Shown one piece after another: positions 1 to 64,000 of a stretch of DNA of 64,000 nucleotides. Positions within the stretch are counted from its first letter, which is position 1, and each line of letters opens with the position of its first letter. The position numbers and the translations under genes are program-made. The stretch is from contig VHDF01000020.1 in NCBI GenBank assembly GCA_016871495.1, forward strand, positions 1 through 64,000, written 5' to 3'. Origin of the DNA: Verrucomicrobiota bacterium. GTDB lineage: Bacteria > Verrucomicrobiota > Verrucomicrobiia > Limisphaerales > VHDF01. Under the pieces are notes generated by a model that had not been told where the DNA came from, did not search any database, and worked only from the letters and a program-made list of their open reading frames with translations.

Positions 1-510
1 AGGCTCGCGGACTGATTCTTGGAGTTTGCCGCCGCCGATGATGTCGCCAACGGGGGAGTCCTGCTGGCCTTGCCTGCGCTGCTGTCGGAGGGACTGTTGC
101 GACATACGCGTGAGCATTACACGCTGCAGGACGCCGCCATCCACCAGATGTGCATCCTCCTCAATGAAATAGAAACCGTCTTTCCGACCACCCAACTCCG
201 TCTCATCTACCGCCAGGTCGGCTCATCCTGATTCCACCCGAGGTCAGGATGTCTGAGCCTGGAGCAAGTTGGACCTTCGCGAACGCGGTCGCCATCAGGA
301 AATCGCGGCGCAAATCCGGTCCAACCAGGGAATGGTCTTAAAAATTCTAACGATGGATCGGGACAACGAGCAGGGGTTGTTGCGCAAAGGGCTGCTCCCG
401 CCCCGCGCCCAGTCTTCCGCTCGCGGTCAAGAGTCTGGATTCGTCGCTCATACCTACCGACGGCATGCGCCTCCTTCGCGGGGCGCCTGAGTTCCCAGCC
501 CCCTCTTCCG

Positions 511-1443
511 ATGCCGATCGAGAAAATCCTGGTCCTCGAAGACGATTCTATCTTCCGCAAGAACCTCGAGCTGCAGCTTCGCGAGAGGCGTTATGACGTC
601 GTGAGCGCGGAAACCCTTGCCGAGGCGGAGGAGAAGCTCGCGCGCGACTCCTTCGACCTCATGATGGTGGATATCCGGCTGCCGGACGGGGACGGTTCGT
701 CCCTGTTGGCCACGATGCAGGGACGTCCATCCCAGCCCCTGCTGGTGATGATGTCGAATTTCGGCAACATTCAGTCCGCGGTGGAATGCATGCGCAACGG
801 GGCCATCGATTATCTGGCGAAGCCCTACACGCCTGCCCAGCTTGATTTCACGCTGAAGAAAGCCGAGCAATACAACCAGCTGGTCAAGGTCAACCGGTTT
901 TTCAATCACGATGAGGGGCAAGACGGGGGCGGCGAATTGCTGGGACGCAGTGCGGCCATGGAGCAGCTCCGGCAATTGATCCGCAAAGTGGCTCCCACCC
1001 AGGCGACCGTGTTGATTCAAGGGGAAAGCGGCACGGGCAAGGAGCTCGTGGCGCGCGCCCTCTACCGGCAGAGCCCGCGCGCCGGAGCGGCTTTTATCAA
1101 AATGAATTGCGCGGCGGTTCCCGAGAATTTGATCGAGAGCGAGTTTTTGGGGCACGAGAAGGGTTCATTTACCGGCGCCTTGTCGAAGCGGGAAGGCCGG
1201 TTCGAGCTGGCTCACGGCGGCACGATCCTGCTCGATGAGGTCAGCGAGGTTTCGCCGTCGATCCAAGCCAAACTCCTGCGCGTGCTTCAGGAGCGTGAAT
1301 TGGAGCGTGTCGGAGGCAACCGCACGCTGGCCGCGAAAATGCTGGATATCAGCATCCGCACCCTGCGCAACAAGTTGAACGATTACGCCGGACGCAACGG
1401 CAGCCCTCAGGAAATCGAGGTGGAGGAATCCGCCGAGGCCTAA
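511..1443 (+). CDS. Sigma-54-dependent response regulator (NtrC family: REC domain + AAA+ domain + Fis-type HTH). The AAA+ domain is truncated in frame.
   Basis: N-terminal receiver motifs (LVLEDD..., MMVDIRLPDGDG). Walker A GESGTGKE and a GAFTGA-like 'GSFTGA' motif are present, and the protein ends in a Fis-type HTH (GNRTLAAKMLDISIRTLRNKL). It is only 310 aa, and the sequence jumps from 'ERVGG' straight into the HTH. Confidence 0.8.
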   Translation: MPIEKILVLEDDSIFRKNLELQLRERRYDVVSAETLAEAEEKLARDSFDLMMVDIRLPDGDGSSLLATMQGRPSQPLLVMMSNFGNIQSAVECMRNGAIDYLAKPYTPAQLDFTLKKAEQYNQLVKVNRFFNHDEGQDGGGELLGRSAAMEQLRQLIRKVAPTQATVLIQGESGTGKELVARALYRQSPRAGAAFIKMNCAAVPENLIESEFLGHEKGSFTGALSKREGRFELAHGGTILLDEVSEVSPSIQAKLLRVLQERELERVGGNRTLAAKMLDISIRTLRNKLNDYAGRNGSPQEIEVEESAEA

Positions 1444-1486
1444 TCCGGTTTGGGTCCGCGACCCTCCGCGGGAATCGCCCGGGGAC

Positions 1487-1852
1487 TCAGCCCGGTCCCC
1501 GATAGACGCAGCGAGAGGCGCAGGTCTCCGCCACCAGCACCTCCGAAAGCAAGGGCAACCCCGGCTTCAGCCTTTCCCAAATCCAGCGGGCCAAGTTCTC
1601 GCTCGTGGGGTTTTCCAGCCCCGGCACTTCGTTCAAGTAATGGTGGTCCAATTGCGCCATGAGCGGGCGAAAGGCTTCCTTGATATCGGCGTAATCCATG
1701 ACCCAGCCCAGGCGCGGATCGCATTCCCCTTCGACGGCCACCTCCACTCGGAAACTGTGCCCGTGCAACCGGTGGCACTTGTGGGTGGACGGCAGCAGCG
1801 GCAGGCGATGCGCCGCTTCGAATTGAAAGGTCTTTCGCAATTCCATTTTCAT
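1487..1852 (-). CDS. queD: 6-carboxy-5,6,7,8-tetrahydropterin synthase / 6-pyruvoyl-tetrahydropterin synthase family (QueD-like)
   Basis: A 122-aa protein starting MKMELRKTFQFEAAHRLP and containing ...CHRLHGHSF...EVAVEGE, which are the zinc-binding and catalytic motifs of the PTPS/QueD family. The start was trimmed to the internal ATG at 1852. Confidence 0.8.
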   Translation of the reverse strand: MKMELRKTFQFEAAHRLPLLPSTHKCHRLHGHSFRVEVAVEGECDPRLGWVMDYADIKEAFRPLMAQLDHHYLNEVPGLENPTSENLARWIWERLKPGLPLLSEVLVAETCASRCVYRGPG

Positions 1853-1859
1853 CGACAGT

Positions 1860-3221
1860 TCAATGTTCCCAATCGGTCCACTGGACGAGTTCCGCCAGGC
1901 CAAGACGTCCGTCGTGGCGCCACGCTGCCGGAGGTTGCTGCATGCGGCCCAGAGGACAGACACGGCTAACGCCCCATCGCGCGAGGCGGTACACGATTTC
2001 CGGCGCGTCCCCGTCATGGACGGCGAGGCCCACGGTCGAAACTTGGCCCCGCACGACGTCCGCCGCCTGGAGCATGTCGTCCACCGACCTCACCCCCTTG
2101 ACATAAATGAAGCGGTGCAAGCAGGACTTCTGAAACTGAGGGTCTTGTTCGAAGATGACGGTCCAGGCGGTGGAATTCTCGCTTTTCCAGAGTTGCGTGC
2201 CGGTGCCTGCCGAGGCCCGGATTTCGTAAAGCCCTCGCAGCCGCGTGATGGTGGCCGACACTTCGGGCGCGAGCACTGCGCGTGGCTCCTCCGATTCGAC
2301 CCGATCCAATTCCTGCGCGAGCTTCTCCGCGAAGGACTCCGGACTGGCGGCGCCGCCTTCCTCGACGTAGATCACCTGCGGGGAAAGACAGCCCAATTGA
2401 TCCCACGTGGCCACGTCTGCCGCCGCTTTGCCCGCCAGGCGGCCGAGATTGTGGGGGACCAGCAGGTCTTTGCTGATGAACGCGAAACTGAGCCGGTTGC
2501 CGAAGCCGAGGAACCGCACTCCCGCCGGCACACGCGAACGGATGCTTATCAGCGTTTCGTCCTGGCCCGCCGCGGTCACGCAGCCGGATTCGGCGATCAA
2601 GGCATCGGTGAGCTCCTGTTGTTCCGAAGACCATTCGGCGAATTCGAGGCAGGATCCAACGCGTGAATCCAGAGCATGCAGGGCATGCGCGAAAACGCGC
2701 GGAATCAGCGAGGTTCCAGGAGAACAACGGAAAAATTGGGAGGACTTGGCCAGCAGTCCGAGTACCATCGACTGCAGCGCGGAAACCGGCAGCAGCCGCG
2801 GAGTGATGTGCCCGATCATCTCGGGCCCCGTCGCGACCGACGATTTATTCGCGCGCTGTTCCACGGGTGTGGAGCAGATTTCGTCCAGGCGGCGCTCGTG
2901 TCCCAAGTCCTGGCGCAGGAGATCCAGGATCGAGTCTCGCGTGAGCGATTCGAAAAAGCGGTCCAATCCCGAGGCCAGCGAAGCCGGAGAAAGACCGGTA
3001 TGGGCGGGACCCTGGGTGAGCATCCGCTGCCGAAACGGATTGGTGGGATGCCGGCATTCCTCCCCGAGCGAGGCGATGAGGGAAACGAGAGAGGAAGTAC
3101 TCATCGTTTCGAGGTACCGGGCGCGGTTTCTTTTCACCGCAATGGACGCCTCGCGCACGATGCGAGGATCCAGGACCGCCTCGGGCGGCATGTCAGCGAG
3201 ATACAGGGCGGGGAATTCCAT
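1860..3221 (-). CDS. LuxC-like acyl-CoA reductase (aldehyde-forming) family protein
   Basis: 453 aa with a probable catalytic Cys in 'WDQLGCLSPQVIYVE'. The size matches the aldehyde-dehydrogenase-like LuxC fold, and it sits immediately downstream of a LuxE-like adenylating enzyme. Confidence 0.5.
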   Translation of the reverse strand: MEFPALYLADMPPEAVLDPRIVREASIAVKRNRARYLETMSTSSLVSLIASLGEECRHPTNPFRQRMLTQGPAHTGLSPASLASGLDRFFESLTRDSILDLLRQDLGHERRLDEICSTPVEQRANKSSVATGPEMIGHITPRLLPVSALQSMVLGLLAKSSQFFRCSPGTSLIPRVFAHALHALDSRVGSCLEFAEWSSEQQELTDALIAESGCVTAAGQDETLISIRSRVPAGVRFLGFGNRLSFAFISKDLLVPHNLGRLAGKAAADVATWDQLGCLSPQVIYVEEGGAASPESFAEKLAQELDRVESEEPRAVLAPEVSATITRLRGLYEIRASAGTGTQLWKSENSTAWTVIFEQDPQFQKSCLHRFIYVKGVRSVDDMLQAADVVRGQVSTVGLAVHDGDAPEIVYRLARWGVSRVCPLGRMQQPPAAWRHDGRLGLAELVQWTDWEH

Positions 3222-3242
3222 ATCGCATCCACTCGAATAGCA

Positions 3243-4349
3243 TCAGGGCGCGCTCAGACTGCATCCCCGGGGTTCGGCGTTCGCGGAGCGTCCCCGCAGT
3301 TCGAAGGACTGGCCGTGGGCGATGACGAGATCTTCCGTTTGAAGCGCGCACACGGAGCCCACGTTGGCGAGATCCAAGACGCGAAGCAGTCCCGTTTCGC
3401 CGTCTGGAACCGGACGCTCGGTCTCTGGAGAAACGACTTGGATGCGGGCCCAGGGAGGGAATTGAAAACGGCGGTTTGCGGACGGGGCGAGGCCTCCGGC
3501 GGCGTCGTAGGCTTGGGAGCTGAGTTCGCACATGCCATATTCGCATAGGATTTGCTCGCGCGGCAGGCCCAGGAACTTCGAGAGCCGGTCATGCAAGAGT
3601 TCCTTCGGCCATGCGTGGGAGCGTCCCTTGTAGCCTCCGGTCTCCATCAACCCCGATCCCGGCGGGAGTGAAAAGGTCAGGCCTGCCCGGGCGAAATATT
3701 CCAGGGCATGGACGAACATGAACGCTGTTCCCAGGAGCAGCGCAGGAACTCCGTCGTGGCAGGAGCGGTGCAGGGCGTCGCTCAGTCGCTTCAAATCGAG
3801 ATGCCAGAGGCCTGCCGGATCGGCCATGGCCACATATTCCGCGCGGATCCAGGGGTGCCGCTGCTTTACCGTCTCGAACATGTGAACGAGCGAGGAGTGT
3901 GGCGACTGCCGTGGGGAGGGGCTGAGACAAAGCAGGTGAGCGCTCTGAAGGGAGGGGGCGAGCACCGCGTGCTGGAATCCGCGCCACAGTGAAACTTCAT
4001 AGACGTCCAGCGAGGCCGCATGGTGATGGTGCCGGCTTGGCGTCGCTCCGGTGGTTCCGCTGGAATGAAAGGTCGCGATCGTTTCTTCGTCGGGAAACGC
4101 GCGGAGGTTCTGTTCCTTGAAAGCGGCGAGGGGAATCGCGGGTATTTCGGTCCAGTGTCCTGGTGTTGCCTCCTTCTTTTGCCGGGATTGAATCCAGCGG
4201 CGATAGGGAGTGACTTGTTCCCATTGCCGGGCAAACAGGCCCAAAGCCAGTCGATCAAACTCTTCTTCCCGGGGGGCATCCTTCGGGAAATGGCGGATCC
4301 ATTCGAGAATCGATGGATTGAGGGACGGGCAGGCGGGGTGGGAAGGCAT
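3243..4349 (-). CDS. LuxE/PaaK-like adenylate-forming enzyme (acyl-protein synthetase family)
   Basis: Carries the 'SSGTTG' AMP-binding signature. About 369 aa from the internal ATG at 4349. Paired with the LuxC-like gene. Confidence 0.5.
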   Translation of the reverse strand: MPSHPACPSLNPSILEWIRHFPKDAPREEEFDRLALGLFARQWEQVTPYRRWIQSRQKKEATPGHWTEIPAIPLAAFKEQNLRAFPDEETIATFHSSGTTGATPSRHHHHAASLDVYEVSLWRGFQHAVLAPSLQSAHLLCLSPSPRQSPHSSLVHMFETVKQRHPWIRAEYVAMADPAGLWHLDLKRLSDALHRSCHDGVPALLLGTAFMFVHALEYFARAGLTFSLPPGSGLMETGGYKGRSHAWPKELLHDRLSKFLGLPREQILCEYGMCELSSQAYDAAGGLAPSANRRFQFPPWARIQVVSPETERPVPDGETGLLRVLDLANVGSVCALQTEDLVIAHGQSFELRGRSANAEPRGCSLSAP

Positions 4350-4507
4350 GCGGTTTTGGCGAGGGCGGAAGGCTGGTTGGCCGCGACAGCCTGGGATGTG
4401 GGGTGGAAAAGGAGAGGAGCGTCGGGGTGGGCGGTCTCGCCACCATGGAGTGCTGATTTCGGCAGGCGGTTGAGGGGAGGGGAGTGCCGTGTCGAGTTGT
4501 TTCGCCC

Positions 4508-5410
4508 TCACCATCGAATCGTTTTGGGGAAATACTCGGCGATCAAATCGTCGTAGAAGGGGCGCAGTTTCTCCACATCCGGAGCTTCATGGCTCTTGGT
4601 GTAAAGATCGTAGGGGTTGAACGCCTGGACCCATTTGAGGTTGGCGCGATCCTGGTCGTTGAGCAGGTGTTGATAGGCGCCTTCCCGATGCCACGGGTAA
4701 AAAGAATGGTAACGCAGCATGTAGAGCGCTTCCTGCGGCAGGTAATCCTTGGTCACGTGATAAATGTATTCGTCGTGGCCCCAGGAAATGTGGACGTTAT
4801 CCAGTCCGCAACCATTTTTATACACGCCCAGGCTGGTTTGGAACCGGGACTCCTTGGAGTCTGGATTGTCGTGGAAGAAAGGATGGAAAACGATGGTGTC
4901 GGAGTAGGCGCAGCCGACAGGGAACGTATCGCCCACCACCGCCCATTGGGGTTCGCCATAGAGGCAGAGGATCTTGCCGAGATCATGAACCAGGCCTGCC
5001 AGGATAAACCAGCGTGGGTGACCGTCCTGCCGGATTTGCTCCGCGGTTTGGAGCAGGTGTTGCAACTGGGACAGATCCGTATCGGGATCGCTGTCATCGA
5101 CCAGGGTGTTGAGGAACTCCATGGCCTCCCAGATCCCCATCTGCTTGCGACGGAGGGAGAGGAAATCTTTCTTCTTGGAGAGGACGAAATCGTAGGTTTG
5201 CCGATGATGGTTTTGCCGGTAGAATTCGCGGACGGAGGGGCGGGCGTTGGCTTCGTAGTTTCGGAACTGTTCCTTCTTCTTGGCTGGGTCGGTCGCTTTA
5301 AAGGGAGTGGTCGCCACCGCGGTCGTCGCGGGTTCGGGGTACCGCTCTTTGACAAATTCTTCCCATTCTTCGAGGCTTTGCAGCGGTTGGTCGGACGAAG
5401 GCTGTTGCAT
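4508..5410 (-). CDS. myo-inositol oxygenase (MIOX, HD-domain di-iron oxygenase)
   Basis: Strong similarity to eukaryotic MIOX across the protein: [79 protein letters not shown]. The start was placed at the internal ATG at 5410 (MQQPSS...). Confidence 0.85.
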
Positions 5411-5604
5411 AGGATTTCGATAAAACGCTCCCGAATCATGGCGGCGAGGCGCGACTTCCGGCAAGCCACAAAACGTGGCCTTCCAGCCTGGCGGTGCATC
5501 CCGAAGTTGTCTGGAGTGTGGCGCAGGCTGCCCAGCCTGCCGTCTCGCCGACGGCCCGGCGGGTGAAGAACCAGGCCCTTCCATGCTCTCCAGGCGCCTG
5601 GAGA

Positions 5605-5733
5605 GCCTATTTCATGCACGGGACGCCCGGTGAGGACACCGGGCCTACAAACACGGAGGCAGTCGAGATTGTAGGCCGCGTGCCCTCACGCGGCGCACTG
5701 TCGCGGATTCAAGCTCAGTATGAAATATGCGGG
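5605..5733. repeat. Family-2 palindromic intergenic repeat, copy 1 (~130 bp, REP/MITE-like)
   Basis: Near-identical to 37599..37729 (about 85-90% identity). Termini are inverted (tatttcat...atgaaata) and there are internal hairpins (cccggtg/caccggg; ggcctacaa/ttgtaggcc). Confidence 0.6.
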
Positions 5734-5875
5734 CTAGTCCCTTCGTCGCCCCGCAGGCTGGGCAGCCTGCGAAACAGCAGACAGGGCTGCCTGCGTGACC
5801 AGGACAACCCGGTCACCGACAACCTCTTGATGCACCGCCGGCGTGGCCATGCCAAGCCCGGCGGAGGGATCCGGT

Positions 5876-7306
5876 TCAGGCGAGCAGGCCTGGCACGACT
5901 TCTCCGGCGATTCCGGTCAATCGCATGTCCAGGCCTTGAAAACGGTGGGAGAGCTTGCGGTGGTCGAATCCCAGCAGGTGAAGCAGCGTGGCATGCAAGT
6001 CGTGCACGTGGACCGCGTCGCGAACCGCATTGAACCCGAGTTCGTCGGATTCGCCATGGACGTGTCCGCGCTTCAGGCCTCCCCCGGCCATCCAGATACT
6101 GAAAGCGCGGTTGTGATGGTCGCGTCCGTCGTTGCCGCCTTGCACCATGGGGGTGCGGCCAAACTCCCCGCCCCAGAGGACGATTGTGCTGTCGAGAAGT
6201 CCCTTTTGTTTCAGATCCTTGATCAAGGCCGCGCTGGCGCGGTCGGTGTCCACGCAGTTCTGTTTGATGGCCTTGGTGAGATTGCCGTGCTGGTCCCACG
6301 CTTCATGGAAGAGTTGCACGAAGCGGACGCCCCGTTCGGCCAGGCGCCGGGCGAGGAGGCAATTCCGCGCAAAACCGGGTTGTTTGGGATCTTGGATGCC
6401 GTAGAGATCGAGCACGTGCCGGGGTTCTTTGGAGAGATCGAGCAATTCCGGCGCGCTCGTTTGAAGTTGATAGGCCATCTCGTAGTTCTGGATGCGCGCG
6501 GCGGTTTCGGGATCGCCGTTTACGTTCAGTGAGGCCTGATTGAGCTCGCGGAGGGTGTCGAGCGAGGCGCGCTGGGTTTCCAGGTCGAAGCCCCGGGGAT
6601 TGGACAAATAGAGAAGGGGATCGCCGGTCGGACGCAAGGGAATGCCCGAGTAAAGCGTGGGCAGGAATCCGCACCCGTAATTGCTGGCACCGCCGCTGGT
6701 TCCTTTGGCGGATGTCAACACGACATACCCGGGCAGATTCTCACCCTCGGATCCGAGGCCGTAGAGCGTCCAGGAACCGAAACTGGGCCGGCCGAAAATC
6801 TGCGAGCCGGTGTTCATCATGATCTGGGCCGGCGCGTGATTGACGGCCTCGGTCTGCATCGTTCGCACGAGGCAGAGTTCATCGGCGACTTCGGAGGTGA
6901 ACGGGAGGATTTCGCTCAGTTCCATCCCGCACTGGCCGCGCGGCGCGAATTTGTATTTCGGACCGAGCAAGGCCGAGTTCGGTTTAATGAAGGCGGCCCG
7001 GTAATCCTTCAGAAGATCCGCGGGCGGGAGTTGTCCGTCGCGTTTGGTCAGTTCGGGTTTGGGGTCGAACAATTCCAAATGGCTGGGGGCACCCGCCTGG
7101 AACAGATAAATGACGCGCTTGGCTTTGCCTTGGAAATGGGGCGCTCGCGGGGCGAGGGGATTGCCGGGCGATTTCGACGGACGCTTTTCGCGAGCCAGGA
7201 GTGATTGAGTGGCCAGGGCGGCCATGCCGACGCCGCAATCCCGGAAGAACCATCGGCGCGTGATGAGCCTGGCCGTTTCCCGCCGGATTTCTTGGGCTAA
7301 GTTCAT
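5876..7306 (-). CDS. DUF1501 family protein (sulfatase-like fold) with a TAT-type signal
   Basis: N-terminal 'TRRWFFRDCGVGMAALA' signal, and C-terminal DUF1501 motifs (VLWGGEFGRTP, DHH...). It is the typical partner of the adjacent PSCyt/PSD gene. Confidence 0.85.
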   Translation of the reverse strand: MNLAQEIRRETARLITRRWFFRDCGVGMAALATQSLLAREKRPSKSPGNPLAPRAPHFQGKAKRVIYLFQAGAPSHLELFDPKPELTKRDGQLPPADLLKDYRAAFIKPNSALLGPKYKFAPRGQCGMELSEILPFTSEVADELCLVRTMQTEAVNHAPAQIMMNTGSQIFGRPSFGSWTLYGLGSEGENLPGYVVLTSAKGTSGGASNYGCGFLPTLYSGIPLRPTGDPLLYLSNPRGFDLETQRASLDTLRELNQASLNVNGDPETAARIQNYEMAYQLQTSAPELLDLSKEPRHVLDLYGIQDPKQPGFARNCLLARRLAERGVRFVQLFHEAWDQHGNLTKAIKQNCVDTDRASAALIKDLKQKGLLDSTIVLWGGEFGRTPMVQGGNDGRDHHNRAFSIWMAGGGLKRGHVHGESDELGFNAVRDAVHVHDLHATLLHLLGFDHRKLSHRFQGLDMRLTGIAGEVVPGLLA

Positions 7307-7308
7307 AA

Positions 7309-10300
7309 TCAATGCTTGGTCAGAGTTTCGTCGAGATTGAGGAGCACGCGCGAAGCGACCGCCCATGCCGCCGCGTCCCGGGGGGTGGTCTTTTCGGGAA
7401 GCGAGGCTCGCCGGGAAGGGTCGCCGGTGGCGAGTTCGTTGGCATTCAGCCAGCCTTCGGAGATCTTCTTCCGGCGGGAATCCAGGAGTTCCAGCAACGC
7501 TTGTTTTTCGGAAGGACGCGGGGCGCGTCCGACGCAAAGTTGGTACGCGTAGTCGGCTCGCCGGGCATCCGTGGCACCGCCTTCACGGAGGATGCGCAGC
7601 GCGAGGGCTTGCGAAGCTTCGACAAACACCGGTTCGTTCAGAGAAGCAAGCGCGGCCAGCGGCGTGTTGGAGCGGGGCCGGCGGGCGCAGGATGTGTCGG
7701 CGTTCGGAGCGTCAAATGTGGAAAGCGCGGGATCCGGCATCGACCGCTTGCGAAACACATAGAGCGACCGGCGGTAACGCTCCGGTCCCTGCGCTGGAAT
7801 CCAGTAGTCCATTCCGAAAAAATTGAAATCCAGCACGTTTTGAGGCACCGGGGGAAAAATGCTTGGTCCTCCGATGCATGGGGAAAGCAATCCTGAAGCG
7901 GCGAGGGCGATGTCGCGGATCACTTCGGCCTCGGCACGGAAGCGTGGCCCGCGCGCGAGCCACTGGTTGCCGGGATCCTTTTCCTGTTGTTCGGGAGTGA
8001 CGCGGGAGGATTGGCGGTAAGTGGCCGAGGTCACGATTCCCCGGATCAGCTGTTTATGGCTCCAGCCTTTTTCCATGAAATCGACCGCCAGCCAGTCGAG
8101 CAATTCCGGGTGAGAGGGCTCGGCTCCGCGCAATCCGAAATCTTCCGAGGTCTCGACCAAGCCGCGTCCGAAGAGGGCCTGCCACACCCGGTTCACGGCC
8201 ACGCGGGCGGCGAGGGGTGAGCGTTGGTCCACGAGCCATTGCGCGAAAGCCAGTCGGCGGGGAAGGTTGCCGGGTTCGATCGGATGCAAAACCGCGGGCA
8301 CCTGAGGACGGACGGTTTCTTTCGGGCGGTTCCATTGCCCGCGATCGAGGCGTCTTGTTTCGCGTGGGTCTTCGGGGCCGCGCTCGGCGAGGTGGAGGAT
8401 CGAGGTGACAGGGTCCGGATAGGGCTTCCAGGCGGCTTCGGCCTCTTCGTTGAATGATTTCAGTGCGGGGACGGAGTGGCGCCAGGCCGCGAACAGGGTG
8501 CGACGTTGTTTGTCGGTGCGCCTGGCTTCGGGGACGCGCAGGGCGAGGATCGCCGCGTAATCGACAGGCGGAGCCGAAGGATGGGGATGAGTGGTGGTGG
8601 AGAGACGGAACCTTCCGACCATGGTGTTTTTGTCCCCGTTGTTGTCCCCGCCATGATTCATGCGCAGCGAAAACTTGAGTTTGGTGCCGCGTGGAAGCGT
8701 TTGCGGCGTTTCAAATTGAACGACGGCGACGGACTCGGTGTGGCGCCGGCCTCGTCCGCGATCCGCGCGCCAGCCCGTCAGGTCGTTGGTGTCGATCAGA
8801 TAAGCGACCGGACCTCGCCGGCGCTTGCCATCCTTGTCGAGCGACTTGTTGCTCCATTCCGGCTCCATCGAGCCATCGGGCTCCGAGAAATCCGCGGTGG
8901 CTTGGGCGAGTCGAAGCGCGGTCCATTGGTTGCTGCCGGGCCTTTTCGCCTCGACGATGAGTTCGGAGAGTGCCCAGGTGCCAAGAAAGCTTCGGCCCGG
9001 GCCGTCGTAGGGCAAATCGCCGTGCGTGAAGATCTCCAATCGCAACCCTGTGATGTTCTCCATCGCCGGTTGGGCGATCATGTACACGTCGCCAGAAACG
9101 GTGCGGTGTCCCAAGGTCAGTATGGAGCCATCCGGGAGGGTGGTGGGATGGTTCAATTCAGACGTGGAATGGAGATCCTCCGCCTCGATCACTTTCCAAT
9201 CGTACCGGTCGGAGGTATCCAAGACCTGCTTGCCCCAAGCGTCGAGTTCAGCAGCCCAGTGCGGACGCGACTCGCGGACACGTCGGTCGACATCGTCCAG
9301 CGTGGCCTGGAGTTTGGCGATGCGTTCCTGTTGCTCGGAGTTATAAACGCGGGACTGAGCGTCATAGCTGTTGTTGATGAACGAGAAGAGTCCGTAATAC
9401 TCCTCGTGCGAGATGGGGTCGAATTTGTGGCTATGGCATTGGGCGCATTGCAAAGTCAGGCCAAGAACGCTTTTCCCGAGCGTGTCCATGCGGTCGAAAT
9501 TGCCCTCCATCCGGAACTCTTCGGGAACGATGGCGCCTTCCTCGTTGATCATGCCGTTCCGAAAGAAGCCGGTGGCGATGAGTTGATCCTGCGTGCGTCC
9601 GGGCAGGAGGTCGCCGGCGATCTGCTCGACGATGAACTGGGGATAGGGCAGGTCACGGTTGTAGGCTTGGATGACCCAGTCCCGCCACGCCCACTGCTCG
9701 CGCATCAGGTCTTTTTCGTATCCGTTGGAATCCGCGTAACGCGCCGCGTCCAGCCATTGCCTCGCCCATTTCTCTCCAAAGTGCTCACTCGCCAGCAGGC
9801 GGTCCGCCAGGGATTCGACGGCGGTCCCGAGGTTCTTCCGGGCTTCGGAGACAAAGCGGGCGGTTTCCGCGGGCGAAGGAGGCAAGCCGATGAGGTCGAG
9901 GTAAAGGCGACGGGCCATTTGTTCAGGGGAGGCGGCGGGAGAAGGCCGGAGACCTGCTTTCGCCAGGCGCGCCTGAACGAAATGATCGATGGCGGCGGAG
10001 CTGTTTTGTTTTAGACGGGAGGGCAGGGGGCTCTTGATGGGGGATTCGAAAGCCCAATGTTTGGAGTAGGGGGCGCCTGCGGCGATCCATCGACGCAGCA
10101 GTTCGGTGTGCTGGCTTTTGACCGGATGCTTTTCGCCGGTGGGAGGCATGACGTCGTCCGTGTCGGTGGTGAGAATGCGTTGAAGGAGGGCGCTCTTCTC
10201 GGGATGGCCCGGGACGATGGCGGGTCCATCCGATTTGCCGCCGTGGAGGGCATCGTCGCGAAGATCGAGGCGCAGTCCGCCCTTGCGGGCTTTTTCGTCG

Positions 10301-10434
10301 GGTCCGTGGCACGCGAAGCAATGGTCGGCGAGGATGGGTCGAATTTCGCGCGAGTAATCAGGCGCGAGAGTCGACGCGAACGCGGAGGACCGGTCCATCA
10401 GCAGGACGGCCAGGATCATACAGAAGGCGCGCAT
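7309..10434 (-). CDS. PSCyt1 + DUF1549 + DUF1553 (PSD1) planctomycete-type cytochrome c domain protein
   Basis: Signal peptide MRAFCMILAVLL, then CFACHGPDEKARKGGLRLD (the PSCyt1 haem-binding motif), followed by DUF1549 and DUF1553 regions. The ORF track extends the N-terminus to 11037, but that stretch is non-coding and contains the MITE. The true ATG is at 10434. Confidence 0.85.
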   Translation of the reverse strand: MRAFCMILAVLLMDRSSAFASTLAPDYSREIRPILADHCFACHGPDEKARKGGLRLDLRDDALHGGKSDGPAIVPGHPEKSALLQRILTTDTDDVMPPTGEKHPVKSQHTELLRRWIAAGAPYSKHWAFESPIKSPLPSRLKQNSSAAIDHFVQARLAKAGLRPSPAASPEQMARRLYLDLIGLPPSPAETARFVSEARKNLGTAVESLADRLLASEHFGEKWARQWLDAARYADSNGYEKDLMREQWAWRDWVIQAYNRDLPYPQFIVEQIAGDLLPGRTQDQLIATGFFRNGMINEEGAIVPEEFRMEGNFDRMDTLGKSVLGLTLQCAQCHSHKFDPISHEEYYGLFSFINNSYDAQSRVYNSEQQERIAKLQATLDDVDRRVRESRPHWAAELDAWGKQVLDTSDRYDWKVIEAEDLHSTSELNHPTTLPDGSILTLGHRTVSGDVYMIAQPAMENITGLRLEIFTHGDLPYDGPGRSFLGTWALSELIVEAKRPGSNQWTALRLAQATADFSEPDGSMEPEWSNKSLDKDGKRRRGPVAYLIDTNDLTGWRADRGRGRRHTESVAVVQFETPQTLPRGTKLKFSLRMNHGGDNNGDKNTMVGRFRLSTTTHPHPSAPPVDYAAILALRVPEARRTDKQRRTLFAAWRHSVPALKSFNEEAEAAWKPYPDPVTSILHLAERGPEDPRETRRLDRGQWNRPKETVRPQVPAVLHPIEPGNLPRRLAFAQWLVDQRSPLAARVAVNRVWQALFGRGLVETSEDFGLRGAEPSHPELLDWLAVDFMEKGWSHKQLIRGIVTSATYRQSSRVTPEQQEKDPGNQWLARGPRFRAEAEVIRDIALAASGLLSPCIGGPSIFPPVPQNVLDFNFFGMDYWIPAQGPERYRRSLYVFRKRSMPDPALSTFDAPNADTSCARRPRSNTPLAALASLNEPVFVEASQALALRILREGGATDARRADYAYQLCVGRAPRPSEKQALLELLDSRRKKISEGWLNANELATGDPSRRASLPEKTTPRDAAAWAVASRVLLNLDETLTKH

Positions 10435-10905
10435 AGATGGTGCCCGAAATTTAGGGTGCTGAGGTCCTGTCTGTCGAGGCTCGATGGGAGGCTCCGGCAG
10501 TTTGGATGTGGCCGCTTGGGGAGATCGTCGAGCGAAAGTGAGCAACTTGAACGGGAGGGCGAGGTCATGTAGGTTGCGGCATGCGACCGACATCACGAGA
10601 CGTTTCATTTCAGACACGGAGTGGCGATTTTCTTTTCCACCGATTTGAATTCCGGGTCCCTGGTAACGCGATCGGCCTCCTTTTCCTTCGCCAGGGCGGC
10701 TGCGAAAGCGTCGGTCAGAATGATTTTGAAGCGGGCTCTCACATCGGCGGCGGTGTTGGCCAGCGCGCGGTTCGTTGTGGAAGCAGGGGACGAGCGCGAA
10801 GCTGTCGAGCATTTTAGCGGTCCTTTCGATCCGCCTGTTCCCGCTCTGCTTCTTGTGCTCCGACCACGCTTTGGTCAATGGGTTCTCGCACGGCCTGCGT
10901 TCGAG

Positions 10906-11039
10906 CGGTGCATCCCGATGTTGCCGGTGATGCAGGTAGGGCGCGTCCGTCCCGGCGCGCCGCCGGAGCATGATGTTTTGCATCCAGTGGGCGGCGGGCT
11001 GGGACAGGCCCGCCCTACCAACAACATCGGGATACACGG
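10906..11039 (-). mobile_element. 134-bp MITE, copy A (inverted relative to copies B and C)
   Basis: Terminal inverted repeats cggtgcatcccgatgttg ... caacatcgggatacacgg. Flanked by a perfect 9-bp direct repeat gcgttcgag (10897-10905 and 11040-11048). About 95% identical to the copies at 13808 and 49978. Confidence 0.75.
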
Positions 11040-11089
11040 GCGTTCGAGAACCCCAAAGTATCCATCTTGATATCAGCGCTCATCGCTTC

Positions 11090-11378
11090 GAGTCTCACTT
11101 CTCGTCCAAAGCCAGTAAATACTTGATATATAATAGATTAAAGTGTTTGTCAGACTCTCCCGATCCGGACTGACTGCATCCTCTTTTGGGCGACCACTCC
11201 AGGGCTTTACCTCCGGCGCGCCTGCCCTCGCGGGCTCTGTCGTTGATTCCCGGGGCGGATGCTCGCGGAATGCGGCCCTGGCTCAATGGCAGCTTTCCCG
11301 GTGTGGGACGTTCCGGTACCGCGGGGAGGTTTGCCCGGCGTGCGTTGAGGTTGATCGTAATAATGGACTTAATTTGTA
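11090..11378 (+). promoter_or_regulatory. AT-rich putative promoter region upstream of the nfeD-flotillin operon
   Basis: A locally AT-rich stretch in a 62% GC context (aaatacttgatatataatagattaaag; gatcgtaataatggacttaatttgtaatg) immediately 5' of the 11379 start. Confidence 0.25.
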
Positions 11379-12007
11379 ATGTCCAAGCTCGGCTGGGACG
11401 CTATCATCCCACTCAATTCGATGAGCACGCTCGCTTTGATTGAATCGGTGGGAGGTTGGTGGAACGCACTTACACTCGCCAAGCAGCTCTTTTTTGGCAT
11501 CGGGTTGCTCGCCTCTCTGGTTGCGCTGGTGATTGCCGTGTTGTCCATGATTGGCATGGAGCACCACGATGGCCTTGATGTCGCCCGGGGAGTGGACCAT
11601 GGCGGAGGAGGCGTGTTCTCCATCAAACCGCTGACCGGCTTTTTTCTCGGCTTCGGCTGGGCGGGTGGATTGGCCCTGGACGGTGGTCTGACCCTCGCGG
11701 CGGCCATCGGGGTCGCGGTTCTTTCGGGTCCCTGATTTTAGCGATGGTCGTGGCCATGTTTCGCGCCATCTATAGTCTCAAAAGCGATGGCACCTCGCGG
11801 ATTGATGACGCGGTGGGCGTGGTGGGCACCGTGTATGTCACGATTCCGCCTGCCCGTGCGTCCGGGGGCCAGGTGATGGTTCCATTCAGCGGGCGTTTGC
11901 AAACGCTCGCTGCGATCTCCGCAGCCGGCAAGCCCATCCCGAGCGGTGAGAAAGTCAAGGTTCTCAGCGTGGTGGACACGCATACCGTACAAGTGGAGGC
12001 ACTCTAA
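11379..12007 (+). CDS. NfeD-like (YuaF-type) membrane protein. Its N-terminal TM part and C-terminal OB-fold part are in different frames, so there is an apparent frameshift near 11722.
   Basis: ORF 11379-11735 (frame 0) encodes 2-3 TM helices. ORF 11744-12007 (frame 2) encodes an NfeD-type beta-barrel (VGVVGTVYVTIPP...GEKVKVLSVVDTHTVQVEAL). Adding one T to the run in 'gttctttcggg' gives a continuous ...VAVLFGSLILAMVVAMF... reading. The NfeD-flotillin gene order is conserved across bacteria. Confidence 0.5.
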
Positions 12008-12041
12008 ACCGACTCTGTTTCGTTCCCACCCCATCCTGATC

Positions 12042-13540
12042 ATGATCCAAGTCATCGCCATTTCCATCGTCGTCGTTTTCCTGGTGCTCATCGCGATCAT
12101 CCTGATTTCGCGTTACCGGATGTGCCCTCCTGATCGAATCCTGGTCGTGTTTGGCAAGCTGGCGGACGGGGTTTCCTCAAAATGCTATCATGGCGGATCG
12201 ACTTTTGTGATGCCATTTTCCAGAGCTACAGCTACCTCGACCTGACGCCCATCAACATCGAGATTGAGCTTCGGGGGGCGCTTTCCAGCCAGAACATTCG
12301 CATCGATGCGCCGGCCTCCTTTACCATCGGCATCTCGACCGAACCCGAGGTGATGCAGAATGCCGCCACGCGTCTCTGGGGCCGCACCATGGATGAGATT
12401 CAGCAACTGGCTTCCGAGATCATCATGGGACAAATGCGCGTCGTGTTTGCCTCCATGAGCATTGAGGAGATCAACAGCGATCGTGAAAAGCTGATTTCGC
12501 TCATTACCAAAGGCGTTGAGGTTGAGCTCCATAAAGTGGGTTTGCGGATGATCAACGGCAACATCCGCGACATCAAAGATCACTCCGGTTACATCGACGC
12601 GCTGGGGAAGGAGGCTGCGGCGAAAGCGATCAACGATGCTCAAATCAAGGTGGCGCAGGAAAATCAGCGGGGGGCGATTGGGCGCGCTGAGGCTGAGCGT
12701 GAACAGGCCATTCGCGTGGCCAACGCCCAAGCCGAGGCGAGAAAGGGAGAAAACACCGCGCAGGTGGTCATTGCCAAATCCAATGCGGACCTGGCGACTG
12801 AGCAAGCCGAAGCCAAGCGCCGCACGGAGGCTGCGCAGATGGTGGCCGAAGCTCGCGCGCTCCAGGAATCCTACAAAGCCCAGCAGGAAGCCGAACTGGC
12901 CCGGGCCGCGCGCGAGCAGGCGCAGCAACAGGCCGATCAGATCGTAAAGGCCGAAATCGAAAAGGAGCGACTTCGCATTGATTCCGAGGCCAAGGCCGCA
13001 CAAGCCAGAATTCTCCAGGAAGGCCAGGCGGCAGCCTACATTGTGCAGAAGGATGCGGAGGCCCAGGGCATCAGGCGTGTGGCCGAAGGTGAAGCGCAAG
13101 GAATCAAGGCCAAGCTCGGCGCGGAGGCGAGCGGAATTCAGGCCAAGCTGTCCGCCGAGGCGGAAGGCACACGGGCTTTGCTTGATGCCAAAGCGCAGGG
13201 GTTCGAGAAACTTCTGAAAGTTGCCGAAGACGCTTCCGGCGCCACGCAGCTCCTCATCGCCGAGAATATTGTGCGCATCGCGGAGATCCAAGCGGGGGCG
13301 ATCAAGGGGCTGGCCTTCGAGAAAATCGTGGTGATGAACGGCGGGGTTTCCGGCTCCGGGCCCGGCCAGTTCGTGCAGGATTTGTACAAGGGAGTCTTGC
13401 CCGTGAACGAGATTGCGAAAAGCGTCGGACTCAACCTGCCCTCGTTCCTCGGGCAGTCGTCCGAAGGAGAGGCCCCGGCGCAAACTCCGAAGCGAGAAGC
13501 GCCCAAACCGGGGAGCGAGCGCAACCCTCCCAGCGCCTGA
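12042..13540 (+). CDS. Flotillin (SPFH/band-7 domain, FloT/YuaG-like), with an apparent -1 frameshift near 12213
   Basis: N-terminal TM segment plus SPFH start (MIQVIAISIVVVFLVLIAIILISRYRMCPPDRILVVFGK...GGSTFVMPF) in frame 0, ending at 12245. The SPFH core and the coiled-coil EA-rich tail (QSYSYLDLTPINIEIELRG...) are in frame 2 from 12182. A 5-T run instead of 'ccattttcc' would give the uninterrupted ...FVMPFFQSYSYLDLTP.... Confidence 0.75.
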
Positions 13541-13807
13541 GTCATCAAGAGGCCGGTGGATTGACAGCAGTGCATCCATAGGTTGTCGGTGAAGCGCGTG
13601 GCAGCGCTTGGGGCGCGGCGTTCACGCCGCTTCAAGGCGTGGCTTCTAAAGGGCATAGCCGGTTCAACGGGCAAGCGTGCTGCCCGGGCGATGGCATCCA
13701 CCCACGGTGGGCCATGGAGTGGGAGGAGATCGCCGCGGCAGGTTGGCGCGAGCGGAAGCGCCGTGAACGGGGCGTCCCGACATCGAGCGGATGCGCCGGA
13801 CTTACAG

Positions 13808-13941
13808 CCGTGTATCCCGATGTTGTTGGTAGGGCGGGCCTGTCCCAGCCCGCCGCCCACGGGATGCAAAACATCATGCTCCGGCGGCGCGCCGGGACGG
13901 ACGCGCCCTACCTGCATCACCGACAACCTCTGGATGCGCCG
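13808..13941 (+). mobile_element. 134-bp MITE, copy B
   Basis: Left TIR ccgtgtatcccgatgttg. The right end is diverged (caacctctggatgcgccg). Flanking 9-bp direct repeat gacttacag / gactttcag (13799-13807 and 13942-13950). Confidence 0.7.
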
Positions 13942-14056
13942 GACTTTCAGCTCCACCCCGGTTTGGTGTTGTCATTCGGCGGCAGCCGCTCTAAGATGAG
14001 AGTAGAAACCCCGATTCACGCGAATGGTTCCAACCGCCCCGCTTTGACCTTGAATT

Positions 14057-15370
14057 ATGCGTATCTCCCCAGTCTCACGCCGTCTTTTCCTTGGCAGGGC
14101 CGCTTTGGCCGTCTCGGCCCCTTTGATTCTCCCTTCGCGTGTGTGGTCCGCGGCCGTTTCGCCCAATGACCGCATTCAACTCGGCTTCATCGGAATGGGC
14201 ACCCAGAATCGCGGGTTGATGTCCGGCTTCCTGCGGACACCGCAGACGCAGACGGTGGCGGTTTGCGATGTTGATCGCACGCGGCGGCTGGCGGCGCAGA
14301 CGGTGGCCAAGGATCATTTTGCCAAACAGGGGGGAGGAGGTGGCTGTGAGGCGTATGAGGATTTTCGGGAGTTGCTGGCCCGCCGGGATGTGGATGCCGT
14401 GGTGATCGCAACCCCCGATCATTGGCACGCGCTGATCAGCATCGCAGCGGCGAGGGCGGGCAAGGATATTTACTGTGAAAAGCCCCTCTGCCAGTCGATT
14501 CACGAGGCTCGCGCCATGGTGAAGGCTGTCCGCAAGCACAAGCGCATTTTCCAGACAGGCTCCATGCAGCGGTCGAGCAAGGAATTTCGCGTGGCCTGCG
14601 AGCTCGTTCGGAACGGCGTGATCGGGAGAATCTCCACGGTTGAAGCCTCGGTGGGCGGTCCGGGCATGCCGTGCGATTTGCCGGGCGAAACTCCGGAGCC
14701 GGGTTTGAATTGGGACCTGTGGCTGGGTCCTGCCCCTTCGCGGCCTTATCATTCCGAGCTGAGTCCCCGCGGCGTGCACAAACACTTCCCAAACTGGCGG
14801 CGTTATCGTGAGTACGGCGGGGGCGGGGTGACGGATTGGGGCGCGCATCATTTCGACATTGCCCAGTGGGGCTTGGGGATGGACCAGAGCGGTCCGGTGG
14901 AAATCACCCCAGCGTCCGATCCCAAGGCATCCTTTGGCGTGCGCGCCCGTTATGCCAGCGGAGTGGAGTTGGTGCATTCGAACGGCAACGGCGTGGTTTT
15001 CCATGGGAGCGAAGGCAAGATCTCGGTGGACCGCGGCAGGTTTTCCTTGTGGCTGGGCTCTCAACTGAAGTCGGAGTCGGCCTCCGAATGCGAAGGCATT
15101 GCCCGGGAACTGTTGAAGTCGAATGCGGAACGGCTTTATGCGAGCACGGATCACAAGGCGGATTGGTTGAACAGCATCCGCACCCGGAAGCCGCCTATTT
15201 GCGATGTGGAGGTGGGTGCTCGGACGGTGACGGTCTGTCATTTGATCAACCTCGCTTATTACCACGGCCAGCGCATGGTATGGGATCCCAAGCGGGAGCG
15301 GTTTGCCGGGGGCGCCGGAAACGCCGCCTGGCTGGATGTGCCCTACCGGGGGAACTGGAAACTGGGTTAG
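14057..15370 (+). CDS. Gfo/Idh/MocA family oxidoreductase with a TAT signal
   Basis: MRISPVSRRLFLGRAALAVS is a twin-arginine signal. Rossmann-fold start (GFIGMGTQNRG), DAVVIATPDHWHA and KDIYCEKP motifs. Confidence 0.85.
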   Translation: MRISPVSRRLFLGRAALAVSAPLILPSRVWSAAVSPNDRIQLGFIGMGTQNRGLMSGFLRTPQTQTVAVCDVDRTRRLAAQTVAKDHFAKQGGGGGCEAYEDFRELLARRDVDAVVIATPDHWHALISIAAARAGKDIYCEKPLCQSIHEARAMVKAVRKHKRIFQTGSMQRSSKEFRVACELVRNGVIGRISTVEASVGGPGMPCDLPGETPEPGLNWDLWLGPAPSRPYHSELSPRGVHKHFPNWRRYREYGGGGVTDWGAHHFDIAQWGLGMDQSGPVEITPASDPKASFGVRARYASGVELVHSNGNGVVFHGSEGKISVDRGRFSLWLGSQLKSESASECEGIARELLKSNAERLYASTDHKADWLNSIRTRKPPICDVEVGARTVTVCHLINLAYYHGQRMVWDPKRERFAGGAGNAAWLDVPYRGNWKLG

Positions 15371-16761
15371 GCCAGGATTTCCTTCAACACGCGCCCGGAG
15401 ACGTCGGTCAGGCGGAAGTCGCGGCCGCCAAAGCGGTAGGTCAGCCGCTCATGGTCCAGACCCATCAAGTGCAGAATCGTCGCATGGTAGTCGTGGACGT
15501 GACAGGGACGGTCGACGATGTTGGCGCCGAATTCGTCCGTGGCGCCATAGGTCATGCCTCCCCGCACCCCCGCGCCCGCGAGCAGTGACGTGAATGCCTT
15601 GGCGTAGTGGTTGCGGCCTTTGCCATTGCCTCCATCGCTCCAGGGCGTGCGCCCGAACTCGGTGCAGATGGCCACGAGGGTTCGTTCCAACAAACCGCGC
15701 GCCTTCAAATCGAGCAGAAGGGCGGTGATGGCTTGATCGACCCGCTTCGCTTTCGGGCGGTGCGTTTCCATGTCCCCGTGGGAATCCCAGTTGTCGTGCG
15801 AACCCGTGTCGATGATTTCCACGACGCGCACCCCGCGCTCGATGAGGCGCCGGGTCATGAGGCATTGCCAGGCAAACGAACGGTTGTCCCCGGGCGAGAC
15901 TCCATAGAGTTCGAGATCGCGAGGGGATTCGCGGCTGAGATCGAAGACCTCCGGAGCTTCCTTCATCATGCCCCGGGCGATATCGAAACTCAGGCTGCGG
16001 GCAGCCAGACGGGCATCCTCAGCCCGGGTTTGGGCGTGGGTTCGATTGAGTTCATCGAGCATCTGTTGCTCGAGTTCGCGCAGTGCGACGGGCTTGGGAG
16101 GCGGATCGAGATCGGGAATGGGCTTCGCGCCCGGCGCCAGCCGGACGCCCTGGTGCGCCGCGGGAAGGAAGGCGGCGTCCCAGACCTGAGCCCCGGCGTA
16201 GGGCAGGTGTTCCGCAAAGACGAGATAGGCGGGCAAATTGCGATTGAAAGTGCCCAATCCCATGCTCAACCACGCTCCCAGACTCGGCATGGGCACTGTA
16301 GCCGAGCCGGTGTGCATCGCCAGCGTGGCTTGGAAGTGCTCGACGATATCCGTGTGCAACGACCGGATCACACACAGGTCATCCGCGACGCTTCGAAGCC
16401 GGGAGAAGAGCTCGCTGATGGGCAGGCCGGACTGGCCGCTGGATTTGAACTCGAATTTGCTGCCCAGGAGGGGAAGCGGACGCGCTTCGTCGGGGCGCAG
16501 TCCAAATGCCGGAATCGGCTTCCCATGCATCGCGTTCAATCGAGGTTTGGGATCGAACGTGTCGAGGTGGGAGAACCCTCCGGTCAAGAACAAGACAATC
16601 ATCTGATCGGCTTGAGCGGGGAAATGGGACGGAGAAGGCGCCATCGGATGTCCCCGATGCAGCGCCGCCGCTTGGGCAAAGCGGACGGGTGACATGGCGC
16701 CCAGCAGTCCAGCCTGGGCACAAGCTCCTAAGAACCGTCGTCGGGAGAGGTCAATCCACAT
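15367..16761 (-). CDS. DUF1501 family protein with a TAT signal
   Basis: MWIDLSRRRFLGACAQAG signal. HFQATLAMHTG... and CTEFGRTP...DHH DUF1501 motifs. The start was trimmed to the ATG at 16761. Confidence 0.85.
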   Translation of the reverse strand: MWIDLSRRRFLGACAQAGLLGAMSPVRFAQAAALHRGHPMAPSPSHFPAQADQMIVLFLTGGFSHLDTFDPKPRLNAMHGKPIPAFGLRPDEARPLPLLGSKFEFKSSGQSGLPISELFSRLRSVADDLCVIRSLHTDIVEHFQATLAMHTGSATVPMPSLGAWLSMGLGTFNRNLPAYLVFAEHLPYAGAQVWDAAFLPAAHQGVRLAPGAKPIPDLDPPPKPVALRELEQQMLDELNRTHAQTRAEDARLAARSLSFDIARGMMKEAPEVFDLSRESPRDLELYGVSPGDNRSFAWQCLMTRRLIERGVRVVEIIDTGSHDNWDSHGDMETHRPKAKRVDQAITALLLDLKARGLLERTLVAICTEFGRTPWSDGGNGKGRNHYAKAFTSLLAGAGVRGGMTYGATDEFGANIVDRPCHVHDYHATILHLMGLDHERLTYRFGGRDFRLTDVSGRVLKEILA

Positions 16762-18808
16762 ATAAGAACTCGTTTGCGTTGAGCATCGCCTTGGCGAGAC
16801 TGGTCCAAACCTCGAGCTCGGCGGTCGCTCCGTGGGGTTCAGCGCCGGTGGCAGGTGCGGCGCGGCGTCCTTCGCGCAACCAGTGTTCCAGCCTTTGCCG
16901 TTCGGCGGAGTCGGGGGGTCTGGACCACGCCAGGGACTGGAGTCGCGCCAACCTTTCGGCATCGGAGTCGCGTTCGCGGCGGACCCGAAGCGCGAGGGCG
17001 CGAGCGCAGTGTTCGAGGAAATCGTGATTGAGCGCGAAGAGCGCTTGTTGGGGAACCGTGGAGACTTGCCGCGATTCAGTGGAGCTGTTTGGGTCGGGCC
17101 CATCGAACAACCCAAGGAAAGGATGTTTTTGCAGGCGCTGGGTCATGAGATAGACGGAACGGTGGGAATGATCGTAGCGTTCCTTGAAGGGCGTGTGCTG
17201 AGTCCAGGTCCACTTCTCAGGGGTGGGGAAGGGGTGCGCACCGGGCATCGATCGGGACCACAATCCTGAGACATGCAAGAGCGCGTCGCGCAAGGGCTCC
17301 GCTTCCAGGCGCCGCCTTGGGAATCTCCACAACCATCGGTTGCCGGGATCGATGGCCAGGGAACCCGGGTGAGCTTCGCTGGAGCGTTGATAGGCAGCCG
17401 AGAGGAGGATCCAGCGATGGAGGGACTTGATGGACCATCCGCTCTCCATGAATCGCTCGGCCAACCGATCGAGGAGCTCTGGATGGCTTGGGGGTGAGGA
17501 GCTGGCTCCGAGGTTGTTGGGCGTGTTGACGAGGCCCTGGCCGAAATGATAATGCCAAATGCGGTTCACCAGGACACGGGCCGTGAGGGGATGCTGTGGG
17601 TGGGTCAGCCACCGGGCGAGTTCGAGGCGTCCACTGGAACCGGCCGGGACGCTCCATGGGGATTCAAGGGCGAAGGCTTGGGGCACGCAACGCGGAACGG
17701 TTCCATCCGACTGGGCAGGATCGCCTCGCTTCTGCAGGGCGGCGTCCTTGGGGGTGCCTTCTCGAACTGCGTAAGCGGACTTGAGATCGGGAGGGATTCC
17801 TGGTTTTTCCAGATTGCGAAGGGATTTCTTGAGCTCCGCCAGATTCTTTTTCGTGGTTTCGTCCAAAAGTTTGGCCGGCAGGTTGGTGGATTCGAGTGCG
17901 CGGACCTGTTGCCTGAGAGATTCGAGTTGAGTGAGCCAGCGGTCGGTTTTGGATTTCGTGGCCGCGTCGGATTCCAGAGAGACGAATTTCTGGCGGTTGA
18001 ACTGCTTCGACTGAACCTCTTCGGATCCCGCCCAGGGGAATTCGGTGCTGTCGAAGATGCCGTAGAGCCCGTAGTAATCCCGCATGCTGAGCGGATCGGA
18101 TTTATGGTCGTGGCATCGCGCGCATTTCAGATTCAATCCGAGGAAAGTTTGACCGATCGTTTCCAGCGTGTTTTCCAAGGTGAGGTGCCACAGTTCGTAA
18201 GGCCCGGTGCCATAGCGACGGGAAAGCGCCAAGAAGCCGGTGGCGACAATGGCGGATTCACGCTCGGTCCCGGTTGCGGCGGTTCGGGCGAGGACATCCC
18301 CCGCCAGTTGTTCTTCGACAAAACGAGGGTAAGGCTTGTCCTGGTTGAAGGACTCGATGATGTAGTCGCGGTAGCGGTAGATTTCGGGAATGGGATAGTC
18401 CGCATTGTCGCCGGCGGTGTCGGCGTATCGAACGACATCCATCCAATGGCGGCCCCAGCGTTCGCCGTAGTGCGGCGAGGCGAGCAAGCGATCCACCACG
18501 CGTTCGAAGGCGTGGGGAGATGGGTCGCTTGCAAACCGGGCCACTTCTTCCGGCGTGGGGGGAAGTCCGAGCAGATCGAAAGTCACCCGGCGGAGCAGGG
18601 TGCTGCGAGAGGCGGGCGGGGAGGCAGCAAGGCCATTTTCTTGAATCTTGGCATTCAGGAACGCGTCGATGAATTGCTGTTCGGGAAGGCTGTTTGAGCG
18701 GGGTGGAGGGGTGGGGCTTCGCAAGGGACGATAGGACCATGGAAGTGCGGACGGTGGGGGCTTCCCTGGAGCTTCTGCCTGAACCGGGAGGTAAACCAGG
18801 AACACCAT
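16751..18808 (-). CDS. DUF1549/DUF1553 (PSD1-type) protein with no recognisable cytochrome domain
   Basis: DUF1549 (LLRRVTFDLLGLPPTPEEVARF...HYGERWGRHWMDVVRYADT) and DUF1553 (LKCARCHDHKSDP...ARVLVNRIWHYHFGQGLV). Signal-like MVFLVYLPVQAEA. The start is uncertain and the ORF could extend to 19027. Confidence 0.75.
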   Translation of the reverse strand: MVFLVYLPVQAEAPGKPPPSALPWSYRPLRSPTPPPRSNSLPEQQFIDAFLNAKIQENGLAASPPASRSTLLRRVTFDLLGLPPTPEEVARFASDPSPHAFERVVDRLLASPHYGERWGRHWMDVVRYADTAGDNADYPIPEIYRYRDYIIESFNQDKPYPRFVEEQLAGDVLARTAATGTERESAIVATGFLALSRRYGTGPYELWHLTLENTLETIGQTFLGLNLKCARCHDHKSDPLSMRDYYGLYGIFDSTEFPWAGSEEVQSKQFNRQKFVSLESDAATKSKTDRWLTQLESLRQQVRALESTNLPAKLLDETTKKNLAELKKSLRNLEKPGIPPDLKSAYAVREGTPKDAALQKRGDPAQSDGTVPRCVPQAFALESPWSVPAGSSGRLELARWLTHPQHPLTARVLVNRIWHYHFGQGLVNTPNNLGASSSPPSHPELLDRLAERFMESGWSIKSLHRWILLSAAYQRSSEAHPGSLAIDPGNRWLWRFPRRRLEAEPLRDALLHVSGLWSRSMPGAHPFPTPEKWTWTQHTPFKERYDHSHRSVYLMTQRLQKHPFLGLFDGPDPNSSTESRQVSTVPQQALFALNHDFLEHCARALALRVRRERDSDAERLARLQSLAWSRPPDSAERQRLEHWLREGRRAAPATGAEPHGATAELEVWTSLAKAMLNANEFLYVD

Positions 18809-19013
18809 CGCGATCAGAAACGCTCGCGAGAGTCCCCGAAACGAACCGGTTCCTTGAAGGAACGGGAAAGGCCGTCGCGGGAAAGGGATGGCGAGGTTCA
18901 CTATGAAAATGTAGGAGGGAGCTCGAACGAGCGCAATTCCAAGCTTTGCCTTTTCCTGCCGCGAGGGATTAGATTGCAGCCTCCTGGCATCCGCGTCCGT
19001 AGGGTGCCGCGCG

Positions 19014-19940
19014 ATGGAAACGCTCATCGAAGACTTTCTTCTTCACTGCGGTCACGAACGCGGGCAGTCGCCGCGCACGGTGAAGACGTACGCCGCTATT
19101 TTAGGGCGCTTTGCCCTGTGGGCTCAGCCTCGAGGCGTGACCGAATGGAAACAAGTTGAGTTGTCCCTCCTGCGCGATTTCATCGGCTTCGAACGGGAGC
19201 GGCCCGCGAAGTCCGAGGGGCGGGGGCGCCGACGCCGCGGACCTTTGAGCACGGAATCCGTTTATCTTTCGATCTCCGCTTTGCGCGCCTTTTACAAGTA
19301 TGCCGAGCGCGAGGGGTTTGTGAGCGGAAATCCCGCACAGCATTTGAGCCTGCCCCGCCGATGGAAAAGGCTGCCGAAGGGGCTTAGTCACGAGGAAATC
19401 AAGCGCCTGCTGGCCCCGCCGGTGGAGCCGGATGCGCATCGGCTGTGCGATCACGCGCTGTTGGAACTCGCTTACGCGTCCGGCCTGAGACTTTCCGAAC
19501 TCTGTGGCATCCGCATGGAACAACTGCATCTTGACGCCGGATTCGTTTCGGTGATCGGGAAGGGGAACAAGGAACGCGTGGTCCCGGCGGGGCGTGCGGC
19601 CATCGGCGCGATCCATCGATACTTGAACGAGGGCAGGCCGAAGTTAGTGCATCCCCGCACTCCGGCGCAGGTGTTTTTGTCCCATCGTGGAGGCAAGATG
19701 TCGCCGGTGACGATGTGGCGGCGGGTCAGGAATGCCGTGCGTCGCGCGGGAATCGAGCGGACGGTGACGCCGCACATGTTGCGTCATAGTTTCGCGACCC
19801 ATCTTTTGGAGCATGGCGCCGATCTGAGGGTCATCCAGGAGCTTCTGGGTCACGCGAGCATCGCCACCACGGAAGTTTACACTCACGTCACGGACCAACG
19901 GCTCAAGGACGTGCATCGGAAATATCATCCTCGCCCCTGA
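19014..19940 (+). CDS. Tyrosine site-specific recombinase, XerC/XerD family
   Basis: SAM-like N-terminal domain, and a catalytic domain carrying RHSFATHLLE..LRVIQELLGHASIATTEVYTHV with the R-H-R-Y active-site residues. Confidence 0.85.
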   Translation: METLIEDFLLHCGHERGQSPRTVKTYAAILGRFALWAQPRGVTEWKQVELSLLRDFIGFERERPAKSEGRGRRRRGPLSTESVYLSISALRAFYKYAEREGFVSGNPAQHLSLPRRWKRLPKGLSHEEIKRLLAPPVEPDAHRLCDHALLELAYASGLRLSELCGIRMEQLHLDAGFVSVIGKGNKERVVPAGRAAIGAIHRYLNEGRPKLVHPRTPAQVFLSHRGGKMSPVTMWRRVRNAVRRAGIERTVTPHMLRHSFATHLLEHGADLRVIQELLGHASIATTEVYTHVTDQRLKDVHRKYHPRP

Positions 19941-19959
19941 CGGGCGAGGATCTTTCGGT

Positions 19960-20847
19960 CTATCTACCTGAAACCCGGCTGGTGGCCCGCTCCTGGAGCC
20001 AGACGACGTCTTTGTTGTTGGGAGTGGAGACGCCGAGCGCGAGCATTTGTCCGCGGCGAAGCTTCGGGATCGTGCGGGCATCGAGCCACTTGTGGATTTC
20101 GGCATGTCCGTCCGCGAAGGAGAATCCCGCGGCGCCATTGTGGTAGCTGGCCGGGAAATCGACGATTTGGGTTTGGGCGGCGTTGGGGAAGCCGCTCATT
20201 TGGGTCACCCAGAAACCGTCGTTGATGCTGTCTTCGCGCTCGTCCAGGAGCACCCATGTTTTGGAAGGACCCGGTTCGTTCATGTCGGAGAGTTTCCGGA
20301 AGACTTTCCAGACTCCTGCGGGCCAGCCATCCTGGCTGGGTCCCGGAAGCCAGGGCAGTTCGCCATTGCCGCCGACGAAGTTATTCATGGCCAGGCTACG
20401 GACGCGCGGGACAGTCTGGCCTTGGAAGGGTCCCGACGAGGGCTTGACGCGGGCAAGGTCGGCTGGGCAGCGCCAGATACCGGCGGCGTTGCCGCAGTAA
20501 GGCCAGAGGGGGCTTTTGTGGAGATCGCGGGTGACGTCCCAATTGGAGGGATTGGAGCCGCTGAGATCGAGAGAGCTGGTCCCGACCCAGCCATGGCGGT
20601 TGCCATAGCCGTGGACGACCTGGTCGGATTGGTCTTCGGCATACATGCGCCAAGCGAGCATCAGCTGCCTGTTGTTATTCATGCACATGATGCCCTGGGC
20701 TTTGGTTTTGGATTTCGAGAGAGCGGGAAGGAGCATGCCTGCCAGGATGGCGATGATGGCAATCACGACGAGAAGTTCAATAAGGGTGAAGCCGGAGCAT
20801 CGCTTGGAGGCGGTGGCATGCCGACGGTGAGGAGAATGTGGTCTCAT
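19960..20847 (-). CDS. Prepilin-type N-terminal cleavage/methylation domain protein with a DUF1559 (H-X9-DG) domain
   Basis: [25 protein letters not shown] motif and a C-terminal '[12 protein letters not shown]' H-X9-DG-like motif. The start could be 20847 or 20874. Confidence 0.8.
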
Positions 20848-21107
20848 AAGCAGAAGGCCATGTTTGAGCTCCATTGGAGCCGCAGTCGTTTCAGGGTCAG
20901 GCTGGCTGAGAATCGCGAGGGTCACAAGCCCTTTGTCATGAAAAGGGGAGGGGGAATGCGGGTCGTTAACATTTTGCCCGGGAGCGCGCCGGGGTCGTCC
21001 TTCGACCCGCCGCGGCACATTGAAAAATCTGGAGGGTTCCGACCTGTCCGCGCGCTGCGGCTGGTCTCCAACACAGCCGCGCTCCCTCAAGGGGAATTGC
21101 TGGAGGA

Positions 21108-22169
21108 ATGCGTCGCGTGCTTGACATGTTGTTCATTCCCACCAACATCGGAGCGATGGCTTCCCTGTTTACGATTCAGGCCGATTTTCGCTACGAAATC
21201 GTGCGCAAGATTTTCGAAGGGGGCATGGGCATCGTTTACGAAGCCGAGCAGCATGGAACGCGGGACTTCGTGAAACGCGTGGCGATCAAAGTGGTGCGGC
21301 AAAGCTATGCGTCCCAGATGATGTTCATCGAGAATTTCATCGGTGAAGCCAAGTTGGTGGCGGATCTTATTCACACCAACATTGTCCAGACCTATCACCT
21401 GGGCGAATCCCGGGGGATCTACTTCATCGCCATGGAACTCATTCGCGGGGTGAATCTGGAACAATTCACCCAGCGGTTGACGGAGAAGCAGGAGCGATTA
21501 CCCGTCGAACTGGCGGTGTTCATCGTGAGCCGGGTGGCAAGGGGACTGGCCTACGCGCATATCAAGACGGACAAGAACGGCAACCCGTTGGGGATTGTGC
21601 ATCGCGATGTGAGTTTCAAAAACATCATGATTGCCTTCGAAGGGGACGTGAAACTGACGGATTTCGGCATTGCCAAGGCCCGGGGATTTTTGCAGGACCA
21701 GGAAGGCGAAGTGGTTGCAGGGAAGGCCGATTACATGAGCCCCGAGCAGGCCGATTTTCAAATTACCGACCGGCGGTCGGATTTGTTCTCCGCCGGTGTG
21801 GTGCTCGCGCATCTCCTGCTGGGGTACAATATTTTCAAGGCGCCTTCCCCGGAGGAGTCGCGGCAGCGCATTCTGCGGCAGCCGATCCCGGACTTCCGGG
21901 CCTTGGATTCGCGAATCGACGACCGGTTGAACGAAATCCTCCAAAAGGCGCTGGTTCGGAATTTGGACCAGCGCTATGCGGTGGCGGATGAAATGCTCTA
22001 TGAGCTTGAGCATTACATTTATCACAAGGGTTATGGGCCGACCAACGAAACACTCGGGCGCTTCATTCGCCGGCTTTATGGCCATGCCGATCCTCCGGCA
22101 TTGGCTCCGGCTCCACGCGGAACCGAGGCGATGGAGCATACGGTGCGAGTGACCCAAAAGCTCTCCTGA
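21108..22169 (+). CDS. Hanks-type (eukaryotic-like) protein kinase with an atypical catalytic loop
   Basis: Gly loop EGGMGIV, VAIK lysine, HRDVSFKN catalytic loop, DFG and SPE motifs. The start may lie at an internal Met. Confidence 0.7.
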
Positions 22170-22186
22170 GCGAACTCCCGATTCTC

Positions 22187-23107
22187 ATGCCGCGTCCTTC
22201 CCGCAAGGAATCCTCCAGCAGCGTACGCCTGGGCCTTTTGCAACACGCCTGTACGGCGGATCCCGGGGAGAACCTGCGCCGAACCTTTCAACTGGCGGCG
22301 GATGCCGTCAAAGCGGGTGCGAAGATTCTTTGCACGCAGGAGCTGTTCCGTTCTCTCTATTTTTGCCAGAGTGAAGATCACCGGAATTTCGCCCTGGCGG
22401 AATCGATTCCGGGTCCGACAACGGAGCGATTTCAAAAATTCGCCCGCAGGCATCGTGTGGTGGTGATTGCCTCGCTCTTTGAAAAGCGTGCCTCGGGGCT
22501 CTACCATAATACGGCCGTGGTGATTGACGCCGACGGGTCGTTGCTTGGCCTGTATCGGAAGATGCATATTCCGGATGATCCTTTGTTCTACGAAAAGTTT
22601 TATTTTACGCCAGGCGATCTTGGCTTTCGCGCCTGGAAAACGGCGATGGGACGCCTTGGAGTTCTGGTGTGCTGGGACCAGTGGTATCCGGAGGCGGCAC
22701 GGCTGACCGCCTTGTCCGGCGCGGAGATTCTTTTTTATCCCACCGCCATCGGCTGGCATCCCTCGGAAAAGCGGGAGTATGGCGTGAATCAGCATGGAGC
22801 CTGGGAAACGATTCAACGAGGTCACGCGGTAGCCAACGGATGCTACGTGGCGGCCGTCAATCGCTTCGGGTTGGAAACTCCGGTGGGGGGTGACGGCCTG
22901 GAGTTTTGGGGGCAAAGCTTTGTCGCGGGGACATCCGGTCAGATTCTGGCGAAGGCTGCGGTGGGTCAGACGGAGGCCTTGGTGGTGCCGGTGGACCTGT
23001 CCAAAGTCGATGTGACACGGACGCACTGGCCTTTCCTGAGAGACCGCCGGGTTGACGCCTACGGCGGTTTGACCCAGCGGTATCTTGATGCGGCGGCTCA
23101 TCTCTAA
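22187..23107 (+). CDS. aguB: N-carbamoylputrescine amidase (carbon-nitrogen hydrolase family)
   Basis: YRKMHIPDDPLFYEKFYFTPGDLGF, VLVCWDQWYPEAARL and GAEILFYPTAIGW. The E-K-C triad context matches AguB. Confidence 0.8.
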   Translation: MPRPSRKESSSSVRLGLLQHACTADPGENLRRTFQLAADAVKAGAKILCTQELFRSLYFCQSEDHRNFALAESIPGPTTERFQKFARRHRVVVIASLFEKRASGLYHNTAVVIDADGSLLGLYRKMHIPDDPLFYEKFYFTPGDLGFRAWKTAMGRLGVLVCWDQWYPEAARLTALSGAEILFYPTAIGWHPSEKREYGVNQHGAWETIQRGHAVANGCYVAAVNRFGLETPVGGDGLEFWGQSFVAGTSGQILAKAAVGQTEALVVPVDLSKVDVTRTHWPFLRDRRVDAYGGLTQRYLDAAAHL

Positions 23108-23113
23108 AGAAGC

Positions 23114-23974
23114 ATGGACCAGGACAAACCATTGGTGTGGGTGACGGGCGCGCGGGGACTGATTGGGAATTATTTGGTGCAGACCGCGGGCGAAAAGGCT
23201 CCGGGCTGGAGGGTCCGGGGATTGGCTCGCGCCGATGCCGATCTGACTGACTTCGGCGCCGTCGAGAGGCTTTTTCGGCAAGAAGCGCCCCGGTTCATCC
23301 TTCATTGCGCGGCGCTGAGCCGGGGTGTGGAATGCCAGGAGAATCCAGCCCGGGCGCGCTTGCAAAACGTCGAAGTCACGCGGCATCTCAGCCGGCTCGC
23401 GAGCGATATTCCCTTCATCTTCATGTCCACCGACCTTGTGTTTGATGGCAGGCAGGGAGGTTACTCGGAGCATGCGCGGACGAATCCCCTGAGTGTCTAT
23501 GGCGAGACCAAAGCGGAAGCCGAGGCGGTGGTGCTGTCCAACGCGAAGCACTGTGTCGTGCGCACCTCGATCAATGGCGGCACTTCGCCCGCGGCCAATC
23601 GCGGATTCAATGAGGACATGCGCCGCGCCTGGATGGCTGGCCGGTCGCTGACCCTTTTCACCGATGAGTTTCGCAATCCCATTCCGGCGGTGGTCACGGC
23701 CCGGGCGCTTTGGGAGTTGGTGGAACGGTTCGTGCCGGGGATTTACCATCTGGCCGGAACCGAGAAGGTTTCCCGATGGCGGCTCGGAGAATTGATCGCG
23801 GCGCGCTGGCCTCAACTTCAGCCGAAAATCCAGCCGGGCCTTTTGGCCGAATACCAGGGTCCGCCGCGGCCGGCGGACACCTCGATGCATTGTTCCAAGC
23901 TTCAACGGCTCCTCTCTTTTCCTTTGCCGGGTATTTCGGAGTGGCTGGCGCAGCATCCGAACGAAGTCTTTTAG
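23114..23974 (+). CDS. NAD(P)-dependent epimerase/dehydratase family protein (RmlD/dTDP-4-dehydrorhamnose reductase-like)
   Basis: N-terminal VTGARGLIG Rossmann motif, and the Y..K catalytic pair (YGETKAEAE). Confidence 0.6.
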   Translation: MDQDKPLVWVTGARGLIGNYLVQTAGEKAPGWRVRGLARADADLTDFGAVERLFRQEAPRFILHCAALSRGVECQENPARARLQNVEVTRHLSRLASDIPFIFMSTDLVFDGRQGGYSEHARTNPLSVYGETKAEAEAVVLSNAKHCVVRTSINGGTSPAANRGFNEDMRRAWMAGRSLTLFTDEFRNPIPAVVTARALWELVERFVPGIYHLAGTEKVSRWRLGELIAARWPQLQPKIQPGLLAEYQGPPRPADTSMHCSKLQRLLSFPLPGISEWLAQHPNEVF

Positions 23975-23990
23975 CTTCCGTTCAGGCAGG

Positions 23991-24875
23991 ATGTATCGCG
24001 GACGACTGGCGCCTTCTCCGACCGGATGGATGCATCTTGGGCACGCGCGAACGTTCTGGATCGCCCAGGAACGAGCGGTTCAAGCTGGAGGCCGGTTGAT
24101 CCTGCGGGATGAGGATCTGGACCCCGTCCGCAGCCGTCCTGAGTTTTCCGCGGGGATGATCGAGGATCTGCGCTGGTTTGGGTTGCGCTGGGACGAAGGA
24201 CCCGATGTGGGTGGAGCTTGCGGATCTTATCATCAAAGTGAGCGGGCAGCCTTTTACCGGGCCGCGTTGGAGGTCCTCGGCGAGGGCGGTCATCTTTACC
24301 CCTGTCTTTGCTCGCGTCAGGACGTTTTGCGGGCGCTGAGCGCTCCTCACGCGGGTGACCAGGAACCGATTTATCCCGGGACGTGCCGGAATCGGACCCT
24401 GGAATCATCCGGCCTGGGGCGAGGAACACCGATGGCCTGGCGATTTCGCGTGCCCGAAGGACTTGCCCTGGAGTTCGAGGATGGAATTCAAGGACGACAA
24501 CGCTGGGTGTGCGGGAAGGACTTCGGAGATTTCGTCGTGTGGCGTCCCGATGACGTGCCAAGCTATCAGTTGGCGGTCGTGGTGGACGACGCGGAGATGG
24601 CCGTGACCGAGGTGGTGCGGGGGTGTGATTTGCTCGAGTCCACCGCCCGTCAGATTCTGCTTTATCGAGCCCTGGGGCACGCGGTGCCTCGCTTCGCGCA
24701 TGTTCCGCTCATGACGGATGAGAAGGGATTGCGGCTGGCCAAACGACACGCGGCCTTGAGTCTGCGGACGTTGCGTGCGAGGGGTTGGACGCCGGAAAGG
24801 ATCCGGCAGCACTGGGATCGACCCGGCGGGATTGCGGCGATGATGAAGGGGGATGCGGGAAGGGATATTTCGTAG
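23991..24875 (+). CDS. gluQ: Glutamyl-Q tRNA(Asp) synthetase (truncated GluRS paralogue)
   Basis: SPTGWMHLGHA (HIGH motif), YPCLCSRQD, a Zn-binding Cys cluster, and VVDD. At about 294 aa it is typical of GluQ-RS/YadB. Confidence 0.8.
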   Translation: MYRGRLAPSPTGWMHLGHARTFWIAQERAVQAGGRLILRDEDLDPVRSRPEFSAGMIEDLRWFGLRWDEGPDVGGACGSYHQSERAAFYRAALEVLGEGGHLYPCLCSRQDVLRALSAPHAGDQEPIYPGTCRNRTLESSGLGRGTPMAWRFRVPEGLALEFEDGIQGRQRWVCGKDFGDFVVWRPDDVPSYQLAVVVDDAEMAVTEVVRGCDLLESTARQILLYRALGHAVPRFAHVPLMTDEKGLRLAKRHAALSLRTLRARGWTPERIRQHWDRPGGIAAMMKGDAGRDIS

Positions 24876-24886
24876 CGGGAGGGGAG

Positions 24887-25756
24887 TTACCAGCCGCCTT
24901 TGGGATTGGCCAGGCTGTACCAGGCATCATTTGGCCCATCATAATTCGGGGCATTGGGCCAGATCCCGGTGCCGGCCAGGCTTTTCGAGAACCACTTCTT
25001 CATGTTCATGGTGTAGGCCCGTCCGGAAAGATCGCCGAACGTGGCGATGCCGTTCACGTCCTGCAGTTGATCACGGGCCTTGCGGGCATTGGCATGGCGT
25101 TGGGAAATGCCTTCATGGGGTGAGCTGCCCACATCGTTGAAAAGGAAGTCCGACATTTCCGCGGGTCCCTCCCAGACGAGCATCCCGGTGGGCCTCATCG
25201 AGCCAAGCGTGAAGAGGGAGAACGCGGTTTCCTTGGTCGCAGTTTTGTAGTCAATGGAAGCGCCGTTCCAGAGGTAACTGGTGATCTTGATATTCCGGCG
25301 CCGGTAGTCGGCGGCGCCCTTGCCCGTGCCACGTTCGGCGAAATCGCGCGGGCACGTCAGCACACGCTCGTTGCCGATGTAATTCCCAAGCTGGCTTTTC
25401 CTGAAATTCGCGACTTGGTTGGTCCAAATCGCCTCGTCGTTGCGACCGCTTCCGCTGACGATTCCCTTGGCCGTGCACCAGGAGTCTCGCACATCGCAAT
25501 CCCCCCAGCTTGCGTAGGGAATATAGTCGCTGTTGTCGCCCGCGAACACGTGAGAGGCGATCACGATTTGCCGGATATTGTTGAGGTCATTGGCGAGCAG
25601 GGCGCGGTCCTTCGCTTTCCCGAGCGCGGGCAGGAGCATGCCGGCCAGGATGGCGATAATGGCAATGACCACGAGAAGTTCGATGAGCGTAAAACCCTTT
25701 CGTTGAACCCTCCGATGTTCAGCTCCTCCACGTAATTGGAATGTGTTCGTAGGCAT
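24887..25756 (-). CDS. Prepilin-type N-terminal cleavage/methylation domain protein with a DUF1559 domain (second paralogue)
   Basis: [29 protein letters not shown]. The start is at 25756 (MPTNTF...) or 25780. Confidence 0.8.
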
Positions 25757-25871
25757 GATCGGGTGATTGCGGTCGAACATAGACGCTAGGACAAACGAGG
25801 CAAGCCGGGAATGGGAAAGCCCACTTGTTTCTTGGTTCCTCAGCTCTGGTGAATCATGGTTGGGTCACGGT

Positions 25872-26810
25872 ATGAATGCAAGACAGCTTCCTGGGTCCGG
25901 GCTGATGAGGAATGGGTTGCGGAAATCCGCCTGCCTTGGGTGGGCCATCCGGGTTGGAAGGTTGCCGTCGAGCTGCGAATCCCTCGACGGTTCCCGGGCA
26001 CTTGCCTGCCTGATGGGCACGGTTTTACTCGCCTGCAGTGTTGCCTTCGGTGCGGAGAAGCACAACGGGACCGTCATCCCATTGCCACGAGCCCACGCGC
26101 ACAACGATTATGAACATCCGCGACCTTTGCGGGATGCGTTGGATCAGGGGTTTTGCAGTGTGGAGGCGGACATTTTCCTGGTGGATGGCCAATTGATGGT
26201 GGCGCATGAGCGGGCGGAAATTCGGGAAGGGCGGACGTTACAGAGTTTGTATTTGGAGCCTTTGCGGCAGCGAGTCCAGGCCGGGCGGGGATGGGTTTAT
26301 TCCGAGAAACGGTCGCTCTCGCTCCTCATCGACATCAAGACGGAGGCGGAGTCCACCTACGCCGCCTTGCGCGAAGTCTTGAAGCGCTATGACGACCTTC
26401 TCACTCGATTCGAGGGAACGGCCGTAAACACGCGGGCCGTGACGGCCATCATTTCCGGCAACCGCCCGATCCAAACCATGAGCCGGGAACCGGTCCGTTA
26501 TGCCGCGGTGGATGGGCGGGTGGCCGATCTGGAGGGGGCCTGGCCGCCAAGCTTGATGCCATGGATCAGCCAGAGTTGGCCCAGTTTGTTCAAGTGGCGC
26601 GGGGAGGGCGCAATGGAGGAGGCCGAGGCGCGCAAACTTCGGGAACTTGTGGACCGGGTTCACGCCCAGGGTCGATTGCTCCGTTTCTGGGGGCTTCCAG
26701 ACCAGCCCTCGGTGTGGAAGGTCTTATGGGAGGCCGGGGTGGACTGGATCAACACGGACAAGTTGAGCGAGTTGAGCGTTTTTATGGCCGCGAGGATGAA
26801 GGGGCTGTGA
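25872..26810 (+). CDS. PLC-like phosphodiesterase (TIM-barrel, PI-PLC X-box-like) family protein, probably secreted
   Basis: HAHNDYEH...VEADIFLVDGQLMVAHE resembles the catalytic His-containing X-box of PI-PLC-like phosphodiesterases. There is a hydrophobic N-terminal stretch, and the start is uncertain. Confidence 0.45.
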   Translation: MNARQLPGSGLMRNGLRKSACLGWAIRVGRLPSSCESLDGSRALACLMGTVLLACSVAFGAEKHNGTVIPLPRAHAHNDYEHPRPLRDALDQGFCSVEADIFLVDGQLMVAHERAEIREGRTLQSLYLEPLRQRVQAGRGWVYSEKRSLSLLIDIKTEAESTYAALREVLKRYDDLLTRFEGTAVNTRAVTAIISGNRPIQTMSREPVRYAAVDGRVADLEGAWPPSLMPWISQSWPSLFKWRGEGAMEEAEARKLRELVDRVHAQGRLLRFWGLPDQPSVWKVLWEAGVDWINTDKLSELSVFMAARMKGL

Positions 26811-27135
26811 ACGGCGCGGTCCGGGAGGCGGAGCGCGGCGTTTACGCCGCATCAGGGTGTGACTGCAAGCGGCCATGGCGCGTTCGAGGCGGTTGGATTG
26901 GCGCGCGAACGAACGATTGCAACTTTGGCAGGCGGCGCGGTTCGTCCTCTGCGCATTCTGCGACCTTTGCGCGAGGCAGAAGAAATTCCTCACGCAAAGG
27001 ACGCGAAGGAGGCAGAGGGCACAGAAGAGCCCGGCTAGTCCGCGTCGGTCCCGCTCGATTCGAGGATAGTCATCATCGAGTTGTCGCAGCGCGGGTTGGG
27101 CGGGGCAAGAGTTCTTCGGGAAGGCATGCGGGTTG

Positions 27136-28890
27136 TCAGGGCAACCCATCCAAGATCCGGGCTTTGGCCTCGGCGAGCTGGTCTCCCTCGTAAAACCTGA
27201 GCCGTCCACGCACGGAGACTCGCTGTCCGGGGAGGGCCTCAGGAAGGACCGGGTCGGAATGAATGCAGGGGCAGGGAGGATTGCCCCAAGCGCGTCCGCA
27301 ACGTTCGAAGGCCAGCAATGCATAGCGGTTGGCTTGGGCGGATTTCACGACGGCCAGGGGGGCGGCGAACTCTTTGCGCTCCGCCGTTTGCTCCTCGAAT
27401 CCCGGAGCGCCCTTGAGCATGAGGCAGATTTGGGTCCGCAGCGCCGTCAACCTCGCGGGCGTGCCATTTTCCAACCAGAGGGTGAAATCGGCTCCGTCCC
27501 GAGTGGGGATCGCTTGAGCCCCGAACGTAATGCCATTAGGCAGTTTCCACTCCGATCGCAGCTCGCCTCCCTCGAGCACCTGCCAATCCACGTTGGGGAT
27601 CACCCGGTGCTGATGGTCCCAAATCGTGGGGATGTGGGTATGAGCCAGGTAGGTCAATCCGAGGTTGCTGAAAATGGCTTCGGGCAAGTCCAGCACCATG
27701 TAGCCGCTGTTCTCCCAGGGAGGAAACAAGGAGAGTTTCGTGCCGCGTTGGGGATCGATCGCGCCATCGAGGAAGCCCGTGCGTGGGTGGCGTCCGCCGG
27801 GATAAGGAAGGACTTGAACCAGGCCGGTTGTGACGCGGGAGCCGGTTCCGGCTGGGATTTCCAAACGGGCGGCGCTGGCTTTCGTTTTCTCAACGGACCA
27901 GCCCAACACCTGTGCGGCCTCCTCCCAGCGATAGCGATGGTGAACGATCATGTTGCGAAGCCAGAAGGGCGCTTGAGCCCGGGAAGATTCGATTTCGAAA
28001 GGCAACGGCAAGGAATCGGCTGACCCTTCCGGATAACGGAGGCTGAGGGTGGGATCTTTGGGCAAGCGGTCCCGGTCGATGTATCGATCAAGGTCGCGCA
28101 AGGCGATGACGCGGAAGCCGTGCTGTTTCAGAAACTGGAGGTAATCCCGGAACTGGTCCGGCGCGGTGCTGAGGTCTGGGCGCTGAGCCTCGGGCACGCC
28201 ATGGAATTGCAGCACCACGGCTTTCCCAGGGATGGCGAGGTCCAACACCCTCTTGAGGTATTCGAGGTTCCAAAATGGGGCGGCTTCGGCGGTCGCGGGA
28301 ATGAGCAGCGGATGATGCTGCAGGGGATTGAATGCGGGCCCGATCCCAGGGGAGTTGGGGCGCGATTCGGGCATTTTTCCGCGCCGCCCCAGTCGATAAC
28401 CGAGTTCGTTCAATCGCTCGACGGCTTCCGGTCCAAAAGCATTGGCGCTATAGGCGAAGCTGGTGGGTCTTGGAACTTTGGCCTGTGTGAGGAGGAGTTG
28501 GCGATCCACCAGAGAGGTTTGTCCGGCCAGTCTCGAGGCGCCGCGCGGAGTGGAGAAATCCTCGTGGGACCAACTCTGGTTGCCGATTTCGAATCCCATC
28601 TGGTGTAATTCCGCCACTTCTTCCCATGTCATGGTGTGGTTGGTGGCGTCCATCCAGCGCCGCGTGACGAAGAAGGTGGCTCCGAATCCGAGTTCCTTGA
28701 GCAGGGGTGCGACGAAAGTTCGGTGCGATTTCGAGGCGCCGTCGAACGTCAAAACGACGGTCTTGGCGGGGATCAACTCCGCCGCGTTACCGAGGCAGAC
28801 CCCCAAGATCAACAGCGCGCATTCGATCCATCGCCTGGGCCGCGTTGCCTGGAGGGAAGGAGGCCGAGGGTGTGATGGCCTGGAGCTCAC
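27136..28890 (-). CDS. Polysaccharide deacetylase (NodB homology) domain protein with an additional uncharacterised C-terminal domain
   Basis: TVVLTFDGASKSHRTFVAPLLKELGFGATFFV is the NodB motif-1 region. A possible GTG start at 28890 avoids a 105-bp overlap with the upstream gene; the start could alternatively be 29034. Confidence 0.55.
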   Translation of the reverse strand: MSSRPSHPRPPSLQATRPRRWIECALLILGVCLGNAAELIPAKTVVLTFDGASKSHRTFVAPLLKELGFGATFFVTRRWMDATNHTMTWEEVAELHQMGFEIGNQSWSHEDFSTPRGASRLAGQTSLVDRQLLLTQAKVPRPTSFAYSANAFGPEAVERLNELGYRLGRRGKMPESRPNSPGIGPAFNPLQHHPLLIPATAEAAPFWNLEYLKRVLDLAIPGKAVVLQFHGVPEAQRPDLSTAPDQFRDYLQFLKQHGFRVIALRDLDRYIDRDRLPKDPTLSLRYPEGSADSLPLPFEIESSRAQAPFWLRNMIVHHRYRWEEAAQVLGWSVEKTKASAARLEIPAGTGSRVTTGLVQVLPYPGGRHPRTGFLDGAIDPQRGTKLSLFPPWENSGYMVLDLPEAIFSNLGLTYLAHTHIPTIWDHQHRVIPNVDWQVLEGGELRSEWKLPNGITFGAQAIPTRDGADFTLWLENGTPARLTALRTQICLMLKGAPGFEEQTAERKEFAAPLAVVKSAQANRYALLAFERCGRAWGNPPCPCIHSDPVLPEALPGQRVSVRGRLRFYEGDQLAEAKARILDGLP

Positions 28891-28928
28891 AGGCGAGGGG
28901 AGGAGAGCGTGGGGCTCGGTGCGGAAGG

Positions 28929-30290
28929 TTAAACCTTCGCCAGGGCTGGGTGGACCCAGGGCGCCCGGTAAGGACGGCGGAGGAGTTTGTTGGCCTCGCG
29001 GTCGCCGACGACTTCGCCTTTCACCGGATCCCATTTCAACGAACGGCCCAATTGAGCGGAAAGGTTGGCGAGCACGCAGGCGACACTGGAGATACAGCCT
29101 TGCTCGATATCGGCGACGGGCTTTCCACGGGTGCCGATATTTTCCAGAAGATCCTTCATATGGACTCGGATGGCGGAGGCGACGTGTCGTTCGAGATCCA
29201 CTTCAGTGCGATCCTCGGGGTATTTTTCGTATTCGAAGAGCGGTTCGCCTTTGAGGGTGGCTTCTTTTTTTCCGTGGGGGATGAACTCGTAGCCGCCCAC
29301 GCTCGCTTTCAGCACGCCCTTGTCGCCGTAGATGAAAGCAGCCCAGGGATATTTGGGATCGGGTGCTTCACCCCAGGAGCGGTGCGTCCAGGCCACGTGC
29401 ATGTGACCGAAATCGAAGAGGGCCGATTGGGTGTCCGAGATATTCGCCCGGGCTGCTTTGTCTTGAAGAATGCCGCCGGTGGAGCTCACGGTCGTTGGCC
29501 AGCCCAGGTCGAGCATCCAACGCACCATGTCAAGCATGTGGACGCACATGTCTCCCACGATGCCGTTGCTGTATTCCATGAAGGCTCGCCACCCGCGAGG
29601 ATGGACGATTTTGTTGTAGGGGCGCATGGGGGCGGGACCGGTCCACATTTCGTAGTCCAGGTGGGCGGGAGGCTGGGTGTCGGGGGCGGAGGAGAGCGTG
29701 TCCCGATTTCGCATGTGGTAATAGCAACAGACCTCGGCGTGGGCGACGCGTCCGAGCAGTCCTTCCTTGATGACGCGATTGCGGGCTTCGATGAGGTGGG
29801 GCGTGCTGCGGCGCTGGGTGCCGATTTGGACGACGCGTCGGTGTTTGTGCGCGGCTTTTAGCATCGTTAGGCACTCGGCCACGTCCACGCCGATGGGTTT
29901 TTGGCAGTAGATATCCGCGCCGGCTTTGCACGCTTCGATCATGGGCAGGGCGTGCCAGTGATCGGGAGTGGCGATGATGACGATATCGAGATCTTTTTCG
30001 CGCAGCATCTCGCGATAATCTTTGTAGGTGCGCGGGCGTTTTTTGGAGAGTTGGCGGCTGGCGACTTGAGTGGCGGCGTCCTCCAACATTTTGGAATCGA
30101 CGTCGCAAAGGGAGACGACGTCGACCGGGGCGATTTGGATGAGGCGGAAGAGATCGCATTTGCCGTACCAGCCGGTGCCGATGAGTCCGACCCGTTTGCG
30201 CTCGCCGACGGCGGCGGCGAAGCTGGAGTTGGTGGCGAGGGCGGCGGCGGCGGCAGCGCCCGAGGTATGGATAAAGTGTCGGCGATTCAT
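28929..30290 (-). CDS. Gfo/Idh/MocA family oxidoreductase with a TAT signal
   Basis: MNRRHFIHTSGAAAAAALA twin-arginine signal, GLIGTGWYG Rossmann motif, DIVIIATPDHWHA. Confidence 0.85.
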   Translation of the reverse strand: MNRRHFIHTSGAAAAAALATNSSFAAAVGERKRVGLIGTGWYGKCDLFRLIQIAPVDVVSLCDVDSKMLEDAATQVASRQLSKKRPRTYKDYREMLREKDLDIVIIATPDHWHALPMIEACKAGADIYCQKPIGVDVAECLTMLKAAHKHRRVVQIGTQRRSTPHLIEARNRVIKEGLLGRVAHAEVCCYYHMRNRDTLSSAPDTQPPAHLDYEMWTGPAPMRPYNKIVHPRGWRAFMEYSNGIVGDMCVHMLDMVRWMLDLGWPTTVSSTGGILQDKAARANISDTQSALFDFGHMHVAWTHRSWGEAPDPKYPWAAFIYGDKGVLKASVGGYEFIPHGKKEATLKGEPLFEYEKYPEDRTEVDLERHVASAIRVHMKDLLENIGTRGKPVADIEQGCISSVACVLANLSAQLGRSLKWDPVKGEVVGDREANKLLRRPYRAPWVHPALAKV

Positions 30291-30662
30291 GAGGGCGTTG
30301 TAAGCCGGGCACGATGAGAAAACAAGTCAACGGATTGCGGGTATTGGAGTGTCCGAAGAACTCAGATCGAATCGTTGAGACTCAACTCCGTGCCCGGCGC
30401 CGAGGTGGCGTGAATTCAGGAAAGGGATCGCTTGAAGGGGCTGATGCGACGTGTTCGGTGCAAGCGCAAATGGTCGGGAGATTCTTCTCTCGATCGAGCG
30501 GTCAAGCGCGAGGTCTTCTCCGTTGTCCGTTCCAAGCCGACTGTCGCCGTGCCGGTTGCTGTGGCGTGAACGGTGCGCTCCGGCCACTGGCGGGTTCACC
30601 GAGGCTTGTTTTGAAGCGGGTTCTGTCCTTGCCAGAATGTTGAATTCCATGAGACTCCCTGC

Positions 30663-32144
30663 ATGATTTCGAGTCCGATCTTCGCCGCCTGGCTGCTCCG
30701 TGTGCGCTCGTTCAGGCTTCCCTTTAGGGTGAGCATGGCTTTCGCGGTGTTGGTTCTGGCCGGCGTGGTGTGTCTGCTGCCGGCTCAAGCCGAGCCGACT
30801 TTCCAGCAGTGGACCGACGCGTGCGGAAAATTGCCGGCGAATCGGGTGTTGGGAGGAAGGCTCCCTCCCAAAGCGCTGCTTCCGTTGAAAGAGTTCCAGG
30901 CGTTGTCCAGTGCCCTCGACCAATTCTTGGCGATCTCGACGAACGGGCCTTTGGCCGGGAAGACCAATTGGGTGGGGCGGGTTCCGAAGCAGGAGACTTT
31001 CTTCAACACCGGCCGCGGATGGTTTATGAATCCCGAAGTTCCTTTCGAGCCGTTCGCCCAGAAGCTGGTGCTTCCCGCGGGGAGCCAGGTTTTTCTGCAA
31101 GGGGATCTGCATGGGGACATTCACTCGCTGGTCGCCGTTCTCAAGCGATTGAACGAGAGGCAATGGCTGGAGGGGTTCAAACTGAGGCGGCCGGAGTGTC
31201 GGATGGTGTTTCTCGGGGATTACACGGATCGCGGACTTTATGGGGTGGAGGTTTTGTACACGCTGATGCGGCTGAAACTGGCGAATCCGGACCAGGTGTA
31301 TTTTGTGCGGGGAAATCACGAGGATTTGAATCTCGTTGCCCGCTACGGATTTCTTGCCGAGGGCCGGGGGAAATACGGGCGCGAATTCGATGCGGCGCGC
31401 ATTCTGCGGGCCTACGATTTTTTGCCCGTCGTCATTTACCTTGGGTTGGGGCAAGACTTTGTCCAGCTTTGCCATGGTGGCATGGAGCCGGGATATGCGC
31501 CGGCGGCCTTGCTGGCTTCGCCGGGGGACATTGCTTTCGAATTGTTGGGAGAGTTGCGGCAGGCCGATTTTCTGAAGAAACATCCGAACTGGTTGTCGGG
31601 TGACGCGCCTTCGGGGGAGGAGGCGGCGCGATTTCTCAAAAATTTTGTTCCGACGGCGCCGACGACTCCGGCGGTGCTGGGATTCATGTGGAATGATTTC
31701 ACGGTCTTCAGCGATGAACCCTCGTTCGCGCACAATCCCGATCGCGCGTTTGTTTACGGGCATCCGTCCACGCGCTACTGGCTGGCTCAAGCGGGTGGAT
31801 CCAAAGCCCGCGTTCGGGCCATTATCCGGGGGCACCAACATTCCGGAATTTCGAATCCCTTGATGAGGCGGTTGGTCGCCAGCCAGGGATTGTTCCGCCA
31901 TTGGCAGGAGGCTCATTCCCCTTCCGCGCAGGCGGCGCCTCCGGCGGCACTGGCGGGAAAATTGGAGGGAGGACAGGAGCGCCGGATTCCCGAAGGAAGC
32001 GTTTGGACGTTCAACGTGGCCCCGGACAGTGTATATGGCCTGGGGTGCGACTACGGATTCGCGACCTTCGGAATTTTAGAGCTCGGGGCGGAATTTGGCG
32101 CTTGGAAAATTGCGGTGGAAACGGTTCAGGTCTCAGGACGTTGA
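30663..32144 (+). CDS. Calcineurin-like metallophosphoesterase (PPP-family phosphatase-like), secreted
   Basis: GDLHGD...VFLGDYTDRG...VRGNHE (the GDxHG / GDxxDRG / GNHE motifs). Signal-like N-terminus. Confidence 0.7.
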   Translation: MISSPIFAAWLLRVRSFRLPFRVSMAFAVLVLAGVVCLLPAQAEPTFQQWTDACGKLPANRVLGGRLPPKALLPLKEFQALSSALDQFLAISTNGPLAGKTNWVGRVPKQETFFNTGRGWFMNPEVPFEPFAQKLVLPAGSQVFLQGDLHGDIHSLVAVLKRLNERQWLEGFKLRRPECRMVFLGDYTDRGLYGVEVLYTLMRLKLANPDQVYFVRGNHEDLNLVARYGFLAEGRGKYGREFDAARILRAYDFLPVVIYLGLGQDFVQLCHGGMEPGYAPAALLASPGDIAFELLGELRQADFLKKHPNWLSGDAPSGEEAARFLKNFVPTAPTTPAVLGFMWNDFTVFSDEPSFAHNPDRAFVYGHPSTRYWLAQAGGSKARVRAIIRGHQHSGISNPLMRRLVASQGLFRHWQEAHSPSAQAAPPAALAGKLEGGQERRIPEGSVWTFNVAPDSVYGLGCDYGFATFGILELGAEFGAWKIAVETVQVSGR

Positions 32145-32325
32145 GACTGGCGTTCCCTGGGGGGGGGCAGTCGGCGGATAGGTCCTTTCGTCGGGTCGCT
32201 TGGGTCAAAGGATGGAGCCATCGACCGGACTCGCAGGGTCGAAGGATGGTCCGTCTTCCGAAAAATGGGGACTTGATCTTTCGAGGGATCGAGCAAAATG
32301 ATTCCTTCCAACGAAGACACTTTTT

Positions 32326-32559
32326 ATGGCTGACATCGCAAACAAGTATCCAACCAACATTACCGGAAAGTTTTACGTCGATAACCAGTGCATCGACTGC
32401 GACCTTTGTCGAGAGACGGCTCCGTCCAATTTCACCCGAAACGACGATGGCGGTCACAGCTTTGTCTTTAAGCAGCCCACGACACCGGAAGAAGAAGAGC
32501 AGTGCAAAGAGGCCATGGCAGGATGTCCTGTCGAGGCCATTGGCGACAATGGAGAATAG
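32326..32559 (+). CDS. Small ferredoxin (Fe-S cluster)
   Basis: YVDNQCIDCDLCRETAP...EAMAGCPVEAIG carries the Cys ligands typical of single-cluster ferredoxins. Confidence 0.7.
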   Translation: MADIANKYPTNITGKFYVDNQCIDCDLCRETAPSNFTRNDDGGHSFVFKQPTTPEEEEQCKEAMAGCPVEAIGDNGE

Positions 32560-32565
32560 CCGCTC

Positions 32566-32754
32566 ATGCATCCTCCTTTTCATGAAGGCCGCTCCACGCT
32601 GGAAGCGGTCCATTTTGGGCTGGCCTTTTACGGCATTGTGGCCTTGCTGATTGGAATGCTGACGACCTCCACCGCGGTTGCGGTGATTGGATTTGGCATG
32701 ATTTTCGTCGGGTTGGTTTTCTTCTTCCTCAACAATCTTTTCCAGGAGGACTAA
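32566..32754 (+). CDS. Small hypothetical membrane protein (two TM segments)
   Basis: Hydrophobic 62-aa ORF immediately downstream of the ferredoxin gene. Confidence 0.3.
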
Positions 32755-34699
32755 CCCTGGCCAGGATGGCGTCCACGTCATAGACGCAGCCGCCCCAGGT
32801 GCCCCCCCCGGCCTGTTGCAAGGCGGCCCAGAGTTTCGTTTCCGGAGGCAGCGCCGGATGCGGGCTTAGTTTTTTGTCTGGGGAACGCGCCGCCAAAGCT
32901 TGGGCGGCGGTTTCGGGATCGAGTCGCTGCTCGGCGCTGCCGATAAAGTCGACGGTGCCTTTGAGTTGTTGGGGATCGATTTCGATTCGCAACCAATCAC
33001 CCGGCCTCACTTTGCCGAGAGGCCCTCCGGCGAGCGCTTCGGGGCCGACGTGTCCGATGCAGGCCCCGGTGGACACACCGGAGAATCGGGCGTCGGTCAC
33101 CAGAGCAACGTGTTTCCCGAAGGGCAGGTGTTTGAGGGCGGAAGTGAGTTGGTAGGTTTCCTCCATGCCGGTTCCCATCGGTCCGCAACCTGCGAGCACC
33201 AAGATGTCTCCGGCCTGGATTTGTCCCGACTTGATGGCGGACATGGCGTCGCGCTCGCTGTAGTAGACTTTTGCCGGTCCTTCTTTGCGGTACACCCCGT
33301 CGGAATCGAGGACGGAGGGATCGATGGAGGTGCTTTTGATCACGGAGCCTTCGGGCGCCAGATTTCCTTTTGGGAAGGTCACCGTGCTGGCGAGGCCACG
33401 AGCTTTGGCTTGGGTTGGGGCGAAGATCACATCGTCGGGATTCACTCCATCGAGTTCCTTCAAGAGTTCGCGAAAGCGCAGCCGTCTTGCGGAATTCTTC
33501 CAGGCGTCGAGGTTTTCGTCCAAGGTCGCGCCGGTGACGGTGAGCACTTGAGTGTCGAGTACTCCCAGGTCACGCAAGTGCAGCATGACTTCGGGAACAC
33601 CGCCGGCCAGGAAAACGCGGATGGTGGGATGGGGGACGGGGCCGTTGGGAAGCACGCTGACCAGCCGTGGAACCTTGCGGTTGATTTCGATCCAATCCTC
33701 GACGGTGGGGCGTTTCAATCCGGCGGCATGGGCGATGGCGGGGATATGCAGGAGCAGATTGGTGGAACCGCCGAACGCGGCATGCACGACCATGGCGTTG
33801 CGAATCGAAGCCGGGCTCAAGACTTCTCGAGTGGTTCGCTTTGACTGGAAAAGTTGGACCAGGGCACGAGCGGATTGAGAGGCCATCTCGTTCCACACCG
33901 GCTGTCCGGAGGGCGCGAGAGCGGAGTGGGGAAGGGCGAGTCCGAGGGCTTCGCCGACGACTTGAGAGGTCGCGGCCGTGCCGAGGAATTGGCAGCCTCC
34001 TCCGGGGGTGGCGCAGGCGCGGCAGCCCAGATCCGAGGCCTCCTCAAGCGAAAGCAAGCCGTGCGTGAATCGGGCGCCGATGGTTTGGACGGCTCCGGCG
34101 TCATCACCGCTGCGGGGGGGAAGCGTGACGCCGCCGGGCACGAGCACGGTGGGCAAGTCGTGGGTTGCCGCCAGGGCCATCATCATGGCGGGGAGTCCTT
34201 TGTCGCAGGTGGCAACTCCGAGCACGCCTGATCGAGTGGGAAGGGAGCGGATCAAGCGACGGAACACGATCGCGGCGTCGTTGCGGTAGGGCAAGCTGTC
34301 GAACATGCCCACGGTGCCCTGGGTGCGTCCGTCGCAGGGATCGGAACAGGCGGCGGCAAAGGGTATGGCGCCTGTATTGCGGAACGCTTCGGCGGCGGCC
34401 CGCACGAGCAATCCGATTTCCCAATGACCGGTGTGGAATCCCAAGGCGATGGGCGTGCCATCCTCGGCTCGCAAACCGCCTTGCGTGCTGAGGATGAGAA
34501 ACTCAGGCCGCCCGAGATGGCTTGGATTCCAGCCCATCCCGGCATTTTGGGTCCACCCGAACAGATCCCCGCTTGGACGTTCCCGCAGCATGGCTTCGGT
34601 GAGGGGCAGCCGGCCTTGGGGGCCCTCGGCGCGGGAGGTGATTTGGAAGATGGAGTGATTTTCTTCGGCGAGATAGCACCGGGGAGAAAGCGTCGGCAT
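32729..34699 (-). CDS. Sugar-acid dehydratase of the IlvD/EDD superfamily, YjhG/YagF (D-xylonate dehydratase) type
   Basis: 656 aa. Near full-length motif agreement with the YjhG/YagF family: [117 protein letters not shown]. Confidence 0.85.
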
Positions 34700-34769
34700 A
34701 TGGAGTCCGGAGTTGAATCGGCTCGCGGTGCCGAGTCAACGTTTTCGGTTGCCGATGAGGCGAGCGGGA

Positions 34770-35915
34770 CTACGGCTGCTTCTTAGGGATCGTGGAATCA
34801 GCCTTGAGGGCCCAGGTGAAGAAATCGAGCATCTGCTCATGGGACTCCCGGGTTGGCGAGTGGCCGGGCCGTGTTGTGAGCGCCACCCGATTCGTGTGAC
34901 CCAGGAGGTGGTTGATCGATCGCAGATGGTTCAGGGCCTGCCATCGTTCCACGGGATCCTCGGAGCCGCCCGAGACCCAGAATGGACGAGGGGCGATGAG
35001 GGCGTGAATCTCCTGCAAATCCATGCCGCGGGCGACCATGTTTTTGTAAGCTCCGGTTCGAGGGTTGTCTGGACTCGGCACGCCCCGGGCGGGCCTTGGT
35101 TCTTGAGGATCCAAACCAAGGTACCATGGTTCCCAGTAATTCACATTGGGACGCGATTCATCGAAGACGATGCCGGGGTCACTGACCGCGACGCAGGCAA
35201 AACGGTCCCACAAGGCGGCGGCGAACATGGCCCATTTCCCTCCGTAGGAATGGCCGACGACTCCAATGCGTTGGGGATCGATTTCCGGGCGAGCGGCCAT
35301 CGCTTGCCAGGCATTGGCGGCGACGAGAGCTTGGAACGACAGGGGTTGGCAGGTGGCCCCATCCAGGGAGGGTTTCCATGCGTTTCCACCGGGCGTGCCG
35401 ATGGAGAGGGAGGCGATGCCGCGCCGGGCGAGTTGGAGTCCGTAATCCCGCAGCGGTTCTTTCCCCAGTCCCACGCTCGTTTCAGGTTCGTAATAAACCA
35501 CCAGCGCAGCGGGGAAGGGTCCCGGCCCCGGCGGCAAGCAATACCAACCCTCGCCCTGGAGTCCTTGCGAAAAGGGAACGCGGACGCGGCTCTGGAGGAT
35601 CCCGAGACGGTTCGAAGGGGAGATTACCTCGAGCCGGGGATTATCGAGCAACGGAGGCCAGGGCCCCATCAGGCTCGTCCATGCCGCGTGGATTTGTTCG
35701 CGTCGTTTTTTCCAAAGCGCGGGGGAATCGGCCTTGGTGCCATCCGGGAAGAGCAAGGGTGAACGGTAGCTGCCGAAGGAGGATTCGAGCGGGGACGGGG
35801 GCTGAAAGAAGGAGGAAATGAGACTCCATTCCGTGGAATCAGAAGGGGACTGTGCCTGGCAGAGAGCGGCGGCGAAGGCGAGCCACGTAAACGTGATAGG
35901 GAGCCCCTGTTTCAA
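34770..35915 (-). CDS. Secreted alpha/beta-hydrolase (esterase / dienelactone hydrolase-like)
   Basis: GHSYGG (GxSxG nucleophile elbow) and signal peptide KQGLPITFTWLAFAAALCQA. A probable TTG start at 35915 overlaps the TGA stop of the upstream gene (TTGA). Confidence 0.6.
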   Translation of the reverse strand: MKQGLPITFTWLAFAAALCQAQSPSDSTEWSLISSFFQPPSPLESSFGSYRSPLLFPDGTKADSPALWKKRREQIHAAWTSLMGPWPPLLDNPRLEVISPSNRLGILQSRVRVPFSQGLQGEGWYCLPPGPGPFPAALVVYYEPETSVGLGKEPLRDYGLQLARRGIASLSIGTPGGNAWKPSLDGATCQPLSFQALVAANAWQAMAARPEIDPQRIGVVGHSYGGKWAMFAAALWDRFACVAVSDPGIVFDESRPNVNYWEPWYLGLDPQEPRPARGVPSPDNPRTGAYKNMVARGMDLQEIHALIAPRPFWVSGGSEDPVERWQALNHLRSINHLLGHTNRVALTTRPGHSPTRESHEQMLDFFTWALKADSTIPKKQP

Positions 35916-36760
35916 GTTTTGACTTTGAACAAGGCTTGGACGGATTCGTAACCGTCGACCGTCTTGATCATGTACTGAGGCAGGCTCTCGGCGGTGAGGC
36001 CCAGGATTTCCATGGCTTCGGCGCGTCCCCGGAGCGCGAAGGCCTGGTGCCCGTATCCATGGCCGAGGAAATAGGCGATCATGTTGCCGATATAGACGTA
36101 GGAGGCGCGTTGAGCGTGGGGTTTGGCTTCGGCGGGGTGGTGGTGATGCCAGATGGCGGCGACGAGGTTGGGCGGGAAGTTCCAGCGCGCGAGCAGTCGT
36201 CCGCCGATTTCGGCGTGTTGCACTCCGAGAAGCTTCTTTTCGGCTTCGAGCATGGATTGCTGGGAGTCCTCGGTTTGTTGGACCAATTTGGCATAGACAT
36301 GCTCCAGGGCTTCGGAGAGCACGATTTTGCCGATGTCGTGCATGAGGGCGGCGGTGAACACCAAGCTTTCGTCTTCGCCCTGGTCGTGGGCGATCAGACG
36401 GGCAGCGACGGCGGCGGTGACGGAGTGTTTCCACAGTTCGCCCGGCTCGATCCCGTATCCTTTTTGGGGTGGAGCCAGGGCGCGAGCGCCGCTGACGGCG
36501 GCGACCATTTGGTAAATCTGGCGGAAGCCGAGACGGGTGACGGCTTCTTGAATGTCCGTAGCCGGGGTGGCCTGGGCAAAAAAGGCGCTGTTGCAGAGCT
36601 GGAGGACGTTGGCGGTCAGAGCCTGGTCGTAGGCAATGAGCTCGACGATGCGGCTGCTATCGACGTCGGGGTCGCCGAGGAGAAGGAGAAGTTGGGGCAG
36701 GATCTTGGGGGCGGGCGGGAGCGTTTTGACTTTGTTTATGTATTCGTCAAGCTCTTGCAT
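35912..36760 (-). CDS. HDOD (HD-related output domain) signalling protein
   Basis: HDOD motifs across the protein, including LMHDIGK and conserved His residues. Confidence 0.7.
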   Translation of the reverse strand: MQELDEYINKVKTLPPAPKILPQLLLLLGDPDVDSSRIVELIAYDQALTANVLQLCNSAFFAQATPATDIQEAVTRLGFRQIYQMVAAVSGARALAPPQKGYGIEPGELWKHSVTAAVAARLIAHDQGEDESLVFTAALMHDIGKIVLSEALEHVYAKLVQQTEDSQQSMLEAEKKLLGVQHAEIGGRLLARWNFPPNLVAAIWHHHHPAEAKPHAQRASYVYIGNMIAYFLGHGYGHQAFALRGRAEAMEILGLTAESLPQYMIKTVDGYESVQALFKVKT

Positions 36761-37449
36761 AAGATCATATCGTTCATTTGGCCCGATATTTTGAGGCGAA
36801 CTCCTCCGGATTCGGTGTGGAGGAACATGGACCGGCTGACGAGTCCTCCGATTTGCTCGGCGTGGAGACGCAGGTCGTGGTGCTTGAGAATCGACATCAA
36901 GTTCTCATAATTGCGCCGTCCGATATTGAAGAAGCCCCCGGAATCGAGCACTTGGGCTCCACCCGCCGCGCAGATCACCAAGTGTTGCCGATTCGCGCCC
37001 AATGCTTCAACGGCCCGCAACAAAGCGGGAATGCCCGTGTCGATGAACATCGCGGGTTGTGAGGCGGCTTTGCGGGGTTCGATGGAGGAATCTGGAAGCA
37101 TCATGTGCACCAAACCGCCCACCCGGGATTGGGGATCGTAAGCGGACACGCCGATGCAGGAGCCGAGGGAATACGTGCTCAAGACCGGACCGGGTTTGTT
37201 TGTGGCTGCGAGATCCGCGATGCCGACAATGACCTTGGGTTGACTCGCGTGCGGTGCAATGGCTGTGGGCGGAATCTCGGAAGGAGGCTGGATGGAGGGG
37301 AAACGGCTCAGGCGTGGCAGGATGTCCGAGCCCTGAAGGTTGGATTCGAGGATTCTCCCGACTGGAACCGGCCGGGATGGGGAAACAGCGGGCCAAGGCA
37401 AGGCGCGAAGGACCGGTTTCGGGACGGGAGGGGCAGGGGAAAGCGCCAC
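36736..37449 (-). CDS. cheD: CheD-like chemoreceptor glutamine deamidase
   Basis: GIADLAA...LGSCIGVSAYDP (catalytic Cys) ...GGLVHMMLP... matches the CheD fold. There is a Pro-rich N-terminal extension and the start is uncertain. Confidence 0.65.
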   Translation of the reverse strand: MALSPAPPVPKPVLRALPWPAVSPSRPVPVGRILESNLQGSDILPRLSRFPSIQPPSEIPPTAIAPHASQPKVIVGIADLAATNKPGPVLSTYSLGSCIGVSAYDPQSRVGGLVHMMLPDSSIEPRKAASQPAMFIDTGIPALLRAVEALGANRQHLVICAAGGAQVLDSGGFFNIGRRNYENLMSILKHHDLRLHAEQIGGLVSRSMFLHTESGGVRLKISGQMNDMILCKSLTNT

Positions 37450-37598
37450 CGGACGGGACGGATGGCGATCCGGGCCGCCGCTTCATGGGTTGGTTGGATC
37501 TGGAGCATTGAGCGCTGGAAGGGCGATTCTTTAGGACAAAGCTGCGCGGAGAACAAACGGGATTGTTCCAGGCTTCAAGATTTTTGCAAGGATGGTAG

Positions 37599-37729
37599 CC
37601 CGGATATTTCATGCACGGAACGCCCGGTGAGAACCCCGGGCCTGCAAACACAGAGGTCGTCGCGATGGTAGGCCGCGTGCCTCACGCGGCGCACTGTCGC
37701 GGATTCAAGCTCAGTATGAAATATCCGGG
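37599..37729. repeat. Family-2 palindromic intergenic repeat, copy 2
   Basis: Perfect 14-bp terminal inverted repeats cccggatatttcat / atgaaatatccggg. The internal core is almost identical to 5605..5733. Confidence 0.6.
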
Positions 37730-37804
37730 CCAAGAGGGATATTCGTGCTGGTGATGTTTGGAATCCGGTCTTGTTTCGGCCTCAGCCCGGGGTATGTTTC
37801 CATG

Positions 37805-38797
37805 ATGAAAGTGTTTTCCTTCCTGAAATCGGAATCGCGATCCCGAGGCCGCCGGGTTCGCGCAACGCGATGCCACCGGCCATGGCTGGCCTTGCTGCTT
37901 GGGTTCGGATGTCTGGGGACCAGGGCCGACGCGATGGCTGCGGATGCGGTGTATTCCGGACCGCAGATTGGGGAGAAGACAACCCCCTTCAAAGTGGTGG
38001 AAGTCCTGGGCGAGAACACGGGCCGCGAGCGGGATCCGGTGATGGAAAACAAAGGGGCACCCACCGCTTGGGTATTTGTGCATGGCATTGAGCGGTCCAT
38101 GGTGCCGTTGTTGAGGGTGATCGATCAGTACGGGGTGGAGAGGCGTTCGTTATTGAAAACGGAGATTGTGTTCCTGGCCGCAGATCGCGTGGATGGCGAG
38201 CGACGTGTCAAAGCCGCGGCGAGTTCCCTCAAGTTGCAGGGCAAAGTGGGTTTGTCCCTGGACGGAGGAGAGGGACCCGGAAATTATGGATTGAACAAGG
38301 AATGCCTGATGACGGTGCTGGCCGGGAAAGAAGACCGTGTTGCCGCCAATTTCGCGCTGGTCCAGCCCGGTATCGCGGACGCGCCGAAAATTCTGGCCGC
38401 GCTGGCCGCCGTCGCCGGAGACAAAGCTCCGCCGACCGTGGAACAATTGACGGAGAAGTCCATGGCTCGAAGCGGAGCGGGCCGCGCGCCGGGTGCCGTG
38501 ATGGCGGGAAGCCAGGAAAAGCCCAAGGAGAATTTCCCGGGAGCGGTTCCGACCGACGCCAAACTCCAGGGGATGCTACGCAATTACATTCGACCCACGC
38601 AAGAAGCGGCGGCCGTCGATGCCCTTCTGGTCGAGATCAAGGCTTACATCAAGGACAGCGAAGATCTGAAAAAGCAGGCGATCGACGGGTGGACTCGGGT
38701 CCTGCATTTCGGCGACCGTTACGGAAATGAGTATTCCCGAAAAGTTGGGCGGGAATTCTTGGAGCAACTGCAGCGAGCGCCTGAGCGGAAGCCATGA
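37805..38797 (+). CDS. Hypothetical secreted protein
   Basis: Signal peptide (RPWLALLLGFGCLGTRADA). No recognisable domain. Confidence 0.45.
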   Translation: MKVFSFLKSESRSRGRRVRATRCHRPWLALLLGFGCLGTRADAMAADAVYSGPQIGEKTTPFKVVEVLGENTGRERDPVMENKGAPTAWVFVHGIERSMVPLLRVIDQYGVERRSLLKTEIVFLAADRVDGERRVKAAASSLKLQGKVGLSLDGGEGPGNYGLNKECLMTVLAGKEDRVAANFALVQPGIADAPKILAALAAVAGDKAPPTVEQLTEKSMARSGAGRAPGAVMAGSQEKPKENFPGAVPTDAKLQGMLRNYIRPTQEAAAVDALLVEIKAYIKDSEDLKKQAIDGWTRVLHFGDRYGNEYSRKVGREFLEQLQRAPERKP

Positions 38798-40926
38798 GAG
38801 CGGTGAGCGGCCAGGGAGTGCTTTTGGGGTTGCTGGCTTGCACCGCCACATTCGGATGGGCGGACGCGGGGGGGCAGGTGAGATCATTTCGAGCGGATAT
38901 TCTTCCGATCCTGACGAAGGCGGGTTGCAATGCCGGAGCCTGCCACGGTGCGGCGACGGGGCAGGGTGGATTCAAATTGAGCCTTTTGGGGTACGATCCC
39001 GAGGAGGACTATGCCCGCATCACCCGAGAATGGGCCGGACGACGAATCGACGTGCGGCGACCGGAGTCCAGCCTCGTGCTGGCCAAGCCTTCAGGCCAGA
39101 TCGAGCACGAGGGAGGACGCAAATTGCCGAGGCAGTCCGACGGGTATGCTGTCCTTCGGGATTGGATCGCGTTGGGCGCGCCGCTCGGGAATCCGGAGTT
39201 CTTCGTACGTTCCATCGAGGTTGAACCTCGCGAAATCGAGTTCTCGAACACTCGTTCCAATCAGGCGATGAAGGTCACGGCGGTGATGTCCGACCTTTCG
39301 CGCAGAGATGTGACGACTCTGGCGCTGTTCAACTCGAATGACGACGGGCTTGCGGAAGTTTCAAGACACGGTGTGGTGACCGCTCGCGGACGTGGGCTGA
39401 CGAGCATCATGGTGCGGTATGGGGGTGAGGTCGCCGCCGCGCGTGTTTCCTATCCTTTTTCCGAAAGGAGGGGTGGCGCCCGCGATTTTCCCGTATGGAA
39501 CGAGATTGACGAGCATATCGGTGCGGAGTTGCATCGTATGGGGTTGGCGGCGTCACCGCTCAGCCGCCCGGGGGAATTCTTGCGTCGCGTCTATTTGGAT
39601 GTCACCGGCCGCTTGCCAGAACCCCATGAGACCCGGGAGTTTCTGTCCCAGCCCGATTCTCCGGAGCGGCGCCGGCAGGTGGTGGATCGATTGCTGCGGG
39701 CGGAGGCTTTCACGGATTTCTGGACCCTGAAGTTTGCCGACCTGCTTTTATTGGGGGGAAAACCCGAGCACGCCCAAGCTTATCATCGATGGCTGCGCCA
39801 ACAGATTGCCACCCGCGCGCCGTTGGACGCCATCGTGCGGGAGTTGATGACGGCGGAAGGACGGTTGGCCGATCGCGGGCCGGCTAACTTTGCCACGCTT
39901 GCGGTGGATGCGCGGGATTGGTCCGAACATGCCGCACGCATGTTTCTTGGCCTTCAGATCGGCTGCGCGCGTTGTCATGCGCACCCCTCCGATCGCTGGA
40001 CGCAGATGGATTACCACCAATTCGCCGCATTTTTCGCGCGGGTCAACCGTGAGGGTGAAACCGTGGCGGTGGCGTCCCGGGGCGAGGTGGATCATCCCAA
40101 GACCGGCAAGCCGGTGATCCCAAGTCCACTGGGAGTTCGCCCTGACGCCACGAATCTCGTGGAGGACCGGCGGCAAGCGCTGGCGGGATGGATCACGCAC
40201 GCGGATAATCCGTGGTTTGCCCGCTCGTGGGCCAATCGGGTCTGGAAACATTTATTGGGGAGAGGCCTGGTGGAGCCGGTGGACGACCTGCGCCCTACGA
40301 ACCCCCCGACTCACCCAGCCTTGCTTGACGCCTTGGCTCGGGAACTGACGAAGAGCGGATTTGATCTCCGCCATTTGATCCGCTTCATCGCGAGTTCCCG
40401 AACGTATCAGCTCAGCGCCCGTCCGGCGGGGAACAATGCCGCCGACGGCCGGCTTTATTCCCATGCCTTGATGAAGGAACTTTCCGCTCCGGTTTTCGCC
40501 GATGTGGTGGCTCAAGTCACGGGCGTGCCGGACACCTTTGAAGGTTACCCGGAAGGCACCCGCGCGGTTCAGTTGATCTCCCCGTCGGTTCCGTCGGCGG
40601 CGCTGGACGTGCTTGGACGCTGTGCCCGCAAGCGAAGTTGCGAAACGGGAGCTTCAGGATCGGCGGGGCTGGCGCAGGCCCTGCATTTGATCAACGGTTC
40701 CACCATCAATGGCAAGCTAAGGTCCGGCCTTGTGGAGTCGGCCTTGTCCATGGATCCCGGCGTCTGGGTGTATTCCCTTTACGAACGCGCGTTGGCACGT
40801 GCCCCGGAGGAGCAGGAGGCTGGGGCTTGGGTTCGGCTGCTCCGGGACGCTTCAGACCGGCGGAGCGCGGCTGAGGATTTGGTTTGGGCATTGCTCAATT
40901 CCCGGGAATTTGGAATCAATCAATGA
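38794..40926 (+). CDS. PSCyt2 + DUF1549 + DUF1553 (PSD1-type) protein
   Basis: N-terminal KAGCNAGACHG (PSCyt2), an Ig-like segment, DUF1549 (VYLDVTGRLPEPHETREF) and DUF1553 (CARCHAHPSDRWTQMDYHQFAAFF). Confidence 0.85.
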   Translation: MRAVSGQGVLLGLLACTATFGWADAGGQVRSFRADILPILTKAGCNAGACHGAATGQGGFKLSLLGYDPEEDYARITREWAGRRIDVRRPESSLVLAKPSGQIEHEGGRKLPRQSDGYAVLRDWIALGAPLGNPEFFVRSIEVEPREIEFSNTRSNQAMKVTAVMSDLSRRDVTTLALFNSNDDGLAEVSRHGVVTARGRGLTSIMVRYGGEVAAARVSYPFSERRGGARDFPVWNEIDEHIGAELHRMGLAASPLSRPGEFLRRVYLDVTGRLPEPHETREFLSQPDSPERRRQVVDRLLRAEAFTDFWTLKFADLLLLGGKPEHAQAYHRWLRQQIATRAPLDAIVRELMTAEGRLADRGPANFATLAVDARDWSEHAARMFLGLQIGCARCHAHPSDRWTQMDYHQFAAFFARVNREGETVAVASRGEVDHPKTGKPVIPSPLGVRPDATNLVEDRRQALAGWITHADNPWFARSWANRVWKHLLGRGLVEPVDDLRPTNPPTHPALLDALARELTKSGFDLRHLIRFIASSRTYQLSARPAGNNAADGRLYSHALMKELSAPVFADVVAQVTGVPDTFEGYPEGTRAVQLISPSVPSAALDVLGRCARKRSCETGASGSAGLAQALHLINGSTINGKLRSGLVESALSMDPGVWVYSLYERALARAPEEQEAGAWVRLLRDASDRRSAAEDLVWALLNSREFGINQ

Positions 40927-40933
40927 TCGCACC

Positions 40934-42274
40934 ATGAAATCAACCTGGGCAACTTCCGGCTCCCGTTCGTGGCGTTGTGATGGCGTGGCGCGGCGAGATT
41001 TTTTGAAGCTGGGCTCGCTGGGGGCTTTGGGGCTTGGCTTGTCAGACTTTCTCCGGCTCCAAGCCCTTTCGAACCCGGGGTCTGTCCCGAAAGCGAAATC
41101 GTGCATCTTGATCTGGCTCGATGGCGGGCCGAGTCACGTGGACATGTTCGATTTGAAGCCGGATGCGCCGTCTGAAGTCCGCAGCCAGTTCAGGGCGATT
41201 CCGACCACCATCCCCGGCTTGAGCATTTGCGAGCATTTGCCACGGACGGCCAAGGTCATGAAGCACGCGGCGCTTCTGCGCTCCCTGACGCACGAACTGG
41301 GGAATCACGACACCGGCACGCGTTTTTTGCTCACCGGGCATCGTCCGACTCCGGCGCTGGAGTATCCGAGTCTGGGGAGCCTGGTGGCCCATCAGTCGGG
41401 CTTCGCCGGAGCGGTGCCGCCGTACGTAGCGATTCCCGGCGACGCGGTGGGGGGGGATTCCAATGCGGCGCGCGCGGGTTATCTTCCGGGGGCTTTTTCG
41501 GCCTTTAGCGTGGGAAGAGATCCCTCGCGAGTGGATGGTTTAGGGCTGCCTGAGGGTGTGGATTTTTCGAGGAGCGAGCGGAGGCGCGACCTGTTGCGGC
41601 GCATGGATGAGTTCTCGCGCCGGGTCGAGGAAGGCGCGCCGGCGCGGAATCGCGATGCCTTTTACGAGCAAGCCTATCGGTTGTTGGGATCTCCTGAGGC
41701 CAAGAACGCCTTTCTGTTGAATCAAGAGCCCGCGGCCATAAGGGAGCGCTATGGCGGGGGCCATTTGGGTGCCGGATGTTTGCTGGCCCGGCGGATCGTG
41801 GAGGCCGGGGCGCGATTTGTGACGGTGGTCGACACCGGATGGGACACGCATCAACAGATTTTCAAGGAGTTGCCGGACTCCCGGTTTCCTGGAAGCGGCA
41901 AACTTCCCGCCTTGGATCGCGCTTTTGCCTCATTGATTGAGGATTTGCGGGATCGGGGACTGCTTGAAACCACGTTGGTTGTGTTGATGGGTGAATTTGG
42001 GCGCACTCCGAAGCTGAACTCGCTGGGGGGGCGCGATCACTGGCCGCGGGCGGGTTTCGTTTGCCTGGCGGGAGGCGGAGTGCAGGGGGGGCGTGTCATT
42101 GGCGCCACGGATTCCCACGGCGAAGTGCCTTCCGATCGGCCCGTGAGTCCTCCCGACCTGGCTTTCACTCTGCTCTCGCTGCTGGGAGTCGATCCCACCA
42201 AGGAATTGACGACGCCGGCCGGCCGTCCCATGAAGATCCTGAGCGAGGGAGCGGTGATTCGGGAGCTCTTGTAA
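40934..42274 (+). CDS. DUF1501 family protein with a TAT signal
   Basis: ARRDFLKLGSLGALGLG signal, and LMGEFGRTP...DHWP DUF1501 motifs. Confidence 0.85.
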   Translation: MKSTWATSGSRSWRCDGVARRDFLKLGSLGALGLGLSDFLRLQALSNPGSVPKAKSCILIWLDGGPSHVDMFDLKPDAPSEVRSQFRAIPTTIPGLSICEHLPRTAKVMKHAALLRSLTHELGNHDTGTRFLLTGHRPTPALEYPSLGSLVAHQSGFAGAVPPYVAIPGDAVGGDSNAARAGYLPGAFSAFSVGRDPSRVDGLGLPEGVDFSRSERRRDLLRRMDEFSRRVEEGAPARNRDAFYEQAYRLLGSPEAKNAFLLNQEPAAIRERYGGGHLGAGCLLARRIVEAGARFVTVVDTGWDTHQQIFKELPDSRFPGSGKLPALDRAFASLIEDLRDRGLLETTLVVLMGEFGRTPKLNSLGGRDHWPRAGFVCLAGGGVQGGRVIGATDSHGEVPSDRPVSPPDLAFTLLSLLGVDPTKELTTPAGRPMKILSEGAVIRELL

Positions 42275-42297
42275 CGGAAGTTGAGCAGGCCACTCGA

Positions 42298-43335
42298 ATG
42301 GCGGAGGGCGACATCAGTTTGAAGACGACGGCTGGGTCGAGGGGGTGCGCAGCCTTCCTTTGGCTGGGGACGGCATGGTTCCTTCTGAGCAGCATGTGCG
42401 ATTCCGAGGGTTCCGCGGCGAGTCCGACCCAGTCCCGCGTTGCGGTGACCGCGCTCGTTTTTTCGCCGGATGGATCGAGGCTTGTCAGCTCTGGCGCCCG
42501 AGAGTTGGAGATTTGGAGGACGGCGAGTCTGGAGAAGGTTGGGGCGGTTTCATGTGACCTGTCCAAATTCGGTTCCTTGAGGTTTGCACCGAATGGCCGC
42601 GTGCTGGTTGTCGCCGGCGGGGATCCGGGACGACAAGGAACGGTGCGTGTCCTTCGCTGGCCGGAACGGGAATGGATTTCGGAAACGGGCGAACACGGGG
42701 ACGTGGTGCATCGTGCGGAGTGTGATGGGACTGGAACCTCATGGGTCACGGCTTCCGCCGACGGACGCCTCGGGCTTTGGAAGATGAGTGCGGAAGGCAA
42801 ACTGAGTTCGAGTTCCCTGTGGACTGCGCACAAGGGGCCGGTTTTTTCGGCGGTTTTTTTGGGGGAAGGTCGCTGGATCTTATCGGCCGGTGCGGATCGC
42901 TCGCTCAAGGTGTGGCGGAGCGAAGATGGCATGCTGGTGCGATCGCTGAATTATCACACGGAACCGATTCAATCCTTGGAGTTGATGGATCCGGGGGACT
43001 CGGGGCGTGCGGGTGGCGCCCTCTGCGTCACGGCCGGCCAGGATCGGACGCTCCGGGTGTGGCAGCCTGAAATCGGACGGATGGTGCGGATTGTCCGGGG
43101 CCACGAGGGCTCCATCCTTGCGGTGGCTTCGCCCAAGGGCTCCGAGTCCCTTTTTACGGGAGGATCCGAAGGCGTGCTCCGCCGGATTGAGGCTGGCAGC
43201 GATCGCATCATGGGAACGTGGAAGATTCACGACGACTGGATTTTTGCCCTTACGGCCAGTCCCGACGGCAAATGGCTGGCTTCGGGCGACGCTTCGGGGC
43301 GGATTCGGCTCCATGAAATCGAGAAGCTTCCGTGA
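42298..43335 (+). CDS. WD40 repeat protein
   Basis: Repeated WD-like blades (e.g. ...SADGRLGLWK, ...GADRSLKVWR, ...GQDRTLRVWQ). Its TGA overlaps the next gene's ATG (ATGA). Confidence 0.7.
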   Translation: MAEGDISLKTTAGSRGCAAFLWLGTAWFLLSSMCDSEGSAASPTQSRVAVTALVFSPDGSRLVSSGARELEIWRTASLEKVGAVSCDLSKFGSLRFAPNGRVLVVAGGDPGRQGTVRVLRWPEREWISETGEHGDVVHRAECDGTGTSWVTASADGRLGLWKMSAEGKLSSSSLWTAHKGPVFSAVFLGEGRWILSAGADRSLKVWRSEDGMLVRSLNYHTEPIQSLELMDPGDSGRAGGALCVTAGQDRTLRVWQPEIGRMVRIVRGHEGSILAVASPKGSESLFTGGSEGVLRRIEAGSDRIMGTWKIHDDWIFALTASPDGKWLASGDASGRIRLHEIEKLP

Positions 43336-44769
43336 ATGAGACGGATGAGATTCAACGTTTTTCGAGACTTGTGGTGCCGGCTTGCCTGGGTGTTGATTTC
43401 ATGCCAGGGCGGTTTGGGGATGGGAGCGGCGCCGTTTCGTGCGAAATCGGAACCGCTCAACGTGTTGCTCTTGTACGCGGACGACTGGCGTCACGACACG
43501 CTGGGATGTGCCGGTCATCCCGTGGTGAAAACCCCGCACTTGGACCGGTTGGCGAGGGAAGGGGTGCGATTTTCGAGGAACGCGGTCACCACTTCGATTT
43601 GCGGGGTTAGCCGCGCCACGTTGTTTACCGGCCAATGGATGTCACGGCATGGGAACCGCGGCTTCAACGCCTGGCAGACTCCCTGGGAGGAGACATTCCC
43701 CGCCCGATTGCGCGCCGCCGGATATTGGGTGGGTCACGTGGGCAAATGGCATAATGGACGCTTTCCCGCCGAGCGCTTTGATTTCGGAAGGTCCTACGCG
43801 GGCAGGCATTGGATTCAAGAAGCGGACGGATCCCGGATTCATGTCACGAGCAAGAACGAGCGGGATGCTCTCGAGTTCTTGAGGAAGCGGCCGTCGGATC
43901 GTCCTTTTCAGCTGACGGTGGCATTTTTTGCGGCGCACGCGGAGGATGGCCATCCTCAGCAGTTCCTGCCGCAGCCGGAGAGCATGGCGCTCTATCGGGA
44001 GGCGAGGGTGCCGGTGCCCCGGACGATGACGGAGTCCCACTTTTCCCGGCTGCCATCCTTCTTGGGGAACGAGACGAATGAGGGCCGCCGCCGCTGGCGA
44101 TGGCGTTTCGACACCGAGGATCGATACCAGGAATACATGAAGAATTATTATCGACTGGTGACGGAAGTGGACGAGGCCTGTGGGCGCCTGCTGCGAGAGC
44201 TTGAACAACAAGAATTGCTGAACCGCACTTTGGTCGTTTTCACCACTGACAACGGCTATTTGCATGGCGAGCACGGGCTGGCGGACAAATGGTATCCGTT
44301 TGAGGAAAGCATTCGGGTGCCCTTGATTGTGCGCGATCCTCGCCTGGCTCCCGGGCGTCGCGGGCAGGTGAGGGAGGAGTTGACCTTGAATGTTGATCTG
44401 GCGCCCACCTTGCTGGCGGCGGCGGGATTGCCCGCGGCTCCGGGCATGCAGGGCAGGGATTTTGCCCCACTCTATTTGAAACGCCTCGGGCGTCCTGCCT
44501 GGCGGAAGGCCTTTTTTTACGAGCACCCCACGATTCAGAATCGGGATTTCATTCCTGCTTCCCAGGCCTGGGTATCGCGTGAATGGAAATACTGGTTTTG
44601 GCCCGAGTTTCAGCGCGACCAGCTGTTCGACCTGAGGTCCGATCCGGGTGAGGAACGGGACCTGGCGGGGGAGACGTCGCAGGCGAGGCGGCTTTCGCTC
44701 ATTCGAAAGCGATTTGGCCAGTTGAGAGAACAGGCTGGAGCCGCGAGTCAGGCGGATCCCCAGCGCTGA
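43336..44769 (+). CDS. Sulfatase family protein with a variant active-site motif, CGVSR instead of C-x-P-x-R
   Basis: [11 protein letters not shown], and [14 protein letters not shown] matches the sulfatase signature I except that Val replaces Pro. The fold persists throughout (GKWH..., TTDNG...). Confidence 0.75.
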
Positions 44770-44790
44770 GACCCCGTACGAGATCGGGGC

Positions 44791-46263
44791 TTACGTTCCA
44801 CAGAAAGTTTGGTGCGGTGGCGATCCTTCCGGTGGCGGAGTGGTGTATTCATCGGGGAGGGTGGAGTGGTAGTCGAAAGGACTCGCCAGGGTGCGAAGGA
44901 GGGCTCGAACCGGTTCCCAATCGTCGTGTTTCACCGCGGCATCGAGGGCCTTCTCCACGACCCGATTTCTTGGAATGACGCGCGGATTGTGGCTGCGCAT
45001 CAGGGCGATGACTTCCGTCTTGGGCTGGGGTTGGCGCGCAAGCCGGTCTTTCCATCGAGCATGCCACTTGCTGGAACCAAGGTCGCCAAAGGAGAGGCTT
45101 TCCGCAGGCGCGTCTGCAGTTAATGCCGCGAATGTGTTCGTGAAGTCCGCCCTCGCTTTTTCCATCCCGTCGAGCAGGTCTTGGGCGAGAAGAGCGTCGT
45201 CACTCTCCTGCGTAAACAGCCCCAGCTTCGCGCGCATGCCTCGCTGCCAGCATTCTGTGAAAAGGGGGGCGAAACGGTTCAGGATGGACTGGGCGCGGGA
45301 GAGCGCATTCTCCGAGTCCTCGTCAAGGAGGGGCAAAAGAGTTTCCGCCAATCGGGCCAGATTCCATTGCGCGATCGCGGGCTGATTGCCAAAAGCGTAG
45401 CGTCCGCCGTGATCGATCGAGCTGAATACGGCCCGTGGATCATAGCGGTCGAGAAACGCGCACGGGCCGTAATCGATCGTTTCTCCGGAGAGTGCCATGT
45501 TGTCCGTATTCATGACCCCATGGACAAATCCGGCGTTCATCCATTTCGCGAGGAGCGTGGCTTGCCGTTCCATCACCTCTTCGAACAACGACTCCGCCTT
45601 GTTTTCGGAGTCCAGGCGACTGGGGAAGTGCCGTTGAAGAGTGTAGTGGACAAGAATCCGGAGGGTGTCGAAGTCATGGTGGGCGACGACCCACTCGAAC
45701 GTGCCCACGCGGATATGGCTGGAAGCAACGCGGGTGAGCACCGCGCCGGGCAGGGGGCCTTCCTGGCGATAGACGGTTTCGCCCGTCGCGGACACAGCGA
45801 GGCTGCGCGTGGTGGGAATGCCCAGGGCGTGCATGGCCTCGCTGATCAGGAATTCCCGGATCATCGGACCGAGTGCGGCGCGGCCGTCACCGGACCTTGA
45901 AAAGGGTGTGCGACCGGAACCTTTAAGCTGGATGTCGAAGCGATCTCCTTCCGGCGAGATCTGTTCGCCTAGAAGCAGGGCGCGTCCGTCACCCAGTCCG
46001 GTGAAGTTTCCGAATTGGTGTCCTGCATAGGCCTGGGCGAGGGGCAGGGAACCTGGTGGCGCCTCGTTGCCGGCAAAAAGGGCGTCGGTCCCCCGGAGGG
46101 TATCGGGGTCAAGACCCAGGGATTCGGCCAGGCGGGTGTTGAACAGGACGAGCTTGGGCTCCGTTACGGGGGAAAGCCGCCATCGCTGGTGCAAGAGGGG
46201 CGGCAGCGTGGCGTAGGAATTCTCGATCCTCCAGCCGGCATCGGAGGGAGGACGAATGGTCAT
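44791..46263 (-). CDS. selO: Protein adenylyltransferase SelO (YdiU/UPF0061)
   Basis: AGHQFGNFTGLGDGRA, LKGSGRTPFSRSGDGRAALGPMIREFLISEAMHALGIPTT, and HGVMNTDNM. Confidence 0.85.
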   Translation of the reverse strand: MTIRPPSDAGWRIENSYATLPPLLHQRWRLSPVTEPKLVLFNTRLAESLGLDPDTLRGTDALFAGNEAPPGSLPLAQAYAGHQFGNFTGLGDGRALLLGEQISPEGDRFDIQLKGSGRTPFSRSGDGRAALGPMIREFLISEAMHALGIPTTRSLAVSATGETVYRQEGPLPGAVLTRVASSHIRVGTFEWVVAHHDFDTLRILVHYTLQRHFPSRLDSENKAESLFEEVMERQATLLAKWMNAGFVHGVMNTDNMALSGETIDYGPCAFLDRYDPRAVFSSIDHGGRYAFGNQPAIAQWNLARLAETLLPLLDEDSENALSRAQSILNRFAPLFTECWQRGMRAKLGLFTQESDDALLAQDLLDGMEKARADFTNTFAALTADAPAESLSFGDLGSSKWHARWKDRLARQPQPKTEVIALMRSHNPRVIPRNRVVEKALDAAVKHDDWEPVRALLRTLASPFDYHSTLPDEYTTPPPEGSPPHQTFCGT

Positions 46264-46356
46264 GGAACTTCGCACGGCAAAAACTAGCGAGGAAATGCAG
46301 GGTCGGCAATGACAGGGCGGTGCATCCGCAAGTTGTCGGGGCACGCCGATTGGGAG

Positions 46357-49300
46357 CTACTCCTCGGAAGTGACAATCAAAACCCCGCGCATCAGTCGCC
46401 AATGGCCGGGAAAGGTGCAGAGGAAAGGGTAGGAGCCGGGATTTCGGGGTGCTTCGAAGCGCAATTCGGCGCGGCCTTTCGGGTTGACCAAGGGCGTGGC
46501 CGCGAGAATCTGAGGTGAATCTGGCACATAGGCCTTGGCCATGCCCTGAGGATCAGCCGCCATGCGATCGGCCAAGGCTCCGACCTCTTCCCCGGCTCCC
46601 GCCTGCACGAGCACCCAATTGTGGACCATGAGATCGGGATTCTCGAAGACCAAGCGAACTTTCGCGCCCGCCTTGACCCGAAGTTCCTTGGGAGAGAATT
46701 GGAGTCCGGCCGCGGCGCGAACCGTCAAGGCACCGCCTCCCGCCAATTGGGTCTCGGTCCAGGACGAGGCCATGGCCGCGAGATCGGCGGTTTGTCCGGG
46801 CAGAGTGACGGTGGCCAAGCGTTGTCCGACAGGATCGAACAGATACGCCGGCGGCGGACGCCCCTGTAATTTCCGATATTCGATCTCCAGCAAGTTCAAT
46901 CCCGGTTTTAGCTCGAACTGGGCTTGTTGCTCGCTGCTCCATTGGGAATCGTGAGAAAGCACGGTTTCGCCGTTGACACGCACGTCGAGAAAACTGTGCT
47001 TGGTGGACAGGATGGCCGGCTGCGCGGACTCGGAGCGAACCAAGGTTCGAAACACGCCTGGACCTAGCCGTTCGCCCGACGAATCGCTGGTGTCGATGGT
47101 GACGGGTGGACGTCGCGCTTCTTCGCCCAGGAACTGCCAGTAGCGAACACGAGTGTCTGGGGAGGTTTCGAGGACCGGCACGCTGCGGCCTTTCGCGGGT
47201 TTGGTGCCCTGTTTGAGATCTTCGAGCATTCTCAACACATCCGTCTGGGTTGGGCGGAGGGCATGGAGAGCATGCTCAACCTCCGGATGACCTGGACGCA
47301 AATGGGCGACGGCATCGACGACCTCCATTTGGACACGAGGATGCGTGTCGCCTGCCATCGTGTGGAGCCGTTCGACGAGTTGAGGAATGCGGTCGAATTG
47401 ATAACGCGCAAGCCGCACTGCCGCGGCGCGATGGTGGGGCGATGCCGAGCGTTGAAGCCGGTCCAGCAGGGCGGGACGGGTTTCGTGGAAGCTTTCGAGA
47501 ACGAACAAGGCTTCCAGCACCGATTGATCCTCGTCGAGATGGCGGGCTGCCCATGCCTCCACATCGGCGATCACGGCCCGGCCTTGGCGGCGAAGCTCAA
47601 GCCGGGCGTGTTTGCGCACCAGATCCTGCGGATGGCCCAGCAATTCCAGCAGATCGGAGACCGACCCCCCGAGAATGCGGGGCCAATTCGTGACGACCGG
47701 ACGGCCTTGGTGCGTGATTCTCCAGATGCGGCCTTTGACATGGTTCCAGCGCGAGTCTCGCATGGGATGTTGAGCGTGTCCGATGATGGCGCTGCTGAAA
47801 TCGGAGACATAAAGCGCGCCGTCGAAACCGAACTCCACGTCCACAGGACGAAACGCCGCGTTCGTTGAACTGACGAGGTCGAGCCGCCCGCGGGCCCGGG
47901 CCATGCCCTGATTCAAGTCGAACTGGGTCATGGAAACCAGATAGGGTCCGACGCAGGCGGCGGAGGCGATGCCTTGCTGATACTCGGGGGGAAAGTTTGG
48001 ACTCGAAATGCTGGCGGCGGCGCTGCCTTTGCCGTAGCCCAGAATCTTGGCGTGCGCGAAGGGATGATAGATTCCGAGCGGCGTCCACGTGAGCGCCAAT
48101 CCGTCGAGGACCAGTCCATCTCCATACATCTGAAAGATATTGCCCGTTCGGTCGAAGGTGATTTTCCATGGATTGGGCGTAATGCTCTGCCATTCGGATT
48201 CGATGCGGTTCGAGCGCGGGTTGAGGCGGTAGGTGGTGGCGTCCACACCTCGGACGACGCCCCAGGGCGTTTCGAATTGGGATCGATGGAAGACGCCATC
48301 CGAGAACCACACGTTGCCTACCGGGTCGGTGGCGATCATGCCCCCATGGTGAGAATCGGTGAGATCGAGTCCGCGAAGCCGTTCGTGGCGGCGGTCGGCG
48401 CGGCCGTCACCGTCGGTGTCTTCGAGCAGCCAGTGTCGCGATTGTTCAGAAACGAGGACCCCTTCGGAGGTAAACGCGATGCCGTCAAGCGCGTCGAATC
48501 CTTCAGCGAAGACCGTCGATCGGTCGGCTTTTCCGTCCCGATTGGTGTCTTCAAGCACGAGCAGTTTGTCCAATTGCGGCTGGCCTGGAATGGTGTGAGG
48601 AAAGCTGGGCATGGTGACGACCCAAAGCCGTCCACGGGCGTCGAAGGCGATTTGAACCGGTGCGCGCAGGTCGGGAAACTCCTCGTCGGAGGCGAAAAGA
48701 TTGACCCGGTAATCGGGAGCCACTGTGAACTCGGCTTGGGCTTCGGACGCGGACTTGACGACTCCGACGCTGTGAGTGGATCCACCGGAGGGAGGAACGG
48801 GGGGCGGGGCCAGCAGAATTGGGGGTGCGTTGGAGAAACGGGTGGAGGGATTCACGGAAAGTTCATGAACGAGGGCCTCCGCCAGGTCGATGCGGCGGAA
48901 GTAGAGAGGCATCTCGGCGTCGCGTTCTTCCGGTCGTTTGCGCTGGCCGTAGTAGAGAATACCGTTCTTGGGACGGACCGTTTCAGCGACGAAATGGGCG
49001 AGCCGGGCGGCGGCGGGGCGGACTTCATCCAGTCTCTCGGGAGCGATGCGACGAAGCAGCACCGTGTCGAGGCAGGACTCGGCGATGACCCGGGCCATCC
49101 TGCGATTCCCCGCGTCGTTCAAGTGCAATCCGTTCAGGGTCAGTTTGGAGGGACTCGATGAATAGGCGGTTTGGCTGGCACGGAAAAGGTCGATGAACAA
49201 GGCGCGGCGTTGCTCCGCGGTTTGGGCGAGGACCTGACTGTAGCGGGCGAGATCTGCGTTGCGAGTGGAAGCGTCGGGTCCGGTCCAGCCGGGTTCGAGG

Positions 49301-49809
49301 GCGGTGGGGGCAAGCAGAACCCAGCTCGCGTTGGGGTGGAGGCGTTGCAACTGGTCGAGCATTTGATGGAGATGCGTACGGAACGTTTCCAGGCCGGAGA
49401 CTCCGGCAAAGGATTCGTTTCCCCCGAAGGCGAGGAAGACCACCTGCGCGGGCCAGCGGGCGAGCATGGCTCGAAGATGATCCGCGTAGCCTTCCGCCCG
49501 GAGGCGGTGGCCGACTTCATCTCCCGTCCAGGCGAGAGAACGAAAGCGGAGCTTCAGGGCCGGGTTTGCGAGGTGGAAGAGCGACTGCAGCTCGCCGTTT
49601 TCGAGCAAACATTCGACCAGTGCGCCTCCGTAGAAAACGAGAGTGTCCTGGGGTTGGAGGGCGATCCGGGGACTCGCGGTCGCTGGCCCCAAGGGGGCGG
49701 GTTGCCGGCTGGATTCCTTTTGGGCATCGTTGTCCGCCGCTTGGCCGCAAAGGAAGATGGACGTCAACATCGCGCCGAGGAGGGGCAGGAAATGGAAGCG
49801 ATGGTGCAT
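46357..49809 (-). CDS. Large secreted multidomain protein: SGNH/GDSL-hydrolase-like N-terminus, beta-propeller (glucose/sorbosone-dehydrogenase-like), HEAT-like repeats, and a C-terminal azurin-like cupredoxin domain
   Basis: Signal peptide MHHRFHFLPLLGAMLTSIFLCGQA. The C-terminus (HNWVLV...YPFLCTFPGHWRLMRGVLIV) reproduces the azurin type-1 copper ligand set (His, Cys-x2-PGH-x3-Met). The start was trimmed from 49962 to the ATG at 49809. Confidence 0.7.
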   Translation of the reverse strand: MHHRFHFLPLLGAMLTSIFLCGQAADNDAQKESSRQPAPLGPATASPRIALQPQDTLVFYGGALVECLLENGELQSLFHLANPALKLRFRSLAWTGDEVGHRLRAEGYADHLRAMLARWPAQVVFLAFGGNESFAGVSGLETFRTHLHQMLDQLQRLHPNASWVLLAPTALEPGWTGPDASTRNADLARYSQVLAQTAEQRRALFIDLFRASQTAYSSSPSKLTLNGLHLNDAGNRRMARVIAESCLDTVLLRRIAPERLDEVRPAAARLAHFVAETVRPKNGILYYGQRKRPEERDAEMPLYFRRIDLAEALVHELSVNPSTRFSNAPPILLAPPPVPPSGGSTHSVGVVKSASEAQAEFTVAPDYRVNLFASDEEFPDLRAPVQIAFDARGRLWVVTMPSFPHTIPGQPQLDKLLVLEDTNRDGKADRSTVFAEGFDALDGIAFTSEGVLVSEQSRHWLLEDTDGDGRADRRHERLRGLDLTDSHHGGMIATDPVGNVWFSDGVFHRSQFETPWGVVRGVDATTYRLNPRSNRIESEWQSITPNPWKITFDRTGNIFQMYGDGLVLDGLALTWTPLGIYHPFAHAKILGYGKGSAAASISSPNFPPEYQQGIASAACVGPYLVSMTQFDLNQGMARARGRLDLVSSTNAAFRPVDVEFGFDGALYVSDFSSAIIGHAQHPMRDSRWNHVKGRIWRITHQGRPVVTNWPRILGGSVSDLLELLGHPQDLVRKHARLELRRQGRAVIADVEAWAARHLDEDQSVLEALFVLESFHETRPALLDRLQRSASPHHRAAAVRLARYQFDRIPQLVERLHTMAGDTHPRVQMEVVDAVAHLRPGHPEVEHALHALRPTQTDVLRMLEDLKQGTKPAKGRSVPVLETSPDTRVRYWQFLGEEARRPPVTIDTSDSSGERLGPGVFRTLVRSESAQPAILSTKHSFLDVRVNGETVLSHDSQWSSEQQAQFELKPGLNLLEIEYRKLQGRPPPAYLFDPVGQRLATVTLPGQTADLAAMASSWTETQLAGGGALTVRAAAGLQFSPKELRVKAGAKVRLVFENPDLMVHNWVLVQAGAGEEVGALADRMAADPQGMAKAYVPDSPQILAATPLVNPKGRAELRFEAPRNPGSYPFLCTFPGHWRLMRGVLIVTSEE

Positions 49810-49977
49810 GCGGAAGACCGTATCCGCGTCCGTGGCGGGGGGGCAAGCCGGCGGATGGTGAGCGTGGGAGATCGTTGGGATGGATGGCCTGGTGAGGGAT
49901 GCCGCGGGTTTGGCCGGAGGCCGGGGCGCGGCACGACTTTCGGCCGGGGACTGGAGAGGCAACCCCGAACTGCGGAT

Positions 49978-50111
49978 CCGTGCATCCCGATGTTGTTGGT
50001 AGGGCGGGCCTGTCCCAGCCCGCCGCCCACGGGATGCAAAACATCATGCTCCGGCGGCGCGCCGGGACGGACGCGCCCTACCTGCATCACCGGCAACATC
50101 GGGATGCACCG
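49978..50111 (+). mobile_element. 134-bp MITE, copy C
   Basis: TIRs ccgtgcatcccgatgttg ... caacatcgggatgcaccg (17 of 18 bp complementary). Perfect 9-bp direct repeat actgcggat on both flanks (49969-49977 and 50112-50120). Confidence 0.8.
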
Positions 50112-50174
50112 ACTGCGGATCAGGGACAAACGCGGGGGTTGTCGAGGCGGGCTTTGTTCTGTAGAATGCAAAGC

Positions 50175-50804
50175 ATGAAACGCATCCTGCTTTCCCTTGT
50201 GGCCGCGCTTGCCGCGGTTTCCTTCATTGACGCCGCCTCGAACGAGGAAGGATTTGTCTCCATCTTCGACGGCAAGACATTCAACGGCTGGAAGATGGCG
50301 AATGAGAATCAAAAGACGTGGCGGATTGAGGACGGCGCCATGGTGACGCGGGGTGAGCGTTGTCACGTGTTTTACGTGGGGGACGAAAAGCCGTTCAAGA
50401 ATTTCGAGCTCAAGATCGATGTCATGACCGAGCCCGGATCGAATGGGGGGATTTACTTTCACACTCGTTACCAGGAAACCGGCTGGCCGAAACAGGGTTT
50501 TGAGTGCCAGGTCAACGTGAGCCAGGGCGACTGGAAAAAGACCGGCAGTCTTTACGATGTGGTGAATCTGGCGAGCACTCCGGCCAAGGATCGTCAGTGG
50601 TGGACGCAGCACATCACGGTGAAAGGAAACAAGGTCACGGTTCGCATCGACGGCCAGATTGTTCTTGAATACACGGAGCCCAAGGGGGCCGTGGCCGGAA
50701 CGGATTTTACGCGGAAATTGAACGAGGGCACGTTTGCCTTGCAGGCGCACGACCCGAAGAGCGTGGTGCATTTCAAGAATATTCGCGTCAAGCGGCTCGA
50801 TTGA
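50175..50804 (+). CDS. DUF1080 (3-keto-disaccharide hydrolase-like, LamG/jelly-roll) domain protein, secreted
   Basis: Signal peptide MKRILLSLVAALAAVSF, and FDGKTFNGWK...WRIEDGAMV...FELKIDVM...NGGIYFHTR, the DUF1080 pattern. Confidence 0.75.
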   Translation: MKRILLSLVAALAAVSFIDAASNEEGFVSIFDGKTFNGWKMANENQKTWRIEDGAMVTRGERCHVFYVGDEKPFKNFELKIDVMTEPGSNGGIYFHTRYQETGWPKQGFECQVNVSQGDWKKTGSLYDVVNLASTPAKDRQWWTQHITVKGNKVTVRIDGQIVLEYTEPKGAVAGTDFTRKLNEGTFALQAHDPKSVVHFKNIRVKRLD

Positions 50805-51018
50805 CGAGTCGTTCCAAGCTGGCATGAAGCCCGAGCCACGCCGTGTGGCCCGGGCTTTTTTGCGTCAGGCATCGAAGAGGAGAGCCGGGTTGGAGGCGGT
50901 CCATTTGCACCGCAAGCTGTCTGTGGTAATACGACAACCCGGTCACCGACAGCCTGTAGATGCACCGGGTTGGAGGCCGACCTCCATCAATGGCTTTCTT
51001 TTCCCCGAGAGCTGAGGT

Positions 51019-53118
51019 ATGGCTGGCGATATGGGAAATCGAGAAAACAGTCTGAAACGCTGGGCGTCGGTTCTGATGAGTGTGGTTTTGGCTTTGTCGG
51101 CATTGGTTTCCATCGAAACTTTTGGAGCCACGATCGACGTCACCAAGACGCAGATCAAGCTGGCGACACCGGAACAGGTGCGGGACGCCTTTCGCCGCGG
51201 GCTTTTCATTCCGGTGACGGAAGGAGGTTCGACCCTGCTGGCGGCTCAAACGAATGCGCCCATCAAAGGCACGCTGGCTGTTGCGCTCGCGACTCTTGGG
51301 GCTTTCGACAAGGCGGAGCCCCTCCTGAAATCCGCGGAGGCGGCCAAGGAACCTCAGGCTAGACTGCATCGCATCTTGTTCGAGGCGTTGATCGCTGAGA
51401 AGGCGGGGAAAGTGGATGCGCTGACCAACGCCTGCATGCGGGCGATTCGCGAGGATTTTCGACACCCGGTGGCGTATTATTTGCTGGCGAAATCGGCTCT
51501 GGATCGGAAGGAGTTCGCCCGAGCGGAAAAGCACGCCAACGAAGCCCTGGCTTTCGAGCCCCAGATGGCGCCCTCCATGTTTCTGCTTGGCATCGCGCGG
51601 CATGGATTGAACAAGCGGGAAGAAGCGGCCCAGGACCTTGCGAAAGCGATGCAGATGGATCCGCTGGACGCTCGCCCGCGCCTGGCCTTGGGCACCCTTT
51701 ACGCTGAGGCGGGAGCCCATGCGCAAGCGGTCGGATTGTTTCGGGAAGTGGCTACGATGAACCCCACGATGTTCATTGCCAGAGAGCGCCTCGGCCTTTC
51801 GCTCTTGGAACTGGGGCGGACCGACGAGGCGGTGGCGACCGCGCAGGAGGTGTTGCAGTCGCAACCGCAATCGATTCAAGCCCGCTACACGCTGGCGCTC
51901 GCCCAACTAAGGGCCGGAAAGATCGAGGAGGCCGAGCGGGAATTGAAACTGTTCACCGAAGCTGCTCCGAACGCATCGGAAGGCTATTATTTGACGGGAT
52001 TGGCCAAGGCCTTGCGAAATCGTCCCCAAGAGGCGCACGCGAGCCTGGCCAAGGCACTTCCTCTGGCGGCCCAGCGCAGCGGGGTGCTCAGCGCCATGGC
52101 CACCTTTCACCATCTGGCGGGAGATCTCGACGAGGCGGCAAAAGGTTTTCAGGAGGCTTTGCCGGGAGCCCAACCGGGGATGACGGACCGCATTCATTTT
52201 CAGCTCGGATTGCTGGCGTTGGATCGCAAGGACTGGAAAAAGGCGCACGAATGGTTTCAAAAAAGCACGAAGTTCGTTTCAAATTTTCGAAGCGACTTGC
52301 TCGATTACCCGAGTCTCTTTCAGGCGGCTCCGGCGAAGAGCCTGGGTTCCTCCAGCCTGGGCTGCCTGCTGCTGGCGGACCGTTTTTTGGTGGCATCCCG
52401 GGATTCCTTCAAGAAGTCGTTGCAGTCTCACCCCCGGGACGCGGTGGCTCTGTTGCTGGGCGCGAGCGCGTCGGCGCGAATGGGCGACAGTCCGCAAGCC
52501 CTGGAATGGCTTGCGAAGCTCGCCGCGTTGCAGCCCAATTACTGGCCCGCGCACTATGCCTTGGGGGACCTTTATCTGAACCGGCGGGATTGGGAGAAAT
52601 CGGAGGCTTCCTTGAAACGCACGATCGAACTCGACCCCCTGAACGAGGCGTCCTATCTCCGATTGCTCGGCATTTATCGCGAGAAGAAACAGCATGATCA
52701 AGCCGACGCGACGGCCCGCCAAATGATGGCGAAAATGCCGTCCAATCCCCTGGGGTTCAATGAAATGGCGGCTTTGCTGGCAGACCGGAAAGAAAAGCTC
52801 GACGAAGCTTTGACGCTCGCCAAGAAGGCCCTTTCGATGGAAATGAAGAATGGCTATTTCCTCGATACCCTGGGCTGGGTGCATTACCAGCGAGGCGAGT
52901 TTACGCAGGCGGAAAAGACGTTGCGGGAAGCTGTGGCCGCTCTGCCGCGGCATCCTGAAGTGCGACTGCACCTTGGCTTGGTTCTTTTCAAGAATCAAAA
53001 GCTGGAGGAATCCGGAACTCACTTGCAGCAAGTGCTGAGCTTGGCGCCCGGTTCAAGCTTGGCCAAAGAGGCCCAAGATTTGTTACCCAAGACGGTAAAA
53101 CTTGGAGGCACGCCGTAG
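51019..53118 (+). CDS. TPR-repeat protein (secreted or membrane-anchored)
   Basis: Multiple TPR-like helical repeats (AxxxLxxAL.., YYLxGLA.., ...). N-terminal hydrophobic segment. SD-like 'gaggt' sequence 6 nt upstream. Confidence 0.75.
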   Translation: MAGDMGNRENSLKRWASVLMSVVLALSALVSIETFGATIDVTKTQIKLATPEQVRDAFRRGLFIPVTEGGSTLLAAQTNAPIKGTLAVALATLGAFDKAEPLLKSAEAAKEPQARLHRILFEALIAEKAGKVDALTNACMRAIREDFRHPVAYYLLAKSALDRKEFARAEKHANEALAFEPQMAPSMFLLGIARHGLNKREEAAQDLAKAMQMDPLDARPRLALGTLYAEAGAHAQAVGLFREVATMNPTMFIARERLGLSLLELGRTDEAVATAQEVLQSQPQSIQARYTLALAQLRAGKIEEAERELKLFTEAAPNASEGYYLTGLAKALRNRPQEAHASLAKALPLAAQRSGVLSAMATFHHLAGDLDEAAKGFQEALPGAQPGMTDRIHFQLGLLALDRKDWKKAHEWFQKSTKFVSNFRSDLLDYPSLFQAAPAKSLGSSSLGCLLLADRFLVASRDSFKKSLQSHPRDAVALLLGASASARMGDSPQALEWLAKLAALQPNYWPAHYALGDLYLNRRDWEKSEASLKRTIELDPLNEASYLRLLGIYREKKQHDQADATARQMMAKMPSNPLGFNEMAALLADRKEKLDEALTLAKKALSMEMKNGYFLDTLGWVHYQRGEFTQAEKTLREAVAALPRHPEVRLHLGLVLFKNQKLEESGTHLQQVLSLAPGSSLAKEAQDLLPKTVKLGGTP

Positions 53119-53247
53119 GCCGTTGCCTGATGGTTGCTCCTCATCCGAGTTTCGCAAGACCCCGTGTCATTTGGGACGACCGCGTGCGGACGCTGAGAGA
53201 CTGACCAGGTGGGAGTCTTCGCGGGCATTCTCATCGTGCCTTGTTTT

Positions 53248-53550
53248 ATGGGGACCGTGCCCTGGCTGCGAGCTACGAAGGATGGCGTGATCTTGCATGT
53301 GAAAGCCGTGCCTCGTGCCCACCGGACCGAGGTGGCCGGTGTGGCCGGGTCCGAGTTGCGCATCCGGGTGGCCGCGCCGCCGGTGGATCAAGCCGCCAAT
53401 CGATCGTTGCGCGATGGGTTGGCCGAATGGCTGGGCATCCCGAAAGCCGCCGTGACGCTGATCCGGGGGAACACTTCCGCGCACAAGCAATTCCTCGTGG
53501 TTGGGATCTCAATGCAAACCGCTGCGGAAAAGCTGCGAACCCGCCGGTAA
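53248..53550 (+). CDS. DUF167 (YggU family) protein
   Basis: GVILHVKAVPRAHRTEVAGV...LRIRVAAPPVDQAANRSL...LIRGNTSAHK matches YggU/DUF167. Confidence 0.6.
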   Translation: MGTVPWLRATKDGVILHVKAVPRAHRTEVAGVAGSELRIRVAAPPVDQAANRSLRDGLAEWLGIPKAAVTLIRGNTSAHKQFLVVGISMQTAAEKLRTRR

Positions 53551-53582
53551 GCGGCAACCAGGGTTGTTTCTTCCATCACCCC

Positions 53583-53600
53583 TCGCGAACGTTCGCGAGC
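53583..53600. promoter_or_regulatory. 18-bp perfect palindrome ctcgcgaacgttcgcgag between the DUF167 gene and the ECF sigma gene (possible operator or weak terminator)
   Basis: Perfect dyad symmetry. Lies 33 bp after the stop at 53550 and 128 bp before the sigma start at 53728. Confidence 0.3.
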
Positions 53601-53727
53601 CGAAACCCGTGCCGTCGGATGACGAGGCACCGTCGATGGGAGTATATTCTCAAGAATTTCGTCTAAGAAATCGAAGGCGGGCGTGTCATGAAGGTATGGC
53701 ACGGTTGATCTTCAAGACACGAACACG

Positions 53728-54339
53728 TTGAAAGACATCGAAATGGTTCTTGGATCCATGCCCGAGCCTGACCCACCCGAGTCCTGTTCGCACCTAGCAC
53801 GGGAAGAAGGGCCGGACCGTGATCCCATCGAGGCCGTGTTTGCGGTGATGGAATCGCCGCTCTTGTCCTACGCGTGGCGTTGGACCCACGACCGGACTCA
53901 GGCGGAAGACTTGGTGCAGGAAGCGTTCATGAGATTGCATCGACAATTCAGCGCGGTGAAAGAACCCCGGCGATGGCTGTTTCGAACGGTGCATCATCTG
54001 GCTCTGAATCTGGCCCGGGACTCCGCCAAGATAGTGCCTTTTGAGGCGCCGAATCGTTCGGAGGAATCGGGCTGGGGCGGACAGGATGCGGTGGCCGATC
54101 CCGGCCCGCTTCCGGATGAAGCTCTTGCTCAATGGGAAAAGAAACGCCGGATAAGGTTGCTGGTCGATTCCCTCGAAGCGCGCAGCCGCGAATTGGTGAA
54201 ACTGAAGTTCGAGGACGGACTCTCCTATCAGGCGATGGCGGAGCGAACGGGGCTGACCTCGGGCCACGTCGGTTACCTGTTGCACCACGCCCTCAAAAGT
54301 CTTGGAGAAAAAGTGCGTCAGGAAGGCATCACGCCATGA
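53728..54339 (+). CDS. ECF-type RNA polymerase sigma-70 factor
   Basis: Region 2 (LVQEAFMRLHRQF..., RWLFRTVHHLALN) and region 4 HTH (LVKLKFEDGLSYQAMAERTGLTSGHVGYLLHHALKSL). Confidence 0.8.
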   Translation: MKDIEMVLGSMPEPDPPESCSHLAREEGPDRDPIEAVFAVMESPLLSYAWRWTHDRTQAEDLVQEAFMRLHRQFSAVKEPRRWLFRTVHHLALNLARDSAKIVPFEAPNRSEESGWGGQDAVADPGPLPDEALAQWEKKRRIRLLVDSLEARSRELVKLKFEDGLSYQAMAERTGLTSGHVGYLLHHALKSLGEKVRQEGITP

Positions 54340-57110
54340 ATGAAAACCCCACATTCCGAGATTCCAAGGAAGCGAAGATAACCGCCCATATTTTGGGGGA
54401 ACTGGGACCGGAGGAGGCGTCCGAACTCACCGCGGAAATGGCCAAGCATCCCGAGCTTGGAGCGGCTCGCGCCTCCCTCGAGGCGACGGTCGCTGTGTTG
54501 CGGGGTCTGAAAGCGAATACCACGATGGGAAGCCGCGACTCCGGCGAGGCCCTTGAGCTTCCCAATGAGAAACGCCAGCGATTACTCGCGGCCTTTCGGG
54601 TCAGCCGTCCGGCAGCGTTCGCGGATCGTTGGAAGCGCTGGAGGATCGCACCCACTCAGGAGTGGTTGAAGGTGGCGGCCATGATCACGGCTCTCTTGGC
54701 GCTCTCCGCTTCGCTCTTCCAGAGCTATCGCTGGGCTTCCCAGTCGCCCCTGGGATCACCCGAGCTTGTCGCAGGCAATCCCGGTGTAGTGTTATGGGAT
54801 GTGGCCCCTGAGTCCGAGGCCAAAACCTCGCCGTCGTTAGAAAACTTAGTCAGGGAGAATATCCCCGCGACGACTCGATCGATTCGAGGTCGGGGTGCAA
54901 GCCTGCCAAGCGGACAAGCTGGAGGTTCAGTCCCATCCTGGAACTTTCTCCCGCAAGCCTCCACGGAGGATTTCTACAAGTCACCCGCATCCGCTGCACC
55001 GATGCTCGCCAGTCCCGGAGCGACGAAGGGGCTGGACGTTGCGGATGGGGAGAATGCGCCGGTGCTCGGTCCGGTGGTGAGTTTGAGTCGAAACTTGCGG
55101 GCGGCGACTTCGGCGCCCGCGAAAGTGTCTTCCGACGCTCCGGTATCCGCGCCGCTCACACTGGTGCCGCCCGCGCCCGCGCAGGCCGCGCCCAGGCCGG
55201 TCCTTCAGGCTTTGGAAAGGAAAGTTCCTCAACCGGCCATGGATCCTCGGATGATGGCAAGGTACGGACTCGTGCCGCGCCCACCTTCAGGAGAAGCGGA
55301 CAAGGACCGGACCCTGGGCCGAAACCCGGGTGCGGTTTCGAGAGTGGCGGAATTGAACGAATCACTCCAAGAGCGTGAAATGGTGGATCAACTTTCCGAC
55401 CTGAAGGCCGATGGAAGCAGAAACACGGACAAGGCGGAGGTTTTCGCGTTCACGGGGGATGAGTTGGCGGCAGACAGGAGTGATGCGGCGGGTGCGAAGA
55501 CAGAGCAAGAATCCCGAGGGAATGACGCGAGAGTTCCTTCGGTCAGTGATGGATTCGCTTTGGCTCAAGCCGGGTCTGCTTCCAGGGAGAATCCTGATGA
55601 ACTGCGCCGGCAAGAGGTGAGGGGTGCCGCGCGGTTGACGGAGTTGGGACTCGCAGCCAAGGAGAAGGCGCTGTCGGAAGAGGGGTTAGGGAAGAAGCTC
55701 GCTCTTGAGGGTCAAACTGGGTTGAACCGGGATTTGAAAGAGGGCGGCTCGCCTCGTTCGATTGTTGCGGTTCAACCCGAGAAGTCCCCCGCGACCGATC
55801 CTTTTTCGACCTTCTCGCTCCATGTTTCCGATGTTTCATTCAAACTGGCTCAGGCCTCCCTGCGAGATGGAGCGTTGCCTGATCCCGCCTCCATCAGGAG
55901 CGAAGAGTTCATCAACGCGATGGATTACCGAGACCCCGAACCTCGATCAGGCCAGCCTCTCGGTTTCGTCTGGGAGCAGGCTCGATATCCCTTCGCGCAC
56001 CATCGCGACGCTCTGCGATTCAGCGTCAAGACGGCCGCCGCGGGTCGCACTGCTGCTCAGCCTTTGAACCTGGTGCTGCTGCTGGATAATTCGGGTTCGA
56101 TGGAGCGTGCGGATCGGGTGCGGATTCGAAGGGAATGCCTCCGCGTGCTGGTGGAACAACTGCGTCCCATCGACCGCATCAGCGTGCTGGCTTTTGCGCG
56201 CACCACGCGACTGGTGGCAGACGCCTTGCCGGGTGATCAAGCGGGCGGCCTCCCAGCGAGTTTTGCCGAACTTGTGCCCGAAGGGGGGACCAACTTGGAG
56301 GAGGCGCTGAAACAAGGTTACCGGCAGGCCCGGGCCCGGTTCAACCCGCAGGGCGGCAATCGCGTCGTCTTGTTGACCGATGGAGCGGCCAACCTGGGTG
56401 AAGCCAATCCGGAGGCGCTGCGCCAGATGGTCGAACATCATCGCCGCGGGGGCGTGGCGCTGGATTGCTTCGGCATCGGCTGGGACGGGCTGGACGACGC
56501 TTTCCTGGAGGCCCTTTCCCGCAATGGAGATGGACGGTACGGTTTTGTGAATAGTCCGGAAGCCGCGGCGACGGAATTCGCGGCCCAATTGGCGGGAGCT
56601 CTGAGGGTCGCTGCCTCTGACGTCAAAGTGCAAGTGGAGTTCAATCCACGCCGCGTTCGGACTTACCGGCAGGTGGGCTATGCCCGTCATCAGCTCACGA
56701 AGGATCAGTTTCGGGACAATACCGTGGACGCGGCGGAGCTTGCGGCCGCGGAGTCGGGAAACGCGATTTATCTCGTTGAGACCGATCCGCAGGGAGAAGG
56801 ACTTCTGGCGACGGTGCGGGCTCGATTCAAGGTGCCTGGCACCTCCGATTATCGCGAGCAATCATGGCCCGTTCCCTACCGGGGTCCGGCACCCGCGTTG
56901 GACAAGGCCTCTCCCTCCCTTCGACTGGCCCTGGCCGCGTCGGCCTTTTCGGAGTGGCTCGCGCAAAGTCCGTTCGCGGCCGAGGTCAACCTGGAATTTT
57001 TGACGCGGACGGTGGACGCATTGAAACCGAGCTTTCCCTACGACCAGCGCCCGCAAGAATTGCAACAGATGATTCAACAAGCCCTGTCGATCCAGGGATC
57101 CAAACCATGA
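54336..57110 (+). CDS. Anti-sigma factor (N-terminal cytoplasmic domain + single TM) fused to a periplasmic vWA domain with a DUF3520-like C-terminus (YfbK-like)
   Basis: The start ATG overlaps the sigma gene's stop (ATGA). N-terminus AHILGELGPEEASELTAEMAKHPELGAA is an anti-sigma domain. TM segment VAAMITALLALSASLF. vWA MIDAS motif LVLLLDNSGSM...LLTDGAAN. Confidence 0.7.
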   Translation: MNENPTFRDSKEAKITAHILGELGPEEASELTAEMAKHPELGAARASLEATVAVLRGLKANTTMGSRDSGEALELPNEKRQRLLAAFRVSRPAAFADRWKRWRIAPTQEWLKVAAMITALLALSASLFQSYRWASQSPLGSPELVAGNPGVVLWDVAPESEAKTSPSLENLVRENIPATTRSIRGRGASLPSGQAGGSVPSWNFLPQASTEDFYKSPASAAPMLASPGATKGLDVADGENAPVLGPVVSLSRNLRAATSAPAKVSSDAPVSAPLTLVPPAPAQAAPRPVLQALERKVPQPAMDPRMMARYGLVPRPPSGEADKDRTLGRNPGAVSRVAELNESLQEREMVDQLSDLKADGSRNTDKAEVFAFTGDELAADRSDAAGAKTEQESRGNDARVPSVSDGFALAQAGSASRENPDELRRQEVRGAARLTELGLAAKEKALSEEGLGKKLALEGQTGLNRDLKEGGSPRSIVAVQPEKSPATDPFSTFSLHVSDVSFKLAQASLRDGALPDPASIRSEEFINAMDYRDPEPRSGQPLGFVWEQARYPFAHHRDALRFSVKTAAAGRTAAQPLNLVLLLDNSGSMERADRVRIRRECLRVLVEQLRPIDRISVLAFARTTRLVADALPGDQAGGLPASFAELVPEGGTNLEEALKQGYRQARARFNPQGGNRVVLLTDGAANLGEANPEALRQMVEHHRRGGVALDCFGIGWDGLDDAFLEALSRNGDGRYGFVNSPEAAATEFAAQLAGALRVAASDVKVQVEFNPRRVRTYRQVGYARHQLTKDQFRDNTVDAAELAAAESGNAIYLVETDPQGEGLLATVRARFKVPGTSDYREQSWPVPYRGPAPALDKASPSLRLALAASAFSEWLAQSPFAAEVNLEFLTRTVDALKPSFPYDQRPQELQQMIQQALSIQGSKP

Positions 57111-60100
57111 AGCCTATGATTGACACGCCTTCCTCGAGTGCGGCGGCGGATCGGGGGATCCGAGCTCCCATGCCTGCGGTCCTGAGCTGCCCGCCCTGGA
57201 CTTCGTATGTCCGGGGGTTGTTTGTCCTCTTGCTCGCGGGAGGGATGGGAGTGGCCCGGGGCGGTCCGGCGGAGGCGCAGAGTGTGAACATTCAAGGCGG
57301 CATTGCGGACGGCAAGGCGCGGCTGCTGATCGAAGCCCTCTTGAAAGAGCACGGGGAGGATCGATTAAAGGTTTTCCATACGACCTCCATCAACCATCAC
57401 CTGCGGGTTCAATCCGATCAGATTGAGCACGCCCTGGATTTGAAGTTCGAGGTTTTGCAGGGGGAGGCCAGGGAAGTTCAACTCGCCCTGAAAGGCGAAG
57501 GCGAAGTGGTGTCGGTCTCGGGCGAAGCGATTCAAGACTGGAGTGTGCGTCGCGAACCGGGCGGGTCGGCTTGGCTGGTGCTGCGGACTCGCAAGCGGGA
57601 CAAACCATGGGATCAGTTTCAGGCCTCTGTGGTTGCACTGACGAAACTTTCCGGGCTGCCCGCGACGGTTTCCCCGCTGGTCGTGCATGGCGCGGTCGCG
57701 GCTCTGGGCAGCGGGATGATTCGCGTCACGGACACACCCGAAATGTCGGCTGAGGTGGTCGAGTCGGCGGGACTTGTTTCCCTGCCTGGGGGGGCGGCGC
57801 AGGGGAATCGAGGTACTGCGGGCCAGGCCGGAACCGACGGGAGTGCTGCTTATCGGATCCAGGGAGAGCCCTATCGGTTCACGTTGAAATGCAGCTTGTC
57901 GGATCCGGAATCGAGAACGGTGGTTTTGCGAGGATTCGAGCTGAGGGGTGATCTGGGGGATGGTCGGGCGGGGTTCGAGCTCGTGGGAACGGCGAGAGTG
58001 GGAAACCCTCGAGGCGGGACCATGAGATTGCTGTCGGGCGGCGCTGCGTTGAGCGAGTCCCAGGATACAGGAGACGCGCGGCTGGAGTTTTCGGAGGGCG
58101 CCTATCGCCTGAAGTTCGATCGTCCGGGCGATTATTCGTTGCGGGTGCGTTTCAACGCGCAAGTGGCGCGGTCGAACGATTGGCAAACCGTGCGGTTTCA
58201 GGTCGCTCAGGGGGCGCTCCAGCCGGTGGTATTGAAAGGGCTTTCGCCCGAGGCCGAGGTTGAGTTTGCCGGCTCGGCCCGGGCGGTTCGTTCCGGGACG
58301 GAAGCGCGAGCCCATCTGCCTTCGGATGGGACGGTTCAATTTGCTTGGAAGAAGGCGCGCCCGGAACTTGAGTCCAAACTGTTTTACTCCGCCGAAATGC
58401 AAATGAACGTGGTGGTCGCGCAAGGTCTTGTGAAACAGGCGGCCCTGCTTCAGGGGCGGGTGATGCAAGGGGAGCTTGGGCAACTGGTTCTTCGACTCTC
58501 CGGTGCGGGAGATTTGACGCGGGTTCAAGGGGCGCAAATTCTGTCCTGGCAGGTGGCTCCAGCCGGGGGGGGGTCAGCCGACCGGCTTCTGACGCTGCGG
58601 TTCAATCAGGCGGTGAAGGAGCATTTCGTGGTGCAAATTCATTCACAGACGGATCTCGGGGCGTTGCCGGCGCAAGCTTCGCTGCTGCAATTGGCGCCGG
58701 AGGCGGCCACGCGATTCGCGGGACACATCCGGGTGGTCAACGAGGGGGTGGTCCGGTTGGAGGTGCTTTCGAGCCGGGGCCTGTCGCAGGTATCGCCCGA
58801 GCAGTTTCCCGAGAACGATCAAACCCGGAGCGTTTTTCCGGCGCCGGGTCCGCAGCGATTCGTGTTTCGCTTTTCGACGGCGGACTTTGGATTGACCCTG
58901 CGGGCCGACACCATTCTGCCGGAGCTGGGAGTTTCGCAGGTGCTTGTTTATCACGCGGGGGAGAACGAAACGTGGATTGAAGCGGAGTTCGACGTGGAGG
59001 TCAGGGAGGCGCCCATTCGCGAATTGCTCCTGCGCGTCCCCCAAGGTTATGCTCTGGCTAAAGTAAGCGCTCAAGGGATGAGCGATTATGTGCTTGGGAG
59101 TTCCGAGGATCAACCGGAGTTGCGGCTGGTTTACGGACAGCCCGTGCTGGGGCGCCAGTTGGTGCAATTGCGTCTGGAGCGGAATGCAGCGCTGGGAGCG
59201 AGCGCCTGGACGCTGCCGCGTTTGGAAGTGCCTCGTGCGAAGTCGGTGCGGGGGGCGGTGATCGTGTCTTCGGACATGGGGTTTCGGGTGAACGCGGGCA
59301 GAATCAGCGGGCTGGTCGAGTTGGCGACCGCCTTCGCCCCGAAGAAGGTCGTGGGCATTCAGGCTGCCTTCCGCCTGGTGGAACCCTCCTGGGCGGCGGA
59401 AGTCATGATCGAGCGGCTTCCGCAGACGATCCAGGCGGAAGCGTTTCATTTATTCTCGATCGGAGAGGGGCTCGCATACGGGGGGAGCACGATCCAATAC
59501 TCGATCGCAGGAGCTCCGAAGGGAGTCTTTCTGGTCGAGCTTTCGGAGGAGTATGCCAACGTCGAATTCACGGGGAAGGACGTGCGGGGCTGGCAGAAAA
59601 CACCCGAGGGTTATCGTGTGCAACTGCACAATCCGGTCGCGGGTTCGTTCACCATGCTGGCCACCTATGAACGCGCTTTCAAGCCGCAGGGCGCGACCCT
59701 CGCCTTCACGGGAGCACGTCCATTGGAAGTGCAGTCCGAGCAAGGCCACACGGTCGTTGTGAGCGCCTACCAATTTGCCGTCAAGCCCGTCAATGTCAGT
59801 CCTGGATTGATCGCGCTTGAGCCGGCGGAGGTGCCTTCCGAGTTTCGGCTCTTGTTCGACTCGCCCGTCCTGGCTGCGTATCGTTATGCCGCGCGCCCTT
59901 TTCAGCTCCAGCTTGAATTGAGCCCGCTGGCCCAAGGCGAAAGTTTAAGCCTGGTGGCCGACCGCGCCTCCTTCTCCACCCGGATTTCCAAGGACGGTGA
60001 AATCCTGACGACCGCGCGCTATTTTCTGAAGAATCGAGGCCACACGCATCTGCGCCTCGAGCTTCCCTCCGGAAGCGAATTGTGGTCCGCCACCATCGAC

Positions 60101-63100
60101 GGAGTGACCGCCGCGCCCATCAAGGATGGCGCCAGCAGCCTCCTGCCGCTGCCCAAACAACCGGATCCGAACACGGTGCAATCCCTCGAGCTCAAGCTGG
60201 CGAGCCGTGCCAGCACCGAGCGCTATCTTCGCGCCGCCCTGCCGGTGTTGTCGTGTCCGGTTCTGCTGGGCGATTGGAGCATTGCCGCGGATTCCGGGCG
60301 CCAACTGGTTTATCGGACGGGCTCGCTGGTGCCCTCGGGAGGGATTCCGGACCCTTCATCGTTTGCCACATTGGGCCGAGCCTGGCGCGATGCGCGCTCG
60401 TCCTTGGGGCTTTTGGCGTTGATCGCGTCGGGTCTGGTGCTTTTGGGATTGGCCGCGACTCGTTGGGCCAGTGGTTCCGAGGCGGCGAGGAACAAGGCAG
60501 TCTCCTGGCTGGCGAGATGGGTGGGGCTGCTGTCGCTCGTGCTCGCGCTGGCGGCCTTGATCCCGATAATGGAGACTGTCGGCCGTCATCGCATCGGAGA
60601 TGTGAGTGTGCTGCGTTTTGTGGCGCCTGTTCAGCAAGCAGGCAGTTCTCTGGCGGTTGAATTGGGCAATCTGCCTTCCGGGGTCTCCTGGGGGGGCAGA
60701 TTCTCCAGTCTGATTCCCGCGGCATTTGCCATCGGGTTGTGGTTGCTGAGTGTGAGGGAAGCCTGGACGTGGTTGCGACCGGTGTTGGGACCGATAGGCT
60801 GGACGCTGTTGGCGTGGTCCACTTTGAAAATGCCTGGCGCCGGAGAATGGTTTTTCGGCTTGTTGGCGGTCTTCCTCCTTTTCCGGGTTTGTGGTCCTGG
60901 GGTGCTTCGATTGTGGCGGGCGAAAGGATTGGGAGGAACGACCGGAGGAGGTTCGACCTCGGCCCCGGTGGTGGCGGCGCTGCTGGTGGGGATCATCGGG
61001 ATGGGCCAGCAGGCTCAGGCCCAGGCTTCGAGCCAGCAGCGTAGTGTCAACGAACCGGTTTTGACGGGGGAGACGGTCTCCAAGACGGCCTCCCGGAAAT
61101 CGGTGGCTGATTGGATCGAACAGGAGGTTCGCATTGAGGACCGGCATGTTCAGGCTCAAGTGATTTTGAAATGGCGGGCGTTGAAGGGGCAGTCGATTCC
61201 AGTGTTGGCGGGAACTGCGGTGTTGACCTCTTTGGAAGCCCCCACCAACGCAGTGCAGTGGGTGCTCGACGAGGCGGCGCCGGGCTCGGTTCACCGTCTC
61301 TGGGCATTGAAGGATGGGGCGGTTGAAGTCCGATTCTCCTATCAGACCGAGTCCCAGCTGCACGGCGGCATCCCGGGCTTTGTTTCGCCCGTTTTCCATG
61401 GACTGGTCAATCGATGGAGTCTCACCGTGCGAGGGGCGGAAGTGGAAGTTCACTCCCCGCAGTCGGTGGCGCATGAATCGCTGACCCGGGAAGGTCACAC
61501 CCACGCCAAGCTTGTGACGCTGCCTCTGGATCGAGCTTTGGTGACCTGGCGTCCGCGCAGCCGTGACACGCGCAGCGAGAAGGCGTCATTCTTTGTGGAG
61601 TCGGCCCACCTTTACGCCCCGGCGGCGGGGGTGGTCGATGGATTGCATTGGGTCCAGATCCGCCCGGTTCAGGGGGAGTTAGGCGAGTTGGCGCTGGAAG
61701 TGCCGGAGGCGATGGCCATTGCGGATGTGACGGACGGTGCCCTGAAGCCGGTCCCGGCCGAAGTCGGCACCCGGGCCAGGCCTGCGTCCCCGGCGCCCCT
61801 TCTCGCTTCCTGGAGTTTTGCGCCTGACTCGCGGGTGTTAAAAATTCAGATGGCTGCTCCGCAATCGCGGCCGTTCCAGCTCGTGATCCGTTCCCAATCT
61901 GCGGCGAGCCCGCTTCCCTTCACGAGAAAGCTTGGGATGATCTACGTGAAAGGAGCCGAGGGACACGTCGGCTTGGCTGGATTAGCCACGGGTGAAGAAG
62001 TGCAGCTCGATCGGGTCGATCCGTCGGGCATGAGCGCGATCAGCTTGGAGGACTTTCCAGGCGCCCCGATGGGGATCCTGTCGCAAACCCATCCCGGGTT
62101 GACCTTGCGCAGGGCTTTTCGAGCGGGCACCCGCGAAGGCATGCTTGAGGTGCGCGCCAGCGCCGTGGAACCCGATGTGCGAGTCGAATCCCAGCAAACC
62201 ATTTCCGTGGGAGAGGATCGCCTCGTGCTGGCAGCCAACTTGGTGGTCAGTGTGGCGAGGTCGGGCGTGTTTCGCTTCAGCTTCACGCTGCCGAACGGGC
62301 TCGAGGTCGAGTCTCTCTCGGGTAACGGCATGAGTCATTGGACTGAGCTCGCGCGTCCGGAAGGCCGTGTGGTCACGATGCATTTGCCGGGCAAGACCCT
62401 GGGGGAAACACGTTTTGCCATCACGCTGGCCGGAGCCGGATTGAAAGGGGTTCCGCGATGGACGGTTCCGAGACTGGAATTGCGGGAAGCCTCGAAGCAG
62501 CGGGGCCAGTTGATCATCGTTCCCGAACAAGGTTTGCGGGTGCAGGTCGGAAACCGCGAAAACGTCACCCAGCTCGATCCTCAAAAGGCCGGGATCCATC
62601 AAAAAGGCGTTCTGGCCTTCCGAATTTTGCAGGAGCAGTGGGTGTTATCCTTGGACTTGGCGCAAGTGGAATCCTGGGTGCAAGCGACCAGTTTGCAGCA
62701 CGTCACCGTGGGGCCGGCCCAAGTGCGGACTGGGGTGAACTTGCAGTATCAAATTGAAAACACCGGGCTCAAGGCCTTGCGGGTGCGGATTCCGACCAAC
62801 GCGGAAAGCCTGCGTTTCAAGGGCGATCAGGTCGCCGATTTCGTCGCCTTGGGCGACGCGGACGAGAACGGATTGCGCACGTGGGAAGTCAAACTCCACC
62901 GACGTGTCCTGGGACGATATCTTCTCCAAGCCAGCTTTCAGACCGGTCTCTCGTCCGAGGCGCAGGATTTCACGATTCAGGGAGTGCAAGCGGTGGACGC
63001 CGGACTGCAGCGAGGATTCGTTTCGCTTGAAGCCACGGGCCGGACCCAAGTCCGCCCTGGAACGGTGCCGGACGGGCTTCAGGCCTCGGAGTGGCAAAGC

Positions 63101-64000
63101 GTGCCCAGAACGCTGCAGCAAGACGTCGTGACCGCGTCCGCCAGTCACACGTTCCGGTTGGTGGACGCGTCGTGGCAGTTGCCGTTGAAGATTGAACGCC
63201 ACGAGGCCGCCAAGCTGTTGCCGGCCCGCGTCCAGTCTGTCACGTTGAGATCCGTCATTTCCGACGAGGGCGTGATGCTCACGGAAGCGCGGTTGGAGTT
63301 GTTTCCCGGGGACAAGCGGCTGCTTCAAATCGCTCTGCCGGCCGAGGCGAAGTTCTGGTATGCCCTCGTCAATCAGAATGGCGTGTGGCCATGGAAAGAA
63401 GGGGACAAGACTTTGATCCCCCTCGAGGCCGCCAAGTCCGGAGCCGTCTCGGTCGTGGAGATTTATTACTCGAGCCGCATCGGTTCCCCGCACACCCGGC
63501 GGCTGGACCTTGCCCTGCAAGGACCCAGGTTCGATCTGCCCCTGGAGAATATCGCTTGGCAAGTGCGATTGAATCCCAAGTGGCGTCTTGATTCATGGAA
63601 GGGCACGCTGGAGTTGAGGGAAGAGAGCTCTCTGCCGGTCGAGCCCTTCGATCTGGGCGGATACCTGAGCAGGGAGTCCAAGGCGCGAGCTGAGCGCAGC
63701 AAAGCGGCTGAGGAGTTTCTTAATTTCGGCAATCAATTGCTTGAAACGGGAGATCCCCAGCAAGCCCGCCGGGCGTTCCAAAATGCCTTCGGACTCAGCC
63801 GTCACGATCATGCGTTCAACGAGGATGCCCGGGTCCAGCTCCACAATCTCAAACTGCAACAAGCGATGGTGGGGTTGAACGTGCTCAACAACCGGCAGCC
63901 CGCCCGGGGGGAAACTCCCGCTGCGAAACAGGCGACGGCGGTCGCGGGCCGGGCCGGCGCCTACACCCAGGCCGAAGCCAAGGAACTCCTGGATGCGAAT
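57107..64000 (+). CDS. Giant membrane/secreted protein (at least 2,298 aa, 3' end beyond the window). Not present in the supplied ORF track.
   Basis: I translated frame 2 codon by codon from the ATG at 57107 to 64000 and found no stop. The ATG overlaps the anti-sigma gene's TGA (ATGA). There is an N-terminal TM/signal segment (GLFVLLLAGGMGVA), a central cluster of about 5 TM helices (around nt 60400-61030), and internally repeated beta-rich modules. Confidence 0.75.
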   Translation, partial: MKPMIDTPSSSAAADRGIRAPMPAVLSCPPWTSYVRGLFVLLLAGGMGVARGGPAEAQSVNIQGGIADGKARLLIEALLKEHGEDRLKVFHTTSINHHLRVQSDQIEHALDLKFEVLQGEAREVQLALKGEGEVVSVSGEAIQDWSVRREPGGSAWLVLRTRKRDKPWDQFQASVVALTKLSGLPATVSPLVVHGAVAALGSGMIRVTDTPEMSAEVVESAGLVSLPGGAAQGNRGTAGQAGTDGSAAYRIQGEPYRFTLKCSLSDPESRTVVLRGFELRGDLGDGRAGFELVGTARVGNPRGGTMRLLSGGAALSESQDTGDARLEFSEGAYRLKFDRPGDYSLRVRFNAQVARSNDWQTVRFQVAQGALQPVVLKGLSPEAEVEFAGSARAVRSGTEARAHLPSDGTVQFAWKKARPELESKLFYSAEMQMNVVVAQGLVKQAALLQGRVMQGELGQLVLRLSGAGDLTRVQGAQILSWQVAPAGGGSADRLLTLRFNQAVKEHFVVQIHSQTDLGALPAQASLLQLAPEAATRFAGHIRVVNEGVVRLEVLSSRGLSQVSPEQFPENDQTRSVFPAPGPQRFVFRFSTADFGLTLRADTILPELGVSQVLVYHAGENETWIEAEFDVEVREAPIRELLLRVPQGYALAKVSAQGMSDYVLGSSEDQPELRLVYGQPVLGRQLVQLRLERNAALGASAWTLPRLEVPRAKSVRGAVIVSSDMGFRVNAGRISGLVELATAFAPKKVVGIQAAFRLVEPSWAAEVMIERLPQTIQAEAFHLFSIGEGLAYGGSTIQYSIAGAPKGVFLVELSEEYANVEFTGKDVRGWQKTPEGYRVQLHNPVAGSFTMLATYERAFKPQGATLAFTGARPLEVQSEQGHTVVVSAYQFAVKPVNVSPGLIALEPAEVPSEFRLLFDSPVLAAYRYAARPFQLQLELSPLAQGESLSLVADRASFSTRISKDGEILTTARYFLKNRGHTHLRLELPSGSELWSATIDGVTAAPIKDGASSLLPLPKQPDPNTVQSLELKLASRASTERYLRAALPVLSCPVLLGDWSIAADSGRQLVYRTGSLVPSGGIPDPSSFATLGRAWRDARSSLGLLALIASGLVLLGLAATRWASGSEAARNKAVSWLARWVGLLSLVLALAALIPIMETVGRHRIGDVSVLRFVAPVQQAGSSLAVELGNLPSGVSWGGRFSSLIPAAFAIGLWLLSVREAWTWLRPVLGPIGWTLLAWSTLKMPGAGEWFFGLLAVFLLFRVCGPGVLRLWRAKGLGGTTGGGSTSAPVVAALLVGIIGMGQQAQAQASSQQRSVNEPVLTGETVSKTASRKSVADWIEQEVRIEDRHVQAQVILKWRALKGQSIPVLAGTAVLTSLEAPTNAVQWVLDEAAPGSVHRLWALKDGAVEVRFSYQTESQLHGGIPGFVSPVFHGLVNRWSLTVRGAEVEVHSPQSVAHESLTREGHTHAKLVTLPLDRALVTWRPRSRDTRSEKASFFVESAHLYAPAAGVVDGLHWVQIRPVQGELGELALEVPEAMAIADVTDGALKPVPAEVGTRARPASPAPLLASWSFAPDSRVLKIQMAAPQSRPFQLVIRSQSAASPLPFTRKLGMIYVKGAEGHVGLAGLATGEEVQLDRVDPSGMSAISLEDFPGAPMGILSQTHPGLTLRRAFRAGTREGMLEVRASAVEPDVRVESQQTISVGEDRLVLAANLVVSVARSGVFRFSFTLPNGLEVESLSGNGMSHWTELARPEGRVVTMHLPGKTLGETRFAITLAGAGLKGVPRWTVPRLELREASKQRGQLIIVPEQGLRVQVGNRENVTQLDPQKAGIHQKGVLAFRILQEQWVLSLDLAQVESWVQATSLQHVTVGPAQVRTGVNLQYQIENTGLKALRVRIPTNAESLRFKGDQVADFVALGDADENGLRTWEVKLHRRVLGRYLLQASFQTGLSSEAQDFTIQGVQAVDAGLQRGFVSLEATGRTQVRPGTVPDGLQASEWQSVPRTLQQDVVTASASHTFRLVDASWQLPLKIERHEAAKLLPARVQSVTLRSVISDEGVMLTEARLELFPGDKRLLQIALPAEAKFWYALVNQNGVWPWKEGDKTLIPLEAAKSGAVSVVEIYYSSRIGSPHTRRLDLALQGPRFDLPLENIAWQVRLNPKWRLDSWKGTLELREESSLPVEPFDLGGYLSRESKARAERSKAAEEFLNFGNQLLETGDPQQARRAFQNAFGLSRHDHAFNEDARVQLHNLKLQQAMVGLNVLNNRQPARGETPAAKQATAVAGRAGAYTQAEAKELLDAN

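Follow-up and report, generated by a model that had tools for sequence, protein, structure and literature searches.

A conserved luxE-luxC-queD operon behind a riboswitch-like leader in Verrucomicrobiota, and its possible place in queuosine-precursor metabolism

In a 64,000-nucleotide stretch of verrucomicrobial DNA (contig VHDF01000020.1; hereafter the window), genes for a myo-inositol oxygenase (MIOX), a LuxE-like and a LuxC-like enzyme, and a QueD protein lie side by side. Do they encode a single pathway, and which acid would the Lux-like pair reduce? An earlier note on this DNA had described them as a co-directional cluster, and four open reading frames were indeed found at the positions it gave, all on the minus strand, with intergenic gaps of 158 nt (MIOX/LuxE), 21 nt (LuxE/LuxC), and 7 nt (LuxC/QueD).

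The genes and their conserved operon

MIOX (4508..5410; 300 aa) matches PF05153 over its full length (E = 4e-114). The LuxE-like acyl-protein synthetase, an adenylating enzyme (3243..4349; 368 aa), contains the motif HSSGTTG and scores 53.5 bits against PF04443 (cut-off 24.9), while the LuxC-like acyl-thioester reductase (1860..3221; 453 aa) scores 211 bits against PF05893 (cut-off 21); the two Pfam assignments anticipated in the earlier note are thus confirmed. QueD (6-carboxy-5,6,7,8-tetrahydropterin synthase, PTPS-I type; 1487..1852; 121 aa) reaches 110.5 bits against TIGR03367 (cut-off 89.25). All four domain assignments are far beyond chance.

Key residues of both Lux-like enzymes are conserved. 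In an alignment of the LuxE-like protein to Photobacterium LuxE (7XC6_E), equivalents of Lys238, Arg355, and Cys364 were retained (GGYK, R354, and RGCSLS, respectively), and the C-terminal RGCSL is conserved among relatives, with one KGCSL. The LuxC-like family profile matches LuxC (7XC6_A; E = 3e-20) with the catalytic cysteine aligned (GCLSP vs. ACFST). With the LuxC cysteine and the LuxE cysteine, lysine, and arginine conserved, the suggestion that the pair would activate and reduce a carboxylic acid holds in its logic. Both proteins fell short of the NCBIfam equivalogs, LuxE with 42 bits (cut-off 550) and LuxC with 53 bits (cut-off 750). The LuxC-like protein also lacks a C-terminal arm of ~29 aa present in luminous LuxC; in the Photobacterium enzyme this arm (P460-P488) lines the acyl cleft (PMC9157457).

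In 63 of 67 non-redundant loci (94%), QueD is the gene immediately after LuxC, on the same strand and within 700 nt, so that a gene once regarded as an oddity of this cluster proves to be a conserved partner. The two genes often overlap or are closely spaced amid shuffled surroundings; flanking genes are not conserved, and no flanking cluster reaches more than 16 loci. LuxE is found within 2.5 kb upstream of LuxC in 31 of 33 loci, directly adjacent in 19 and with an inserted gene in 12. Where identified, the insertion encodes either a YkuD protein or a major facilitator (MFS) protein that resembles organic-anion transporters; the MFS gene is absent in the window. Pairwise LuxC identity among loci has a median of 65% and extends down to 45%, and the verrucomicrobial loci represent one protein family, such that shared ancestry contributes to these conservation counts. 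The missing arm and the type of transporter together disfavour a long fatty-acyl substrate.

QueD is of the PTPS-I type in 70 of 70 loci; in the window its motif KCHRLHGH fits CxxxHGH and not ExxHGH. It is ~70% identical, by eye, to Escherichia coli QueD (PDB 4NTM; E = 4e-51) and 67-84% identical among relatives. As the earlier note had observed, no other queuosine biosynthesis genes occur among the window reading frames scanned. The one related gene, encoding a GluQRS that scores above its equivalog cut-off, lies 19 kb from the operon, and the organism uses queuosine.

The leader upstream of LuxE

A conserved 5' leader, a candidate translational riboswitch or pseudoknot, occupies positions 4350..4392 of the minus strand, and the LuxE AUG follows at 4349. 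It reads a-GGCUG-U-C-GCGG-CCAAC-CAGCC-u...AAAA-CCGC in the window and conforms to a near-invariant consensus of GGCUG-U-N-GCGG-AAAAC-CAGCC, an A-rich linker, and CCGC-AUG. The leader was detected in the window and in all 38 of the 38 non-redundant relatives covering the LuxE 5' region, once per locus and always before LuxE; no further instance occurred in 764 kb. Its covariance model matches the window at 4338..4403 (52 bits, E = 8e-13).

Stem P1 pairs GGCUG (4387..4391, minus strand) with CAGCC (4371..4375, minus strand), and A4392 and U4370 add an extension pair. All five core pairs form in every aligned sequence, with compensatory changes at two of them (G-C to A-U in locus L001 and C-G to U-A in locus L028), and the observed P1 covariation score was reached by 0 of 500 shuffles. 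Within the loop, 34 of 35 aligned leaders keep GCGG (4381..4384, minus strand), the exception being GCAA in L066, and this segment is perfectly complementary to the invariant CCGC (4350..4353, minus strand), which abuts the start codon behind an A-rich tract (4354..4357). This complementarity suggests an H-type pseudoknot between the hairpin loop and the segment just 5' of the AUG. Its second helix, P2, shows no covariation in the alignment, both strands being invariant or nearly so, and we propose the pairing from complementarity.

Class I preQ1 riboswitches (RF00522) include the one that precedes queCDEF in Bacillus subtilis (PMC11625349). The leader matches several positions in the feature list of that class: a G-C pair closes P1, a U follows its 5' strand and AC precedes its 3' strand, and an A-rich L3 leads into P2; in the window, the invariant C4376 just ahead of CAGCC and the A before it correspond to the "AC" specificity-base position (PMC11625349). 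No Rfam family, PreQ1 included, matches the leader, although segments of 76-91 nt were searched with a threshold as loose as E <= 10. The leader is a riboswitch-like RNA previously unlisted, and we lean slightly towards its acting as a ligand sensor, in which case binding would let the pseudoknot hide the LuxE translation start.

Substrate of the reductase and competing readings

Our best overall reading, held tentatively, is that the operon encodes a carboxylate reductase of 7-deazaguanine (queuosine-precursor) metabolism under riboswitch-like control, with substrate and ligand both deduced from context. With similar reserve, we suggest that LuxE/LuxC act on a compound of the 7-deazaguanine or pterin pathway. 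Since QueD is a constant partner and the leader carries class I preQ1 hallmark positions, the most likely substrate would be a carboxylated queuosine-precursor intermediate. The LuxE-like enzyme would adenylate the acid and hold it as a thioester at its C-terminal cysteine, and the LuxC-like enzyme would accept the acyl group on its own cysteine and reduce it with NAD(P)H to the aldehyde. The preferred candidate, 7-carboxy-7-deazaguanine (CDG), would yield 7-formyl-7-deazaguanine, of which no mention was found in the literature searched, and a transaminase could convert this aldehyde to preQ1, bypassing QueC and QueF. Such carboxylate-to-aldehyde-to-amine logic is suggested by a sister clade in Myxococcota, where a class III aminotransferase, LuxE, and LuxC form an operon of overlapping genes in two different genomic contexts; the aminotransferase scores well against PigE, ArgD, and GabT models. 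If the reading is true, the LuxE/LuxC-QueD operon represents an undescribed step in queuosine-precursor metabolism.

Several observations count against this reading. Rfam is silent on the leader, P2 does not covary, and the minimum-free-energy z-scores are unremarkable. In the verrucomicrobial loci queE, queC, and queF were not found, no frequent neighbour cluster scanned is a que gene, and tblastn detected neither folE nor aminotransferase genes. The Myxococcota operon has neither riboswitch nor QueD alongside, nor is its proximity to FolE conserved. Finally, characterised LuxE/LuxC enzymes act on fatty acids.

The strongest alternative, which we rate only slightly below our own reading, is a carboxylate or fatty-acid reductase operon of a generic kind with no link to queuosine. 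LuxE/LuxC (with the MFS protein where present) would convert an organic or fatty acid taken up by the cell into an aldehyde, under a leader providing operon-specific translational control through another ligand or a protein. The one LuxE/LuxC pair characterised so far reduces fatty acids, and uncharacterised pairs are found in lipid-like settings, among them the flagellin glycosylation islands of Aeromonas. QueD could be a passenger retained on the shared transcript, as its high identity to the E. coli protein and among relatives is typical of a housekeeping gene; the operon is not clustered with other que or fol genes, and Rfam does not recognise the leader as a preQ1 riboswitch. Against this alternative stand the LuxC-QueD junction, retained in 94% of loci amid shuffled surroundings, and the preQ1-like hallmark positions of the leader; the absent acyl-cleft arm and the organic-anion-transporter-like MFS also fit it poorly.

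The block upstream of LuxE could instead be a DNA-level operator or promoter element, which we consider unlikely. Its core is almost invariant and partly palindromic (GGCTG...CAGCC), and its folding energies are unexceptional. However, 20 of 39 loci have promoter-like -35/-10 elements whose downstream edge is 5-9 nt ahead of P1, and in two others this spacing is 11-12 nt; the block thus lies downstream of the -10 boxes and inside the transcript. The pair flanking the stem stays complementary through all four Watson-Crick types (AU 8, CG 7, GU 5, GC 4, UA 3, UG 1), and the 3' block is fixed relative to the start codon (CCGC lies 0-1 nt from AUG in 39 of 39 loci) while anything from 4 to 50 nt separates it from P1.

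A FolB-bypassing pterin route is a little less credible still. QueD would form 6-carboxy-tetrahydropterin, LuxE/LuxC would reduce it to 6-formyl-tetrahydropterin, and the leader would sense a pterin or folate; as we infer from general chemistry, the aldehyde is a tautomer of the folate precursor 6-hydroxymethyl-7,8-dihydropterin. In its favour, QueD, the operon's sole pathway enzyme, yields a carboxylic acid as its immediate product, and in locus L020 a Nif3-like protein whose best NCBIfam match is a sub-threshold "type 2 GTP cyclohydrolase I" directly precedes LuxC-QueD. The folate-type PTPS-III glutamate (ExxHGH) is nevertheless missing from QueD in 70 of 70 loci, folK and folP were not found near the operon in relatives' neighbourhoods, the route would cost ATP and NADPH where FolB or PTPS-III needs a single step, and the leader layout is nearer to preQ1 than to THF aptamers.

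Least probable is the pathway of the earlier note, with MIOX turning inositol into D-glucuronate and LuxE/LuxC activating and reducing this uronate (or a lipid). In the window and in locus L007 all four genes point the same way at short distances, and as no promoter could be recognised in the window from MIOX to the leader, they may be co-transcribed there. However, 32 of 33 informative relatives have no MIOX, its homologues elsewhere sit in unrelated contexts, and the missing co-conservation largely refutes the proposal.

Beside LuxE, MIOX was found only in the window, in a 99% twin of it (L006), and in L007, i.e., in one of the 33 non-redundant relatives with enough upstream sequence once the twin is excluded. 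Of the gene order, luxE-(MFS)-luxC-queD is conserved, whereas MIOX is not co-conserved. Bacterial MIOX was thought rare, yet homologues number in the thousands; 120 matches listed are 72-99% identical, and the few with a source name are from Verrucomicrobia. The two homologues inspected have other gene contexts, one downstream of a sugar ABC transporter. The gene encodes an ordinary myo-inositol oxygenase common in Verrucomicrobia, a recent neighbour that came to sit upstream of the conserved operon in a narrow lineage. The leader intervening between MIOX and LuxE, with a promoter-like site closely upstream of it in 22 of 39 loci, places MIOX outside, and we are highly confident that operon and leader form one unit without it.

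Comparison with known systems

The window MIOX shares its whole catalytic domain with the mouse enzyme (PDB 2HUO; ~53% identity over 262 residues), and the metal-binding HD-type motifs align (HDLGK, GHDEY, and HSFYPWH). It differs from animal and fungal enzymes in being bacterial, in belonging to a very large verrucomicrobial family, and in its lineage-specific placement beside the LuxE operon. QueD agrees with the PTPS-I enzyme of E. coli in identity (~70%), CxxxHGH motif, and length, whereas its gene closes a LuxE/LuxC-like operon instead of being solitary or grouped with queC and queE.

Canonical preQ1 synthesis proceeds by QueC (CDG to preQ0, ATP-dependent) and then QueF (preQ0 to preQ1, NADPH-dependent). 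The proposed route would likewise start at CDG, end in an aminomethyl group, and spend ATP and NADPH; in place of amide, nitrile, and reduction, it would pass through thioester, aldehyde, and transamination, and is entirely hypothetical. PigE is the reductase-aminotransferase of prodigiosin synthesis. Like such cascades of carboxylate reductase and class III transaminase, the Myxococcota operon joins LuxE-LuxC with a class III aminotransferase; the verrucomicrobial operon contains none.

With class I preQ1 riboswitches the leader shares a small, here predicted, H-type pseudoknot design at the 5' end of an mRNA encoding a queuosine-precursor enzyme, a 5-bp P1 closed by G-C, and a P2 that engages the 3' tail at the translation start. 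It departs from them in going undetected by Rfam models at any permissive threshold, in a GCGG/CCGC P2 that abuts the AUG instead of the Shine-Dalgarno sequence, in an L3 of 4-50 nt that may hold inserted hairpins, in having a LuxE-like gene as the first regulated gene, and in its phylum, Verrucomicrobia, which the list of class I hosts does not contain (PMC11625349).

The Photobacterium phosphoreum LuxC-LuxE system (PDB 7XC6) has the same Pfam families and conserved catalytic residues, and its chemistry of adenylation, thioester formation on the LuxE C-terminal cysteine, transfer to the LuxC cysteine, and NADPH reduction to the aldehyde (PMC9157457) is that proposed here. The window proteins differ in scoring far under the equivalog cut-offs and in lacking the ~29-aa arm of LuxC; luxA, luxB, and luxD are absent among the scanned neighbours, and the operon has QueD as its partner and a structured leader in front.

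The conserved luxE-(MFS)-luxC-queD operon

The cluster comprises four co-directional genes on the minus strand, as the earlier note described: MIOX (5410..4508, 300 aa), luxE-like (4349..3243, 368 aa), luxC-like (3221..1860, 453 aa), and queD (1852..1487, 121 aa), separated by spacers of 158, 21, and 7 nt. Pfam profiles confirm the LuxC and LuxE assignments, with both proteins scoring above curated cut-offs (PF05893, 211.4 bits against 21, profile positions 4-401 of 401; PF04443, 53.5 bits against a gathering score of 24.9, positions 38-385 of 391). The MIOX protein matches PF05153 over its full length (380.7 bits, E = 4e-114, positions 3-249 of 249) and belongs to that family, and the fourth protein is a QueD / PTPS-I enzyme by its TIGR03367 score (110.5 bits; cut-off 89.25).

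We compared this cluster with 79 non-redundant loci of the same LuxC family (pairwise LuxC identity 45%-95%, median 65%). A scan of a genome collection with a single LuxC protein returned two loci, so that the counts below derive from a single metagenome scan, which gave 80 loci of one family. As the relatives were retrieved by LuxC-derived peptide patterns and represent one protein family, shared ancestry inflates the following counts: queD lies on the same strand within 700 nt downstream of luxC in 63 of the 67 loci with enough sequence (median distance 77 nt, with overlapping genes common), and luxE lies within 2.5 kb upstream of luxC in 31 of 33. In 12 of these 31, luxE and luxC are separated by another gene, which, where identified, encodes an MFS transporter or sometimes a YkuD-like protein. 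The window has no MFS gene; in loci that do, its stop codon overlaps the start of luxC. The genes flanking the operon vary by locus, the commonest flanking cluster being found in 16 loci. That the core is kept while its flanks are scrambled argues for selection on the operon. Overall, we show that a conserved leader-controlled operon couples a two-component carboxylate reductase to QueD.

Where present, the labels of the relatives are mostly Verrucomicrobia. The labels 'Proteobacteria' and 'Ca. Acidoferrum', which derive from MAGs, are doubtful; a locus with the latter label (L092) and an unlabelled one (L005) have the same PfkB/HAD downstream neighbours. The MFS gene occurs between luxE and luxC in about a third of relatives (loci L003, 6733..8004, and L012, 6751..8004, and about 20 others), and a gene of the YkuD-like L,D-transpeptidase fold in about seven loci, either between luxE and luxC or just 5' of the MFS gene. 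We rejected the transporter as a lysophospholipid (LplT-like) carrier, since its best matches are organic-anion/organophosphate MFS families, all far below cut-offs. Two related loci, L066 and L039, contain a PIG-L-like deacetylase gene downstream of luxC in place of queD. At a single locus, L020, the place of LuxE before LuxC-QueD is taken by a directly abutting Nif3/YbgI-like protein (1712..2473, plus strand), for which the best NCBIfam match, a sub-threshold one, bears the name 'type 2 GTP cyclohydrolase I'.

The gene order recurs elsewhere for luxE-(MFS)-luxC-queD and not for MIOX, which is present in only one of the 33 informative non-redundant loci (those having at least 2.6 kb upstream of luxC). 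The emphasis is thus opposite to that of the earlier note, which had suggested that the cluster may encode an inositol/uronate-to-aldehyde route or a modified-lipid pathway: the conserved unit is luxE-(MFS)-luxC-queD, and MIOX is a lineage-specific neighbour outside it. Among the LuxC-like relatives, MIOX is adjacent only in the 99% identical twin contig L006 and in L007 (LuxC identity 66%); it is absent from all 80 metagenome loci, from Pedosphaera parvula, and from four other long contigs. MIOX had been supposed rare in bacteria; in this phylum it is not. A homologue search returned at least 8000 matches, the best 120 of which are 72-99% identical and about 300 aa long; few of these 120 bear a source name, and those labelled are Verrucomicrobia. 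Two homologues on long contigs have different contexts, one being downstream of a sugar ABC transporter. The window protein is about 53% identical to mouse MIOX, with which the HD-type metal motifs HDLGK, GHDEY, and HSFYPWH align. Even on a conservative reading, this is a clear case of gene adjacency misleading and of a wider comparison setting the inference right.

Two sites were observed upstream of MIOX (5585..5606 and 5459..5478). A perfect palindrome with 9-bp arms, GCTCTCCAGGCGCCTGGAGAGC, is not kept in L007; the block CCACGTTTTGTGGCTTGCCG, nearer to the MIOX start, is conserved between the window and L007 and could serve as the MIOX promoter or operator. Convergent with queD is a gene (511..1443, plus strand) whose product, a sigma-54-dependent response regulator, has only 310 aa. 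The AAA+ domain of this regulator covers profile positions 2-135 of 168 and is followed directly by a Fis-type HTH; the regulator looks internally shortened, and the twin contig L006 has it in the same form. Prompted by this neighbouring activator, we searched for the sigma-54 promoter consensus; matches were at chance level, with none upstream of MIOX or luxE. A promoter and terminator scan of 1300..6000 likewise gave counts at shuffle level and no coding-strand site within the cluster. Elsewhere in the window, three pairs of DUF1501 and PSCyt/PSD (DUF1549/DUF1553, 'planctomycete cytochrome c') genes (5876..11037, 15367..19027, and 38794..42274), which are typical of the PVC superphylum, are in agreement with a verrucomicrobial origin. 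The plus strand also encodes an XerC/D-like tyrosine recombinase of the phage integrase family (19014..19940), neighboured by a prepilin-type N-terminal methylation-motif protein and a Ser/Thr kinase, and an ORF with a coding-like GC3 (56864..64000), which has at least 2379 codons and extends past the window end.

The LuxE- and LuxC-like enzymes

A family profile of the LuxC-like protein matches LuxC of Photobacterium phosphoreum (chain 7XC6_A) with E = 3e-20. All 11 aligned sequences share the motif GCLSP, whose cysteine aligns with that of ACFST in 7XC6_A; the acyl-carrying catalytic cysteine of LuxC is Cys296 in 7XC6 numbering and Cys286 in older work (7XC6; PMC9157457). In the LuxE-like protein, GGYK, R354, and RGCSLS align opposite GGWK, R355, and KGCSLS of P. 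phosphoreum LuxE (chain 7XC6_E), such that equivalents are present of the Lys238/Arg355 pair and of Cys364, the C-terminal acyl acceptor. RGCSL is kept in the LuxE-like relatives, one of which has KGCSL. Given this homology to 7XC6, with the catalytic cysteine, Lys/Arg pair, and acyl-accepting cysteine conserved, it is well supported that the pair would proceed from adenylate through two successive thioesters to an aldehyde.

Both proteins are distant from the lux-operon equivalogs of NCBIfam, scoring 53 bits for LuxC (NF052251, cut-off 750) and 42 bits for LuxE (NF052244, cut-off 550), and they have MIOX, a DUF1501 protein, a PSCyt/PSD protein, and the sigma-54 regulator for neighbours rather than luxA, luxB, and luxD of a lux operon. 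The LuxC-like alignment stops at chain residue 448 of 477 in 7XC6_A. Thus the family has no counterpart of the C-terminal oligomerisation arm (P460-P488), which in Photobacterium LuxC lines the L-shaped cleft for the fatty acyl group (7XC6; PMC9157457). This missing arm is the only feature of the cleft that we used, since a residue-by-residue comparison is too unreliable at such identity. The LuxC superfamily as a whole includes 2947 clusters (50% identity) at E<=1e-3 and 452 at E<=1e-30.

A sister clade was found in Myxococcota, to whose family the LuxC of locus L002 belongs (at 27% identity). Three Myxococcota loci, in two different genomic contexts, contain overlapping genes for a class III aminotransferase, LuxE, and LuxC (L094, 4552..8236; L095, 4583..8230; L096, 5585..9227); by its predicted functions, this gene set is an acid-to-aldehyde-to-amine arrangement. 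These aminotransferase-LuxE-LuxC loci have no QueD and no leader. In L094 and L095 the operon is surrounded by housekeeping genes, and FolE and RibA lie about 3 kb from it; we rejected a link between FolE and the operon, given that FolE has this position in two syntenic loci and its proximity is not conserved in the third.

The conserved leader of luxE

When the MIOX-LuxE spacers of the window and L007 were aligned, they proved mostly diverged except for one strongly conserved block directly 5' of the LuxE start. This leader is present upstream of LuxE in the window and in 38 of 38 non-redundant loci with that region. A covariance model (R1) built from 35 sequences detects exactly one leader per locus, at 36-72 bits and always 5' of LuxE, and no further copy in the 764 kb searched, including the rest of the window; the leader pattern had no matches in viral contigs.

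An example of a leader RNA of 45-60 nt is GGCUGUGGCGGAAAACCAGCCUGGCAAAAUAGAAACCGCAUG. The leader consensus reads GGCUG-U-N-GCGG-AAAAC-CAGCC; a linker of 4-50 nt with AAA at its end follows, and after it CCGC, which lies 0-1 nt from the start codon. Alignment and covariation place the P1 stem of the window leader at 4391..4387 with 4375..4371, and the loop GCGG aligns at 4384..4381; CCGC (4353..4350) abuts the LuxE AUG at 4349 (all minus strand). Within P1, the core shows two compensatory changes, and the flanking pair samples all four Watson-Crick types (AU 8, CG 7, GC 4, UA 3) in addition to GU (5) and UG (1). The covariation score was reached by none of 500 shuffles. Between the loop GCGG and the AUG-abutting CCGC there is perfect complementarity, and the two may pair as a second helix, P2; both segments are essentially invariant and hence show no covariation. 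Folding energies are unremarkable (z-scores about 0). At the related locus L066 (6840..6909), the leader loop is degenerate, with GCAA in place of GCGG and the tail AAGCCGC; the canonical leader is kept at L039 (6836..6905).

Of 39 loci, 22 have a promoter-like -35/-10 site close upstream of the stem; it ends 5-9 nt away in 20 of them and 11-12 nt away in two, and the leader would then form the extreme 5' end of the mRNA. No such promoter was found upstream of the stem in the window, where read-through from MIOX may supply the operon transcript, with no functional link implied. The 3' block stays next to the start codon, whereas its distance from the stem varies, and the leader lies downstream of the promoter; on both grounds we argue that it is likely an RNA-level element controlling translation rather than a DNA operator.

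A possible role in 7-deazaguanine metabolism

The window QueD is about 70% identical to that of Escherichia coli. Its CxxxHGH motif reads KCHRLHGH, and KC[RH]RLHGH is found in 70 of 70 relatives. We rejected its assignment as a folate-type PTPS-III or PTPS-I/III hybrid, since there is no ExxHGH or CExxHGH motif and the residue after the cysteine is H or R, never E. The window also encodes a 294-aa truncated GluRS paralogue (23991..24875, plus strand), the tRNA glutamyl-Q(34) synthetase GluQRS (NF004315, 277 bits); its score above the equivalog cut-off of 250 indicates that the organism uses queuosine in its tRNA.

The queuosine pathway contains two carboxylic acids, namely 6-carboxy-tetrahydropterin, the product of QueD, and 7-carboxy-7-deazaguanine (CDG). 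The main rival explanation is that LuxE and LuxC reduce an unrelated organic or fatty acid and that QueD is a passenger. QueD does stand apart from other queuosine genes, as had been remarked, with no queC, queE, or queF among the window ORFs scanned; nor was any que, fol, or aminotransferase gene seen beside the verrucomicrobial operon, as judged from the frequent neighbour clusters scanned and from tblastn for FolE and aminotransferase genes. Taken together, low equivalog scores, the missing arm, and the likeness of the inserted MFS protein to organic-anion transporters speak, if weakly, against a long-chain fatty-acid substrate. A role of the operon in 7-deazaguanine metabolism is favoured because the leader, which resembles a preQ1 aptamer, appears to act on the LuxE start codon, and this would be the most coherent reading of the sequence data.

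For such a role, we infer that the LuxE/LuxC-type pair would reduce CDG to its aldehyde, 7-formyl-7-deazaguanine, and that this would be transaminated to preQ1 without QueC or QueF. The transaminase missing from the verrucomicrobial operon would have its counterpart in the one supplied in the Myxococcota operon. No mention of a CDG-aldehyde route or of 7-formyl-7-deazaguanine was found in the literature searched. It is a tentative and, in our judgement, rather unlikely proposal that Verrucomicrobia have a riboswitch sensing 7-deazaguanines (preQ1-type), of a variant or class not recognised before, and that it controls this QueC/QueF-independent LuxE/LuxC route from CDG through 7-formyl-7-deazaguanine to preQ1. 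Should LuxE and LuxC act on a queuosine-pathway carboxylate, preQ1 would have a second route of synthesis, or there would be a route to a new 7-deazaguanine or pterin aldehyde; the widespread LuxE/LuxC pairs of non-luminous bacteria would also gain a first physiological role.

We regard the leader as a candidate riboswitch that is laid out like those of class I preQ1. It is not filed as a class member because its folding energies are unremarkable and there is no Rfam match: PreQ1 (RF00522, Rfam 15) gave none at E<=10 on leader stretches of 76 and 91 nt or in eight further loci, and no Rfam 15 family gave anything relevant in window 1..8000 (E<=1), in short leader stretches (E<=10), or in 23 relative loci including Myxococcota. 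If it is a ligand-sensing RNA, it represents a riboswitch candidate missed by current Rfam models. Its segment lengths also resemble those of the Thermoanaerobacter aptamer (P1 5 bp, L1 2 nt, P2 about 4 bp, L2 4-5 nt), which is a lead only.

Class I preQ1 riboswitches, for which a review names no Verrucomicrobia example, fold as an H-type pseudoknot formed by a P1 hairpin and a P2 helix between its loop and the 3' tail (PMC11625349). Four features that the review lists besides this fold are found in the leader. The closing pair of P1, a G-C that serves as the floor of the pocket (PMC11625349), corresponds to leader columns 17/30, which are G-C in 35 of 35 sequences, and the U immediately 3' of the P1 5' strand (PMC11625349) to the invariant U18. 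The specificity cytosine, which is strictly conserved in the class and sits after an A or U at the position immediately 5' of the P1 3' strand (PMC11625349), has its equivalent in the invariant C29, which follows A in at least 90% of sequences. Finally, the A-rich L3 that runs into P2 (PMC11625349) is matched by the AAA(A) tract ahead of CCGC.

Follow-up and report, generated by a model that had tools for sequence, protein, structure and literature searches.

In Neisseria, the MITEs known as Correia elements (NEMIS) measure about 100-155 bp, carry terminal inverted repeats and are abundant in intergenic regions. They are co-transcribed with their neighbours and can form long hairpins in the mRNA; TA is duplicated when they insert, they contain IHF sites and promoter-like ends, and their processing by RNase III is documented. 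The ERIC (or IRU) elements of enterobacteria are imperfect palindromes of about 127 bp which lie in transcribed intergenic regions, fold back over their whole length and are shared by several genera through conservation, but lack evident target-site duplications. Concerning insertion sequences, the IS5 group is the textbook case of a 4-bp duplication of CTAG, IS5-family ends being typically GG or GA, while IS1380 produces duplications of 4-5 bp and has ends with CC, and IS630 targets CTAG and duplicates TA. For IS5, CTAG has been reported as a consistent 4-bp duplication (PMC10379815), and the duplications of IS701 elements are of exactly 4 bp (PMC2266710). REPs and REPINs are defined by palindromic units of 20-40 nt with a GTAG or CGTC tag that belongs to the element, arranged as inverted doublets and without target duplication, and GTAG-tagged REPs have been reported in Verrucomicrobia, for example in Opitutus terrae (PMC3733652).

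Here we describe a 132-nt element with two copies in a 64-kb stretch of verrucomicrobial DNA (the whole stretch analysed, called the window below). It is non-coding, it has terminal inverted repeats and a duplication specific to each copy, and it is found at many unrelated loci; we consider it very probable that it is a MITE, that is a DNA transposon which is not autonomous and depends for its movement on a putative DDE transposase, perhaps IS5-group-like, that acts in trans and makes 4-bp duplications. The IS5 group and the MITEs derived from it share with our element the 4-bp duplication at CTAG, or more generally YTAR, and the short terminal inverted repeats (for IS5, PMC10379815); the derived MITEs are likewise non-coding and dependent on a transposase supplied in trans. 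Unlike the IS5 group, our element has termini that begin with CC(C)G, and the loci searched yielded no IS5-family transposase whose ends match. Correia elements are comparable in size range, terminal inverted repeats, intergenic location and long hairpin, whereas they duplicate TA instead of 4 bp and have no sequence similarity to the element. ERIC elements match it in size and fold, but our element has clear 4-bp duplications and is absent, as judged by two 21-mers, from 185,579 GTDB representatives.

The element is presented as a previously undescribed MITE family for the Verrucomicrobiota, a phylum in which little is charted of the biology of mobile elements. The family is new but its kind is well known: it is ordinary selfish DNA, and neither an RNA gene nor a regulatory device of a new sort. 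No new mechanism is involved; the value of the family is in annotation, as a marker for tracking the lineage and as a lead to an active transposase.

Two copies in the window

The first-pass annotation had pointed to a structured repeat at 5605-5733 and to its recurrence at 37599..37729, and both were located on the same strand. The repeat sequence that it quoted lies at 5608-5727 (plus strand), and a profile search with nhmmer places the complete copy 1, of 132 nt, at 5602-5733 (plus strand, E=1.9e-50) and copy 2, which has 131 nt because of a 1-nt deletion, at 37599-37729 (plus strand, E=1.6e-46). This deletion also separates the two blocks in which a repeat finder reports the pair, one of 77 nt at 88% identity and the other of 51 nt at 98%. 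In the 3' half, an exact match of 38 nt is present twice in the window, against an expected number of 0.00 (100 shuffles). When the two copies were aligned together with their flanks (45 nt at either end), the similarity started about 6 nt 5' of TATTTCAT and stopped about 5-9 nt 3' of GAAATAT, and the sequences beyond were unrelated.

Since the flanks are unrelated, the copies are not part of a larger duplicated segment. The first-pass annotation had itself named an outcome that would refute it, with only two copies, both inside a larger duplication, and this is not what was observed. The window, taken by itself, does contain two copies only, and a pair of this kind might be read as a chance similarity or a segmental duplication with no repeat family behind it; however, no chance match is expected, the flanks differ, and at least 11 more copies are found elsewhere (see below), so that we regard the probability of this reading as negligible.

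Copy 1 sits, as proposed, between the genes for a DUF1501 protein (5876-7537, minus strand) and for MIOX (4508-5410, minus strand), both neighbours being confirmed by Pfam; the stop of the former and the start of the latter face the copy. The MIOX start was set at 5410 by a public MIOX of 300 aa with 99% identity, and the spacer holding copy 1 measures 465 nt between these two minus-strand genes. Directly downstream of MIOX, at 1860-4514 on the minus strand, there are genes for a LuxC-like acyl-CoA reductase and a LuxE-like acyl-protein synthetase, an unexpected pairing with an inositol oxygenase. Copy 2 is flanked by two divergently transcribed genes, cheD (36736-37449, minus strand) and a hypothetical gene (37803-38797, plus strand), the product of which has 331 aa and is 100% identical to 'MAG: hypothetical protein FJ404_06660 [Verrucomicrobia bacterium]', which identifies the window as DNA of an uncultured verrucomicrobium known from a MAG.

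Further copies and their distribution

An exact 21-mer from the 3' end of the element matches 11 JGI metagenome contigs, all from samples of Lake Tanganyika (10.1101/834861). A second copy was detected within one of these loci, L008, about 120 nt from the first, by an nhmmer profile search of the fetched loci, and a protein bait translated from the consensus open frame retrieved three spurious 'proteins' (see below), through which locus L013 was reached. After overlapping contigs had been collapsed, 12-13 independent insertions were counted, each with a different flanking sequence, of which about 11 come from the Lake Tanganyika metagenome contigs in addition to the window pair; from the source genome, the copies examined are the two in the window. 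Exactly 132 nt is the length of 8 of the 11 complete copies, and the mean pairwise identity among full-length copies is 0.90. It should be noted that most metagenome copies were recovered with the 3'-end 21-mer, so that the conservation of the 3' end is in part an effect of ascertainment.

Conserved 21-mers were taken independently from the 3' end and from the central loop, and both gave 0 matches in the GTDB species representatives mentioned above; the family is absent from these genomes or unassembled in them. A scan of viral contigs and a blastn search of plasmids gave no match to the element either, nor was any sequence relative of it present in the collections searched. As far as can be seen, the family is restricted to one freshwater verrucomicrobial lineage.

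The element has a single open frame, of 41 codons. It is broken in three copies, by a frameshift in copy 2, by a 1-nt insertion in L006 and by loss of the start codon in L003, and substitutions within it are spread over all codon positions. A coding role was considered for this frame and is ruled out by the frameshifts and the lost start codon. A public protein collection nevertheless contains three 'proteins' of 57-65 aa (P0121, P0122 and P0123) that were called across the element in JGI metagenomes. These are spurious ORFs from its one open frame, and the family is thus a source of false short genes in metagenome gene calls.

Terminal inverted repeats and target-site duplications

The inverted termini announced by the first-pass annotation, TATTTCAT and ATGAAATA, are real, and the adjoining bases lengthen them to 14 nt (CCCGGATATTTCAT). 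The 14-nt repeat CCCGSATATTTCAT is present at both ends of the element in inverted orientation: complete copies start with it and finish with its reverse complement, with the exception of the degenerate left end of copy 1, and in the window it is found at the ends of the MITE only. In copy 2 the terminal repeats of 14 nt are perfect (CCCGGATATTTCAT and ATGAAATATCCGGG), while copy 1 has an intact right repeat (ATGAAATATGCGGG) and, on the left, a degenerate stretch in the outermost 6 nt, where AGAGCC replaces CCCGCA.

We then compared the tetranucleotides immediately outside these repeats. Copy 1 has CTGG on its left (5598-5601), a decayed or imperfect target-site duplication, and CTAG on its right (5734-5737), which is one of the 8 CTAG in the window; copy 2 has GTAG on its left (37595-37598) and CCAA on its right (37730-37733), where the duplication is lost. 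Among the metagenome loci, the left and right tetranucleotides are identical in four copies (GTAG/GTAG in L002, CTAA/CTAA in L007, CTAG/CTAG in the first copy of L008, L008a, and TTAG/TTAG in L013). Four more copies are off by one base, namely copy 1 together with L001 (TTGG/TTAG), L003 (CTAG/ATAG) and L005 (CTGG/CTAG), and for the second copy of L008 a match needs an offset of 1-2 nt. Most imperfect duplications differ by transitions of the central dinucleotide, from TA to TG or CA. Overall, left and right agree directly at 29 of 36 positions, against 23.9 in permutations that reassign the right ends to other copies (p=0.004), and deviations from CTAG are common to both sides of one copy, in direct orientation. 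At the outer positions of the tetranucleotide, a direct match is found in 15/18 cases and a mirror-image match in 8/18.

Since the flanking repeats co-vary directly within each copy, they are 4-bp target-site duplications at a YTAR-like site, and this behaviour excludes both a tag carried by the element, or an extension of its inverted repeat, and a TA duplication of IS630 type within CTAG. The latter scheme deserves some discussion. In a MITE of IS630/Tc1-mariner type that inserts in CTAG and duplicates the central TA only, the outer C and G would be target flank on one side and the terminal base of the element on the other. CTAG-like sequence does flank most copies, and copy 2 fits this scheme slightly better, with one mismatch (TA versus CA) and a terminal repeat that matches at 15/15 positions (GCCCGGATATTTCAT). 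The scheme predicts, however, that the right tetranucleotide opens with the invariant last base of the element, independently of the base that opens the left one, whereas the outer bases co-vary (G/G in L002, T/T in L001 and L013, A/A at position 4 in L007) and the direct agreement given above exceeds the mirror agreement. The duplication found is not confined to TA, and we judge a mechanism of this type very unlikely.

The first-pass annotation had used the term REP/MITE-like, and the two halves of this term fared differently. A REPIN, or REP doublet, consists of two repetitive palindromes in inverted arrangement that are moved by a tyrosine (HUH) transposase of the RAYT type, and our element recalls it through its long imperfect hairpin of about 130 nt, its intergenic position and the GTAG that flanks two copies. 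On the other hand, the tetranucleotide is variable (CTAG, CTAA, TTAG, GTAG) and it is repeated directly instead of being mirrored, as a target-site duplication would be and a tag belonging to the element would not. The terminal inverted repeats are moreover of the conventional type and the length is fixed at 132 nt, the element is not made of two units of 20-40 nt, and the 25 Pfam families listed, out of 61 matched in the window, gave no sign of a RAYT-like gene. The defining features of REPs and REPINs are therefore not those found here, and this origin seems to us extremely unlikely. The MITE half of the term is the one that stands, given the terminal repeats, the 4-bp duplication, the 12-13 insertions, the nesting of one copy in another element and the presence of truncated and deleted copies.

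CTAG is a rare sequence in this DNA, with 8 occurrences in the 64 kb against 222 expected from base composition (a depletion of about 28-fold) and 26 expected by a second-order model. TTAG, CTAA and TTAA are likewise strongly depleted in the window. Restriction avoidance and repair bias are possible causes of the scarcity of CTAG.

Nested insertion of copy 1

Copy 1 is itself surrounded by another MITE-like element of a different family (5493-5836), about 210 bp long, whose termini read GGTGCATCC-N4-GTTGTC and form an inverted pair that brackets copy 1 at 5493-5511 and 5818-5836. The window contains 10 matches to this terminal motif, where 0.16 are expected. In the metagenome, the host element has two paralogs without the interruption, at L001 3931-4151 and L006 1463-1650. 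In a three-way alignment the paralogs read ...CGCCTGG/TTCCCTTCG..., and exactly at the position of the slash the window copy has the 132-nt block followed by CTAG. The paralogs show CTGG-TT at the junction and the filled site CTGG...CTAG-T; the comparison is not base-perfect, because the left end of copy 1 is degenerate (AGAGCC for CCCGCA) and one T is missing. The alignment indicates that copy 1 was inserted inside the host element and that the paralogs represent a paralogous empty site.

No orthologous empty site was found among the contigs and relatives of either window locus. In this search the DUF1501 protein had no record match, the contig with the 99%-identical MIOX stops at the host repeat, and contigs bearing the neighbour gene of copy 2 have their first base within the MITE, so that its right end is present in them. 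Copy 2 is likewise present in the Logan contigs from this organism, and the next relatives, with 65-80% identity in protein, are too distant for an intergenic comparison. The other elements of the window with GGTGCATCC ends were also tried as an empty site for copy 1, and failed, as the alignment shows shared termini only.

These GGTGCATCC-N4-GTTGTC elements form a heterogeneous group, in which only the ends are common and the interiors differ; in the window they are located at 5493-5836, 10906-11039, 13569-13797, 13808-13941, 46319-46337, 49978-50111 and 50948-50966. The group includes the 134-bp MITE, which ends with the same motif, so that the host of copy 1 carries the same type of terminus as this second family. 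An 18-nt perfect palindrome, GCAGGCTG-SS-CAGCCTGC, is present twice inside the host element, at 5523-5540 and 5753-5770, and again in metagenome paralogs (L006, about 1609-1626); it is a REP-like sub-motif of the host family.

The 134-bp MITE had been set apart from the repeat studied here in the first-pass annotation, and our results agree. The two families occur in the same genome and in its Lake Tanganyika relatives (L005 2934-3069, with 98.5% identity, for the group of the 134-bp MITE), and both are intergenic, similar in size and able to form hairpins. Unlike the 132-nt MITE, however, the 134-bp MITE has unrelated termini, and its copy at 10906-11039 lies between 9-bp direct repeats, GCGTTCGAG, at 10897-10905 and 11040-11048. 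A duplication of 9 bp in one family and of 4 bp in the other implies different transposition machineries.

Folding of the element and the question of a structured RNA

The first-pass annotation described two perfect internal hairpins. Both are perfect in copy 1 and imperfect in copy 2. The first, H1 (CCCGGTG-AGGA-CACCGGG), is at 5626-5643 on the plus strand, and the second, H2 (GGCCTACAA ... TTGTAGGCC, with 9 bp in copy 1), at 5642-5677 on the same strand; in most other copies H2 is weakened by uncompensated changes. A third hairpin not previously noted, H3 (GCCGCGTG-CCCT-CACGCGGC), lies at 5675-5694 (plus strand) and partly excludes H2. Copy 1 as a whole folds into a single long imperfect hairpin, with a minimum free energy of -65 kcal/mol (z=-4.7) on the plus strand and -63.5 kcal/mol (z=-4.3) on the minus strand, while most other copies prefer a branched fold with a terminal stem and two local hairpins. 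All 11 complete copies fold strongly on both strands, with z from -2 to -7. The equal folding of the two strands is the behaviour of a DNA palindrome and gives no hint of a transcribed strand.

We evaluated whether the element could primarily be a structured RNA, whether as the gene of a small RNA or as a hairpin acting in cis within an mRNA (a stabiliser, a processing site or a terminator-insulator), with selection maintaining both sequence and fold and with a copy number that reflects function instead of transposition. Several observations would agree with such a role: the strong folding of every copy, the intergenic position of all of them, the location of some directly 3' of a gene (L013 begins at the stop codon) and the invariance of several 3' positions, the last of which is partly due to the recovery of copies with the 3'-end 21-mer. 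The results on structure point in the other direction. An Rfam search of the whole window gave no match at the gathering threshold, and matches with E up to 10 were hairpins at chance level. The RNAalifold covariation term is +1.99, that is unfavourable; about 90% of positions are paired in the long-hairpin and in the branched fold alike, which is also the value for shuffled columns, and for both folds the controls (shuffled or slid) show compensatory changes just as often, these covariation tests having low power with 12 sequences of about 90% identity. Substitutions in the stems are uncompensated, and in some copies whole hairpins are deleted or truncated. Finally, a structured RNA would leave the target-site duplications unexplained.

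No U-tract follows a hairpin on either strand, and no sigma-70-like promoter was found in the element; the sole terminator-like match, at 5585-5606, belongs to the junction with the host element and lies outside the MITE family. The genes around the copies are convergent in L001, divergent at copy 2 and tandem at copy 1 and in L013, and the copies have both orientations relative to transcription, without preference. The suggestion of a transcription terminator-insulator made in the first-pass annotation is not supported, given these contexts and the missing U-tract, and neither is that of a small structured RNA, given the Rfam, covariation and strand comparisons together with the indels that remove whole hairpins. 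We therefore hold a primary RNA function to be very unlikely. The long hairpin comes from the palindromic sequence of the founder copy, and is not demonstrably under selection as an RNA structure. A copy co-transcribed with an adjacent gene would place a hairpin of about -60 kcal/mol in the mRNA, and copy 1, between the DUF1501 and MIOX genes, is a candidate case; any consequence for the stability or processing of the mRNA would be a putative side effect.

Proposed transposition mechanism and candidate transposases

The most probable history of the 132-nt element is that of a MITE. In the proposed mechanism, a DDE transposase encoded elsewhere in the genome would bind both terminal repeats and would excise or copy the element; a 4-bp staggered cut would be made at the rare YTAR target, and repair of the gaps at this cut would generate the target duplication.

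We looked for the partner of the family in the window and in about 100 kb of related loci. Neither an element of more than 1 kb bounded by the terminal repeats of the MITE nor a transposase gene beside such repeats was found there, and searches with the terminal repeats in the window and the loci returned MITE copies and one solo end only. In the Pfam analysis of 30 window ORFs, no DDE transposase was present among the 25 listed of the 61 matched families. An insertion sequence in L011 was also considered as a partner, and rejected for its unrelated 21-bp termini and truncated IS4-family-like transposase. As no partner was found, the assignment to a transposase family is based on the duplication, by which the IS5 group, IS701 and IS1380 fit equally well in length; by analogy we call the putative enzyme IS5-group-like, with the family not fixed by this single character.

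The MITE may also be linked to its target in an unusual manner. The rare target overlaps the stop codons TAG and TAA, which could favour insertions at gene ends, as with the copy on a stop codon in L013, and each insertion adds a further copy of the target, which could make existing copies hot spots for new ones. This idea is improbable in our opinion; it would explain why remnants of left ends follow the right duplication in L011 and L013, and why an IS4-like element lies in the CTAG between MITE ends in L011. As part of the same improbable reading, some copies might have been co-opted as 3'-UTR hairpins that stabilise the mRNAs upstream.

Decay, adjacency and rearrangement among copies

Two copies, in L006 and L011, are truncated at the 5' end, and L008a has lost 18 nt that correspond exactly to the internal hairpin H1. 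Such truncations and the deletion of a hairpin, together with the degenerate left end of copy 1, are a decay typical of selfish DNA.

A comparison of L001 2897-3349 with L004 1533-1985 showed that the MITE and 300 nt of its right flank are common to both loci at 95.8% identity, while the left flanks are unrelated and the element of L004 has a far more divergent 5' half. Either MITE copies have recombined or been rearranged here, or the assembly is chimeric at the repeat; the comparison suggests that the family may mediate rearrangements.

In L011, the truncated insertion sequence mentioned above extends from 1437 to 2516; its terminal repeats measure 21 bp (GCTAATGCCTTTCGGAAATTC), the transposase fragment that it encodes is IS4-family-like, and it lies within a CTAG that has the right end of a MITE on one side and a 19-nt solo left end on the other. 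It looks like an insertion into the duplication shared by two tandem MITE copies. Its transposase matches NF033592 with E=1e-22, below the curated cutoff, and the match to DDE_Tnp_1 is weak. In L013, the MITE (3846-3998) has TTAG on its left and on its right and coincides exactly with the stop codon (TAG) that ends a CN_hydrolase gene, and the sequence just past the right duplication, CCCGCCTGTTCCA, resembles the left terminal repeat, as if it were the remnant of an older adjacent copy.

Finally, the MITE marks breakpoints of assemblies, as Logan unitigs of the same organism end there. The unitigs of three public runs (SRR7990334, ERR14822405 and SRR7008372) are 99.6-100% identical to the window and break precisely at the repeats. 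One of them, L012, corresponds to 4452-5498 of the window and ends at the terminus of the host repeat, and two others, L017 (37703-38991) and L018 (37703-38936), start inside copy 2, as repeated sequence would lead one to expect. This shows that the same strain is present in other public runs, and that its repeats break assemblies.

Follow-up and report, generated by a model that had tools for sequence, protein, structure and literature searches.

MITE-134, a 134-bp mobile element of Verrucomicrobiota with termini shared by an ISKra4-like insertion sequence and a fixed distance to promoter-like motifs

Copy A of MITE-134 and related elements in the window

The 64-kb window (the whole stretch of DNA that was analysed) contains a PSCyt1/PSCyt2/PSD1 gene, whose ATG is at 10434, and to the right of it two small nfeD-like ORFs followed by a flotillin (Band_7) gene. 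The PSCyt1 domain begins 39 residues past the ATG, after a signal-peptide-like start and a CFACH haem motif, and a promoter scan called a promoter-like site at 10477-10448 on the PSCyt gene side. A 134-bp element, MITE-134 copy A, lies between these genes, in the intergenic position that an earlier note on this DNA had given, with the PSCyt gene on one side and the nfeD-like/flotillin genes on the other. Its features are as follows.

10906..11039, minus strand: MITE-134 copy A, with the left end of the family consensus at 11039 and the right end at 10906
11017..11039, minus strand: left terminal inverted repeat, CCGTGTATCCCGATGTTGTTGGT, identical at 22/23 nt to the left end of the IS in metagenome contig L042 (described below)
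10906..10927, plus strand: right terminal inverted repeat, read inward CGGTGCATCCCGATGTTGCCGG, the first 18 nt matching the L042 IS exactly at its right end
10897..10905, no strand: left target-site duplication GCGTTCGAG, read from the sequence
11040..11048, no strand: right target-site duplication GCGTTCGAG, read from the sequence

Copy A reads cggtgcatcccgatgttg...caacatcgggatacacgg, and its target-site duplication (TSD) is a perfect 9 bp, gcgttcgag on both sides; the sequence of the element and the flanking repeat at 10897-10905 and 11040-11048 match exactly what the earlier note had read. The terminal inverted repeats (TIRs) of MITE-134 are approximately 18-23 nt long. Copy A folds into a near-perfect hairpin of -88.9 kcal/mol (z -10; the z scores of the two strands are -10 and -7.6). 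MITE-134 has no coding capacity, and the ORFs that cross it are only artefacts of read-through from neighbouring genes. One of them, ORF 7309..11037, begins at a GTG within copy A and reads through the whole element. Its spurious N-terminal extension had been put down to copy A; the element does supply the GTG start and 44 codons (132 nt), but the other ~470 of its 603 nt belong to ordinary sequence beyond the element that lacks stops.

Between the PSCyt gene and copy A, the minus strand at approximately 10612-10760 encodes the C-terminal remnant of a PIN-domain (VapC-like) protein (Pfam PF01850, E 9e-6, profile positions 73-119 of 120), whose intact N-terminus is absent; it represents a toxin gene that has decayed. 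A vapB antitoxin remnant across the copy A target was considered and rejected, with no Pfam support even at E = 10. To the right of copy A, the nfeD-like function is split over adjacent ORFs in different frames, 11379-11735 and 11744-12007, one for a 118-aa membrane part and the other for an 87-aa part that weakly matches the C-terminal region of NfeD (E 0.019). Independent metagenome contigs likewise have both genes called.

A repeat search of the window found three 134-nt copies (A, 10906-11039, inverted; B, 13808-13941; C, 49978-50111), all of them intergenic (3/3). Copy A showed 99% complementarity to C and 96% to B. When the three copies were aligned with 50-nt flanks, identity ran to the termini and stopped exactly there, which upheld the limits set in the earlier note. 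A 16-nt terminal motif, searched with up to 3 mismatches, occurred 12 times in the window against 0.75 expected. The two other copies and the nearest relative of copy B are listed here.

13808..13941, plus strand: MITE-134 copy B, with an 8/9 TSD, gacttacag (13799-13807) and gactttcag (13942-13950)
49978..50111, plus strand: MITE-134 copy C, with a perfect TSD ACTGCGGAT (actgcggat) at 49969-49977 and 50112-50120
13568..13798, plus strand: older MITE of a sister family, 231 bp, with related termini and its own 9-mer gattgacag at 13559-13567

The 9-mer of the 231-bp MITE matches the TSD of copy B at 7/9 positions; one target was therefore struck twice.

Other elements with termini of this kind are scattered through the window. 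A 346-bp element at 5492-5837, with termini of the same type and a 7/9 duplication (ccagcctgg / ccggcgtgg), is a copy of a sister MITE family of approximately 218 bp (also at loci L029, L048, L071 and L072). It is interrupted at approximately 5604-5737 by a palindromic repeat of about 128 bp that belongs to another family, has ends like GGATATTTCATGC and occurs a second time at approximately 37597-37733. A 71-bp mini-derivative of the 218-bp family at 50897-50967, flanked by the perfect 9-bp duplication GGTTGGAGG (50888-50896 and 50968-50976), adjoins the upstream side of a TPR gene that starts at approximately 51019. A solo terminus of the 231-bp sister family, CGGTGCATCCGCAAGTTGTCGGGG, extends from 46317 to about 46350, its similarity ending after approximately 30 nt, in the narrow space that separates two minus-strand ORFs, 44791..46344 and 46357..49962. 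In some copies (window 13917-13941; L014, approximately 270-290; L060, 749-882), the terminus variant CATCCAGAGGTTG replaces CATCCCGATGTTG at either end. As CATCCAGAGGTTG is typical of sister families, its presence suggests exchange between MITE families, possibly by recombination or conversion.

Copies B and C distort gene calls as well. ORF 49899..50804, a hydrolase, is lengthened by 92 codons through copy C, its true ATG being at 50175; ORF 13639..14169 is an artefact caused by copy B; and in a JGI contig (L019, 2726-3181) a 151-aa 'gene' is called across copy B.

Further copies and a related IS in metagenomes

The window is matched at 99.96% identity by a JGI contig from Lake Tanganyika, and the homologues of the flotillin carry the names Lacunisphaera, Nibricoccus and Opitutaceae; to judge by these matches, the host is a lake Opitutaceae bacterium (Verrucomicrobiota). 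The terminal motif was then scanned for in genome and metagenome collections, where it matched coding-sequence coincidences in unrelated phyla, many Verrucomicrobiota sequences and further 134-bp copies. At least 20 further copies of MITE-134, 93-100% identical to copy A, were found at unrelated loci in Lake Tanganyika metagenome contigs, one of them (L038) being an independent copy with 100% identity to copy A. Perfect 9-bp TSDs flank the element at 13 loci (11 in metagenomes, and copies A and C in the window), with 13 different sequences, and 8/9 TSDs flank it at four more, copy B included. Across 20 distinct copies, mean column identity was 98% and the differences were scattered single changes. 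Near-identical copies in this pattern are the mark of a short mobile element that spread in a recent burst. Copy A is small and non-coding, is bounded by TIRs and 9-bp TSDs, belongs to a family of many copies and shares its termini with an IS; the earlier note had called it a MITE, and that reading is supported.

Unoccupied sites were sought in three ways. The 25-mer reconstructed as the empty site of copy A, CACGGCCTGCGTTCGAGAACCCCAA, gave no match in metagenomes; the reconstructed empty sites of all copies, compared by BLAST with the fetched loci, gave artefactual matches only, to neighbouring related termini; and orthologous loci reached through flotillin homologues gave no usable intergenic comparison, the nearest relative, at 88% protein identity, being too distant for it. 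Metagenome contigs of the same population end at MITEs. In L019-L021, compared with window 10989-15912, the assemblies stop within copy A and close to the 13568 sister element; since independent assemblies break at these repeats, the repeats fragment assemblies.

Five matches of the terminal motif in genomes from outside Verrucomicrobia were dismissed as coding coincidences (desaturase and haem O synthase-like genes). Further MITE families of approximately 163, 161, 144 and 90 bp, with the same termini and unrelated interiors, were seen in other Verrucomicrobiota MAGs and in metagenomes (loci L001, L011, L013, L016 and L017, of MAG CAMAUY01; L039, L041, L062 and L063; L030 and L055; L043 and L046). 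The label of MAG CAMAUY01, Akkermansia muciniphila, looks wrong.

An IS of autonomous type was found in metagenome contig L042 (195-2390, 2196 bp, termini CCGTGCATCCCGATGTTGTTGGT). Its termini are identical to those of copy C at 23/23 nt and to those of copy A at 22/23 nt, and 23/23-nt identical termini are also shared with the IS in L073-L077 and L094. An asymmetry at position 2 (the left end has CCG, the right end CGG) is common to the IS and the MITE. The L042 IS carries two overlapping ORFs, for a 304-aa DruA/DUF4338-like protein (Pfam DruA, 3.7e-27) and a 414-aa transposase. The best model for the transposase was NCBIfam ISKra4 (NF033572; E 2.4e-56, near full length), at 191.7 bits against a curated cut-off of 205; the ISH6 and ISLre2 models scored far lower, and identity to annotated ISKra4 transposases was approximately 27%. 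Its relatives number in the hundreds, mostly on contigs of about 2.2 kb, and the few that are named by source bear the names Verrucomicrobia/Verrucomicrobiae. The fetched full-length IS relatives keep the pair of DruA-like protein and transposase, and four of them (L076, L079, L081/82 and L083) have perfect 9-bp TSDs (CCCCGCCGA, TGGCGCCAC, ATCCCCGCG and GGTCAGGGC). The 2.2-kb Verrucomicrobiota IS is the probable parent type of MITE-134, as far as termini and duplications indicate.

The DruA/DUF4338-like ORF (L042 207-1121; also L074, L075, L077, L079 and L081-L092) was always present, and it shares a 4-nt overlap with the beginning of the transposase ORF. Outside such elements, DruA is known from Druantia, a defence system. 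A role of the DruA-like protein in target choice is one possibility.

No autonomous IS was detected in the 64-kb window or the fetched Lake Tanganyika contigs by tblastn and further transposase look-ups, and the matching IS copies come from metagenomes other than Lake Tanganyika. As neither the window nor those contigs yielded one, the supply of the enzyme in trans is inferred rather than observed. A transposase fragment beside a solo terminus in L003 was judged by eye to be an unrelated, stop-ridden, integrase-like remnant.

Position of the insertions relative to promoter-like motifs

The flanks of 22-23 independent insertions were aligned, and offsets were counted from the element end, so that the 9-bp duplication plus 18 nt places the start of a hexamer at 27 nt. 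The match to TTGACA peaked at offset 27, with a mean of 3.6/6 against 1.40 +/- 0.22 at other offsets (z ~10). A hexamer matching at 4/6 positions or more stood at exactly this offset in 13 of the 22 insertions (other offsets: mean 1.35, maximum 5), and one matching at 5/6 or more in 9/22 (other offsets: mean 0.08), while approximately 40% of insertions had no hexamer of at least 4/6 at exactly 27 nt. The score for a -10-like box (TAnnnT-type) after a spacer of 16-18 nt was 3.39 against 2.0 +/- 0.25 in controls. Full-length IS copies have the hexamer at the same 27-nt offset, and a -35 peak at 13-17 nt was absent from the aligned flanks of both MITE insertions and IS copies. The motifs next to the three copies of the window are as follows.

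13969..13997, plus strand: promoter-like TTGTCA-17-TAAGAT, 27 nt past copy B, called by an independent promoter scan, upstream of a GFO/IDH/MocA gene (ATG 14057)
50139..50167, plus strand: promoter-like TTGTCG-17-TAGAAT, 27 nt past copy C, called by an independent promoter scan, before a 3-keto-disaccharide-hydrolase gene (ATG 50175)
11067..11072, plus strand: -35-like TTGATA, 27 nt from one end of copy A, toward nfeD/flotillin, with GAGTCT as the best -10
10873..10878, minus strand: -35-like TTGACC, 27 nt from the other end of copy A, toward the PIN remnant and the PSCyt gene, a good -10 being absent

The hydrolase ATG at 50175 follows the -10 by approximately 7 nt, and its transcript is thus probably leaderless, as predicted from this spacing. 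At both hexamers beside copy A, the promoter scan called no promoter. As both lie at 27 nt, the target of copy A is midway between two divergent -35-like boxes.

Approximately ten of the 134-bp insertions are stacked: an older element, whose termini are related, ends exactly 9 bp away, and in every one of these cases this older element is on the promoter-distal side. Copy B thus sits between the promoter and the 231-bp sister MITE, the order being promoter, 18 bp, gactttcag, copy B, gacttacag, sister MITE (13568-13798) and gattgacag. Repeated integration into one promoter-defined 9-mer would produce this stacking pattern with no further assumptions.

Proposed mechanism, alternatives and comparison with known systems

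We consider it very probable that copy A is a 134-bp MITE that is mobilised in trans by an IS of the ISKra4 group and lands relative to sigma-70-type promoters. Its TIRs (18-23 nt) would be the sites of binding and cleavage by a DDE (Mutator-like, ISKra4-group) transposase, supplied in trans by an autonomous IS of about 2.2 kb with the same termini and a DruA/DUF4338-like ORF. A 9-bp staggered cut at integration would give rise to the GCGTTCGAG duplication. The target would be chosen relative to sigma-70-type promoters, as a 9-bp site 18 bp upstream of a TTGACA-like -35, and because it would be set by the promoter, insertions would fall in front of genes and not within them. Repeat strikes on one promoter would leave a row of elements spaced by exactly 9 bp, the youngest of them closest to the promoter, and copy A would have landed midway between two -35-like hexamers that diverge, in the space separating the PSCyt operon from nfeD/flotillin. 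The structure of the element, its numerous independent insertions, the termini and 9-bp duplications common to MITE and IS, and the constant distance to -35/-10-like motifs are observed directly; mobilisation in trans, the recognition of promoters as such and a circular intermediate are what we infer.

It is conceivable, and in our judgement unlikely, that the machinery of the MITE reads TTGAC at a fixed distance as plain sequence, and not promoters or RNA polymerase-sigma complexes. The information content of the aligned flanks is concentrated in TTGAC, and copy A is flanked at offset 27 by TTGATA on one side and TTGACC on the other, neither with a usable -10 box; both observations agree with such a reading. 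However, -10-like boxes at 16-18-nt spacing are enriched by approximately 5 sd over controls, copies B and C precede full promoter-like sites with genes correctly placed downstream, and promoter targeting is documented for the ISKra4 group (PMC3942029). Between sensing of promoters and of plain TTGAC, the -10 enrichment favours promoters, and copy A fits either.

Three further readings dispense with a MITE mobilised by a DDE enzyme. That the 134-nt palindrome is a selected structured RNA or regulatory hairpin (terminator, attenuator or sRNA) and not a transposon is highly improbable: the hairpin is very stable on either strand and the element is always intergenic, but the window contains no Rfam 15 family at the gathering threshold, none of 50 pairs shows compensatory changes across 20 distinct copies (the covariation score equals that of shuffles), a T-tract after the stem is absent, the element stands upstream of promoters and occurs in both orientations, and TSDs with termini identical to those of an IS require transposition. 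A REP/BIME-type palindrome spread by a RAYT (IS200/IS605-like), or a product of recombination, would agree with the GC-rich, imperfectly palindromic, multicopy and intergenic nature of the element; we hold this to be extremely improbable, given that REP elements have no target duplications, whereas perfect 9-bp TSDs flank the present element at 13 loci, and that the MITE-134 termini match an IS with a DDE transposase. The common termini of MITE and IS might finally be taken to mean that the copies arose one by one from full-length IS insertions by loss of the interior, the short form never having been mobilised. The probability of this is close to nil, as the 88-nt interior is the same in all copies and bears no relation to that of the IS, mean column identity being 98% across more than 20 loci; a common interior at that many loci rules out independent deletions.

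For the MITE that lands relative to promoters, the closest published relatives are found in the ISKra4 group, p-MULT 4 among the prokaryotic Mutator-like DDE transposases (Guerillot et al. 2014, PMC3942029). ISKra4-group elements are reported to have 9-bp repeats and termini beginning with GGGTGCA (PMC3942029, Table S1). For thirteen of them, insertion takes place upstream of sigma-A promoters, and where the inverted repeats are near-perfect both orientations occur (PMC3942029). The present elements resemble the group in the best transposase model, the 9-bp duplications, GGTGCA(T) in the termini (compare GGGTGCATTT in ISAcce1) and an extra ORF, which some members of the group have, and differ from it in that MITE-134 is a 134-bp non-coding derivative, that the matching IS transposase falls just under the NCBIfam cut-off with ~27% identity to annotated members, and that the accessory ORF is DruA/DUF4338-like. 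Verrucomicrobiota, the host phylum here, is absent from the p-MULT 4 phyla given in the main text of PMC3942029. The spacing differs as well. By the definition in Table S2, which is the one used here, and the main text of PMC3942029, the -35 box in TnGBS, ISLre2 and the ISKra4 group lies 13-17 nt from the IR-genome junction, duplication included, as against 27 nt here; promoter targeting itself is common to the promoter-targeting ISKra4 subgroup and the present elements.

TnGBS and ISLre2 share with MITE-134 DDE transposition at a fixed distance upstream of the -35, duplications of 8-9 bp and, as a proposed benefit, insertion without gene disruption. Unlike MITE-134, they belong to another transposase clade, insert in one orientation 15-17 nt from the -35 and are large ICEs or full IS. 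Circular intermediates, with ends joined by 6-10 bp, are described for two related families, IS256 and ISLre2 (PMC3942029), and by analogy MITE-134 may pass through one.

Classical MITEs such as Correia, RUP and MITEAba12 (PMC10969869) are likewise short, non-coding, multicopy and intergenic, with TIRs and a target duplication, form hairpins and are mobilised by the transposase of a related IS. They derive, however, from other IS families and are noted for carrying promoters or IHF sites, not for a fixed position upstream of host promoters. The 2024 review of prokaryotic MITEs (PMC10969869) does not mention ISKra4, ISLre2, IS256 or Verrucomicrobia. An ISKra4-derived or promoter-targeting MITE was not found in the searchable literature.

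MITEs and MULEs derived from eukaryotic Mutator elements also use Mutator-type DDE enzymes, make 9-bp duplications and prefer the 5' ends of genes. They differ in their eukaryotic hosts and chromatin-based targeting, and are likened to MITE-134 here by features, not by sequence. Repeats of 8-9 bp are common to prokaryotic and eukaryotic Mutator-type elements (PMC3942029).

Taken together, MITE-134 is a new family of a well-known kind, probably derived from an ISKra4-like Verrucomicrobiota IS and recently active; what is new is the fixed promoter-proximal landing site, with a spacing unlike that of the published cases. To our knowledge, promoter-seeking DDE transposons are rare. With its high copy number, recent activity and dozens of independent insertions at one offset, this MITE family is a natural dataset on how transposons find promoters, and the spacing, longer than published by about one helical turn, is a hint at how the integration complex is placed on promoter DNA. 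For annotation, such elements yield false N-terminal extensions and false small genes (7309..11037, 49899..50804 and 13639..14169), and repeats of the MITE-134 type break metagenome assemblies. Insertions of the MITE may also serve as a cheap promoter locator in uncultured Verrucomicrobiota, leaderless promoters included.

We tentatively propose, as a wider reading whose chances we put at a little below even, that the ISKra4 group includes a verrucomicrobial branch, the source of at least four MITE families, that this branch reads sigma-70 promoters and integrates exactly 18 bp before the -35 (27 nt once the duplication is counted), and that the DruA/DUF4338-like protein may set this spacing. 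If this is true, the MITE stacks would be built-in markers of promoters in uncultured Opitutaceae.

What the first reader, a model, noticed from the sequence alone, without database searches (positions are those of the whole stretch)
49978..50111. MITE copy C: 134-bp element with 18-bp TIRs and a perfect 9-bp target-site duplication
The element ccgtgcatcccgatgttg...caacatcgggatgcaccg is flanked on both sides by ACTGCGGAT. It sits in the divergent promoter region between the 1,150-aa cupredoxin-domain protein gene and the DUF1080 gene. Together with copies A and B (about 95% identical) it defines a non-autonomous transposable element family. A 9-bp TSD is the hallmark of transposase-mediated insertion, and I cannot match the TIR to a specific IS family. 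The insertion may affect expression of the flanking genes. Short ORFs in the ORF track (MMFCIPWAAGWDRPALPTTSG..., ...PDVVGRAGLSQPAAHGMQNIMLRRRAGTDAPYLHHRQ...) are artefacts of this repeat.
Basis: seen in the sequence. Interest (0 to 1): 0.7.

Follow-up and report, generated by a model that had tools for sequence, protein, structure and literature searches.

The report
ISKra4-derived MITE inserted upstream of promoter
This is a real 134-bp miniature transposon in a Verrucomicrobia genome, a gene-less derivative of an ISKra4-family insertion sequence whose transposase places copies at a fixed distance upstream of gene promoters; it is a new member of a known kind, not a new kind of element.

Summary
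Window 49978-50111 is a 134-bp element with 18-bp terminal inverted repeats (17/18) and a perfect 9-bp duplication, ACTGCGGAT, on both sides. Copies A and B are 96-99% identical and have their own 9-bp duplications. The same 23-nt termini bound 2.19-2.27-kb insertion sequences in Verrucomicrobia MAG and metagenome contigs. These encode a DruA-like (DUF4338) protein and an ISKra4-family, Mutator-like DDE transposase. In MAG contigs they carry perfect 9-bp duplications. Dozens of 90-350-bp elements from other Verrucomicrobia share the termini but have unrelated interiors; 27 of 61 have perfect 9-bp duplications. Position is not random. A TTG lies exactly 27 nt outside the element end in 35 of 127 unique ends (2.2 expected), followed by a -10-like hexamer. 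All three window copies fit, and copy C sits 27 nt upstream of the DUF1080 promoter TTGTCG-17-TAGAAT. Promoter-upstream targeting is published for ISKra4-group elements, but at 13-17 bp. The outermost triplet (CCG or CGG) is a direct repeat, not an inverted one; this is unexplained. I found no empty site, and the window holds no transposase. The window holds six family elements.

The parts
49978..50111 (+). MITE copy C (134 bp). On the + strand it reads CCG-TGCAT...ATGCA-CCG. The CCG-type end is on the left and the CGG-type end is on the right, facing the DUF1080 promoter.
49978..49995 (+). Left terminal inverted repeat of copy C. Nucleotides 1-23 (to 50000) are identical to the ends of the full-length IS in L199 and L143.
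50094..50111 (-). Right terminal inverted repeat of copy C (CGGTGCATCCCGATGTTG on the minus strand).
49969..49977 (.). Left copy of the 9-bp target-site duplication ACTGCGGAT.
50112..50120 (.). Right copy of the 9-bp target-site duplication ACTGCGGAT.
50139..50167 (+). Sigma-70-type promoter-like site TTGTCG-17-TAGAAT. The -35 hexamer starts exactly 27 nt after the element end, and the ATG of the DUF1080 gene lies 7 nt after the -10 hexamer.
   Evidence: the only promoter-like site in 49700-51100
50175..50804 (+). DUF1080 / 3-keto-disaccharide hydrolase-like gene (209 aa), downstream of copy C.
46357..49809 (-). Gene for the 1150-aa protein with GDSL, DUF7133, HEAT and plastocyanin/cupredoxin domains. 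It is divergent from the DUF1080 gene, and its start lies 169 bp from copy C.
10906..11039 (-). MITE copy A (134 bp, 99% identical to C, opposite orientation). TSD GCGTTCGAG at 10897-10905 and 11040-11048. TTGACC lies on the minus strand at 10873-10878 and TTGATA on the plus strand at 11067-11072, each 27 nt from an element end.
13808..13941 (+). MITE copy B (134 bp, 96% identical to C; right repeat degraded). TSD GACTTACAG at 13799-13807 and GACTTTCAG at 13942-13950.
13969..13997 (+). Promoter-like site TTGTCA-17-TAAGAT, 27 nt after the end of copy B, upstream of the GFO/IDH/MocA oxidoreductase gene (14057-15370).
13568..13798 (+). Older, degenerate family element X (231 bp), in tandem with B on the same target 9-mer. 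The 9-mer now occurs three times: GATTGACAG 13559-13567, GACTTACAG 13799-13807 and GACTTTCAG 13942-13950.
   Evidence: (D4)
5492..5837 (+). 346-bp element with the same terminal repeats. TSD CCAGCCTGG/CCGGCGTGG (7/9). It carries a nested 126-bp palindromic unit, and TTGCCG lies 27 nt outside its left end, facing the MIOX gene.
50897..50967 (+). 71-bp internally deleted relative of the 346-bp element. It is flanked by a perfect 9-bp duplication GGTTGGAGG (50888-50896 and 50968-50976) and lies between the DUF1080 terminator and the TPR gene.
   Evidence: (D6)

Best explanation
Copy C is a miniature inverted-repeat transposable element (MITE). It is a gene-less derivative of an ISKra4-family insertion sequence, whose transposase is a prokaryotic Mutator-like DDE enzyme of the p-MULT 4 group.

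It keeps only the roughly 23-bp terminal repeats (C-[C/G]-GTGCATCCCGATGTTGTTGGT) that the transposase binds, around an unrelated GC-rich foldback interior.

A transposase supplied in trans by a full-length element moves it. The full-length elements are about 2.2 kb and carry a DruA-like (DUF4338) gene translationally coupled to the transposase gene. No such element lies in this window.

Integration uses a 9-bp staggered cut, which gives the 9-bp duplication.

The insertion point is chosen relative to a promoter. The duplicated 9-mer lies 18 bp upstream of a sigma-70-type -35 hexamer, so the element end is 27 nt from it. That is why copy C sits just upstream of the DUF1080 promoter without interrupting it.

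Shown here: the anatomy, the copies, the duplications, the shared termini with the autonomous elements, the transposase family and the positional bias.

Inferred: mobilisation in trans, that the TTG/TAnnnT signal marks real promoters, and that the effect on the DUF1080 promoter is small.
For: - **Anatomy and copies.**
- **Duplications across the family.** Of 61 paired elements with both flanks, 27 have perfect 9-bp duplications, 7 have one mismatch and 6 have two.
- **Full-length partners.** Elements bounded by the same repeats are L199 53-2243 and L143 195-2390. Each encodes a PF14236 DruA-domain protein (E 1e-30 and 4e-27) and a protein whose best match is NCBIfam NF033572, ISKra4 family transposase (E 4e-54 and 2e-56, covering 22-420 of 422 model positions).
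- **Same gene pair elsewhere.** It recurs in Verrucomicrobia MAG contigs with perfect 9-bp duplications: L203 TGGCGCCAC, L205/L206 ATCCCCGCG, L207 GGTCAGGGC. It also appears in ten further contigs.
- **Shared termini.** Nucleotides 1-23 of copy C are 100% identical to the ends of L199 and L143.
- **Agreement with published ISKra4-group features.** Published elements have 9-bp direct repeats and ends reading GGGTGC... (Table S1 of PMC3942029). They have 18-39-bp inverted repeats, 8-9-bp direct repeats, and insert upstream of sigma-A promoters on either side of the element.
- **Positional signal.** TTG occurs at offset 27 in 35 of 127 unique ends, against 2.2 expected (binomial P about 1e-31). 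A -10-like hexamer at 16-18 bp spacing is present in 16 of 35 such ends, against 13 of 92 controls.
- **Window promoters.** The only promoter-like sites the scan tool finds near copies B and C are the ones 27 nt from the element ends.
- **Tandem insertion.** Elements X and B share one 9-mer at one promoter.
Against: - No transposase gene lies in the 64-kb window (tblastn). Whether the source genome holds an autonomous copy is unknown.
- No empty site was recovered. Public contigs of this organism break inside the repeat.
- The transposase scores 184-192 bits, just under NCBI's equivalog cut-off of 205.
- The termini start with C where published ISKra4-group elements start with G.
- The distance to the -35 hexamer is 27 nt, not the 13-17 bp published for the group.
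- Only about 28% of ends show the TTG.
- L199 and L143 show no duplication. I attribute this to chimeric joining of flanks in short-read assemblies, as seen for L208-L217.
- The promoters are consensus matches only, not mapped transcription start sites.
Confidence: 0.88

Rival explanations
1. It is a MITE, but it is mobilised by a different IS family that also makes 9-bp duplications (IS1, the IS10/IS50 groups of IS4, the IS903 group of IS5, or IS256). On this reading the match to the ISKra4-type elements is a convergent or borrowed end.
For: Several families give 8-9-bp duplications (my own knowledge of the ISfinder family table; not tested here). No autonomous element was found in the window.
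Against: The 23 terminal nucleotides are identical to those of elements whose only transposase is ISKra4-like. The GGTGC subterminal motif and the 9-bp repeat match published ISKra4-group entries. MITEs and full-length elements share the same promoter-distance bias. No other transposase was seen bounded by these repeats in about 220 loci.
Confidence: 0.04
2. It is a functional structured RNA or DNA hairpin that is repeated because it is useful, for example a transcription terminator or insulator, a small RNA gene, or a REP/BIME-like extragenic palindrome spread by a RAYT (Y1) transposase. On this reading it is not a DDE-transposon relic.
For: It forms a very stable hairpin (z = -8), it is strictly intergenic, and it has several copies.
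Against: Each copy has its own 9-bp duplication, which REP/RAYT spread does not produce (general knowledge; not tested here). No Rfam family reaches its gathering score; the only hits, far below threshold, are to generic long-hairpin plant miRNA precursors. Copies lie in both orientations relative to neighbouring genes. Across species only the termini are conserved and the interiors are unrelated, the opposite of what a functional RNA would show. No T-run follows the stem (one search lists no terminator there).
Confidence: 0.03
3. The transposon origin is accepted, but the copies upstream of promoters have been co-opted as regulatory modules. They might bind a regulator, bend DNA, or insulate the divergent promoters. 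On this reading their position reflects selection rather than transposase targeting.
For: Copies A, B and C, the 346-bp element and X all lie next to promoter-like sites. The hairpin could extrude as a cruciform between divergent genes (inference).
Against: A single-nucleotide-sharp distance of 27 nt, shared by unrelated interiors and by full-length elements in many species, points to choice at integration; selection would give a broad intergenic enrichment. Published ISKra4-group elements show the same kind of targeting. Copies decay: B's right repeat, X, and the 71-bp remnant.
Confidence: 0.08

Closest known systems
ISKra4-group insertion sequences (p-MULT 4, prokaryotic Mutator-like transposases; e.g. 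ISKra4, ISAcce1, ISCasp2/3; Guerillot et al. 2014, PMC3942029)
   Same: The partner transposase's best and full-length match is the ISKra4 family model. Direct repeats are 9 bp. The inverted repeats fall in the 18-39 bp range. The subterminal GGTGC(A) motif is shared: ISAcce1 reads GGGTGCATTTAA and this family reads CGGTGCATCCCG. Insertion is at a fixed distance upstream of sigma-A-type promoters, with promoters found on either side when the two repeats are nearly identical. Some members carry an extra ORF of unknown function.
   Different: The element in the window is a 134-bp non-coding derivative, not an IS. The outermost base is C, not G, and the outer triplet is a direct repeat. The -35 hexamer is 27 nt from the end instead of 13-17. 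The partner IS carries a DruA-like DUF4338 gene coupled to the transposase gene. The host phylum, Verrucomicrobia, is not among the phyla listed for p-MULT 4 in that paper. Transposase scores are just under NCBI's equivalog cut-off.
TnGBS conjugative transposons and ISLre2 family (p-MULT 3)
   Same: They have Mutator-like DDE transposases and 8-9-bp duplications, and they insert upstream of the -35 box of sigma-A promoters, which leaves the promoter intact.
   Different: They form a different transposase clade (the ISLre2 model gives only E 1e-16 to 1e-17). Their distance is 15-17 bp, with strict orientation set by dissimilar repeats. They are large ICEs or single-ORF ISs found mostly in Firmicutes.
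Classical bacterial MITEs (e.g. Correia elements of Neisseria, RUP of Streptococcus, MITEs derived from IS630, IS5, IS4 or IS1)
   Same: They are short, non-coding elements with terminal inverted repeats, a family-specific target duplication, a foldback structure, multiple intergenic copies, and a dependence on a transposase supplied in trans (general knowledge).
   Different: Those families give TA, 2-4-bp or other duplications and come from other transposase families. I found no paper tying a MITE to ISKra4. Promoter-distance targeting is not a feature I know of for them.
REP/BIME extragenic palindromes with RAYT transposases
   Same: They are repeated GC-rich intergenic palindromes.
   Different: REPs are 20-40 bp with GTAG or CGTC heads (abstract of PMC3733652). 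As far as I know they make no target duplication. Here the element is 134 bp with 9-bp duplications and a DDE partner.

Membership tests
MITE (non-autonomous derivative of a DDE transposon) | Short element with no transposase coding capacity | tested here: met
   The element is 134 bp. The only ORFs crossing it start inside the repeat. No transposase similarity is found in the window.
MITE (non-autonomous derivative of a DDE transposon) | Terminal inverted repeats | tested here: met
   17 of 18 nt match in copy C. About 23 nt are conserved across the family.
MITE (non-autonomous derivative of a DDE transposon) | Target-site duplication of fixed length that differs between copies | tested here: met
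   The duplication is 9 bp: ACTGCGGAT (C), GCGTTCGAG (A), GACTTACAG/GACTTTCAG (B). It is perfect in 27 of 61 family elements.
MITE (non-autonomous derivative of a DDE transposon) | Multiple dispersed copies | tested here: met
   The window holds three 134-bp copies plus three further family elements. Dozens more occur in other Verrucomicrobia contigs.
MITE (non-autonomous derivative of a DDE transposon) | An autonomous element with matching termini and the same duplication length | tested here: met
   L199, L143, L203, L205 and L207 are 2.19-2.27 kb with the same repeats. Perfect 9-bp duplications are seen in the MAG contigs. None was found in the source contig itself.
MITE (non-autonomous derivative of a DDE transposon) | Empty (unoccupied) sites in related genomes | tested here: inconclusive
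   Public contigs carrying the flanking genes end inside the repeat. The nearest DUF1080 orthologues are at most 84% identical (the one fetched, 79% identical, is not syntenic).
ISKra4 family / p-MULT 4 (tested on the partner IS) | Transposase belongs to the ISKra4 clade | tested here: met
   NF033572 is the best hit: E 4e-54 and 2e-56, full-length, at 184 and 192 bits against a curated cut-off of 205. The next model, ISLre2 or ISH6, gives E 1e-14 to 1e-18. There is a weak PF06782 UPF0236 match. This is a clear family relative just under NCBI's equivalog threshold.
ISKra4 family / p-MULT 4 (tested on the partner IS) | Direct repeats of 9 bp | tested here: met
   Published value: DR = 9 in Table S1.
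ISKra4 family / p-MULT 4 (tested on the partner IS) | Inverted repeats of 18-39 bp | tested here: met
   About 23 bp are conserved, and up to 30 bp in L205. Published range.
ISKra4 family / p-MULT 4 (tested on the partner IS) | Conserved tips: element reads 5'-GGG...CCC-3', with a terminal cytosine on the strand listed in the paper | tested here: not met
   Here the tips read 5'-C[C/G]G...C[C/G]G-3'. Positions 2-7 (GGTGCA) do match ISAcce1 and ISBeg3.
ISKra4 family / p-MULT 4 (tested on the partner IS) | Insertion at a fixed distance upstream of sigma-A promoters (a property of a subset of the group) | tested here: met
   There is a sharp TTG peak 27 nt from the ends and a -10-like peak 17 +/- 1 nt further on. 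The distance differs from the published 13-17 bp.
ISKra4 family / p-MULT 4 (tested on the partner IS) | Transposase sequence signature between domains N1 and N2 that is associated with promoter targeting | not tested
   The motif is given only in a figure of PMC3942029. I did not reconstruct it.
REP/BIME with RAYT | 20-40-bp palindromes with GTAG/CGTC heads and no target duplication | tested here: not met
   The element is 134 bp, has a 9-bp duplication and has CSGTGCAT tips.
Known structured RNA family (Rfam 15) | Match at or above a family's gathering score | tested here: not met
   The whole window gave no match at gathering scores. With the E-value threshold, the only hits were 28-34 bits to plant miRNA hairpin families whose gathering scores are 142-268.

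The most novel reading that the evidence does not exclude
The family may be a distinct ISKra4 subgroup with its own integration geometry, in two respects.

1. It reads promoters one helical turn further out than described relatives: 27 nt against about 16.

2. Its outermost triplet (CCG...CCG on one strand) is a direct repeat that is remade at every transposition. This would happen if it derives from a single 3-bp spacer in a circular intermediate (ATGCA-CSG-TGCAT) that is cut with a 3-nt stagger, each 3' end keeping one strand of the spacer. That would explain three observations:
   - 50 of 66 elements in 13 of 18 unrelated interior clusters have C/G at position 2.
   - The all-C combination is never seen.
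   - The orientation of the triplet relative to the genes flips between IS lineages.

The coupled DruA-like GNAT-fold protein could be the factor that reads the promoter complex.
Probability: 0.2. Interest if true: 0.6.

Novelty: new member of a known kind. Interest (0 to 1): 0.4.

Why it matters
- **Annotation.** It gives a name and a mechanism to a repeat family that is frequent in Verrucomicrobia genomes. There are six elements in this 64-kb window. The repeat breaks short-read assemblies: three public contigs end inside it. It also seeds spurious ORFs, so annotating it improves gene calls and assemblies.

- **Reach of a known behaviour.** It extends promoter-upstream targeting by Mutator-like bacterial transposases to a new phylum and to non-autonomous elements.

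- **A promoter marker.** The elements act as a free in-silico marker of promoter positions in a phylum with little transcription data. Each recent insertion points to a -35 box 27 nt away.

- **Testable leads.** The different spacing and the direct-repeat tips offer testable questions about how these transposases read a promoter-bound complex and process their ends.

- **The gene at hand.** The insertion most likely leaves the DUF1080 core promoter intact and moves anything further upstream 143 bp away.

Tried and rejected
- **Genome scan too short.** Only the Verrucomicrobia loci were informative.
- **Scans with no match.** The viral contigs scan and plasmid BLAST found nothing.
- **L030 candidate.** A possible 1.1-kb partner in L030 turned out to be an ordinary esterase-like gene next to a solo end.
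- **Empty sites.** Exact-protein look-ups of the flanking genes gave only contigs that stop inside the repeat. The one orthologue contig I fetched (a 79%-identical protein) was not syntenic.
- **Other IS families.** I considered IS1, IS4, IS903 and IS256 from memory of their ends and duplications. I dropped them once the ISKra4-type partners were found.
- **Druantia.** The accessory protein shares only the Pfam DUF4338 domain and matches no PADLOC model, so the partner IS is not a Druantia system.
- **Solved structures.** No solved structure is related by sequence to the transposase.
- **Circle junctions.** A search for circle-junction-like abutted ends in the held loci found nothing convincing.
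- **Orientation bias.** The bias toward the CGG-type end facing the promoter (36% against 26%) is not significant (Fisher P = 0.38).
- **L199 and L143 flanks.** The lack of duplications around L199 and L143 is best explained by chimeric flanks in short-read assemblies, as shown by the shuffled flanks of L208-L217.
Full report
**1. The observation**

The sequence is as described. The element runs from 49978 to 50111. It starts with ccgtgcatcccgatgttg and ends with caacatcgggatgcaccg, so the arms match 17 of 18, with the single mismatch at position 2. ACTGCGGAT sits immediately outside both ends (49969-49977 and 50112-50120).

The terminal 18-mer, allowing up to three mismatches, occurs six times in the window against 0.07 expected.

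| Copy | Coordinates | Identity to C | Flanking 9-mers |
|---|---|---|---|
| A | 10906-11039, opposite orientation | 99% | GCGTTCGAG / GCGTTCGAG |
| B | 13808-13941, right repeat degraded | 96% | GACTTACAG / GACTTTCAG |

Because the 9-mers differ from copy to copy, they are duplicated target, not part of the element.

The element folds as one long imperfect hairpin (-91 kcal/mol, z = -8).

The neighbours are as stated:
- A 1150-aa protein with GDSL, DUF7133, HEAT and plastocyanin/cupredoxin domains is encoded on the minus strand and starts at 49809.
- A DUF1080 (PF06439) gene on the plus strand starts at 50175.

A 100%-identical protein is on record as a DUF1080 protein of a Verrucomicrobia bacterium MAG, on a 64.5-kb contig.

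**2. A family wider than three copies**

A 16-mer scan of reference genomes returned mostly chance hits. The Verrucomicrobia loci among them, however, held 90-184-bp elements with the same roughly 23-nt termini, unrelated interiors and their own 9-bp duplications.

A 21-mer scan of metagenome contigs gave 77 loci. Pairing the ends gave 62 distinct elements of 90-2196 bp. Of the 61 with both flanks available, the 9-mers match perfectly in 27, with one mismatch in 7 and with two mismatches in 6.

The window itself holds six family elements:
- Copy A.
- Copy B.
- Copy C.
- A 346-bp element at 5492-5837 (duplication 7/9).
- A 71-bp internally deleted relative at 50897-50967, with a perfect GGTTGGAGG duplication.
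- An old 231-bp element X at 13568-13798.

**3. The autonomous partner**

Two metagenome loci carry the same repeats 2.19 kb apart: L199 53-2243 and L143 195-2390. Each encodes two proteins:
- A 286-aa protein with the Pfam DruA/DUF4338 domain (E 1e-30 and 4e-27).
- A protein of about 412 aa whose best and full-length match is NCBIfam NF033572, ISKra4 family transposase (E 4e-54 and 2e-56).

The transposase scores 184 and 192 bits, just under the curated cut-off of 205. The next-best models, ISLre2 and ISH6, are about 35-40 orders of magnitude weaker in E-value.

The two elements are only 68% identical at the protein level, yet their termini are the same.

A homologue search found more than a thousand relatives. 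Most sit on contigs of 2.2-2.7 kb, as expected for a multi-copy repeat, and some are labelled Verrucomicrobia.

In longer MAG contigs the same coupled gene pair is bounded by the same repeats and by perfect 9-bp duplications:

| Locus | Source | Duplication |
|---|---|---|
| L203 | GCA_014860005.1 | TGGCGCCAC |
| L205/L206 | GCA_035577805.1 | ATCCCCGCG |
| L207 | ENA ERZ27256711 | GGTCAGGGC |

Nucleotides 1-23 of copy C are identical to the ends of L199 and L143. The interior of copy C matches nothing else held.

The window contains no transposase.

L199 and L143 themselves show no duplication. The ten contigs of L208-L217 show flanks shuffled between copies, so I attribute this to chimeric assembly.

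**4. Comparison with the published family**

Guerillot et al. 2014 (PMC3942029) place ISKra4 in the p-MULT 4 group of prokaryotic Mutator-like transposases. They report 18-39-bp inverted repeats and 8-9-bp direct repeats.

Their Table S1 lists ISKra4-group elements with a 9-bp direct repeat and ends reading GGGTGC... Examples are ISAcce1 GGGTGCATTTAA, ISBeg3 GGGTGCAGTCG and ISCasp2 GGGTGCGACTC. The family here reads C[C/G]GTGCATCCCG. The GGTGC(A) core is therefore shared and the outermost base differs.

The paper also reports that thirteen ISKra4-group elements, like TnGBS and ISLre2, insert at a fixed distance upstream of sigma-A promoters. [quoted passage not shown]

I found no paper describing a MITE of this family, or MITEs in Verrucomicrobia.

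**5. Position relative to promoters**

I read the flank outward from every unique family end (127 ends). TTG occupies nucleotides 28-30 in 35 of them, against 2.2 expected from the other offsets (binomial P about 1e-31).

TAnnnT peaks at offsets 49-51, which is 17 +/- 1 nt after that hexamer. A -10-like hexamer matching at least 4 of 6 positions is present in 16 of the 35 ends with the TTG, against 13 of 92 ends without it.

Both kinds of end show the signal: 23 of 64 CGG-type ends and 10 of 39 CCG-type ends. The difference is not significant.

Every copy in the window fits:
- **Copy C.** ACTGCGGAT, then 18 nt, then TTGTCG-17-TAGAAT, then the DUF1080 ATG 7 nt later. This is the only promoter-like site the scan tool finds in 49700-51100.
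- **Copy B.** GACTTTCAG, then 18 nt, then TTGTCA-17-TAAGAT, upstream of an oxidoreductase gene. This is the only promoter-like site in 10700-14200.
- **Copy A.** TTGACC lies on the side facing the PSCyt/PSD1 gene and TTGATA on the other side, each at the same distance.
- **The 346-bp element.** TTGCCG lies at the same distance, facing the MIOX gene.
- **The full-length IS in L203.** It sits the same way upstream of the rplM-rpsI operon.

Elements X and B lie in tandem on one target. The 9-mer now occurs three times (GATTGACAG, GACTTACAG, GACTTTCAG). [quoted passage not shown]

Selection for harmless intergenic sites would not give a peak one nucleotide wide, so I read this as target choice at integration.

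The distance differs from the published 13-17 bp by about one helical turn. Whether that is a real difference or a matter of definition needs the published flanks to be rerun with the same method.

**6. How it most likely works**

- **Shown:** the element has only the transposase-binding ends of an ISKra4-type IS. It has spread to at least three sites in this contig with 9-bp duplications. Family members sit at a fixed distance from promoter-like sites.
- **Inferred:** a transposase from a full-length element elsewhere in the genome binds the 23-bp repeats, excises or copies the element, and integrates it with a 9-bp stagger. The target 9-mer lies 18 bp upstream of a -35 box, probably through contact with the promoter-bound polymerase or sigma factor, as proposed for TnGBS.

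The duplicated 9-mer plus 18 bp stays attached to the promoter. The DUF1080 core promoter and the usual UP-element zone are therefore untouched. Anything further upstream, and the divergent gene's control region, is moved 143 bp away. Any effect on expression is untested.

**7. Rivals**

- **Another 9-bp-duplicating IS family as the mobiliser.** This is unlikely, given identical ends on elements whose only transposase is ISKra4-like.
- **A functional RNA or REP-like palindrome.** Several results argue against it. Each copy has its own duplication, copies lie in both orientations, and interiors are unrelated across species. No Rfam match appears beyond sub-threshold hits to generic plant miRNA hairpins, and no T-run follows the stem.
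- **Co-option as a regulatory module.** This cannot be excluded for individual copies. The sharp distance shared with full-length elements and the visible decay of copies argue against it as the reason for the position.

**8. An unexplained detail**

On one strand the element reads 9-mer, CCG, TGCAT...ATGCA, CCG, 9-mer. The outer triplet is therefore a direct repeat, not an inverted one.

- Position 2 is C at one end and G at the other in 50 of 66 distinct elements, and this is the majority state in 13 of 18 clusters defined by unrelated interiors.
- G/G occurs mostly in elements with decayed duplications: all four CG/CG pairs have imperfect duplications, although L058 1454-1543, with AG/GG tips, has a perfect one.
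- C/C never occurs.
- The triplet's orientation relative to the genes differs between IS lineages. L199, L143, L203 and the L208 group have CCG at the DruA-like side; L205 and L207 have CGG there.

One model is that both tips derive from a single 3-bp spacer of a circular intermediate cut with a 3-nt stagger. Selection against a palindromic CCGCGG junction, or plain descent, are alternatives. I found no junction sequences to test this.

**9. Verdict**

The finding is real and correctly interpreted. It is a new member of a known kind: a MITE derived from an ISKra4-family, Mutator-like IS, sharing that family's habit of landing upstream of promoters. It is ordinary in principle. Interest is moderate because of the sharp promoter spacing, the new phylum, the non-autonomous form and the odd tips.

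Two limits remain. No empty site was recovered, and no autonomous copy is shown in the same genome.

Noticed in passing
window 49978-49980 and 50109-50111; also A, L005, L020, L052, L199, L143, L203, L205, L207, L208-L217: The outermost 3 nt of the element are a direct repeat (CCG...CCG on one strand), not an inverted one. This holds in 50 of 66 elements and 13 of 18 interior clusters, and C/C is never seen. The triplet's orientation relative to the IS genes flips between IS lineages. A possible cause is a single 3-bp spacer in a circular intermediate.
   Followed up: partly
window 13559-13950: Two family elements lie in tandem on one target: X (13568-13798, degenerate) and B (13808-13941). 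The 9-mer is present three times (GATTGACAG, GACTTACAG, GACTTTCAG), upstream of one promoter-like site at 13969-13997. Similar element-9-mer-element arrays appear in L132 and L151, and possibly in L141.
   Followed up: partly
window 5608-5734 and 37605-37730: A second repeat of about 126-135 nt is 88-98% identical between its two copies. It has a 17-bp closing stem (CCCGGATATTTCATGC...) and two inner hairpins (-75 kcal/mol, z = -6.2). One copy is nested inside the 346-bp element and one stands alone in an intergenic region. It has no Rfam match even at E = 1. It could be another MITE family or a structured RNA.
   Followed up: partly
window 50162-50177: The -10-like TAGAAT ends 7 nt before the DUF1080 ATG at 50175, which suggests a leaderless or near-leaderless mRNA. 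The public 212-aa protein record (P0001) is 3 aa longer than the ORF starting at 50175; that implies a start at the in-frame ATG at 50166, inside the -10 hexamer, and so is probably too long. Many other family flanks also show an ATG 5-12 nt after the -10-like hexamer.
   Followed up: no
L199 1316-2176, L203 1644-2504, L205 1644-2504, L208-L217: Every full-length IS of this family carries a 286-aa DUF4338 (DruA-domain) protein. Its stop overlaps the transposase start by 4 bp. The domain was described as GNAT-like in PMC10853773. The protein matches no PADLOC Druantia model, so it is an IS accessory protein of unknown role, possibly in target choice.
   Followed up: partly
L121-L123 and L218 (Logan contigs of SRR7990526, SRR16108670, SRR7053297): Public short-read contigs of the same organism stop 28-30 nt inside copies C and B, or just before the DUF1080 start codon. 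The repeat therefore breaks assemblies of this lineage.
   Followed up: yes
window 50826-50861: A hairpin followed by a T-run (AAGCCCGAGCCACGCCGTGTGGCCCGGGCTTTTTT) lies right after the DUF1080 stop codon and looks like an intrinsic terminator. The scan tool did not list it, probably because of the imperfect stem. The 71-bp element remnant lies just downstream of it.
   Followed up: no
L005, L020, L024, L030, L052, L054, L101, L108, L111: Several lake-sample MAGs titled 'Akkermansia muciniphila' carry these elements, and L101 carries a partial ISKra4-type transposase. The titles may be loose taxonomic labels for other Verrucomicrobia. I did not check this.
   Followed up: no
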